This document shows positions 1 through 34,970 of a stretch of DNA of 34,970 bases, piece after piece (the first letter of the stretch is position 1; each line of letters opens with the position of its first letter). The position numbers and the translations under genes were made by a program. Source of the DNA: Candidatus Taylorbacteria bacterium RIFCSPHIGHO2_02_FULL_46_13 (lineage in GTDB: Bacteria > Patescibacteriota > Minisyncoccia > Phycocordibacterales > DSPV01); the NCBI GenBank assembly GCA_001821015.1, contig MHRQ01000012.1, forward strand, positions 3,459 to 38,428, written 5' to 3'. The notes below the pieces were generated by a model, which did not search any database, was not told the origin of the DNA, and saw nothing but the letters and a program-made list of their open reading frames with translations.

Positions 1-297
1 GCATTCGTGGTTGCGCTCGTTTGGTCCGTTGTCGTACTAAAAATTCCCACCGAGATAAGAGCTCGGCGGTTACGCAATTTTCTTCTGTTTTGTGTGCTCT
101 TCGCGGGGTCGGTAGTTTCGTATGAAGTTGCCGATTTCTACAAACTTCTTCCCAACGGTGGAATCCCGATCAGCTGCACTCCTGGAGCAAATCCCCTTGT
201 AACCCCGTGCTTTTACGGTATGCTCTTTTTCATCGCCTCGTTTGTGACCGCAATTTTCGCCACGCGGCGATTACGCACCACCATATCGGAAGTATAA
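1..297 (+). CDS. C-terminal part of an integral membrane protein, function unknown (open at the window edge)
   Basis: The frame is open from nt 1. Hydrophobic helices flank a loop with two Cys (SCTPGANPLVTPC). Stop TAA at 295-297. Confidence 0.5.
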   Translation, partial: AFVVALVWSVVVLKIPTEIRARRLRNFLLFCVLFAGSVVSYEVADFYKLLPNGGIPISCTPGANPLVTPCFYGMLFFIASFVTAIFATRRLRTTISEV

Positions 298-430
298 TGA
301 AAAAATATTTTAAACGATTAAAAACCATACATGTCATGGCCTCGGTCTGGTAACGGTTTCCTTTGCGTGTGGTTCGGTGTATAATTTCTTGAGTAGTCTG
401 GTTTTAATAATTTCATAAGGATATCTATAT

Positions 431-1432
431 ATGCAAAAGAACTATGCACTTTGGGCGGTTATCGCGGTAATTATTATTGGTGGAGCGATTTTCTTGATTA
501 AGGAGTCGGCAACGGAAAATGCTCTTCAAAATCAGGGGGACACGGTTCCCACTACAGAGACGAATACATCGGGCACGATAGAGGCGAGCGTATCTGCGCC
601 GGCAAAATCGAAAGATACTGGGCGTGTTATTTTCTCTATTACTGATGAAGCAGTCGGACTTGATACATTGCAATCCATCATGCTTACCGTAAACGAGCTC
701 TCGGTCCAGAGCTCGCAAGGTAGTTGGGTGAGCATTTCAAAAACACCCCGCACCTTTGACCTTCTTAATTTACACGAGAAGGCGCGTAACGAGCTACTCT
801 CTGATCTAAACTTAACGGCCGGCAGTTATACTAAAATACGTCTCTCCATTGGGAAAGTGGTGATCGTTTCGAAAGAGGGACTGAAAAATGTAGAAGCTAA
901 GTTGCCGTCGCAAACACTGACGTTCAATACAAAAATTGTTGTGGAAAAGGGCGGAACGTCAGGGGTTTCGTTTGACTTTGATTCTGGAAAAGCACTACAC
1001 CGCACGGGTGATGGAACAATACTATTCTTTCCGGTGGTTAAGTTGAATACACAGCACGGCATTGGTCTGGTGCAGATGTTGGGTGGTAATGTTGAGTTAC
1101 TCAACGGTCTCAGCGATTTCGATCAGACCTTGGGTGTGGACGAAAATGGAAATCTAAAAATCGGTTTTGCGTTGGCCGCGTCTACAAAACTTGAGCTTTT
1201 GGGAAACATTGTTCGCATTCTTCCGGCTGATGAAAAAGCTGCAGATCTCAAAGTCAGCGCGCAAACGGCGATAGATACCGCAATACAGAGCGGTTACATA
1301 TCCACCGCGCTTTCGGTACAGACTATCCTTCGAGAAAAAAGCCGTGTCTGGCAGATTGTCGGGACCAAGGGGGCTATGCTTGTGACCGTGTACGTTGATA
1401 TAAATACAGGAAAAGTGGTATCGGTGCAATGA
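431..1432 (+). CDS. N-terminally anchored extracytoplasmic protein, DUF4382-like core with a PepSY-like C-terminal domain
   Basis: 333-aa ORF with AAGGA upstream of the ATG and an N-terminal TM helix. The central region (RVIFSITDE...SWVSIS..PRTFDLL...GSYTKIRLSIG) resembles DUF4382. The tail (AIDTAIQSGY...VYVDINTGKVVSVQ) resembles PepSY. Confidence 0.7.
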   Translation: MQKNYALWAVIAVIIIGGAIFLIKESATENALQNQGDTVPTTETNTSGTIEASVSAPAKSKDTGRVIFSITDEAVGLDTLQSIMLTVNELSVQSSQGSWVSISKTPRTFDLLNLHEKARNELLSDLNLTAGSYTKIRLSIGKVVIVSKEGLKNVEAKLPSQTLTFNTKIVVEKGGTSGVSFDFDSGKALHRTGDGTILFFPVVKLNTQHGIGLVQMLGGNVELLNGLSDFDQTLGVDENGNLKIGFALAASTKLELLGNIVRILPADEKAADLKVSAQTAIDTAIQSGYISTALSVQTILREKSRVWQIVGTKGAMLVTVYVDINTGKVVSVQ

Positions 1433-1468
1433 CGCGCAATTATTAAGTTCGTATCAAAAAACACGAAA

Positions 1469-1518
1469 GTGGCCGCATGAAAACAGCATCTTTAGAGATG
1501 CTGTTTTCATGCGGCCAC
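1469..1518. terminator. Bidirectional terminator hairpin between convergent genes
   Basis: Perfect 22-bp inverted repeat GTGGCCGCATGAAAACAGCATC / GATGCTGTTTTCATGCGGCCAC with a 6-nt loop. Confidence 0.7.
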
Positions 1519-1598
1519 ACTCGCGAGTATGTCTGGACAAATCTTATTATTTTAAAAGGGGAGGCGGGCGACCGCATAACTGCAGGGTTTCATACCCT

Positions 1599-2762
1599 TT
1601 ATGCCACAAAACCCGCGCTTATTTCATCAGGGTGTTCTGTCTGTTCTCTTTTAGCACTGTACGCAGCGTCCCCGTTTTTATAGTAGGGAAATGATACGGT
1701 AACAGTCGTGCCGTGGTTCGGGGCACTTTTCACTGCAATTTTTCCATGATGTATTTTGACTAACTCGCTTACGATGGCTAGTCCAAGCCCGCTTGAACCA
1801 TGTTGTCGGTTTCGTGAACGTTCTGCACGGAAAAATGGCTCAAAAATGTGCGGCAGATCTTTACGTTCAATACCCATGCCCGTATCTTGGACGACAAAGA
1901 GTATATGGCCTTGGTAATCAGGCTCAATTAACACGGTAGCTTTCCCTCTGGCGGGCGTGTAGCTAATGGCGTTCTTGATGATATTGGTAGCAATCTGTCC
2001 GATTGCGGTGCTGTTGGCATAAATCATGCGAGGTGTTTTTTTGTATACGATGATTTCTACGCGTTTCTTTTTTGCTAGTTCTCGCAAGGAACGAATGGCC
2101 GCGTCGGCCACAACCCCAAGATCAATACTGCTAAAGTTCATCTGCTCAGGGCGAGTCCAGTTGCTGAATGTCAGGAGGTTATTGATAATCTCTGATGCAC
2201 GGTTCAGTTCGTCTATATTGCTATGTAGCACCCTCTGAACTTTTGGGTCAAGTGACGTGTCCATCAGCGATACTTCGCTGTTCGTTTTTATGATAGCGAT
2301 AGGGGTGCGGAGTTCGTGAGCGATGTCGCCAATGAAGCGTTTTTGAAACAGCAACGCGTTACGCGCTGGCGCGAGCGCGACTTTCGCTATGAAATAGCCA
2401 ACCAGTGTTGCCATCAGTGCGGTTGCAGCAAATACAATAACGAAGTTTCTCATCTGCGCGTTTTGTGCCGCTTGCGCGATGTCTGCTCCGTCCCCAGCAC
2501 TACCCGTGCTTAACTGGTCAATGACGCCCTGCAGGATAGTCCGTGTCAGTTCCTCGTACAAATAGTGGAATGCGTAGGCAACGAGGGCTAAAAGGGATGT
2601 GCCCAGTAAGACAATGCACCCAATAATATTCCACTGCGTACGGAAGATGAGATCTTGCTGATATTTACGCTTTAAGCCGATAGCCCACTCCGCGAACCGT
2701 TTCCAGTAGATCTTCGTGTTCGCGACCGAGCTTGTTTCTGAGATTTTTAACATGAACATCAA
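1599..2762 (-). CDS. Sensor histidine kinase (two TM helices, HisKA, HATPase_c)
   Basis: H-box IAHELRTPIAIIKTN. N/G boxes NIIKNAISYT, DTGMGI, GSSGLGLAIV. The start is uncertain: the ATG at 2762 overlaps the regulator gene by 98 nt and no ATG/GTG/TTG lies near the regulator stop. Confidence 0.9.
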   Translation of the reverse strand: MMFMLKISETSSVANTKIYWKRFAEWAIGLKRKYQQDLIFRTQWNIIGCIVLLGTSLLALVAYAFHYLYEELTRTILQGVIDQLSTGSAGDGADIAQAAQNAQMRNFVIVFAATALMATLVGYFIAKVALAPARNALLFQKRFIGDIAHELRTPIAIIKTNSEVSLMDTSLDPKVQRVLHSNIDELNRASEIINNLLTFSNWTRPEQMNFSSIDLGVVADAAIRSLRELAKKKRVEIIVYKKTPRMIYANSTAIGQIATNIIKNAISYTPARGKATVLIEPDYQGHILFVVQDTGMGIERKDLPHIFEPFFRAERSRNRQHGSSGLGLAIVSELVKIHHGKIAVKSAPNHGTTVTVSFPYYKNGDAAYSAKREQTEHPDEISAGFVA

Positions 2763-3335
2763 CTACGTTGCTAAATGATAAATAATTGAAATCCCATAAA
2801 TGGCTCAACAAATCTTCCCTATTGATGGCCTCATTGGGATGTCGTAGAAAGTATTCAAGCAACATGAATTCTTTTAGGGTGAGCGGCAGTAGGGTTTCTC
2901 CCTTGCGCGCCATTTGTTCGGAGGCATTGAGTTCAATGTCTCGAACACGAAGTACTATAGGAACCATAGGCGCCGGCCGTCTGTGCAAAGCATCGATCCG
3001 CGCACAAAGTTCATCGAACGAGAATGGTTTTACTACGTAATCATCGGCACCAGATGTAAGCAAGCGCACTTTTTCATCCGCTTCATCCCGCGCAGTGAGT
3101 ATGAGTATCGGGAGGGTGATAGTGCGCTCCCTGACTGTTTTACAGATGGTGGCACCATCCATACCCGGCAACATAAGGTCTAGAATCACCAGGTCGTAGT
3201 CGTTATGATGAAGAGATATCCTTGTTAATGCGGAGGTGCCGTCATACAGTGCGTCCACCGCGTGCCCTTTATGAGTCAAACCCTCTACGACGGCATCAGC
3301 TAGCTTTTTTCGTCTTCTACAAGAAGTATTCTCAT
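2665..3335 (-). pseudogene. OmpR/PhoB-family response regulator interrupted by a 1-nt frameshift in a homopolymer
   Basis: ATG at 3335 reads MRILLVEDEKS then stop. Shifting one base inside the run of six T (plus strand, 3305-3310) continues as KKLADAVVEGLTHKGHAVD...DLMLPGMDG...winged-helix C-terminus ending GYRLKA. Confidence 0.85.
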
Positions 3336-3527
3336 AATTTTGGTTTTTAGCTTATAGAGGCGCTATACACAATATCGTATAGCTCGGTCAGTGAAGGCTT
3401 CATGAAGCCCTTTGGTAGAGACGAATAGCAATGGCGTATATTACGGTTTATTTAGACTAGGATACCACTATTCCTAATTTGCCCTGCTAGTGCTATGATT
3501 AAAGGCGTTACTAAGTAATTAAAAAAT

Positions 3528-3782
3528 ATGGCAAAAGAGAACTCTGCTTTTATGAAGCCCCTGAATGTTAGCCCTGAGCTAGCAGCAGTCGTTGGAAATG
3601 GCCCAATGCCACGATCAGAAGTGGTCAAGAAACTGTGGGTATATATCAAGGCTAACAATCTTCAGGATTCAAAGGATAAGCGCCTTATCAATGCCGATGA
3701 AAAGCTCAAGAAAGTATTCGGCGGACAAGCACAGGTGCATATGATGAAAATGGCCGGACATCTTTCCAAACACCTATCCTAA
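3528..3782 (+). CDS. SWIB/MDM2 domain protein
   Basis: 84 aa. LSPELAAVVG..PMPRSEVVKKLWVYIKANNLQD..DKRLINADEKLKKVFG is the typical SWIB signature. Confidence 0.85.
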   Translation: MAKENSAFMKPLNVSPELAAVVGNGPMPRSEVVKKLWVYIKANNLQDSKDKRLINADEKLKKVFGGQAQVHMMKMAGHLSKHLS

Positions 3783-3799
3783 CTGAATTGCCACAGAAG

Positions 3800-3838
3800 C
3801 CCGCTTTGATTCTTGTAATCAGAGTGGGTTTTTGTTTT
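3800..3838 (+). terminator. Rho-independent terminator of the SWIB gene
   Basis: 12-bp stem CCCGCTTTGATT / AATCAGAGTGGG (with G-U pairs), a 5-nt loop, then TTTTTGTTTT. Confidence 0.7.
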
Positions 3839-3844
3839 GCTATG

Positions 3845-3932
3845 TTATTGCCAAGCGAGTGAGCGGAGAGAAAAAGTATCTTCTTTTCTCTCCCGAGCGA
3901 GCGATGGCAACAAAGGGTGTAATGCCCTTTAT
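3845..3932 (+). repeat. Intergenic hairpin repeat, copy 1 (REP/MITE-like, ~88 nt)
   Basis: TTATTGCCAAGCGAGTGAGCGGAGAGAAAAAGTATCTTCTTTTCTCTCCCGAGCGAGCGATGGCAACAAAGGG... Near-identical to 4263-4350 and to the reverse complement of 10152-10239. Confidence 0.9.
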
Positions 3933-3943
3933 TACCTGTCGAC

Positions 3944-3972
3944 TTGCAATATACCCCCTGGGGGTATATACT
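3944..3972 (+). promoter_or_regulatory. csoR promoter with an embedded CsoR operator
   Basis: -35 TTGCAA (3944-3949), 17-nt spacer, -10 TATACT (3967-3972). The spacer is filled by the palindrome ATATACCCCC-T-GGGGGTATAT (3949-3969). The ATG lies 8 nt after the -10 box. Confidence 0.75.
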
Positions 3973-3980
3973 CGGGTGAT

Positions 3981-4253
3981 ATGAATAAGCAAACACAGAA
4001 GGCCTTATTGAGCCGTTTACGCCGTATTGAAGGGCAAGTCCGTGGGCTTCAAAGGATGGTTGAGGAAGAAACGTATTGTGTTGACGTCATTACTCAAGCA
4101 TACGCAATCAAAAGCGCCTTGGGCGCTTTTGAAGGACTCATGTTAAAAAACCATCTTGAGACTCATGTTGCTGATCAGATGCGACATGGGAAAGAAAACA
4201 AAGCAGTTGGAGAAATTCTTAAGATTTACCGAGTATCGCAAAGAAAACAATAG
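3981..4253 (+). CDS. csoR: CsoR/RcnR-family copper-sensing transcriptional repressor
   Basis: 90 aa. RLRRIEGQVRGLQRMVEEETYCVDVITQ...H....M matches the DUF156 family, including the conserved Cys and His ligand positions. The longer ORF from 3837 reads through the repeat and is rejected. Confidence 0.9.
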   Translation: MNKQTQKALLSRLRRIEGQVRGLQRMVEEETYCVDVITQAYAIKSALGAFEGLMLKNHLETHVADQMRHGKENKAVGEILKIYRVSQRKQ

Positions 4254-4262
4254 CAAAGGTTT

Positions 4263-4350
4263 TTATTGCCAAGCGAGTGAGTGGAGAGAAAAAGTATCTT
4301 CTTTTTCTCTCCCGAGCGAGCGATGGCAACAAAGGGTTTAATATCCTTTA
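4263..4350 (+). repeat. Intergenic hairpin repeat, copy 2
   Basis: About 5 differences from copy 1. Perfect internal 12-bp stem GGAGAGAAAAAG / CTTTTTCTCTCC. Starts 10 nt after the csoR stop. Confidence 0.9.
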
Positions 4351-4388
4351 TCAACTAAAATTATCAGTTAATCAATTTTTTAATCACG

Positions 4389-4604
4389 ATGAAAAAATCT
4401 TCTTTGATCCACGGTGTGTCTATGGTAACCGGTATTTGGGGTGCGCTTGCGCTCGTTGGAGCATGGCTTGCGGGTGAAACCGGAACTATCTTTGGGTTTA
4501 CACAACAGCACTGTTTCTTTGATGCGATCGTGCTTGAACTCATTTCTGTTTCTGCCGGTGTGTGCGCTTTGTATCGTCGTCAATTAGAGCGTGAAATCCA
4601 ATAA
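4389..4604 (+). CDS. Small two-TM membrane protein, unknown function
   Basis: 71-aa ORF between csoR and the ATPase on the same strand. Two hydrophobic helices, three Cys. Confidence 0.6.
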   Translation: MKKSSLIHGVSMVTGIWGALALVGAWLAGETGTIFGFTQQHCFFDAIVLELISVSAGVCALYRRQLEREIQ

Positions 4605-4612
4605 CAATTTCA

Positions 4613-6688
4613 ATGGACTGTTGTGACCACATAAAACCAGATAAACCAGAAACACCACACGAGTACATCTCGGAAAGTCTTTACACGTGCCCCATGCATC
4701 CCGAAATCCAGCGCGAACAGCCCGGTATGTGTCCTGAATGTGGTATGGCGCTCGTGCCGGTAAGAGGTATGAAAAAAACGGGTCATGTTTCGCATGGGGA
4801 TCATAGCGATTTCAATAAACATGCGGGACATCGCACCTTGTCGTTTCTCACGAAGTTCTGGATATCGCTTGTCTTGACCTTACCAATCATCGCATATTCA
4901 GATCTACCTGCTATGTTTCTGCACTGGACCGCCCCCCAATTTGTTGGGTCGCAGTTTCTCTCGCTGATCCTTGGAAGTATTATCTTTTTTTACTGCGGAT
5001 GGATATTCCTCGCGAGCGCGTGGCGTGAATTGAAAGCACGCCTTCCGGGCATGATGACGCTCATTGCTCTTGCAATTACCACCGCCTACGTGTGGAGTGT
5101 GTATTCAACCCTCTCAGGTTCCGGCCATACTCTCTGGTGGGAGCTTTCTACGTTGATTGCGGTTATGCTTCTCGGCCACTGGATTGAGATGCGGGCAGTA
5201 CAGGGTGCACAGGGCGCTCTTAAAGAACTAGCAAAACTTCTTCCTGATACAGCAGAGGTTATTCGAGGTAGTCAGATTGTTATCGTTGCTCTAAACGAAC
5301 TTACCGTTGGTGACATCATAGTGGTTCGCCCCGGGGGAAAAGTGCCGGCTGACGGGAAGATTATTGGTGGACGTTCAGATTTGAATGAATCAATTATCAC
5401 CGGAGAATCAAGGCCTGTCCCCAAAACGGTGGGCCATGAAGTTATTGCCGGGGCAATCAACGGCGATGGCAGTCTCAATATTGAAGTCACGAAGATTGGC
5501 GAGAGTACCTTTCTGGCCGGTGTTATGCGTCTGGTTGCTGATGCCGAAGCGAGTAAATCAAAGCTACAGATGCTTTCTGATCGGGCCGCATTTTATTTAA
5601 CCATGGTGGCTGTTGGTGCCGGTGTCATAACGTTTGTTGCCTGGCTTATTGCGGGTGCCGGAACATCATTCGCTATTGAGCGATTGGTTGCCGTTCTTGT
5701 TATCGCGTGTCCGCACGCGCTGGGGCTTGCAATTCCCCTCGTTGCTTCAATTTCTACCACCATGGCTGCTCGAAATGGTCTCTTGATTCGCCAGCGTCTT
5801 GCGCTTGAGGCGGCTCGGAAAATTGATGTGGTACTGTTTGATAAGACAGGGACGCTTACCGAAGCGAAATTCAAAGTAACACTGGTGAGTTCTGACGAAG
5901 TTCTGGCTCTGGCCGCTTCGGTGAACGCGCACTCCGAACATCCGATTGCTAAAGCGATGGTGGAAGAAGCACAAAAGCGGTCGTTGCGACTTCAAGAAGT
6001 AAAAGATTTCAAGCGTGTGCCTGGCCGAGGGGCCGAAGGCACTCTGGCAGGCAAGCATATATTCGTCGGTACGAAAGGAGGTGATGATATTGTGGTGGAG
6101 CGCGAGGGAAGAATTATGGGGACGATATCGGTTGCAGATGCAGTCCGTCCGGAATCAAAAGAAGCGATTACTCGTCTGAAAAAAAGTGGAATCCGCGTGG
6201 CAATGATTACCGGCGACAGCGAAGAATCAGCTCGCCGCGTAGCAGGCGAGCTTGGATTGGATGAGTACTTTGCGCGGGTTCTTCCCGGAGACAAAGTTAA
6301 GAAAGTCCGCGAATTGCAGTCTCGGGGGCTCACTGTTGCTATGGTTGGTGATGGCATCAATGATGCACCGGCTTTGGCACAAGCCGACCTCGGCATTGCC
6401 ATCGGCGCAGGAACGAATGTTGCAATTGAATCTGCGGGCATCATTCTCGTTAAAAATGATCCGCGCGACATCTCCAAAATCATAACGCTCTCTAAACTGA
6501 CCTATGCAAAGATGATTCAGAATCTTTTTTGGGCCACGGGTTATAATCTAGTTGCCTTACCCGTGGCGGCGGGAGCGCTGGCTCCGTGGGGTGTTATTTT
6601 GCAACCGGCGGTGGCAGCTGTTTTCATGTCACTCTCCACTGTTATTGTCTCCGTAAATGCGGTACTCTTGAGAAATAGGCGTCTCTAA
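4613..6688 (+). CDS. copB: P1B-type copper-translocating ATPase, CopB-like (CPH motif)
   Basis: Motifs DKTGTLT, TGES, GDGINDAPAL and the TM motif ACPHALGLAIP (CPH). N-terminus: MDCCDH, CPMHPE...CPECGM, and the His-rich stretch HVSHGDHSDFNKHAGH. No ferredoxin-like CxxC HMA domain. Confidence 0.92.
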   Translation: MDCCDHIKPDKPETPHEYISESLYTCPMHPEIQREQPGMCPECGMALVPVRGMKKTGHVSHGDHSDFNKHAGHRTLSFLTKFWISLVLTLPIIAYSDLPAMFLHWTAPQFVGSQFLSLILGSIIFFYCGWIFLASAWRELKARLPGMMTLIALAITTAYVWSVYSTLSGSGHTLWWELSTLIAVMLLGHWIEMRAVQGAQGALKELAKLLPDTAEVIRGSQIVIVALNELTVGDIIVVRPGGKVPADGKIIGGRSDLNESIITGESRPVPKTVGHEVIAGAINGDGSLNIEVTKIGESTFLAGVMRLVADAEASKSKLQMLSDRAAFYLTMVAVGAGVITFVAWLIAGAGTSFAIERLVAVLVIACPHALGLAIPLVASISTTMAARNGLLIRQRLALEAARKIDVVLFDKTGTLTEAKFKVTLVSSDEVLALAASVNAHSEHPIAKAMVEEAQKRSLRLQEVKDFKRVPGRGAEGTLAGKHIFVGTKGGDDIVVEREGRIMGTISVADAVRPESKEAITRLKKSGIRVAMITGDSEESARRVAGELGLDEYFARVLPGDKVKKVRELQSRGLTVAMVGDGINDAPALAQADLGIAIGAGTNVAIESAGIILVKNDPRDISKIITLSKLTYAKMIQNLFWATGYNLVALPVAAGALAPWGVILQPAVAAVFMSLSTVIVSVNAVLLRNRRL

Positions 6689-6692
6689 ATGT

Positions 6693-7106
6693 ATGTATTC
6701 CACATCTAAACAAATTATCTCGGTGATGATCCTGATATCGTTCCTGACGATTGTGTTTCTAAGTGTTGTAGCCATGTTACATATGCCAGATGGAGATATG
6801 TCTGGCGACTGTCCATTCTCTGCACTAGGAGACTCGCTTTGTCCACAGGATGCGGTAACGGTTGCTCTCCACCACATATCTGCGTACCAGTCATTTTTCA
6901 ATGTGCCCGTTGGTTCGGGTCAGACGGCACTGATTATTTCCTTACTTCTTGCCACCTACGCGATGCTCGTAATCGGTATACGTTCTCCGTTACGTGGGCC
7001 GCCCGCTACTGTGCGTCTTGTCTATGGTTCTCCACCGGTTAATTCTTATGAAAGGAAAATAACTCGCTGGCTGTCTTTGTTTGAAAACAGCCCCTCTACC
7101 TACTAA
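6693..7106 (+). CDS. Membrane protein with a Met/His/Cys-rich loop, unknown function
   Basis: 137 aa, starts 5 nt after the copB stop. Loop MLHMPDGDMSGDCPFSALGDSLCPQD sits between hydrophobic helices. Confidence 0.6.
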   Translation: MYSTSKQIISVMILISFLTIVFLSVVAMLHMPDGDMSGDCPFSALGDSLCPQDAVTVALHHISAYQSFFNVPVGSGQTALIISLLLATYAMLVIGIRSPLRGPPATVRLVYGSPPVNSYERKITRWLSLFENSPSTY

Positions 7107-7166
7107 GAGCACTTAAAAAGTTCTGCTTTTTAAGTGCTCACGCTCGCGCCCGTTCGCGAGTTTTTT
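7107..7166 (+). terminator. Tandem hairpins ending the copper ATPase operon
   Basis: Perfect 14-bp stem GAGCACTTAAAAAG / CTTTTTAAGTGCTC (7107-7139). Then CTCGCG-loop-CGCGAG followed by TTTTTT (7143-7166). Confidence 0.7.
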
Positions 7167-7199
7167 CGTTTCTTATTCTTCTCATCTAATACAGTTCGT

Positions 7200-7718
7200 A
7201 TGAAACCAAAAACAATTGTTAACGTTCTCGTTGTCAGCTTTGTACTGATAGGTCTCTTTGTTTGGGGTTATACTCAGAAAGAAGCCACTACGGCATCCGT
7301 TCAGGGAGTTGGAGGGGCGTCCTCATCTAAAAGCGCTCTTGTGGTGTCTGAAACCATTTATGATTTTGGCACCATCTCTATGAAGGGTGGAGATGTCACT
7401 ACAGAGTTCACCATTACTAATCCGACCGACCGCGATATTATCATCAGCACGGTGGTTACCTCCTGTATGTGCACGACCGCGTTCATCGTAGATCCGAACG
7501 GGGGGGCTAAAGGTCCGTTCGGCATGCCCGGACACGGGGGGGCGGTACCGCCGGCCAATGAGATTATAAAAGCCGGTGAGAACCGCACCATCCGTGTCGT
7601 CTATGATCCCAATGCCCACGGTCCTGCGGGAATAGGTGCGATTGACCGTTTCGTCGTGCTGACTGACACATTAGGCGGCACGCTAGAGCTTGAGATAAAG
7701 GCGCTGGTAACTCCATAA
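7200..7718 (+). CDS. DUF1573 domain protein, N-terminally anchored
   Basis: YDFGTISMKGGDVTTEFTITNPTDRDIIISTVVTSCMCTT is the DUF1573 signature. Start moved to MKPKTIV at 7200, downstream of the terminators. Confidence 0.8.
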   Translation: MKPKTIVNVLVVSFVLIGLFVWGYTQKEATTASVQGVGGASSSKSALVVSETIYDFGTISMKGGDVTTEFTITNPTDRDIIISTVVTSCMCTTAFIVDPNGGAKGPFGMPGHGGAVPPANEIIKAGENRTIRVVYDPNAHGPAGIGAIDRFVVLTDTLGGTLELEIKALVTP

Positions 7719-7722
7719 CGGT

Positions 7723-8502
7723 ATGAAAAAACTTATTATCAGTATCGGGATAGTGCTTATTGCAATTCTTGGGATTGTGACGCTAAAATATAGCCCCGGG
7801 TTTTCGTCCTTTCTTTGGAGTGCAAGTCAGGGTGGAGTTTGGCTCTTGCCCTTAGTGGCCTTCTCGGCGCTTCTAGATAGCGTCCATCCGTGCTCGTTCT
7901 CAATCTTGCTCATCACCATCGCGTTTCTGTTTGGCCTGCAAATGACCAGAAGAAAGATTCTCCAGATTGGCGGGCTCTATATCGCTGGCATATTTGCAGC
8001 TTACTTCACGATCGGCATCGGCTTGTTACAGGTGCTCCATATCTTCAACACGCCGCACTTCATGGGCAAGCTGGGCGCGACGATGCTCATCCTATTTGGG
8101 CTTCTGAATCTTTTCGGTGCGCTTTTCCCAAAATTTCCGATCAAGCTCAAAATTCCGGACGCGGCACACCGCTCTATTGGCACACTCATCAATACAATCT
8201 CTCTGCCAGCAGCTTTTGCGCTTGGTCTGTTGGTCGGACTCTGTCAATTCCCCTGCATGGGTGGCCCGTATCTAATGGTTATTGGGCTTCTCCATGACCA
8301 GATGACATACTTCAAAGGTTTCGGCTACCTTGTCCTGTACAACGTAATTCTTGTTGCACCGCTCGTTGCGACTCTGTGGATTGCTGCCAATCCCGTACTT
8401 ATTGACCGTATCAAGGAGTGGAAACAGACCCAGATGAAAAATGTGCATCTCTACGCTGGCATCGCCATGATCATTATCGGCATCTTAGTGCTGTTCATCT
8501 AA
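7723..8502 (+). CDS. CcdA/DsbD-like transmembrane thiol-disulfide electron transporter
   Basis: 259-aa polytopic protein. Membrane-embedded Cys occur in HPCSFSIL and CQFPCMGGP, as in the cytochrome c biogenesis DsbD-type transmembrane region. Confidence 0.75.
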   Translation: MKKLIISIGIVLIAILGIVTLKYSPGFSSFLWSASQGGVWLLPLVAFSALLDSVHPCSFSILLITIAFLFGLQMTRRKILQIGGLYIAGIFAAYFTIGIGLLQVLHIFNTPHFMGKLGATMLILFGLLNLFGALFPKFPIKLKIPDAAHRSIGTLINTISLPAAFALGLLVGLCQFPCMGGPYLMVIGLLHDQMTYFKGFGYLVLYNVILVAPLVATLWIAANPVLIDRIKEWKQTQMKNVHLYAGIAMIIIGILVLFI

Positions 8503-8503
8503 T

Positions 8504-9010
8504 ATGAAATCAACAAATACAAAAAAGCCGTTCTCACTTGAAGAATTTATCGCAAAAATAGCAGTGGCCAGAAAAGAGGGTGGGGTTGATCTTTCCACTA
8601 CCGAGGACTTGAGTCTTGCGGTTATGAACCTGATCAGTCTTGAGGAACACTTTTTCTTCACGGCTATGAAAACGGGTAAGGACGAATATCATGACACCGC
8701 CACTGAGGTTCGGAGAATGCGTACGCAATTACTTGCCGAGCTTATGCCAGATCATGAGGGGGAGACATGGTGTGCATCAAAACATCTTCTCTCCGCTACC
8801 ATGCGATTAATTGAAGTTGGCAACAAATTGCAGTCGGAGGGAATGAAAGAAAAAGCGGGTGAGGTATTTAAGAAGGCCTACCATGTCTATTCCATTTTTT
8901 GGGCGCTTAAACTCAAATTAATAAGTGTCAAGAGCGTACCGAATGTATCCCCAGACAGTGTACGACTGGAAGATCTTGTGTCCAAGTTAGCAGATTGTTG
9001 TAAGGAATAA
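8504..9010 (+). CDS. Hypothetical soluble protein ending in a Cys-Cys motif
   Basis: 168-aa ORF, 1 nt after the previous stop. Predicted helical. C-terminus LADCCKE. No family recognised. Confidence 0.7.
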   Translation: MKSTNTKKPFSLEEFIAKIAVARKEGGVDLSTTEDLSLAVMNLISLEEHFFFTAMKTGKDEYHDTATEVRRMRTQLLAELMPDHEGETWCASKHLLSATMRLIEVGNKLQSEGMKEKAGEVFKKAYHVYSIFWALKLKLISVKSVPNVSPDSVRLEDLVSKLADCCKE

Positions 9011-9030
9011 TATGGCAACAAAATAAACAC

Positions 9031-10017
9031 ATGGAAAACGAAACACACGAAGAACTAAAAGAAATGGAGGGAAACAAACTGGCGGTTCCCATCAGTATCG
9101 TGATTGCCGGAATGATAATTGCTGCGGCGATGGTCTACAATAACGCGAATCGTATGCCGCAAACGCAAACGTTAAAAGATAGCGAAGCGCAAGAAAATGT
9201 CAGAGCGGCAGCAGCTTTGGAAGAGGCAGTGCTACCTTCGGACGGCAGTATCTTACCAGTGACGTGGGGCAATCTTGGCGCAAGACTTACGAGTGTTGGT
9301 GCGATTGACGCCGACAAATTCAAAGCGCTATACGATCAGAGAGGCGCATTCACCAATGAATACAAAAACCTACTCTTCGGGAACAATGACGGAAAACTGA
9401 AAATCACCAAAGAAAATGCCGGGTATCTCTTGAATCTATTTTGGGCGCTTGGCCTTGCAAGCAAAAATCCTATCTTGGAATCAGGAGAGATGACCAATCG
9501 GGCGTACGGCGGGCCGGAGAATTTTGCCTCAACCGGAGGTTGGACAGTCGCGGCCGGCAATCCGATGGATCACTACAGTCGGCACCTGTTTTTCTCGTTG
9601 ACAGAAGAACAACAAATAGTGGTGGACAAAGTATCACGAGGAATTTATCGGCCCTGTTGCGGCAACTCTACGCATTTCCCTGACTGCAATCATGGTATGG
9701 CAATGCTCGGCCTTCTTGAACTTATGGCTTCGCAGGGTGTTGGAGAGGAAGAAATGTATCAGACAGCATTAACCGTCAATTCGTATTGGTTTCCTGACAC
9801 CTATCTCACTATTGCACAATTCATGAAAGATAAAGGAGTTTTGTGGAAGGACGTACACCCGCAGGAAATGCTCGGCATAGACTATTCCAGTGCATCTGGC
9901 TACGCGTGGGTTTCCTCGCAAGTTCATGGGCAAGAGCAGCAGAGTGGAAGCGGGTGTGGGGTTGATACGGGGCAGTCTATTGCGGCACCTAAACAGCAAA
10001 GTGGATGTGGTGTATAA
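9031..10017 (+). CDS. N-terminally anchored Cys-rich protein, unknown function
   Basis: 328 aa with a TM anchor. Motif RPCCGNSTHFPDCNHGM. C-terminal repeat QQSGSGCGV ... QQSGCGV. Confidence 0.75.
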   Translation: MENETHEELKEMEGNKLAVPISIVIAGMIIAAAMVYNNANRMPQTQTLKDSEAQENVRAAAALEEAVLPSDGSILPVTWGNLGARLTSVGAIDADKFKALYDQRGAFTNEYKNLLFGNNDGKLKITKENAGYLLNLFWALGLASKNPILESGEMTNRAYGGPENFASTGGWTVAAGNPMDHYSRHLFFSLTEEQQIVVDKVSRGIYRPCCGNSTHFPDCNHGMAMLGLLELMASQGVGEEEMYQTALTVNSYWFPDTYLTIAQFMKDKGVLWKDVHPQEMLGIDYSSASGYAWVSSQVHGQEQQSGSGCGVDTGQSIAAPKQQSGCGV

Positions 10018-10021
10018 TGTA

Positions 10022-10164
10022 TGTCTATGATGGGATATGGATATGACAGTTGGGGCATGATGGGAGGGGTTGGAACATTTGGGGTTATCACTTGGTTGGC
10101 GGTAGTGGTGGACCTCGTTCTCCTCGGCATTTGGCTCTGGAAACAAATCAATAAAGGGCATTAA
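10022..10164 (+). other. Possible small Gly/Met-rich TM peptide split over two frames
   Basis: The ATG at 10022 reads MSMMGYGYDSWGMMGGVGT then stops at 10103-10105. The neighbouring frame reads GVITWLAVVVDLVLLGIWLWKQINKGH with its stop at 10162-10164. The junction is at a G4 run near 10081-10084. Confidence 0.3.
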
Positions 10165-10239
10165 ACCCTTTGTTGCCATCGCTCGCTCGGGAGAGAAAAA
10201 GAAGATACTTTTTCTCTCCGCTTACTCGCTTGGCAATAA
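10152..10239 (-). repeat. Intergenic hairpin repeat, copy 3 (inverted orientation)
   Basis: The reverse complement matches copies 1 and 2 along the full ~88 nt with a few substitutions. Confidence 0.9.
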
Positions 10240-10343
10240 ATAAGGAGGTTCCGCTTAATCCACCTAGTTCTTTATAACTGTGGATTGAGTTTCAACCTAC
10301 CTCTTGCTAAGATGTATAATATCTAGACGACGGCACTTTTGCT

Positions 10344-10853
10344 ATGAGCCCTGAATTAAGTCATTCCTTGGAAAAAAAATGGTTTAGTAGCCTTCCGGCT
10401 TCACGAATGGCGTATCCAGATACGCTGGCTAATCGCTTGAAGTATGCTTTTTGGCGTTTCTACACCCCCTGTCATCCTTATGTCCGAGATGCAGTGATTA
10501 GCTTAGGTATTGTCCGCCATGTAGGCAGACAGAACTTTATTCTTGGTACGGTAGCCCCGCATTTAACGCTCAAAGAATTCACTTCGTTTTTAATTTCACA
10601 AGGGTACGGAAACCATTTCGTTGCGTGGGAAGATGAAGGCGAGATTGTCAGTTTGCGCTACGTAAAGGATTTTACACATCAATACCATCTGCGTGTTTTT
10701 AAAGATAGGGAAGTACGTGCTCATTATGAATATACTCCGGAATGTTACCCAATTTTACATTTGAAGGAAAAACATTTTGAACCCAGAAGTGAAGAATTTC
10801 TTATGCTCCTCGGTGATACGATTGTCCCTCACCAGGGCATAAAAAACCAATAA
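10344..10853 (+). CDS. Hypothetical protein
   Basis: 169-aa ORF preceded by a TATAAT-like box near 10315. No family recognised. Confidence 0.7.
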   Translation: MSPELSHSLEKKWFSSLPASRMAYPDTLANRLKYAFWRFYTPCHPYVRDAVISLGIVRHVGRQNFILGTVAPHLTLKEFTSFLISQGYGNHFVAWEDEGEIVSLRYVKDFTHQYHLRVFKDREVRAHYEYTPECYPILHLKEKHFEPRSEEFLMLLGDTIVPHQGIKNQ

Positions 10854-10861
10854 GTTTTTCC

Positions 10862-11125
10862 GTGGCGCATGTTGTGTATATCCTCCAGTGTGCAGATAAG
10901 ACGCTGTACGTTGGGTGTACCAGTAATTTAGAACGTAGGATTTTTCAGCACAACCATGCAAAGGCTGGCGCGCACTACACAAAAATCCGCCGGCCTGTGG
11001 TACTTAAACACTCGGAGACTTTTCGCACGTTCAAAAAAGCACGTGCGCGGGAAGCCGAGATAAAACGATGGAGCAGAAAGAAGAAATTAAAACTAATTGA
11101 TCAGCATGCTTACCGTAAGAGCTAG
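10862..11125 (+). CDS. GIY-YIG nuclease superfamily protein (UPF0213-like)
   Basis: VYILQC.DKTLYVGCTSNLERR...H and REAEIKRWSRKKK. GTG start. Confidence 0.85.
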   Translation: MAHVVYILQCADKTLYVGCTSNLERRIFQHNHAKAGAHYTKIRRPVVLKHSETFRTFKKARAREAEIKRWSRKKKLKLIDQHAYRKS

Positions 11126-11214
11126 TGCAAGCTATACTGAATCAAAATCAACCCAGGCCCGTTATCCTGTACTAAAGACCGTCGGATAGTGTGTGCTACA
11201 ATCCTTGATATTCT

Positions 11215-11784
11215 ATGAAAGGAAGATTTGTTGTTGTCACGGGACCCTCGGCTTCAGGTAAGTCTAGTTTGGTTGATGCGTTGCTCGCATGCACCCCGAA
11301 TGCTTCTCGCCTGATAACTATTACGACGCGTTCTCCTCGACCGGGTGAGCGCGATGGTGATCATTACCATTTTGTTGCGAGGGAAGAGTTTACGGCACGA
11401 TTGTCAAAGGATGAATTCTTTGAGCACGCCGAAGTCTACGGCAATCTCTATGGCTCATCCAAGAATGTTCTTGCCCAACTACTTGAGCGTTTCGCCTATG
11501 TGTTCGCGGTTTTAGACGTGCAGGGCGCAAAGACTCTTAAAGATAAAATGCCGCATACCTTTATTATTTTTCTGCACCCGGGCTCTATAGAAAATATCAC
11601 CCACCGTCTTATGAAAGAGCGTGTCGGGGCCCCTGCCGAAGAAATTCAAAAACGTATTGTCACGGCGACCAAAGAGCTGGCGCTTGCCGATTCTTTTGAT
11701 GTGGTTGTGGAAAATAAAGAGGGGGATTTCGTCAATACGCTCACGAACGTTAAAGCACTCATTGGTGCTCAATTGACGTTATAG
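11215..11784 (+). CDS. gmk: Guanylate kinase
   Basis: P-loop GPSASGKSS, TTRSPRPGERDGDHYHFV, EHAEVYGNLYGSS. Confidence 0.9.
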   Translation: MKGRFVVVTGPSASGKSSLVDALLACTPNASRLITITTRSPRPGERDGDHYHFVAREEFTARLSKDEFFEHAEVYGNLYGSSKNVLAQLLERFAYVFAVLDVQGAKTLKDKMPHTFIIFLHPGSIENITHRLMKERVGAPAEEIQKRIVTATKELALADSFDVVVENKEGDFVNTLTNVKALIGAQLTL

Positions 11785-11838
11785 CTCCAATATAGTATGA
11801 TGTACTTACATTTGGCCCCGGAGGCCTGTTTTTATTTT

Positions 11839-11880
11839 ATGCAAATACGTAATATAGCTATCATCGCTCATGTTGACCAC
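11839..11880 (+). repeat. Duplicate of the first 14 codons of typA
   Basis: ATGCAAATACGTAATATAGCTATCATCGCTCATGTTGACCAC matches 11952-11993 at 41 of 42 positions (C versus G at position 4). Confidence 0.9.
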
Positions 11881-11951
11881 CCCAAAGCAATCTGCCCACG
11901 GCGTTTGCTACGGGGCGCGAAGTGGTACTACACCTTTTGCTTTTTAATACA

Positions 11952-13736
11952 ATGGAAATACGTAATATAGCTATCATCGCTCATGTTGACCACGGTAAGA
12001 CAACGCTTACTGATGCACTGTTGCGTCAGACGGGCGTTGGTGAAGAGGGAATCTCTATGGATTCAAACGCACTTGAACTTGAGCGCGGTATTACCATTTA
12101 TTCCAAAAATGCCGCAATTTTTTATAAAGATACGAAAATAAATATTGTGGATACGCCAGGCCACGCTGATTTTGGCTCTGAAGTGGAGCGTGTGCTTCGT
12201 TCCATTGACTCGGTGCTTTTGGTGGTTGACGCACAGGAGGGGCCAATGCCGCAGACGCGTTTTGTATTGAAAAAATCTCTTGAGCTTGGTATTAAACCTA
12301 TCGTCATTATAAACAAAATAGATAAAACGGCAGCAGATCCGGCGCGCTCGGAGGAGCAGGTACTTGAATTGTTTATGGAACTTGGTGCCAGCGACGAGCA
12401 GGCGAATTTTCCCGTCGTGTATGCCATTGGCCGTTCCGGCATCGCAAAACGAAAACTGACCGATGAATCCAGCGACTTGACTCCGCTTCTTGATACCATC
12501 CTGGAACATGTGCCGCCCGCTTCTTCCGTTATCGATACGGCACTTCGCTTGCAACCCTTCAATCTTGGCTACGATAATTTTCTTGGCAGGCTCGCGGTGG
12601 CACGCGTATATGAGGGAGTTGTTAAGGCAAATCAGAACGTGTTTGTGAAAAAACCAAGCGGCGAGACGCGCGTGGGGCGAATTACTAAGCTCTTTACGTT
12701 CAGAGGCCTGCATAAAATTGATGCAGAAAGCGCGAACGCGGGAGATATTGTCATGATCGCAGGACTTCCAGACATTGATATCGGGGAGACGGTCACGACA
12801 GACGAACAGGGATCATCGCTTCCGGCTATTGCTATTGACGAGCCTACCATCGCTCTGAATTTTCTGGTTAACAATTCTCCGTTTGCGGGCCGAGAAGGGA
12901 AGTACGTCACTTCGCGGCAGTTGCGTGACCGTCTTACGCGTGAGCTTGAGGTAAATGTGGGATTGCGCGTTGATTTTTCTTCCACTGAAAGTTCGCGTGT
13001 TTTTGGCCGCGGCGAGCTTCACATTGCAATTTTACTTGAAAATATGAGACGGGAAGGGTATGAGCTTCAGGTATCACAACCGCAAGTCATTGTTCGCGAG
13101 GAAAATGGGGTTAAAACCGAACCGTTTGAAGAAGTTATAGTTGATACTCCCGTAGAATATCAAGGGGCTATCATTGAGCGGTTGGGCACACGAGGATTTG
13201 TGATGCATAACATGCATGTCCATGATGTGACTGTGCGCCTCACCTTTGAAGGTCCTACGCGTGGACTTTTAGGTTACCGCAACCAATTTGTTATTGATAC
13301 GAAAGGCGAGGGGATTCTTGCGTCGCGCGTTGTGGGTTTTAGACCGCATGCTGGAGAAATCAAGAAGCGCCCGACCGGTTCAATGGTTTCCATGACGACG
13401 GGAAAAGCGCTCGGATTTGCCTTATGGAATTTACAGGATCGCGGCGTTCTCTACATCGGGCCAAGTACCAAAGTATATGAGGGCCAAGTAATCGGTAATA
13501 CTTCAAAGGGTGAAGAGATGCTGGTAAACCCGACAAAGGGGAAACAGCTTAGCAACATGCGCGCATCGGGTTCGGATGAAGCGATAGATCTGGTGCCACC
13601 GTTTACGCTTACCATTGAACGTGGACTTGAAATCATGGCAGGCGACGAATATCTTGAAATTACTCCCGAGAGCGTGCGTCTGCGCAAACAAGGGCTCACG
13701 GAAATTGAGCGTGCCCGCGCTCGAAGGCAAGGGTAA
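11952..13736 (+). CDS. typA: Translational GTPase TypA/BipA
   Basis: MEIRNIAIIAHVDHGKTTL, DTPGHADF, NKID, plus the EF-G-like domains and the BipA C-terminal domain. Start set at the ATG at 11952. Confidence 0.95.
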   Translation: MEIRNIAIIAHVDHGKTTLTDALLRQTGVGEEGISMDSNALELERGITIYSKNAAIFYKDTKINIVDTPGHADFGSEVERVLRSIDSVLLVVDAQEGPMPQTRFVLKKSLELGIKPIVIINKIDKTAADPARSEEQVLELFMELGASDEQANFPVVYAIGRSGIAKRKLTDESSDLTPLLDTILEHVPPASSVIDTALRLQPFNLGYDNFLGRLAVARVYEGVVKANQNVFVKKPSGETRVGRITKLFTFRGLHKIDAESANAGDIVMIAGLPDIDIGETVTTDEQGSSLPAIAIDEPTIALNFLVNNSPFAGREGKYVTSRQLRDRLTRELEVNVGLRVDFSSTESSRVFGRGELHIAILLENMRREGYELQVSQPQVIVREENGVKTEPFEEVIVDTPVEYQGAIIERLGTRGFVMHNMHVHDVTVRLTFEGPTRGLLGYRNQFVIDTKGEGILASRVVGFRPHAGEIKKRPTGSMVSMTTGKALGFALWNLQDRGVLYIGPSTKVYEGQVIGNTSKGEEMLVNPTKGKQLSNMRASGSDEAIDLVPPFTLTIERGLEIMAGDEYLEITPESVRLRKQGLTEIERARARRQG

Positions 13737-13764
13737 GTGTATTTCCAGCACCGCATATTTTTTC

Positions 13765-13792
13765 TTGCACGTTTTTTTCAATAGTGTAGACT
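13765..13792 (+). promoter_or_regulatory. Candidate promoter for the riboswitch-controlled gene
   Basis: TTGCAC (13765-13770), 16-nt spacer, TAGACT (13787-13792), about 15 nt upstream of the aptamer. Confidence 0.45.
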
Positions 13793-13805
13793 GTAACAAG
13801 CAAAA

Positions 13806-13908
13806 TAAGTTATCAAGAGTGCAGGGAGGGAACTAGCCCAATGAACTGCCAGCAACCCTACGATAGTGTAGAAGGTGCTACCTCTAGCCCACCGTGGGGA
13901 GATACGAA
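13806..13908 (+). promoter_or_regulatory. SAM-I (S-box) riboswitch aptamer
   Basis: GTTATCAAGAG..GGGAGGGA.CTAGCCCAATGAA.TGCCAGCAACC...AAGGTGCTAC...GAGATAC follows the S-box consensus blocks in the correct order. Confidence 0.85.
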
Positions 13909-13917
13909 CTCTATTTC

Positions 13918-13952
13918 AAAACTCTTTCCATGATGGAAAGAGTTTTGTTTTT
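13918..13952 (+). terminator. Riboswitch expression-platform terminator
   Basis: 13-bp stem AAAACTCTTTCCA / TGGAAAGAGTTTT with a 3-nt loop, followed by GTTTTT, 20 nt before the ATG. Confidence 0.8.
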
Positions 13953-13972
13953 ATAGGATTAATCAACATACC

Positions 13973-15151
13973 ATGAGTAATCACGATAAAGATTTTTCGT
14001 TTGAGACGCTTTCGGTGCATGCGGGCGAAAAGCCCGACCCCATTACGGGAGCGGTAGCGCCCGCGCTTATTCGCACAAAGACCTTTAAACAGCCACAATT
14101 CGGCAAGGAAGGAGTGTGGCAGTATTCACGGGGTAAGAATCCAACGCGCTCAATCCTGGAAGAGAAACTCGCCGCGCTTGAGGGAGGGGGAGACGCTACC
14201 GTCTTTAGCTCGGGGGTCGCGGCGGAAGCGATGTTTTTCCTGACACTTAATCCCGGCGACCATGTGCTTTTTTGTCACGAAGTGTACGGAGGGACGTTCA
14301 GACTGATGGAGCAGTTGTTCAAACGATGGGGCATCGCGTTTGATTTCATAGAATTCAAAAGTTTTGAACACGTTAGCAAATATATTCGGCCTACCACCAA
14401 GTACTTCTTTGTAGAGACTCCCACCAATCCCTCTCTGCACATTGTTGATTTAGCCTTAGTGAAGAAAATATCAGAGAAAACACGCATATCTTTTGTGGTG
14501 GATGGCACGTTTGCGCCGCCTTGTTCTACGCAGGCATTTACGTATGGGGCCGAGACCGTCATTCACAGTTTGAGTAAATATATCGCGGGGCATAATGATG
14601 TCATTGCGGGGGCGGTGATCACTAAAAACAAAGAACTCCATGAAAAACTGAAGTTTATGCAAAAAACCGTCGGGGCTATTTTGTCTCCCGATGAATGTTA
14701 TCGGGTCATACAAGAAGCAAAGACGCTTACTCTGCGCTGGAAACGCGTGAGCAAAAGTGCGCAGAAGATCGCGCTGTTTTTGTCGCGCCATGCAAAAATA
14801 AAAAGAGTACTCTATCCGGGCCTATCGTCTCATCCCGAGCATCGCGTGGCAAAGCGACAAATGAAGAACGGGTTTGGCGCGGTTATCTCATTTGAGACGA
14901 AAACGAGTAGTCTGGCGAAATTGAAATCATGTGTTGAAAAGGTCACCGAAAACGGGTTGATTGTGTATGGCGAGAGCTTGGCCAGTCCCGAAACAATTCT
15001 TGCGTATCCGCCGCTTATGAGTCACAAAAGTCTGTCTAAAAAAGACCGCCTTTCGCTTGGCATATCCGACAGTTTCTTTAGATTTTCCGTTGGGTTTGAA
15101 GACCCAGACGATCTCATTCGTGAATTAGAAAGGGGGTTGAGACGCTTGTAA
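13973..15151 (+). CDS. Cys/Met-metabolism PLP-dependent enzyme (cystathionine gamma-synthase / beta-lyase / gamma-lyase family)
   Basis: 392 aa. PLP-lysine motif HSLSKYIAGHNDVIAG. Family-typical N-terminus TLSVHAG and ETPTNP. Confidence 0.9.
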   Translation: MSNHDKDFSFETLSVHAGEKPDPITGAVAPALIRTKTFKQPQFGKEGVWQYSRGKNPTRSILEEKLAALEGGGDATVFSSGVAAEAMFFLTLNPGDHVLFCHEVYGGTFRLMEQLFKRWGIAFDFIEFKSFEHVSKYIRPTTKYFFVETPTNPSLHIVDLALVKKISEKTRISFVVDGTFAPPCSTQAFTYGAETVIHSLSKYIAGHNDVIAGAVITKNKELHEKLKFMQKTVGAILSPDECYRVIQEAKTLTLRWKRVSKSAQKIALFLSRHAKIKRVLYPGLSSHPEHRVAKRQMKNGFGAVISFETKTSSLAKLKSCVEKVTENGLIVYGESLASPETILAYPPLMSHKSLSKKDRLSLGISDSFFRFSVGFEDPDDLIRELERGLRRL

Positions 15152-15171
15152 ACGGCACAAAATGCACAAAA

Positions 15172-15200
15172 TTGACAAAGGTACGCTTTTCATATATACT
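15172..15200 (+). promoter_or_regulatory. Candidate sigma70-type promoter of the helicase gene
   Basis: TTGACA (15172-15177), 17-nt spacer, TATACT (15195-15200). This implies a ~140-nt leader. Confidence 0.5.
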
Positions 15201-15346
15201 GCCTCAGTAACTTAATCTCATTAGTTTTTTAGGGGCGAATGCTCTAAAACGTAGAAGCCAAAGGGTATAACGGGGCTTTATCTAAACTTTCGAGACTACC
15301 TAGTCGCTCTTTATTTTAAAGACTAGAGGTTATAGATAGCCAACAT

Positions 15347-16576
15347 ATGTATACAAGAAGCTTCAATAATAGGGGGCCTAAACGGTCCTTCCATAAATCT
15401 TCCTTATTTCACTCGAGGGGTTCTTCGTCATTTGGTAACCGAAATCGGCGTGGAGGGGGCGGCCCAGCAGGGGAACGTATTGACCCGTCCAAATTTGTTC
15501 ATAAGGCAGTCATTACCGAGGAGGTGGAACATTTTGTTCCCGAGCATGCATTTGCTGATTTTAAAATTGATGAACAATTAAAAGCGGCAGTATTCGCTAA
15601 GGGTTACCAAACACCGACCCCGATTCAAGATCGGGTTATTCCGCATATTCTTAAAAATCTTGATGTGGTGGGTGTTGCGAACACCGGCACGGGCAAAACC
15701 GGTGCGTTTCTTATTCCGCTGATTCACAAAGTATTACTCAATAGAAAAGAGCAAGTGTTGATTATTGTTCCGACTCGCGAGCTTGCTATTCAAATTGAAC
15801 AAGAACTCAAAGGTTTCTCCAAAGGCATGAAAATTTTTTCCGTCTGTTGCGTCGGGGGTGCCTCCATCGTCCCGCAGATACGAGCTTTACGTTCGCAGAA
15901 TAATTTCATTATCGGTACTCCCGGACGGCTCAAAGATCTTATCACTCGAAAGATGATACGGCTCTCTGAATTTAAGACACTGGTGCTAGACGAGGCGGAC
16001 CGGATGCTTGATATGGGTTTTGTCGGCGATATGCGTTATGTCGTGTCGCTGATGCCCCGCGATAGGCATACGCTTTTCTTTTCCGCGACTATTTCACACG
16101 AAATTGAGAAACTCATCAAAGAATTTTTACGCGAGCCGATCAGAATTTCAGTCAAAACAGGTGATACCGCAAAAAATGTTGACCAAGATGTTGTTAAGGT
16201 TAGTCATGGTGCCAACAAGATTGAGATTTTACACGACCTTTTAAATCAAAAAGAGTTCAGCAAGGTGCTTATCTTCGGGCGGACAAAACACGGCGTGGAG
16301 AAGCTCTCCAAAATGCTTGCCGCGAAAGGTTTCAAAGCCGAATCTATCCACGGGAATAAGAATCATTCTAAACGCCAGCGCGCGCTTGGCCTTTTCAAAG
16401 ATAGCCATATCCAAATTTTAGTGGCGACGGATGTCGCCGCGCGCGGACTTGATATTCCTAACGTTTCTCATGTCATCAACTATGATATTCCTGCTACCTA
16501 CAACGACTATGTGCACCGCATCGGCCGCACGGGCCGTGGTGATAAACGGGGTAAGGCGCTGACTTTCATTGAATAA
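15347..16576 (+). CDS. DEAD-box ATP-dependent RNA helicase with an Arg/Gly/Ser-rich N-terminal extension
   Basis: Q motif (F..F...YQTPTPIQ), TGTGKT, PTRELA, DEAD, SAT, HRIGRTGRG. Confidence 0.95.
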   Translation: MYTRSFNNRGPKRSFHKSSLFHSRGSSSFGNRNRRGGGGPAGERIDPSKFVHKAVITEEVEHFVPEHAFADFKIDEQLKAAVFAKGYQTPTPIQDRVIPHILKNLDVVGVANTGTGKTGAFLIPLIHKVLLNRKEQVLIIVPTRELAIQIEQELKGFSKGMKIFSVCCVGGASIVPQIRALRSQNNFIIGTPGRLKDLITRKMIRLSEFKTLVLDEADRMLDMGFVGDMRYVVSLMPRDRHTLFFSATISHEIEKLIKEFLREPIRISVKTGDTAKNVDQDVVKVSHGANKIEILHDLLNQKEFSKVLIFGRTKHGVEKLSKMLAAKGFKAESIHGNKNHSKRQRALGLFKDSHIQILVATDVAARGLDIPNVSHVINYDIPATYNDYVHRIGRTGRGDKRGKALTFIE

Positions 16577-16577
16577 T

Positions 16578-16760
16578 ATGAAACGAAACAACAACATGAA
16601 CCGTGTCTCGCGAAAGACTTTCCAGAAAGAGGGAAAGTGGATCGTGAATCCTCACCGTACGCAGGTGGTGATATGCGTCTGTGGCAGTAAATATATAAAA
16701 ACACGCGAGAATCAGATTAGTTGTATTAAGTGTTTGGTAAAATTGAGAGAGGCAAAATAA
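16578..16760 (+). CDS. Small basic protein with a CxC...CxxC zinc-ribbon-like motif
   Basis: 60 aa from the ATG at 16578, just after the helicase stop. Motif VICVCGSKY...SCIKC. Confidence 0.5.
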   Translation: MKRNNNMNRVSRKTFQKEGKWIVNPHRTQVVICVCGSKYIKTRENQISCIKCLVKLREAK

Positions 16761-16885
16761 AGGATATTAAACCCCAGGGCAGAGCCCTAGACTCGTAAGG
16801 TACTCGCCCGAAGAGGGTTCGCCCTTACCCGCGCCTCTGGCGCGGGGTATTAAACCCTTTGTTGCCGTCGCTCGTTGGCAATAAA
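16759..16885 (-). repeat. Intergenic hairpin repeat, copy 4: central hairpin deleted, interrupted by a 73-nt GC-rich insert
   Basis: AAAGGATATTAAACCC (16759-16774), then the insert (16775-16847), then TATTAAACCCTTTGTTGCCGTCGCTCGTTGGCAATAAA (16848-16885). TATTAAACCC is present on both sides of the insert. Confidence 0.8.
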
Positions 16886-17022
16886 AACGCTCCGGATTTA
16901 CCAGCCCTAATTTTTTTTGTGGAACCTAAGCCTAAAGTGCCTGTGGGTAATTTTGTGTATATGCTCGGACTTGACATGTTATCATTAGACCATTATTTAC
17001 CTAGGTTAATATTTTTTATACT

Positions 17023-17901
17023 ATGCAAGAACGAAATACGCGTTGGACCGTTGTGGGAATTATCGTTATTATCGCCGTGGCGGGTATTTATCTGATGTAT
17101 GGCTCCAGTTCACAGCCGCTTGATTCGTCTGGGCAATCAGCGACTTCAACAGATTTCGTCGCCAATAAACCACCTACCCGTCCTGTCGTGGAGAATTCAA
17201 ATGCCGATACAGGCGTGAGCACGATTATTTCTTCGGAGACTTTCACGTTACGCAATAATATTCAATATACACTGGAGACTTTCAACGTTCGAGACGCCGC
17301 AGGAACTATAGTGGGTGCCGACCAGCGTCTGGTGAGTTCGGTGGCTGGGAAGCGTGTAATGGTTATTTCCAACATCAAACAGGCGGTGCCCGATCTTGGT
17401 AAGATGATTTTGAAAAAATTTACGGTTCGGCAAGACCCTGAACTTATCGTCTTTGTTTCTGTCTCTGCAAACGCGGATGCATCATACGGCGCATTGTATG
17501 AATTTGATTTTCCGACAAAAAAGTTTAGCAAAATGGCCGCGAGCCGTTTTCTGCCCTTCGTCTTAAGTGTTGAGGAGAATCCGACGCTCTTCTCACCTGA
17601 TCGAACGAAATTTCTGAGCATCATAGACCGCACCTTCGCATCGCAGAAAGAGACGAAGTATCTCTACGTGGTGGACCTTGCGACCGATCAGGCCCGCTCC
17701 ATTGCTGATGTGGGAACATCGGAAAGTTTTACGCAGACAATAGGGGCGGGTGATTTCCCGGTAGGGTTTTACCAATGGGGCCCTCCTACCACTATTACCT
17801 ATAGTGTGTTTGATTCAAACAGCCCGCTTGATTTATCCGGAAAATCTTCTCGTGTACCGGTGCAGGTTCGGGTGTTACAACTAAATCCCGACCAGAAGTA
17901 G
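17023..17901 (+). CDS. N-terminally anchored hypothetical protein
   Basis: 292-aa ORF with one N-terminal TM helix. The remainder is predicted extracytoplasmic and beta-rich. Confidence 0.7.
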   Translation: MQERNTRWTVVGIIVIIAVAGIYLMYGSSSQPLDSSGQSATSTDFVANKPPTRPVVENSNADTGVSTIISSETFTLRNNIQYTLETFNVRDAAGTIVGADQRLVSSVAGKRVMVISNIKQAVPDLGKMILKKFTVRQDPELIVFVSVSANADASYGALYEFDFPTKKFSKMAASRFLPFVLSVEENPTLFSPDRTKFLSIIDRTFASQKETKYLYVVDLATDQARSIADVGTSESFTQTIGAGDFPVGFYQWGPPTTITYSVFDSNSPLDLSGKSSRVPVQVRVLQLNPDQK

Positions 17902-17921
17902 ACTCTAACGCTCCTAGCTCT

Positions 17922-18221
17922 ATGAAAGTATTTGCCGTTATTCTTATCGCCGCTGGCATTGTTTGGTATTTTGGATTCTACTCAAAAGACGCACTATTCC
18001 ACGATTATTCCGTGGACAGCGGTTCATTTCTGGGTAGGAAAAGTTGCCCCAATCTTGTGCCTCATAATCAATATCCTGCAGGTTCGGACCAGTCCCTCGG
18101 TTTCCAATGGGCAGTTACAAACCCATCTTCTTCATGTCCGGCTGAAGTTACCTCATTTGCAGAAGGCTGCCAGGAATTCTTCAAACAACGCCAAGCGTAC
18201 CAAGATTGTGCTAGTCCTTAA
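17922..18221 (+). CDS. Small N-terminally anchored protein with four Cys
   Basis: 99-aa ORF, preferred to the overlapping frame at 17932-18225 because it has a clean TM anchor. Confidence 0.55.
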   Translation: MKVFAVILIAAGIVWYFGFYSKDALFHDYSVDSGSFLGRKSCPNLVPHNQYPAGSDQSLGFQWAVTNPSSSCPAEVTSFAEGCQEFFKQRQAYQDCASP

Positions 18222-18228
18222 TTAACGT

Positions 18229-18900
18229 ATGACCGATTCGTCCCACACGCAAAAAATAATCTTTGCAATCATCATTGTCCTCGTGGTACTTGTTGTCGGG
18301 ATCATTATATTTTGGCGCTCGCCGGAGACGCTCTACACGAAAGAAAATGGACAGCCCGCAAATCCGGCAGGCACGATAGACATTTCTCCTTCTGCACTCG
18401 CAACGTATTCAAGTGGTCGTTTCGGATTCTCTTTTGCGTATCCAGAGACACTTGTTGTAGGAAAGTCAGAAGAAAATACGATAGGGTGGCGTTCCGATGC
18501 CGTCACCTCCACAGGTACAATTGCAACAAAAATTGTAATTCCGAAGTCTTTCCAGCCGCAGACGAATTTTGGTGAGGCTACGTTTTTGGTTGGTTTCTCG
18601 GCAGAACCAGATGCGATCACCGATTGTTTCAAGGAAGACTTTACGGACGTAGAGGTTGCTTCAATGAATGTTGGTGGGATACCATTTCGTCGTTTCCATT
18701 ATATAGATGCTGCTGCAGGCAATCGCTACGACATCACCAGTTATCGCACAGTGTATAGCGATCGGTGTTATGCGGTTGAGACCGTCATTCATTATGCAAA
18801 CATTGAAAACTATTCACCTGATCAAAACATCAGTGAGTTCAATCAGGCACAAGTCCAAAAGGTTTTGGATACAATGGTAACCTCTTTCAGGTTTAGGTAG
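18229..18900 (+). CDS. N-terminally anchored hypothetical protein
   Basis: 223-aa ORF with an N-terminal TM helix. Confidence 0.7.
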   Translation: MTDSSHTQKIIFAIIIVLVVLVVGIIIFWRSPETLYTKENGQPANPAGTIDISPSALATYSSGRFGFSFAYPETLVVGKSEENTIGWRSDAVTSTGTIATKIVIPKSFQPQTNFGEATFLVGFSAEPDAITDCFKEDFTDVEVASMNVGGIPFRRFHYIDAAAGNRYDITSYRTVYSDRCYAVETVIHYANIENYSPDQNISEFNQAQVQKVLDTMVTSFRFR

Positions 18901-18931
18901 TTTAAAAAGGATTATTAATTAACATACCATT

Positions 18932-19345
18932 ATGAGTTTCGCTTTAAATTATTGGGCGGTGCTTGTCGCGGGCGTGGCGAGCATGGTCATCGGTTCTTTT
19001 TGGTACGGGCCACTGTTTGGAAAGATCTGGGTTCCTCTGATGGGATTTAGCCAGGAGCAGATGAAAGCGGCGCAGGCAAAGGGAATGGCGAAGTCGTACG
19101 CGCTGGCTCTTGTCGGTGGGCTCGTTACTGCGGCTGTGATTGCAATTTTGGTGAGCAAGCTTGGTATCACGGACGTGCAAGGGGCAGGCAAGTTGGTGTT
19201 TACGCTTTGGGTTGGTTTTATTGCTACCACACTCCTCTCAACAGTTCTCTGGGAGAACCGCCCGTGGAAGCTCTATTTCATCAACATCTTCTACTACCTC
19301 GTACTCTTCTTTGTGCAGGCGGTAATTCTGACGTATTGGGTCTAG
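18932..19345 (+). CDS. DUF1761-like membrane protein
   Basis: NYWAVLVAGVASMVIGSFWYGPLFGKIW..LMG is typical of the DUF1761 N-terminus. Four TM helices. Confidence 0.7.
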   Translation: MSFALNYWAVLVAGVASMVIGSFWYGPLFGKIWVPLMGFSQEQMKAAQAKGMAKSYALALVGGLVTAAVIAILVSKLGITDVQGAGKLVFTLWVGFIATTLLSTVLWENRPWKLYFINIFYYLVLFFVQAVILTYWV

Positions 19346-19513
19346 GTGAACGTAAATCTATAAAAAAGCAAAAAACCCTTATAAATAATGGTTTTTTGTT
19401 ATATAAGGGAGGATGTGATTGGCGTATTGAAATTTTAATGCGCCAGCACTACTTTCCAGTAGTTTTTCAGTTCTCTATAAGTTCAACAATCAAAAAAATG
19501 AAAGGGGGTAGTT

Positions 19514-19798
19514 ATGACAGAGTTGCTTAACTTTGAGGGTCAATTATTAGAAGACTTGACTCCAGTTGTCAGTCGTTTGGTCTCACAAGAACGTGCTAAA
19601 GGTGCCCGTCTCTTTCTAGACGAGAGTGGAACCTCCATTGTCATCAAGGCGGGTTCAAAAAAAGAAAGTTCTCTTTTGTCTCGTTCTATCAAATCTCGTG
19701 GCATGGGAGTTGCTGAGGATCATTTCGCTCATGCCGATGGTGCTCCAAGTGATGGCTTGGCATGGAGATATGCAGATGATTCTGGAGTGGTTGCCTAA
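19514..19798 (+). CDS. Hypothetical protein
   Basis: 94-aa ORF with a strong SD (AAAGGGGG) 5 nt upstream of the ATG. Confidence 0.55.
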   Translation: MTELLNFEGQLLEDLTPVVSRLVSQERAKGARLFLDESGTSIVIKAGSKKESSLLSRSIKSRGMGVAEDHFAHADGAPSDGLAWRYADDSGVVA

Positions 19799-19842
19799 AA
19801 GACACGACGACTACCGCTCGCGAGAGAAATTGTCGATGGGTT

Positions 19843-19873
19843 AGGGCCGCAATGATTCACTGTGGCCCTTTTT
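19843..19873 (+). terminator. Rho-independent terminator
   Basis: Stem AGGGCCGCA / TGTGGCCCT, 9-nt loop, then TTTT. Confidence 0.6.
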
Positions 19874-19965
19874 AGTTGTGTCTTAGTTTAAAGCAGAGAT
19901 TTTTGCACATACATTAACTCTCCGCTATAGCGTAAAGTTAGTGTATGTGGGGGGGGGGCAGTCTA

Positions 19966-21102
19966 CTAGCCAAACGTGAAGGTATACGCATCTAAGCCGG
20001 GGGATTCAATCTGAAGTTCAAGCGTGTGTTGGCCCCACGCAGAATCTTCTACGAGGCGATAGAGACGGTTTTCTTGGATGGTCACATAGCCGTTTGCGTC
20101 CACATCTTTGCCGCGCATATTGGCGGGGAGCACTTCACCATCAAGCATCACTTTTGCGCGTAACGGTTTGTCAGCACTTGCAACAATAAATACTTTTTGT
20201 GCAGAATAGGGAAGAAGGATGCGCGCCTCGGCAGTTGAATTCGTGCTGTATTCTCTGGTTATATTCCACGTGCCTCCAAGATACAACAAATTAGGTAGAG
20301 GATTTGTCGGGATTGTAAGTGTCTGTGGTCCCTCAGTTGATTGTTTACCGTTTGCAAAGGATTCATTACGGAAAGCGCCAAAATAAATTTCAGCCGTGCG
20401 AGGTTTTGAAGCATCCACTTCCTCTCCTCTGACGGTTATTTGATCACGTGCGGTGGGCACTGTTTCTCCCAAGCGCTTAGCGCGCTCGGCTAAAAGCTCC
20501 TGAATTTTCTTTTCGGTCTGGTCGTACGCGCCTTCACCGATATGATCATCCACAATAAAGCCGTCTATGTCTATAAGAAAATGATGCGGCCAGTAGCGAT
20601 TGTTGTACGCGTGCCACGTGCCATAGTCGTTGTCTTGAACGACTGGATAGGTAACACCATATTCTTGTGTAGCTTTGACGACATTGTCCTTTACTTTTTC
20701 AAATTCAAATTCAGGTGTATGAATGCCGACAATTTCAAATCCCATATTTTTGTATTTTGCATACCAGCTGGTCAGGTAGGGAAGTGTTCGCAGGCAGTTG
20801 ATGCAGGAGTATGTCCAGAAATCAACCATTATCACTTTTTTACCTACGAGAGACCTGATCGTTATAGGCATATCATTGGTATTCACAAAACCTGAAGGAT
20901 TCGCAATTTCTATATATTTTTTGTATTTAAGAGCTTTCATGGCGATTTCGGATGCCGTTGCTGGGCTGATATTTTCCTCCTGTGGAGTAGGTGCGGTATT
21001 TACTCCAGTCGGACGGACCTTGCCTGATTCAAGAAAGACAATGGCGCCGATAATGCCGCCAATTACCAGGACCAACAGAATGTTGCGTGCAAGGCTTGTC
21101 AT
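19966..21102 (-). CDS. Anchored thioredoxin-like oxidoreductase with a DipZ-type C-terminal domain
   Basis: VDFWTYSCINCLRTLPYL (CxxC) and IVGIHTPEFEFEK resemble the thioredoxin part of DipZ. An extra ~170-aa C-terminal domain follows. Confidence 0.85.
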   Translation of the reverse strand: MTSLARNILLVLVIGGIIGAIVFLESGKVRPTGVNTAPTPQEENISPATASEIAMKALKYKKYIEIANPSGFVNTNDMPITIRSLVGKKVIMVDFWTYSCINCLRTLPYLTSWYAKYKNMGFEIVGIHTPEFEFEKVKDNVVKATQEYGVTYPVVQDNDYGTWHAYNNRYWPHHFLIDIDGFIVDDHIGEGAYDQTEKKIQELLAERAKRLGETVPTARDQITVRGEEVDASKPRTAEIYFGAFRNESFANGKQSTEGPQTLTIPTNPLPNLLYLGGTWNITREYSTNSTAEARILLPYSAQKVFIVASADKPLRAKVMLDGEVLPANMRGKDVDANGYVTIQENRLYRLVEDSAWGQHTLELQIESPGLDAYTFTFG

Positions 21103-21812
21103 TAGCGTGAAAGAAGAAGGCTATTCAGTAAGCTAAAACTTGCAATGCGTGCGAGGTCTCCGGTAAAAACAAGAATACCGATTACAATCAGAAGAATACC
21201 AAACACAATATTGATGTATTTCACGATGGGTGCAAAACGGTTAAGAAAATTAGATGCTTCGCCCGCAAAGATCCCCACGATAAGAAATGGAATACCGAGG
21301 CCGAGTGCATACGTCAGGAGCAAGGTAAAGGCAGAGCCGGGTTGCGTTGCTGCAAGGCCAAGTATTGCGCCCAGTGCCGCTCCGACGCAGGGTGTCCAGC
21401 CGGCCGCGAATGCTGTGCCAAAGACGAATGACGTGACGTGTCGCGAGGAGAATTTTTTCATCACGCGAAATTTATGGTCGCGCTCAAGGAAGGATACATG
21501 GATGAGCCCAGTCACATAGAGACCGAAGAAAATGATAATTGCGCCACCGACACGTGAGGCCCACATTTGCACGCTGTATGCAACATTCGCTAGGGAAGTG
21601 TTAAGGAGGACCCCCAGTAGTGCAAAGACTACTGAAAAGCCGAGTACAAAAAACAGTGCACTTAAAAACGTATCTTTCCGTTTGACCGGTGCGCCTCCGG
21701 CAGAAGATCCTGCAAGGTAAGCAAGAAATCCCGGAATAATGGGAAGTACGCAAGGAGAAAGAAACGATACAAGTCCTGCGATAAAGGCGACTGTGATTGA
21801 GAGTCCATTCAT
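21102..21812 (-). CDS. ccdA: Cytochrome c biogenesis-type thiol-disulfide transporter CcdA
   Basis: LSPCVLPIIPGFLAY and GWTPCVGAALGAIL motifs, six TM helices. TAATG overlap with the downstream thioredoxin-like gene. Confidence 0.9.
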   Translation of the reverse strand: MNGLSITVAFIAGLVSFLSPCVLPIIPGFLAYLAGSSAGGAPVKRKDTFLSALFFVLGFSVVFALLGVLLNTSLANVAYSVQMWASRVGGAIIIFFGLYVTGLIHVSFLERDHKFRVMKKFSSRHVTSFVFGTAFAAGWTPCVGAALGAILGLAATQPGSAFTLLLTYALGLGIPFLIVGIFAGEASNFLNRFAPIVKYINIVFGILLIVIGILVFTGDLARIASFSLLNSLLLSR

Positions 21813-21841
21813 AGATTGCTCTATAGTATACTATAGCTAAT

Positions 21842-22399
21842 ATGCAGTCCGAAAATTCTAAATTAGAAACAGCAGTATTTGGTGGGGGATGTTTTTGGTG
21901 TACTGAGGCGGTTTTTCAAATGCTCAAGGGGGTGGCATCAGTTATGCCAGGATATGCCGGTGGAACAAAGGAAAGCCCGACTTATGAGGAAGTATCTGGT
22001 GGGGCAACGGGGTACATAGAAGTGATAGAAATAAAGTATGATCCCACAGTCATTTCATTTGATGATTTGCTCGCAGTCTTTTTCAACCTCCATGATCCGA
22101 CTACTCTCAATCAGCAGGGAAATGATGTTGGCACACAATATCGCTCCGCTATTTTTTACACAACAGAGGCACAGAAACACTCTGCAGAGAAATTGATAAA
22201 AGAATTATCTGACGGGAAAGCATATGACAAGCCAATTGTTACGGAAGTGAAGCCCTTAGAGGCCTTTTATAAAGCGGAGGCGTATCACAAGGATTATTAC
22301 AAGCGCAATTCCGATGCCCCCTACTGCGAAATCGTTATTGCCCCGAAACTTGAGAAATTACAACGGAAATTTAGTGAGTTGTTGAATGAATCAAAATAG
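21842..22399 (+). CDS. msrA: Peptide methionine-S-sulfoxide reductase
   Basis: GGGCFWCTEAVF active-site motif and YHKDYY. Confidence 0.95.
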   Translation: MQSENSKLETAVFGGGCFWCTEAVFQMLKGVASVMPGYAGGTKESPTYEEVSGGATGYIEVIEIKYDPTVISFDDLLAVFFNLHDPTTLNQQGNDVGTQYRSAIFYTTEAQKHSAEKLIKELSDGKAYDKPIVTEVKPLEAFYKAEAYHKDYYKRNSDAPYCEIVIAPKLEKLQRKFSELLNESK

Positions 22400-22408
22400 A
22401 GGTCACGT

Positions 22409-22437
22409 TTGAAGTCAAATTGCCACTGGTTTATAAT
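22409..22437 (+). promoter_or_regulatory. Candidate promoter of the cupredoxin-like gene
   Basis: TTGAAG (22409-22414), 17-nt spacer, TATAAT (22432-22437). Confidence 0.45.
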
Positions 22438-22464
22438 AATGGCTTAACACTTAAAACTCATTTT

Positions 22465-22947
22465 ATGTCAAAAAATGCAATCGTTACTATTGTTGTCTTG
22501 ATTGTCCTCGTTATGTTTGGTTGGTTTTTGTTCTCTGGCAAACAAGCCGTTGCCCCTGTAGAAACAAACCAGGAGGTGGTGACAACACCTATGCCTGCCT
22601 CAAGTTCTACACCGGCGACATCGGAAATGATAAAGACGGAAATGATCACTTATACTGACGATGGATTCTCTCCATCGTTGGTAACCATAAAAGTTGGTGA
22701 TACGGTTGAATTTAAGAACGCAAGCTCGGTTGATTTCTGGCCAGCTTCTGCTATGCATCCTACACACACCGTCTATCCTGGTTCAGATATAAAGAAGTGT
22801 GACACATCAGCTGAGGCGGGGATCTTTGACGCGTGCAAGAACTATGCCCCCGGGGCTTCATGGTCATTTACGTTTACTAATAAAGGAACGTGGGCCTATC
22901 ACAATCACCTCAACTCCCGACAGTTTGGAAAGATTACCGTAGAATAG
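22465..22947 (+). CDS. Anchored cupredoxin-like protein
   Basis: Start set at MSKNAIV (ATG 22465). TIKVGDTVEFKN...WPASAMHPTH...WAYHNHL resembles a plastocyanin/EfeO-type cupredoxin fold. Confidence 0.65.
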   Translation: MSKNAIVTIVVLIVLVMFGWFLFSGKQAVAPVETNQEVVTTPMPASSSTPATSEMIKTEMITYTDDGFSPSLVTIKVGDTVEFKNASSVDFWPASAMHPTHTVYPGSDIKKCDTSAEAGIFDACKNYAPGASWSFTFTNKGTWAYHNHLNSRQFGKITVE

Positions 22948-22955
22948 AAACGACC

Positions 22956-23336
22956 GTGAATGAACGCACCCATTTGGTCTCGTTTCTCTTGCGCGTTGGT
23001 ATCGCGGTCGTATTTCTCTATGCCGCGATCGCTTCTTTCCTTGAACCAACGTCTTGGATCGGATATCTTCCCGGCTTCATGAGTGCGCAGAAAGTTGTCC
23101 CGGTTACCACCATTCTCTCGGCATTCTCGTTGTATCAACTTCTGCTCGCTGGCTGGGTCCTCTCAGGAAAAAAGACATTGTGGGCGGGACTCCTTGCCGC
23201 CGCGACCTTAGGCGCCATTATTATCACTAACATCAATCAACTAGACATCGTATTTCGCGATGTAGCTATCTTCTTTGCGGCGCTTGCGCTTTGCGCTCTT
23301 CACTATAAAGGTGATTTGCCTGCAAGAACCTTATAG
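22956..23336 (+). CDS. Four-TM membrane protein, DoxX-like
   Basis: GTG start at 22956, after the previous stop. LRVGIAVVFLYAAIASF resembles DoxX-type proteins. This is a weak call. Confidence 0.5.
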   Translation: MNERTHLVSFLLRVGIAVVFLYAAIASFLEPTSWIGYLPGFMSAQKVVPVTTILSAFSLYQLLLAGWVLSGKKTLWAGLLAAATLGAIIITNINQLDIVFRDVAIFFAALALCALHYKGDLPARTL

Positions 23337-23348
23337 GGTTTTTCTCAG

Positions 23349-23759
23349 ATGAGTTTCCTCGCCACATTTTTGGCCCTGTCCGTGCTTGGCAGCGTTAATG
23401 CGGGCTACATACTGGTCAAGCACCACCGAGAAGAACAGCTGGTCTGCCCCATCAATCATGATTGCACTATAGTAACCAAAAGTCGTTGGGCAGATATGCT
23501 TGGCATCCGCAATGAAGCACTCGGCGTCATTTTTTTCGGCCTTCTTTTTATTGCGACTCTGCTACTTCTGTATTATCCACCGTGGGCTCTGCTTATAAGC
23601 AAACTCCTCTTTGTTACGGCTCTCGTTGGTTTCCTGTATTCTCTGTTCCTGCTCTATCTTCAGGCCTTTGTAATAAAAAACTTCTGCTTGTATTGCATTG
23701 CGTCAGCATTTATTGCAACTCTGCTTTTCATTAACAGCTTTGCACTTCTAACGGGATGA
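23349..23759 (+). CDS. Vitamin K epoxide reductase (VKOR) family protein
   Basis: Loop cysteines CPINHDC and the membrane CxxC (CLYC), four TM helices. Confidence 0.85.
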   Translation: MSFLATFLALSVLGSVNAGYILVKHHREEQLVCPINHDCTIVTKSRWADMLGIRNEALGVIFFGLLFIATLLLLYYPPWALLISKLLFVTALVGFLYSLFLLYLQAFVIKNFCLYCIASAFIATLLFINSFALLTG

Positions 23760-24088
23760 GTAAATTATCTAGCGAGCGTTGTATTCCCTGTGAGCGTGGT
23801 ACGCCACCGCTGACAGAAGCAGAAGTGACGCGGTACCTTAGTGAACTTAAGGGAGGATGGAAACTGGTAGATAACAAACTCTCCAAAGAGTTTACCTTCA
23901 GAGATTTTCGCGAGGCTATTAACTTTGTAAATCGTGTGGCGGATACAGCAGAGGCCGAATGGCATCACCCCGATATCTATATTTATTTTAATAAAGTAAA
24001 GATTGAGCTCTATACGCACTCAATCAATGGTCTTTCAAAAAATGATTTTGTGTTGGCGACAAAGATAGAAGAATTGTCGGTCTCATAA
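23756..24088 (+). CDS. Pterin-4-alpha-carbinolamine dehydratase
   Basis: W.........L.KEFTF.DF.EAI.FVNRVA..AE...HHPDI.....V.I.L.TH. ATGA overlap with the VKOR gene. Confidence 0.9.
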   Translation: MSKLSSERCIPCERGTPPLTEAEVTRYLSELKGGWKLVDNKLSKEFTFRDFREAINFVNRVADTAEAEWHHPDIYIYFNKVKIELYTHSINGLSKNDFVLATKIEELSVS

Positions 24089-24111
24089 AGGATTCAGTAA
24101 GTGAAAAAAAG

Positions 24112-24140
24112 AAAAGCCGTCTGATAATCAGGCGGCTTTT
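24112..24140. terminator. Bidirectional terminator
   Basis: AAAAGCCGTCTGA-TAA-TCAGGCGGCTTTT, with an A-run and a T-run on either side, between convergent genes. Confidence 0.7.
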
Positions 24141-24403
24141 GCGCTTTCTATTCCGTTTTGAGGCGGTTCTAGGCTGTCGGCTGGGAGTTCGTTAAAGAAC
24201 GCGGACTCGTACTCAAAGTGTTGTTTGCCTTTGAATCGGAGCACGTATCCTCCTTCACGTAGCGCCACGCACCTTGTGATAATCAACAGTGTGCCTTCTG
24301 TGATGAGACCTTTCGTGTCGTTGACACTTCTACTTCCACGGCGATAGATCGGTGTGAATTTCGGCACAACTATTGCGCCTACTTCAAATGATGGCTGTGA
24401 CAT
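24128..24403 (-). CDS. Hypothetical 91-aa protein
   Basis: Start set at MSQPSFEV (24403) with GAAAGG upstream. Own promoter on the minus strand: TTGACG (24451-24446), 16-nt spacer, TAAGAT (24429-24424). The longer ORF form overlaps atpC. Confidence 0.55.
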   Translation of the reverse strand: MSQPSFEVGAIVVPKFTPIYRRGSRSVNDTKGLITEGTLLIITRCVALREGGYVLRFKGKQHFEYESAFFNELPADSLEPPQNGIESAKAA

Positions 24404-24458
24404 AGTATGCCTTTCTAGTCCACATCTTACGCAGAGTTTCCACGACGTCAACCCGCTT

Positions 24459-24492
24459 ACGCTAACAAAATGCGGCCGCATTTTATTAGCGT
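24459..24492. terminator. 34-nt palindrome downstream of atpC (probable end of the atp transcript)
   Basis: ACGCTAACAAAATGCGGCCGCATTTTATTAGCGT. There is one G-U position and no long U tract. Confidence 0.5.
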
Positions 24493-24530
24493 ATGCAGGT
24501 AATTGAAAAGAAGCTGAATTTGTAGCGTGC

Positions 24531-24764
24531 TTAATCTGCAAGCACGATAAGACGTGCGCCATCGGTGTACGCAAAACCTCCTTCAATTTCAAAATTTTTC
24601 TTTTCTTCTCCATCTCCTACAGCCACTACTCCTTTACGAAGTGCGGTAACCAGCGGCTCGTGGTGGGGAAGTACGCCAATCTCACCATCTTGGGATGGCA
24701 AAATCACGGAGTTGGTTTCTCCTTCAAACAGAGTTTTATCTAGAGAATAAATGTACAAATGCAT
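24531..24764 (-). CDS. atpC: F1 ATP synthase epsilon subunit, N-terminal beta-sandwich only
   Basis: 77 aa. LPSQDGEIGVLPHHEPLVTAL..G......GGFAYTDG.RLIVLAD. It ends where the C-terminal helical hairpin would begin. Confidence 0.85.
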   Translation of the reverse strand: MHLYIYSLDKTLFEGETNSVILPSQDGEIGVLPHHEPLVTALRKGVVAVGDGEEKKNFEIEGGFAYTDGARLIVLAD

Positions 24765-24780
24765 AGCAGCGAAAAATTAA

Positions 24781-26624
<1,844 letters not shown>

Positions 26625-26628
26625 GGAT

Positions 26629-27600
26629 TTACTGTGAAAGTGCCTCTCTACCGGCAGTAATTTCTGATAACTCCTTCGTAATCGCCGCTTGGCGGTTCTT
26701 ATTAAATTGGATATTGAGCGCCTCTGCAAGCTCCGCAGCATTATCCGATGCATTTTTCATGGCAATCATACGCGAGGAATGCTCGGAAGCATTCGCTTCA
26801 AGTATTGCGTGATAGACTTCCACGGCTAAAAATTTTGGAAGCAATCGCTCTAGCACATCCTTCGGGGAGGGTTCAAACTTAAGCACACCTTCTTTAACCC
26901 CAGCAAGTTCCATTGAGCGCGGTATGTTCGCGTAGCGCCCTTCAAGCGGGACAATTGAATCAACAATGGATTGGAGCGATTCTTCGGAGAAGGGAAGGAT
27001 GCTTCTGACAACGACTTCCTGTTTGAGTGCGGAGATAAAATTTGTGTAGACGAGTGTCACTTCATCGGTCTTCTTCTCCCCAAAAAGTTTTAATAGAAAA
27101 TCTGAAATTTTACGCGTTTCGTCAATTGCCCCGAAATCACCGGCGCCGAGAAATTCTCCGAGGATTGTGCGTCCACGCCGTGCAAAGTAGTCGCGCCCCT
27201 TCTTGCCAATCGCCACAATACTAACCTTTACTCCAGTATCAGACATTCTGATATTCTGCAGAATATCAGAATGTTCTAATTGGGAAATGAGTTTTTCCGC
27301 TTGCTTGATGACATTAGTATTAAACGAGCCTGCAAGTCCTTTATCGGAAGTGATGACCACCAGACACGAGTTTTTCACGGGGCGCTTTTGTACAAGCGGT
27401 GAGGCCGCGAGCGTTTGATCAGAACTCGCCCTGATTGCGCGTAATATTGAGAACGCAGTAAGCGCGTACGGCCGCGTCGCAATGGCAACGGCTTGGCTTT
27501 TGCGCATTTTGACCGCAGAGACAGCTTCCATCGCCCGCGTGATTTGGCGGATGTTTTTGGTGGAACGTATTCTGTTTTTTAATGCGCGTGAGCCTGCCAT
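26629..27600 (-). CDS. atpG: F1 ATP synthase gamma subunit
   Basis: N-terminal IKNRIRSTKNIRQITRAMEAVSAVKMRK and C-terminal NKNRQAAITKELSEI. Confidence 0.95.
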   Translation of the reverse strand: MAGSRALKNRIRSTKNIRQITRAMEAVSAVKMRKSQAVAIATRPYALTAFSILRAIRASSDQTLAASPLVQKRPVKNSCLVVITSDKGLAGSFNTNVIKQAEKLISQLEHSDILQNIRMSDTGVKVSIVAIGKKGRDYFARRGRTILGEFLGAGDFGAIDETRKISDFLLKLFGEKKTDEVTLVYTNFISALKQEVVVRSILPFSEESLQSIVDSIVPLEGRYANIPRSMELAGVKEGVLKFEPSPKDVLERLLPKFLAVEVYHAILEANASEHSSRMIAMKNASDNAAELAEALNIQFNKNRQAAITKELSEITAGREALSQ

Positions 27601-27625
27601 GACAATAATTTAAAATTAAAAAATC
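27601..27625. repeat. Inverted repeat, left arm, flanking the 92-aa ORF
   Basis: GACAATAATTTAAAATTAAAAA pairs with the reverse complement of 27915-27935 (GACAATTTAAAATTAAAAA). 19 nt match, with one 3-nt indel. Confidence 0.6.
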
Positions 27626-27638
27626 AAAATGAAAAATA

Positions 27639-27917
27639 TTATATATTCTCAACGGAATTTCTGTTTCTGAATTTGCCGTAGAGCCAGCCAATGAAAATTC
27701 CTCCTACAATAAAAGCCAACAAGAATAAAAGAGAAAGTTTAGACGGTGTTCCCCCACCAATCATCACAGCGAAATTTCTTTGAAACGCGTCAAATCCGTA
27801 TAAAGGTAGACACTCTCCCAGACATTTCACTGGAGCGAAAAGTAACAGAATTCCCAACAATAATCCTGTTAATAAGCCATTAAGTCCTCCTCTCAGCCAG
27901 TATCTTTTCGTGGTCAT
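27639..27917 (-). CDS. Small membrane protein (92 aa) inserted between atpA and atpG
   Basis: Start at MTTKRYW (27917). Two to three hydrophobic helices and a CLGEC motif. No family recognised. Confidence 0.6.
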   Translation of the reverse strand: MTTKRYWLRGGLNGLLTGLLLGILLLFAPVKCLGECLPLYGFDAFQRNFAVMIGGGTPSKLSLLFLLAFIVGGIFIGWLYGKFRNRNSVENI

Positions 27918-27935
27918 TTTTAATTTTAAATTGTC
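27915..27935. repeat. Inverted repeat, right arm, flanking the 92-aa ORF
   Basis: CATTTTTAATTTTAAATTGTC. It includes the ORF start codon. Confidence 0.6.
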
Positions 27936-27959
27936 ATTTTGCATTTTGAGATTTGCATT

Positions 27960-29489
27960 TTACATTTGCCGCTTGAAATAGTGTTCTGCAAAATCTTTGG
28001 CTGCGGCCGAAAGAGCCTCGTCGCTCTCTTTGGCAAGCTCACCGGACATTCTCATATTCTGCAGAATGTTGGAATGTCGTTCGTGGAGGAATTTGATAAA
28101 TTCTTTTTCAAATCGCTGTACGTCTTTGACGTCAACGCCGTCCTGAAATCCACGTACTACCGAGTAGATGGAGGCCACTTGCTCTTCAAACGGCATGTTG
28201 TAGTACTGGTCTTGCTTGAGAAGTTCGGTGAGTCTGCGGCCGCGGTCAAGCTTTTTCTTTGTGCCTGCGTCTAGGTCTTGACCGAATTGCGCGAAGGCGG
28301 CAAGCTCACGGAACTGCGCGAGCTCTAATCGCATCGTGCCGGCCACTTTCTTCATAGCTTTTGTTTGTGCCGCCGATCCGACGCGCGAAACCGAGAGTCC
28401 GACGTTGAGCGCAGGGCGGACACCTTGGTAGAACAATTCTGGTTCAAGATAGATTTGCCCGTCGGTAATAGAGATGACGTTGGTTGGAATGTAGGCCGAG
28501 ACGTCGGAGAGCTGGGTTTCAATGATGGGGAGGGCTGTTAGGGAGCCTCCGCCATACTCTTTTGACATTTTAGCAGCGCGCTCCAAAAGGCGTGAGTGCA
28601 GATAGAAAATATCACCCGGATATGCTTCGCGGCCGGGTGGGCGGCGCAAGAGGAGCGAAATTTCGCGATAGGCGACGGCGTGTTTGGAAAGATCATCGTA
28701 CACAATAAGCGCATCCTTGCCCTGGTCCATAAAGAATTCACCGATAGCACAGCCTGTGTAGGGGGCGAGGTATTGCAAAGGAGCAGGAGCGGAGGCAGGA
28801 GCCGTCACGACAATGGTGTATTCCATCGCACCGTGTTTTTTGAGTTGTTCTACGATTTGCGCGACTTTAGATTCCTTTTGCCCGATAGCGACATAGATGC
28901 AGATTACTTTTTTTTCTTTACGCTGATTGATGATGGTGTCTATCGCGATAGAAGTTTTTCCGGTTTGGCGGTCGCCGATGATAAGCTCGCGCTGGCCACG
29001 ACCGATAGGAATCATGGCATCAATCGCTTTGATACCGGTATGCAAAGGTGAGTTGACTCCTGATCGTGTGATGACACCCGAGGCGATTTTCTCAAGCGGG
29101 TAACGCTTCATGGTCTCAGTCTTCCATGCGGGTCCGCCGTCAACGGGGTTGCCGAGTGCGTCAACGACGCGCCCGATGAGAGCTTCAGAAACTGCGACTG
29201 AAAGCACGTTTCCGGTGCCTTTAACCGTCTGGCCTTCGCGCACCGCGTCTTTTTCGCCGAGGATAACGGCCTTGAGAGACGATTCTTCCAAGTTGAGTGC
29301 CATGCCAAGCACTGGCTTTCCGCCGGTTTCAAATTCTATAAGCTCGGAATACATTACGGACGAAAGTCCACGGATTTCCGCGACGCCATCTCCGACGCGC
29401 ATGACCGTGCCGACATGTTCAAGTTTCGCACCGGTGGTAATACCGGCGATTTCGTCTTTGAGTTGTTTTATAATTGTGTCTTTGTCCAT
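27960..29489 (-). CDS. atpA: F1 ATP synthase alpha subunit
   Basis: GDRQTGKT Walker A and full-length similarity to alpha subunits. Confidence 0.97.
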
Positions 29490-29510
29490 ATTCCGTTTCT
29501 ATTAATTTTT

Positions 29511-29891
29511 TTATCTTTGCACGGCTTGTTTTAATTCATTCATACGTCTCTGTACGGTGTTATCAATTCTCCAGTCGCCGATAGTAATACGTGCGCCCTC
29601 TCCAACTGTGGAGTCTATTTTTTCTATAAGTTCTATCTCCGTGCCAACCAATTCTTTGAGAGTCTTTGCTTTTACTTGCCCCGTACGTGTGCTCGTTACT
29701 TCTACCGGAGTGATACCTTTTTGTATATACCACTGGCGTTCAAATTCTGCCAAAATCGCTCTTAGCTGTGATGTTTTTCCATGAGCAACCAATGTTTGAG
29801 CAAATTTCTTTACGGTCTCTTTGTCATGCTTTGGGTCAGCTTCCACAAGTTCGTAAAGCGTTTTTGCGTATTGTATGGGAGTGTATTTCAT
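29511..29891 (-). CDS. atpH: ATP synthase delta (OSCP) subunit, short form
   Basis: 126 aa in the delta position. C-terminal pattern GG..I.IGD...D.TV...L. ATGA overlap with atpF. Confidence 0.8.
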   Translation of the reverse strand: MKYTPIQYAKTLYELVEADPKHDKETVKKFAQTLVAHGKTSQLRAILAEFERQWYIQKGITPVEVTSTRTGQVKAKTLKELVGTEIELIEKIDSTVGEGARITIGDWRIDNTVQRRMNELKQAVQR

Positions 29892-30400
29892 TGTGTTGCG
29901 GAAGTTTTTATGTGTATAAGTGCCTGTTCCACCAGTTTATGACTTGTCTTTTCATCCATGACATCACCGACGGTTTTCTCAACTGCCACCGCGACCGTTT
30001 CTCCTAGATGTCGAGTCGCTTCCTGCATCAGCTTGTCTCGTTCGCGCGTCATCTTCACGCGCTCCTCGCTGGAAAGTCGCGTCATATCGGCTTTTGCGTC
30101 AGCAACGATTCGATCGGCGACCGCCGCCGCGTCGGCCTCGGCTTTTTTGATGAGCTCCACTGATTTGCGCCGTGCCTCTTCAAGTTTCGCCTCTTTAGCG
30201 TCTTCTATATCTCTAAGACGTTGTTCTATTTCCTTTGCACCGCCATGTGCTTTTGCGATTTCATCTCTGCGTTTGTTGAGCATACCGATAAGCGGCTTGT
30301 ACAGAAATTTTTGCAAAATGAAAAGCAGAATGGCGAAATTAATCATTTGCGCCAAAAGTATTTTCCAGTTAATGCCGAGGTTGCTGAACAGTTCTGTCAC
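29888..30400 (-). CDS. atpF: Fo ATP synthase b subunit
   Basis: GTG start. N-terminal TM INWKILLAQMINFAILLFILQKFLYKPL followed by a long charged helix. Confidence 0.9.
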   Translation of the reverse strand: MTELFSNLGINWKILLAQMINFAILLFILQKFLYKPLIGMLNKRRDEIAKAHGGAKEIEQRLRDIEDAKEAKLEEARRKSVELIKKAEADAAAVADRIVADAKADMTRLSSEERVKMTRERDKLMQEATRHLGETVAVAVEKTVGDVMDEKTSHKLVEQALIHIKTSATQ

Positions 30401-30427
30401 GATATTTTTTGATTTTGCAGTACCATC

Positions 30428-30461
30428 TTCATTCTCAAATTCTTGAGAATTTGAGAATGAA
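30428..30461 (-). promoter_or_regulatory. 15-bp stem-loop in the atpE-atpF intergenic mRNA
   Basis: TTCATTCTCAAATTC-TTGA-GAATTTGAGAATGAA, a perfect inverted repeat directly after the atpE stop. Confidence 0.6.
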
Positions 30462-30466
30462 TGTGG

Positions 30467-30700
<234 letters not shown>

Positions 30701-30734
30701 TTACTAATAACGTACTAATAAATGCTTAGTCCCA

Positions 30735-30809
30735 GCTAGAATTCGGATGCGGAAAGACAAGATTCTTCTCTGTCCGCATCCTACTTCTAGCCACTGCCCA
30801 TTACAGTGG
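30735..30809. other. Structured element upstream of atpE (two hairpins)
   Basis: GCTAGAA-ttc-GGATGCGGA ...19-nt loop... TCCGCATCC-tac-TTCTAGC (30735-30791), then CCACTG-cccatta-CAGTGG. No U tract on either strand. Confidence 0.5.
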
Positions 30810-30911
30810 GATAACTAAAAACGTGCTCAACCACCTCGTTTGCCACTATCATACTGTATTTATGAATAGATTTCAACACACACATATGTTCCAATCGGCT
30901 TGTATGGTTTG

Positions 30912-30920
30912 TGCTAGAAT
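30912..30920 (+). promoter_or_regulatory. Extended -10 promoter element of the R-M gene
   Basis: TGCTAGAAT ends 6 nt before the ATG at 30927. No SD is present. Confidence 0.45.
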
Positions 30921-30926
30921 GAAACT

Positions 30927-33308
30927 ATGTCCAGAAATGAAAAGTGGACAGAGAATTTTGTCCGCAAAAGACTGGCTTCCGTTGGTATTACGGATGAGGG
31001 GGGCTTTGTGGTAGATGAACAAAAGAGCGATAATCCCCGCGTTGAGAAATTATTGAAAAGCGCAAGTAAATCTGGTAACAGTGTAGGCAAGCCGGAGTTT
31101 TTGATTTCTCACAAAAAGGCCAATAAAGATTTTCTGATAGTCATAGAGTGCAAAGCTTTGACCAAAAACCATGTTTCTGAGACCAGAGACCAATACAAAG
31201 ATTTTGCAGTTGATGGAGTGTTGTTGTATGCGTCGCATTTGGCAAAGGAGTTCAATGTAATTGCAGTTGCAGTCAGCGGGCAATCAGAGCAGGAAATAAA
31301 GATTGATACCTTTCTAAATCCAAAAGGGGTAGGATCGGCAACTGTTTTAACCGATGAAAAGAAAGTTCCAGTAAAGCAAGTTGTCTCTTGGGAGGACTAC
31401 ATACGTTATGCAACGTATGATGAAAATCTGGCGCAAGCGAGGAAAAGTGGTCTGAATAAGTTTTCACGCGACCTCCACGATTACATGCGCGATTATGCAA
31501 AAATCACAGAGGCGCAAAAACCACTCTTAGTCAGCGGGGTGCTTATTGCTCTCATGGAAGAAGGTTTTAGGAGAGCATATTCCACGTACGAGAAACAAGA
31601 CTTGGCGAAGAAGACCTTTGAAGTGATACGAGACAAAATTAAAAAGGCACAACTTGGTGCCAACCAAGAAGAAAAGAAAAAAGCGGTTATTAACGCGTTC
31701 AGTTTTATTGAGCACCACCCCGAACTTCAGAAATTTGATAAAAAGAGGAATGAATCTCCGCTTGCCCACATTGTGAGAGACATTGACGAGAAGGTGAGAC
31801 CTTTTACCCAAGACCCCAATCACTATGATTATGACGTCATCGGTAATTTTTATGGTGAGTTTATCCGCTATACAGGTGGAGACGGAAAAGGACTTGGTAT
31901 TGTTTTGACGCCGAAACACATCACGGACATGTTTGCCGACTTAGCAAAACTCAATAAAAATTCGGTTGTGCTGGATACATGTTGCGGAACCGGCGGATTT
32001 CTTATTTCTGCCATGAAAAAGATGACAGAGGGACTTGATGAGAGAGAGCAGGTAAAGATTCTTGAAAACTCGCTTTTCGGTGTTGAACAAGAGCCGAATA
32101 TGTTTGCGCTTGCCGTCTCTAACATGATTTTGCGCGGCGATGGCAAGACGAATTTATATCAAGGGGACTGTTTTGACGAGGAGATTTTCAAACAGGTGAA
32201 AGGAAAGGCGACCGCCGGATTCATTAATCCTCCGTTCTCACAGAGAGGCGATGATCGTCATGAGTGGAACTATGTCATTACCTTACTTGACGCGCTACAA
32301 AAAAATGCAACGGGTATCGTGATTGTCCCGATGCAACTTGCTATTGATCAAAACCAACTCCGTGAACGGCTCCTGAAAGAACATCGTTTGGAAGCAGTGA
32401 TGAGTATGCCAAATGACCTTTTTTATCCAATAGGGATTGTGTCCTGCGTTATGGTATTTACCGCCCATGTTCCACATGATAGTGATAAGCATCACGAGAC
32501 GTGGTTCGGTTCTTGGAAAGATGATGGGTTTAGAAAAGATCGTAATGAAGGTCGAATCCCTACATCTCGCTGGCTTGAGATCAGAGAAAAATGGATTGAA
32601 ATGTTTCGCCGAAAAGAGATTGCAGGCAAGAGTGTTTGGAAAAGAGTCGTTGTAAATGATGAATGGTGTGCTGAGGCATATCTAGAGACAGATTATTCTG
32701 TTTTAGACGATAAAGACTTCAAGCAGGTTGTTCTTACCTATATTGCCTATAAGGTTAGAGGTGGTAGTTTGTCTTTTGTTAAAGAATTTCTTGGTAAGTC
32801 GGCTAAGCAGAAATTAATATTTTCAGACCGTACATGGACATGGTTCAGGTATGAAGATTTGTTTGACGTAAAAATCGGAAAGAGTGTTGATTTAAACAAG
32901 CTTGGGCAATCAGAAGACGGCATAAATTATGTCGGTCGGACAGAAGAGAATAATGCTATAACCGCAAAGGTTTTGAATGACGGGAGTTTTATAGTGTACG
33001 AAGGAAATTGTATTACAGTGCCTATGGTTGGTAACGAGTTAAAGTCAAGTTACCAAACAGAACCATTTTGTGTCTCTCAAAACATCGCGATTTTGTACCC
33101 CAAAGGTTTTGCACTCAACCTGTATAACGCGCAGTTTCTTAATACCATTATCAGGAGAGATGCTTTTCGTTTTGCGTATGGAAGGACCTTGAGTTTGGAC
33201 AGATTGAGGATGTTGAAAATTAAACTCCCTGTAAGCAAAAAGGGAGATCCCGATTGGCAATTTATGGACGACTATATAAAATCTCTGTTGCATTCTTCTG
33301 CTATCTGA
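30927..33308 (+). CDS. Single-polypeptide restriction-modification enzyme: PD-ExK-like nuclease, gamma-class N6-adenine methyltransferase and one HsdS-type TRD (Type IIG/IIB-like)
   Basis: N-terminus PEFLISH..DFLIVIECK (D/E...ExK). Methylase motif I VLDTCCGTGGFL and motif IV GFINPPFS. C-terminal ~190 aa with an HsdS-like TRD (W.WFRYEDLFDVKIGKS...IKLPV...DWQFMDDYIKSL). Confidence 0.88.
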   Translation: MSRNEKWTENFVRKRLASVGITDEGGFVVDEQKSDNPRVEKLLKSASKSGNSVGKPEFLISHKKANKDFLIVIECKALTKNHVSETRDQYKDFAVDGVLLYASHLAKEFNVIAVAVSGQSEQEIKIDTFLNPKGVGSATVLTDEKKVPVKQVVSWEDYIRYATYDENLAQARKSGLNKFSRDLHDYMRDYAKITEAQKPLLVSGVLIALMEEGFRRAYSTYEKQDLAKKTFEVIRDKIKKAQLGANQEEKKKAVINAFSFIEHHPELQKFDKKRNESPLAHIVRDIDEKVRPFTQDPNHYDYDVIGNFYGEFIRYTGGDGKGLGIVLTPKHITDMFADLAKLNKNSVVLDTCCGTGGFLISAMKKMTEGLDEREQVKILENSLFGVEQEPNMFALAVSNMILRGDGKTNLYQGDCFDEEIFKQVKGKATAGFINPPFSQRGDDRHEWNYVITLLDALQKNATGIVIVPMQLAIDQNQLRERLLKEHRLEAVMSMPNDLFYPIGIVSCVMVFTAHVPHDSDKHHETWFGSWKDDGFRKDRNEGRIPTSRWLEIREKWIEMFRRKEIAGKSVWKRVVVNDEWCAEAYLETDYSVLDDKDFKQVVLTYIAYKVRGGSLSFVKEFLGKSAKQKLIFSDRTWTWFRYEDLFDVKIGKSVDLNKLGQSEDGINYVGRTEENNAITAKVLNDGSFIVYEGNCITVPMVGNELKSSYQTEPFCVSQNIAILYPKGFALNLYNAQFLNTIIRRDAFRFAYGRTLSLDRLRMLKIKLPVSKKGDPDWQFMDDYIKSLLHSSAI

Positions 33309-33310
33309 GA

Positions 33311-33424
33311 TTAGTGGGCTTCGGCGCGCGTGAATGAGGAGAAGGCAAGCATGGCGAGGACTGCAAAGATAATAGCCTGGATGAAGCCGATGAAATAAAG
33401 ATTGTTGAGCAAGTAAAATAAAAG
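33311..33424 (-). pseudogene. atpB: Relic 1 of an ATP synthase a-subunit (atpB) 3' end
   Basis: Encodes ...LLFYLLNNLYFIGFIQAIIFAVLAMLAFSSFTRAEAH then stop. This resembles the conserved last helix of subunit a (..IQAFIF..LT..Y....). No start codon. A terminator lies immediately upstream. Confidence 0.65.
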
Positions 33425-33497
33425 TCCTGCAACTGTAGGACTTTTATAAGCGAGGTGCACCTTTCTAGCGCCGTAGGTGAGAAAAAAACGCAAGCAT

Positions 33498-33529
33498 AAA
33501 AAAACGGCACACAATTTTGTGCGTGCCGT
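33498..33529 (-). terminator. Rho-independent terminator of the two-gene cassette
   Basis: Minus strand: ACGGCAC-12-nt loop-GTGCCGT followed by TTTTTTT. Confidence 0.65.
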
Positions 33530-33546
33530 GTGTAGCGAACACCAAC

Positions 33547-33738
33547 TCATCTCGCGTGGTGGTTACTAATGGTTACCAAGGTGAATGCCCATGCGAGCAG
33601 GCCCGCAATGATAAACATCATGATAGTCCACATGATCGCTTTTATGGGGTACATCCTCCGGCGGTGCTCGATTTCTTCATCAAGGTAGTCAAGCGCCGAG
33701 TTTTCTTTTGGGTGCTGAACTGTATCGTTTGTTTGCAT
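33547..33738 (-). CDS. Small single-TM protein (63 aa)
   Basis: The ATG at 33738 is preceded by AAGGGGGGG. Hydrophobic helix IMWTIMMFIIAGLLAWAFTLV. Confidence 0.6.
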   Translation of the reverse strand: MQTNDTVQHPKENSALDYLDEEIEHRRRMYPIKAIMWTIMMFIIAGLLAWAFTLVTISNHHAR

Positions 33739-33757
33739 TTTCCCCCCCTTCTTAATT

Positions 33758-34228
33758 TTATGGGTTAATGAGGTTGGCCACCAAAAGGTAAAGCCATAGC
33801 AAAAAGAGAATCGCGTACACAATCGTAAGTCCATCTATCCCCCGCGCGATTTTCCTGACGCCTTGAGGCAGGAAAAATTCTTCCGTGAGGCGATGGAAAA
33901 ATCCATCTATCGCACCGAAGCTGAACTCAAGCTCTGTGCCACGCCGCATAGTTTTCAGCAAGAACATGACGGTTCGCTCTTCTATCCACATGATGGCAAT
34001 GGTAGTATGTAGACCGACAAGTGCAATGATAAGTGCTCCCGCTCCTTTTCCCGTCGTGGCTTTTCCTACCTGCATGTAAAAAGTGAACAATGCTGATTGA
34101 AGCCCTACGGCAAATGCCGCCACAATAAAGCGCAGACTCGCAAAGAATTTCCAAGCCTCCGCTACCACACCGTACTCCGTACGGAAGTTTTCCTGCCGAT
34201 TCTCATCCGTACTTTTTCCGTTACTCAT
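33758..34228 (-). CDS. Membrane protein (156 aa), unknown function
   Basis: AAAGGAG lies 6 nt upstream of the ATG. Three to four hydrophobic helices. No family recognised. Confidence 0.7.
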   Translation of the reverse strand: MSNGKSTDENRQENFRTEYGVVAEAWKFFASLRFIVAAFAVGLQSALFTFYMQVGKATTGKGAGALIIALVGLHTTIAIMWIEERTVMFLLKTMRRGTELEFSFGAIDGFFHRLTEEFFLPQGVRKIARGIDGLTIVYAILFLLWLYLLVANLINP

Positions 34229-34282
34229 TAGTAGCTCCTTTCTAGGTTTTCAAAGGACAAAGTCCTCTCTCTTTCTGCGCGA

Positions 34283-34311
34283 AGAATACCCGCAGGGGTA
34301 TAGTTTGTCAA
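34283..34311 (-). promoter_or_regulatory. Promoter with an embedded CsoR-type operator, driving the two-gene cassette
   Basis: Minus strand: TTGACA (34311-34306), 17-nt spacer, TATTCT (34288-34283). The inverted repeat ATACCC-N4-GGGTAT (34286-34301) fills the spacer and overlaps the -10 box. Confidence 0.6.
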
Positions 34312-34434
34312 ATACCCAGGATGTCAGTAAGTTAGTGTGCTTCAGCGCGGGCTTGCCCGTTCGGATTCTCAACGCACTCTCACTAAAGCGAACAGGGTGT
34401 GTCCGTTACAAGAGCGGTGTTTGGTACGCTAGTG

Positions 34435-34552
34435 TTAATGTCCAGAATCCGTTCGGGTGAAGGAGGAGAACGCGAGCATGGCGAGGACTGCAAAGATAAT
34501 AGCCTGGATGAAGCCGATGAAATAAAGATTGTTGAAGAAGTAAAATAAAAAG
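34435..34552 (-). pseudogene. atpB: Relic 2 of an atpB 3' end (direct repeat of relic 1)
   Basis: Encodes ...FLFYFFNNLYFIGFIQAIIFAVLAMLAFSSFTRTDSGH then stop. An in-frame stop lies upstream at 34576-34578. A 61-nt core is identical to relic 1. Confidence 0.65.
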
Positions 34553-34560
34553 TGATTCGT

Positions 34561-34589
34561 TTGCTTAGCGTAAATTTATTTGCTATTAT
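34561..34589 (+). promoter_or_regulatory. Candidate promoter of the DUF5678-like gene
   Basis: TTGCTT, 17-nt spacer, TATTAT. The -10 box ends 6 nt before the ATG. No SD. Confidence 0.45.
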
Positions 34590-34595
34590 AGCTGT

Positions 34596-34790
34596 ATGGC
34601 AAAAGATTGGACTAAAATATTTAAGAAATACAAGGGTCTTTGGGTTGCTCTTGCTGATGATGAGGAAACTGTGCTTGGGGCAGGAAAAACCCTCAAAGAG
34701 GCTTTTGAATTAGCGAAGAAAAAAGGTTATAAAGAACCCATAATGACTCGTATGCCAGAGGAGATAGTCTCCTTTGTCGGTGCGTTATGA
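34596..34790 (+). CDS. DUF5678-like small protein
   Basis: KYKGLWVAL.DDEETVLGAGKTLKEAFELAKKKGYKEPIMTRMP is the pattern I associate with DUF5678 proteins. Confidence 0.7.
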   Translation: MAKDWTKIFKKYKGLWVALADDEETVLGAGKTLKEAFELAKKKGYKEPIMTRMPEEIVSFVGAL

Positions 34791-34970
34791 AGTTTAACTA
34801 TAAGCGTTACGGTCACGTACTGCGTCCGGTTATTCCAATTAAGCTGTTGCACGCTGACAAGTCGGTCAACTACGAGGTGTTGGTAGATTCTGGTGCTGAT
34901 TTGTGTTTGTTTGAAGCCGAACTCGCAGAATTTTTAGGTATTGAAGTTAGTAAAGGATTGGCCAAAGAAG
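34787..34970 (+). CDS. Retropepsin-like aspartic protease, N-terminal part (runs off the window)
   Basis: ATGA overlap with the previous gene. MKFNYKRYGHVLRPVIPIKL...YEVLVDSGADLCLF carries the DSGA catalytic motif. Confidence 0.7.
   Translation, partial: MKFNYKRYGHVLRPVIPIKLLHADKSVNYEVLVDSGADLCLFEAELAEFLGIEVSKGLAKE

Follow-up and report, generated by a model that had tools for sequence, protein, structure and literature searches.

The window analysed here (the whole stretch of 34,970 nucleotides) contains two promoters with a CsoR-like palindrome between the −35 and −10 hexamers, and the question is whether the second of them, 30 kb away from csoR on the minus strand, brings a two-gene membrane cassette under copper control. 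The first-pass annotation had described both promoters, had noted that the second is followed by genes for a 156-aa polytopic and a 63-aa single-TM protein and then by a terminator of their own, and had suggested that, if the second operator is real, the cassette belongs to the copper regulon. Direct reading of both promoters bore this description out and, for the cassette, the promoter scan, open reading frames, hydropathy and terminator scan agreed with it. The regulatory claim stood in part: copper control of the cassette appears plausible, though unproven, as the half-sites are perfect, yet lie one base closer together than in 83 natural sites.

The cassette promoter and its palindrome

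The cassette promoter (Table 1) was recovered independently by the promoter scan, with 10 of 12 consensus positions matched. Its 17-nt spacer, AACTATACCCCTGCGGG, contains ATACCCCTGCGGGTAT (34301-34286). This palindrome begins four bases past the −35 hexamer and runs through the rest of the spacer to the third base of the −10 hexamer, with its right half merging into the latter.

The site shares several features with the type-2 CsoR operators of Streptomyces lividans csoR and copZA, B. subtilis copZA, S. aureus and L. monocytogenes (PMC3902906). A TAC triplet (34300-34298) and a GTA triplet (34289-34287) form the inverted dyad; inner C/G tracts of at least three bases (CCCC...GGG) and AT-rich flanks (TATA and TATT) are present, the right tract being near the natural minimum; the core promoter is overlapped in the same register as at natural sites; and a cognate csoR with a canonical site is found in the same genome. 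Unlike these operators, the cassette site has its dyads 8 bp apart (TAC-X8-GTA) instead of 9 (TAC-X9-GTA), arms of 6 bp instead of 8-10 bp, a right G-tract of just GGG after C, and targets that are not copper efflux or chaperone genes. An X9 register can be ruled out, since the left triplet would become ATA. The earlier statement that the two promoters have the same architecture therefore needs qualification: both carry a palindrome within the promoter spacer, but the csoR palindrome is X9 with 10-bp arms and the cassette palindrome X8 with 6-bp arms.

Two further elements were seen around the promoter. The additional GGGTAT abutting the −35 hexamer lies 26 nt upstream of the operator's own GGGTAT and may be due to chance or provide an auxiliary contact. 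Orthologous cassettes (53-72% identity) share a leader motif, TTTGA(A/C)AAC (34246-34254 in the window), ~20 nt ahead of the start codon; it may be a second regulatory element. The sequence of the locus was confirmed at low depth by DNA contigs from four groundwater runs, which gave no further information on the operator; no RNA run contained the locus.

Table 1. Positions in the window of the features discussed in the text (L006, L008 and L010 are orthologous cassette loci; PWM, position matrix of natural CsoR sites)
Feature	Position	Strand	Evidence and remarks
−35 hexamer TTGACA, cassette promoter	34306-34311	−	direct reading and promoter scan; invariant in the orthologous promoters L006, L008 and L010
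Palindrome ATACCC-CTGC-GGGTAT (TAC-X8-GTA), CsoR-like putative operator	34286-34301		direct reading, pattern count and PWM
−10 hexamer TATTCT, overlapping the right half-site GGGTAT	34283-34288	−	TAT-CT invariant in orthologs
Additional GGGTAT half-site abutting the cassette −35	34312-34317	−	direct reading
Cassette 5' UTR, 54 nt, with conserved motif TTTGAAAAC (34254-34246) and RBS GAAAGGAG (34242-34235)	34229-34282	−	direct reading and ortholog comparison
156-aa three-TM protein, RBS GAAAGGAG	33758-34228	−	ORF and hydropathy
63-aa single-TM partner protein, own G-rich RBS	33547-33738	−	ORF and hydropathy; position downstream of the 3-TM gene conserved
Intrinsic terminator closing the cassette unit, 10-bp stem then T-run	33497-33529 (hairpin 33529-33504)	−	direct reading and terminator scan
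atpB 3'-end fragment A, upstream repeat copy	34454-34550	−	with ~150 nt of atpB downstream tail; precedes the cassette promoter
atpB 3'-end fragment B, downstream repeat copy	33327-33423	−	94% identical to A
Accessory module: DUF5678 and aspartyl-protease pair	between atpB and atpE		
Accessory module: membrane cassette, 1.1 kb	between atpB and atpE		
Accessory module: fused HsdM/HsdS-type methyltransferase	between atpB and atpE		
csoR promoter TTGCAA-17-TATACT with canonical operator ATATACCCCCTGGGGGTATAT (3949-3969, TAC-X9-GTA)	3944-3972	+	direct reading; PWM 32.7 bits
csoR, CsoR-family repressor, 90 aa, x-C-H-H fingerprint (Cys33 and two His of NHLETH)	3981-4253	+	PF02583 match
CopB-type P1B ATPase, CPH motif, N-terminal HMBD	4613-6688	+	scores above the TIGR01511 cut-off

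The csoR locus

At the csoR promoter, a 17-nt spacer separates TTGCAA (3944-3949) from TATACT (3967-3972), and the palindrome ATATACCCCC-T-GGGGGTATAT has perfect 10-bp arms. The product of csoR matched PF02583 at 1.2e-26, and its Cys and both His ligands are invariant in 29 CsoR orthologs (56-74% identity, all on Patescibacteria-type metagenome contigs). Next to it lies an ATPase gene (4613-6688) whose transmembrane CPH motif we take to mark the CopB-type subgroup.

A Cu(I)-sensing CsoR is recognised by the PF02583 fold, x-C-H-C or x-C-H-H ligands and an adjacent copper efflux gene, all of which were found here. Given the x-C-H-H fingerprint and the adjacent CPH-containing ATPase that matches TIGR01511 (copper-translocating ATPases), copper is well supported as the metal, and the assignment of the regulator as a predicted copper-type CsoR is likewise well supported. 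In published work, the x-C-H-H fingerprint defines a Cu(I)-sensor cluster with Thermus thermophilus CsoR as its type (PMC8643695); the protein of the window resembles this cluster in having Cys-His-His at X-Y-Z, no N-terminal His of RcnR and a copper P-type ATPase adjacent. Unlike in T. thermophilus, whose operator CCCCACCCCACCTGGGGTGGGG (PMC10318464) differs from the ATACCC/GGGTAT used here, the ATPase is of CopB type (CPH) and no CopZ was seen.

Natural CsoR sites in related Patescibacteria

As a reference, we used 80 related Patescibacteria csoR loci collected in one metagenome scan with a CsoR alignment. An operator was located just upstream of csoR in 77 of them, and most of these operators are visibly flanked by a −35 resembling TTGACA, three or four bases ahead of ATACCC, and by a −10 into which GGGTAT usually merges (e.g. 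TTGACA-TCA-ATACCCCACGGGGG-TATAAT). The distance between TAC and GTA was X9 in 74 of the 77 autoregulatory operators and X10 in three; none was X8. The three X10 sites indicate that CsoR spacing is not absolutely fixed. The csoR loci also contained six secondary promoter-embedded sites, all X9, which precede two CopB-type ATPases, a second csoR and several small or membrane proteins; one locus (L068) has two csoR paralogs, both with X9 sites. Together, the 83 natural promoter-embedded sites comprise 80 X9, three X10 and no X8.

These sites agree with the published type-2 consensus, ATATACCCCTNAGGGGTATAT (TAC-X9-GTA), which is common to Streptomyces, Staphylococcus, Listeria and Bacillus operators (PMC3902906) and had been given correctly in the first pass. 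CsoR no longer binds once any base of the TAC/GTA triplets is swapped (PMC3902906). For TTHA1953, another protein of the CsoR family, removal of one base between the repeats lowered the affinity ~15-fold and did not abolish binding (PMC10318464).

Comparison of the cassette site with natural sites

A position matrix (PWM) was built from the 74 natural X9 autoregulatory sites, which show no variation in ATACCC and GGGTAT (148 of 148 half-sites). Natural X9 sites score 20.2-33.3 bits, and the csoR site of the window, at 32.7 bits, is near the maximum; no other X9 site in the window exceeded 1 bit. The cassette site scores −3.4 bits in the X9 register and 25.4 bits if one central base is inserted. 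Its left half-site is typical (14.0 bits versus a natural median of 14.6), whereas the right one is weak (8.5 bits; natural right halves start at 7.4 and have their 10th percentile at 11.8) because it reads CGGGTAT instead of GGGGTAT. The cassette site thus consists of two good half-sites in the natural promoter position, one base too close. The claim that both sites fit the CsoR type holds for the half-sites, which are those invariant in the 74 natural operators, and for the promoter register; it fails for the X8 spacing of the cassette site, found in 0 of 83 natural sites.

We then asked how often such a motif would arise by chance. TACCC-N3-7-GGGTA occurs exactly twice in the 34,970 bases, in the csoR promoter and in the cassette promoter, against a mean of 0.04 in shuffled sequences (none of 100 shuffles reached two), and this result supports the earlier description of the sequence. 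The strict X8 form, TACCC-N4-GGGTA, was also counted in 693 kb of related DNA, where it has three copies, all of them inside long ORFs (244-401 codons) and without a promoter. The resulting empirical background of ~0.15 X8 sites per 35 kb is above the shuffle estimate, so bare X8 palindromes are not vanishingly rare.

The unusual feature is the placement within a core promoter, not the X8 palindrome itself. As the TAT of the right half is set by the −10 hexamer, nine free bases of the 17-nt spacer must match; by our own arithmetic, with three spacings allowed, the chance of a palindrome in this placement is ~1e-5 per promoter, ~3e-4 over the promoters of the window and <1e-2 for a 1-Mb genome. 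The rarity of this placement makes it more likely that the palindrome was selected than that it is accidental.

Orthologous cassettes

Three orthologous loci (L006 at 72% identity, L008 and L010 at 53%) keep TTGACA, TAT-CT and the leader motif, and conservation of the −35, the −10 and the leader over this range shows that the cassette promoter is real; the cassette would accordingly be transcribed from its own predicted sigma-70-type promoter. The palindrome is absent from all three orthologous promoters, whose spacers are unrelated. Homologs of ~43% identity have neither the promoter nor the palindrome; the order of a 3-TM gene followed by a small 1-TM gene is kept down to this level, where the pair lies 3' of a histidine-phosphatase gene. 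A site of a CsoR regulon would be expected upstream of orthologs in relatives with a csoR of their own; judged on promoter sequences alone, such conservation was not found.

All contigs with the palindrome (L007, L009 and L095-L099) belong to one population with identical DNA, and X8 is present in all copies. Within this lineage, canonical ATACCC and GGGTAT have arisen in the promoter spacer, the right one merged with the −10. Its absence from the orthologous promoters marks the palindrome as lineage-specific, and by this comparison it is recent and has left no separate phylogenetic footprint; such a distribution neither proves nor excludes function.

Co-occurrence of the gene pair with csoR had been raised in the first pass as a check. 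As far as gene neighbourhood goes, the two were never neighbours in 94 related loci: none of the 80 csoR orthologs has a cassette homolog within 10 kb, and no csoR lies within 6-10 kb of any cassette homolog.

The cassette proteins

Hydropathy placed TM segments at residues 28-52, 61-84 and 127-156 of the 156-aa protein and at 29-59 of the 63-aa protein. The remark that neither is rich in Cys, Met or His was correct: Cys is absent from both, His occurs two and four times in the 156-aa and 63-aa proteins, respectively, and Met five times in each. Composition and hydropathy revealed no copper-related features in either. By composition, the cassette proteins are predicted not to be metal binders, which leads us to guess at a membrane or envelope role.

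The 156-aa protein contains the conserved motifs EY..V...KFF.SLRF, IE.RT, RGTELEF and GFFHR. It has 16 close relatives in the indexed database, all unnamed proteins, and those assigned to a named assembly belong to Candidatus Saccharibacteria or Patescibacteria MAGs. When 1.84 billion representatives were searched with a profile, ~200 relatives were retrieved at E <= 1e-3, most of 140-190 aa, with Y19, R33, R85, E101 and W145 in common. Neither cassette protein matched a family in Pfam, NCBIfam, PADLOC or PHROGs. Weak matches to Pfam PF24838 (8xMP, an octameric membrane protein family) were obtained from 46 of 102 family members at E <= 1, the best at 2e-9. Like 8xMP, proteins of the cassette family are small, helical and membrane-spanning; unlike true members, the protein of the window scores 10.9 bits (E = 0.43), far under the gathering score of 30 bits. 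On these profile matches, it represents an unnamed family that appears distantly related to 8xMP, for which our literature search on function found no paper.

In an AlphaFold2 model of the 156-aa protein (pLDDT 77, pTM 0.65), two long helices are accompanied by a TM helix at the C-terminus. Searches of the PDB with the model (Foldseek) and with a profile against PDB sequences returned generic helical bundles only, none of them significant. Assignment to SLATT, holin or defence effector families was rejected, as these gave single weak matches (SLATT_3 in one member, Phage_holin_3_6 in five of 102 and PycTM in one), and the domain fusions of distant members, one histidine methyltransferase and one DUF4440, were uninformative.

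Genomic setting

The population occurs in groundwater and soil metagenomes. In the window, atpE-F-H-A-G-D lie on the minus strand (30685-24781, with atpE at 30685-30467), and a contig that runs past the window (L095) carries atpI, an ArsR-type HTH gene and an intact atpB just beyond 34970. The ATP synthase operon is split (window 30686-34970; L095 10560-12568) by ~4.6 kb of accessory DNA between atpB and atpE, made up of three modules (Table 1). The cassette is bracketed by 97-nt direct repeats that correspond to the last ~20 atpB codons, with a shared 29-nt non-atpB arm in front, and copy A is followed by the same ~150-nt tail as the 3' end of the real atpB. The flanking duplicated atpB ends and the neighbouring modules identify the cassette as an accessory module in an insertion hotspot, a status that fits a lineage-specific promoter variant.

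Some elements insert at the 3' end of conserved genes, such as those for tRNA and tmRNA, and leave a duplicate behind. The modules resemble these in lying between direct repeats of the atpB 3' end with the gene itself intact, and they differ in that the target is protein-coding and part of the atp operon, that no integrase or recombinase gene was seen near the modules, and that these measure just 1-2.5 kb. The arrangement looks like repeated insertion at the atpB 3' end, and the duplicated atpB segment of ~200 nt would fit Campbell-type homologous insertion as well as site-specific integration.

In one contig (L007; 452-458 versus window 34136-34020), the cassette lacks 117 nt in frame, and with them TM1 and part of TM2, and atpB is joined straight to the cassette. 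We do not take this contig, which may be a real variant or a repeat-collapse assembly and has this deletion, as proof of a strain with such a junction.

Candidate regulation of the cassette

We tentatively read the cassette palindrome as a weak, non-canonical CsoR operator that would make the cassette copper-derepressible, an interpretation that we hold to be possible and somewhat short of probable. Apo-CsoR from the gene 30 kb away would bind the palindrome and block RNA polymerase; Cu(I) would release it, and the two membrane proteins would be made alongside the CopB pump under copper stress. Because the dyads are separated by 8 bp instead of 9, CsoR should bind less tightly here than at its own promoter, and the operator would be leaky or released early. 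For CsoR speak the two motif copies against 0.04 expected, the match at 12 of 12 half-site positions and the score of 25.4 bits with one base added; against it speak the X8 spacing, the weak right half-site, its absence from orthologs, the lack of any neighbourhood with csoR and the absence of copper features in the proteins. Membership of the cassette in the copper regulon, as first suggested, is a reasonable hypothesis: the promoter, the half-sites and a predicted copper-type CsoR favour it, while the spacing, the orthologous promoters and the distance from csoR do not. A more far-reaching version strikes us as rather unlikely. It would have CsoR recruiting a membrane cassette inserted in the atp operon through a one-base-compressed, low-affinity operator with a copper threshold unlike that of the pump, and would give the ~200-member 3-TM family its first functional handle (copper or envelope stress).

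Part of the same evidence would suit a palindrome that is nonfunctional for CsoR, either a decayed X9 site minus one base or a chance or neutral spacer in an effectively constitutive promoter. X8 is never used at natural CsoR sites, the strict X8 copies inside ORFs imply that such palindromes arise without function, orthologous promoters work with unrelated spacers, the cassette has no genomic association with csoR, and the ungapped score is negative. We nevertheless regard this as a somewhat unlikely account, because a full half-site match in a core-promoter spacer and in the natural register has the low chance calculated above, and because decay requires a former X9 site, which no ortholog has. 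A different DNA-binding protein, such as a second CsoR-family paralog with another spacing or an unrelated dimeric regulator, might also read the X8 palindrome. The small genomes of Patescibacteria are expected to encode few regulators, which counts against such a protein, as do the X9 sites of both L068 paralogs and the lack of a second CsoR-type regulator within the window. The ArsR-type regulator near atpB was rejected as the binder, having a different palindrome, CCATTCGTACGAATGG, of its own. For a separate protein speak the presence of two csoR paralogs in one related locus, the conservation of X8 across all copies of this population, and the precedent of CsoR-family paralogs that use different TAC/GTA spacings in one cell without cross-talk (TTHA1953 with TAC-N4-GTA, unlike TtCsoR; PMC10318464); on balance, we judge it improbable. 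A role of the palindrome in cassette mobility, as a recombination or other DNA-level site, would suit a 1.1-kb module between duplicated atpB 3' ends in an insertion hotspot, and is made very improbable by the position of the palindrome exactly between −35 and −10, by repeat junctions ~150-250 nt away in the atpB fragment, and by the lack of a recombinase gene near the cassette.

If CsoR does bind the cassette site, a CsoR regulon of the little-studied Patescibacteria would gain a target that is neither efflux pump nor chaperone, the otherwise rigid TAC-X9-GTA geometry would prove to tolerate compression by one base in vivo, and a testable condition, copper, would be attached to an uncharacterised membrane-protein family. 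If it does not, the site would serve as a negative control in which two perfect promoter half-sites are insufficient without the right spacing, which bears on motif-based regulon prediction. Either outcome would be incremental within a well-known regulatory system.

Other features of the window

The region 3' of copB (6693-10017) encodes a 137-aa protein, a DUF1573 Ig-like protein, a weak SfLAP-like membrane protein, and 168-aa and 328-aa proteins. These genes are likely co-transcribed with copB, and their products may be further copper-related envelope proteins. A thiol/redox cluster (19966-23759), near which no CsoR-like site was seen, encodes a DsbD-type membrane protein, a thioredoxin-like protein, MsrA, a weak cupredoxin-like protein and VKOR.

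A repeat of ~93 nt with internal hairpins occurs at 3845-3937, 4263-4356, 10150-10240 (inverted) and 16845-16887 (partial). Direct copies lie either side of csoR, and 96%-complementary inverted copies bracket the cop cluster (4352-10150). The repeat could be a MITE/REP-like element or a sign of mobility of the cop cluster; a reading as integron attC sites was rejected, as the arms are partly direct, not inverted.

In the atp operon, the 86-aa ArsR/HTH_5-type gene lies between atpI and atpB, and its perfect palindrome occurs upstream of both this gene and atpB (L095 11581 and 12018), which suggests that the protein may be a dedicated repressor of the operon. Two unannotated ORFs were noted, one of 199 aa between atpD and atpG (26154-26753; 156 aa in L095) and one of 101 aa, with no Pfam match, between atpG and atpA (27639-27944). 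A 33-nt palindromic repeat (GACATTCTGATATTCTGCAGAATATCAGAATGT and variants) is found inside the atpG ORF (27242-27274), inside the atpA ORF (28045-28077) and just 3' of atpE (30428-30460). The last copy has ~500x depth and many different flanks in metagenome contigs, and the repeat is therefore widely dispersed in that community.
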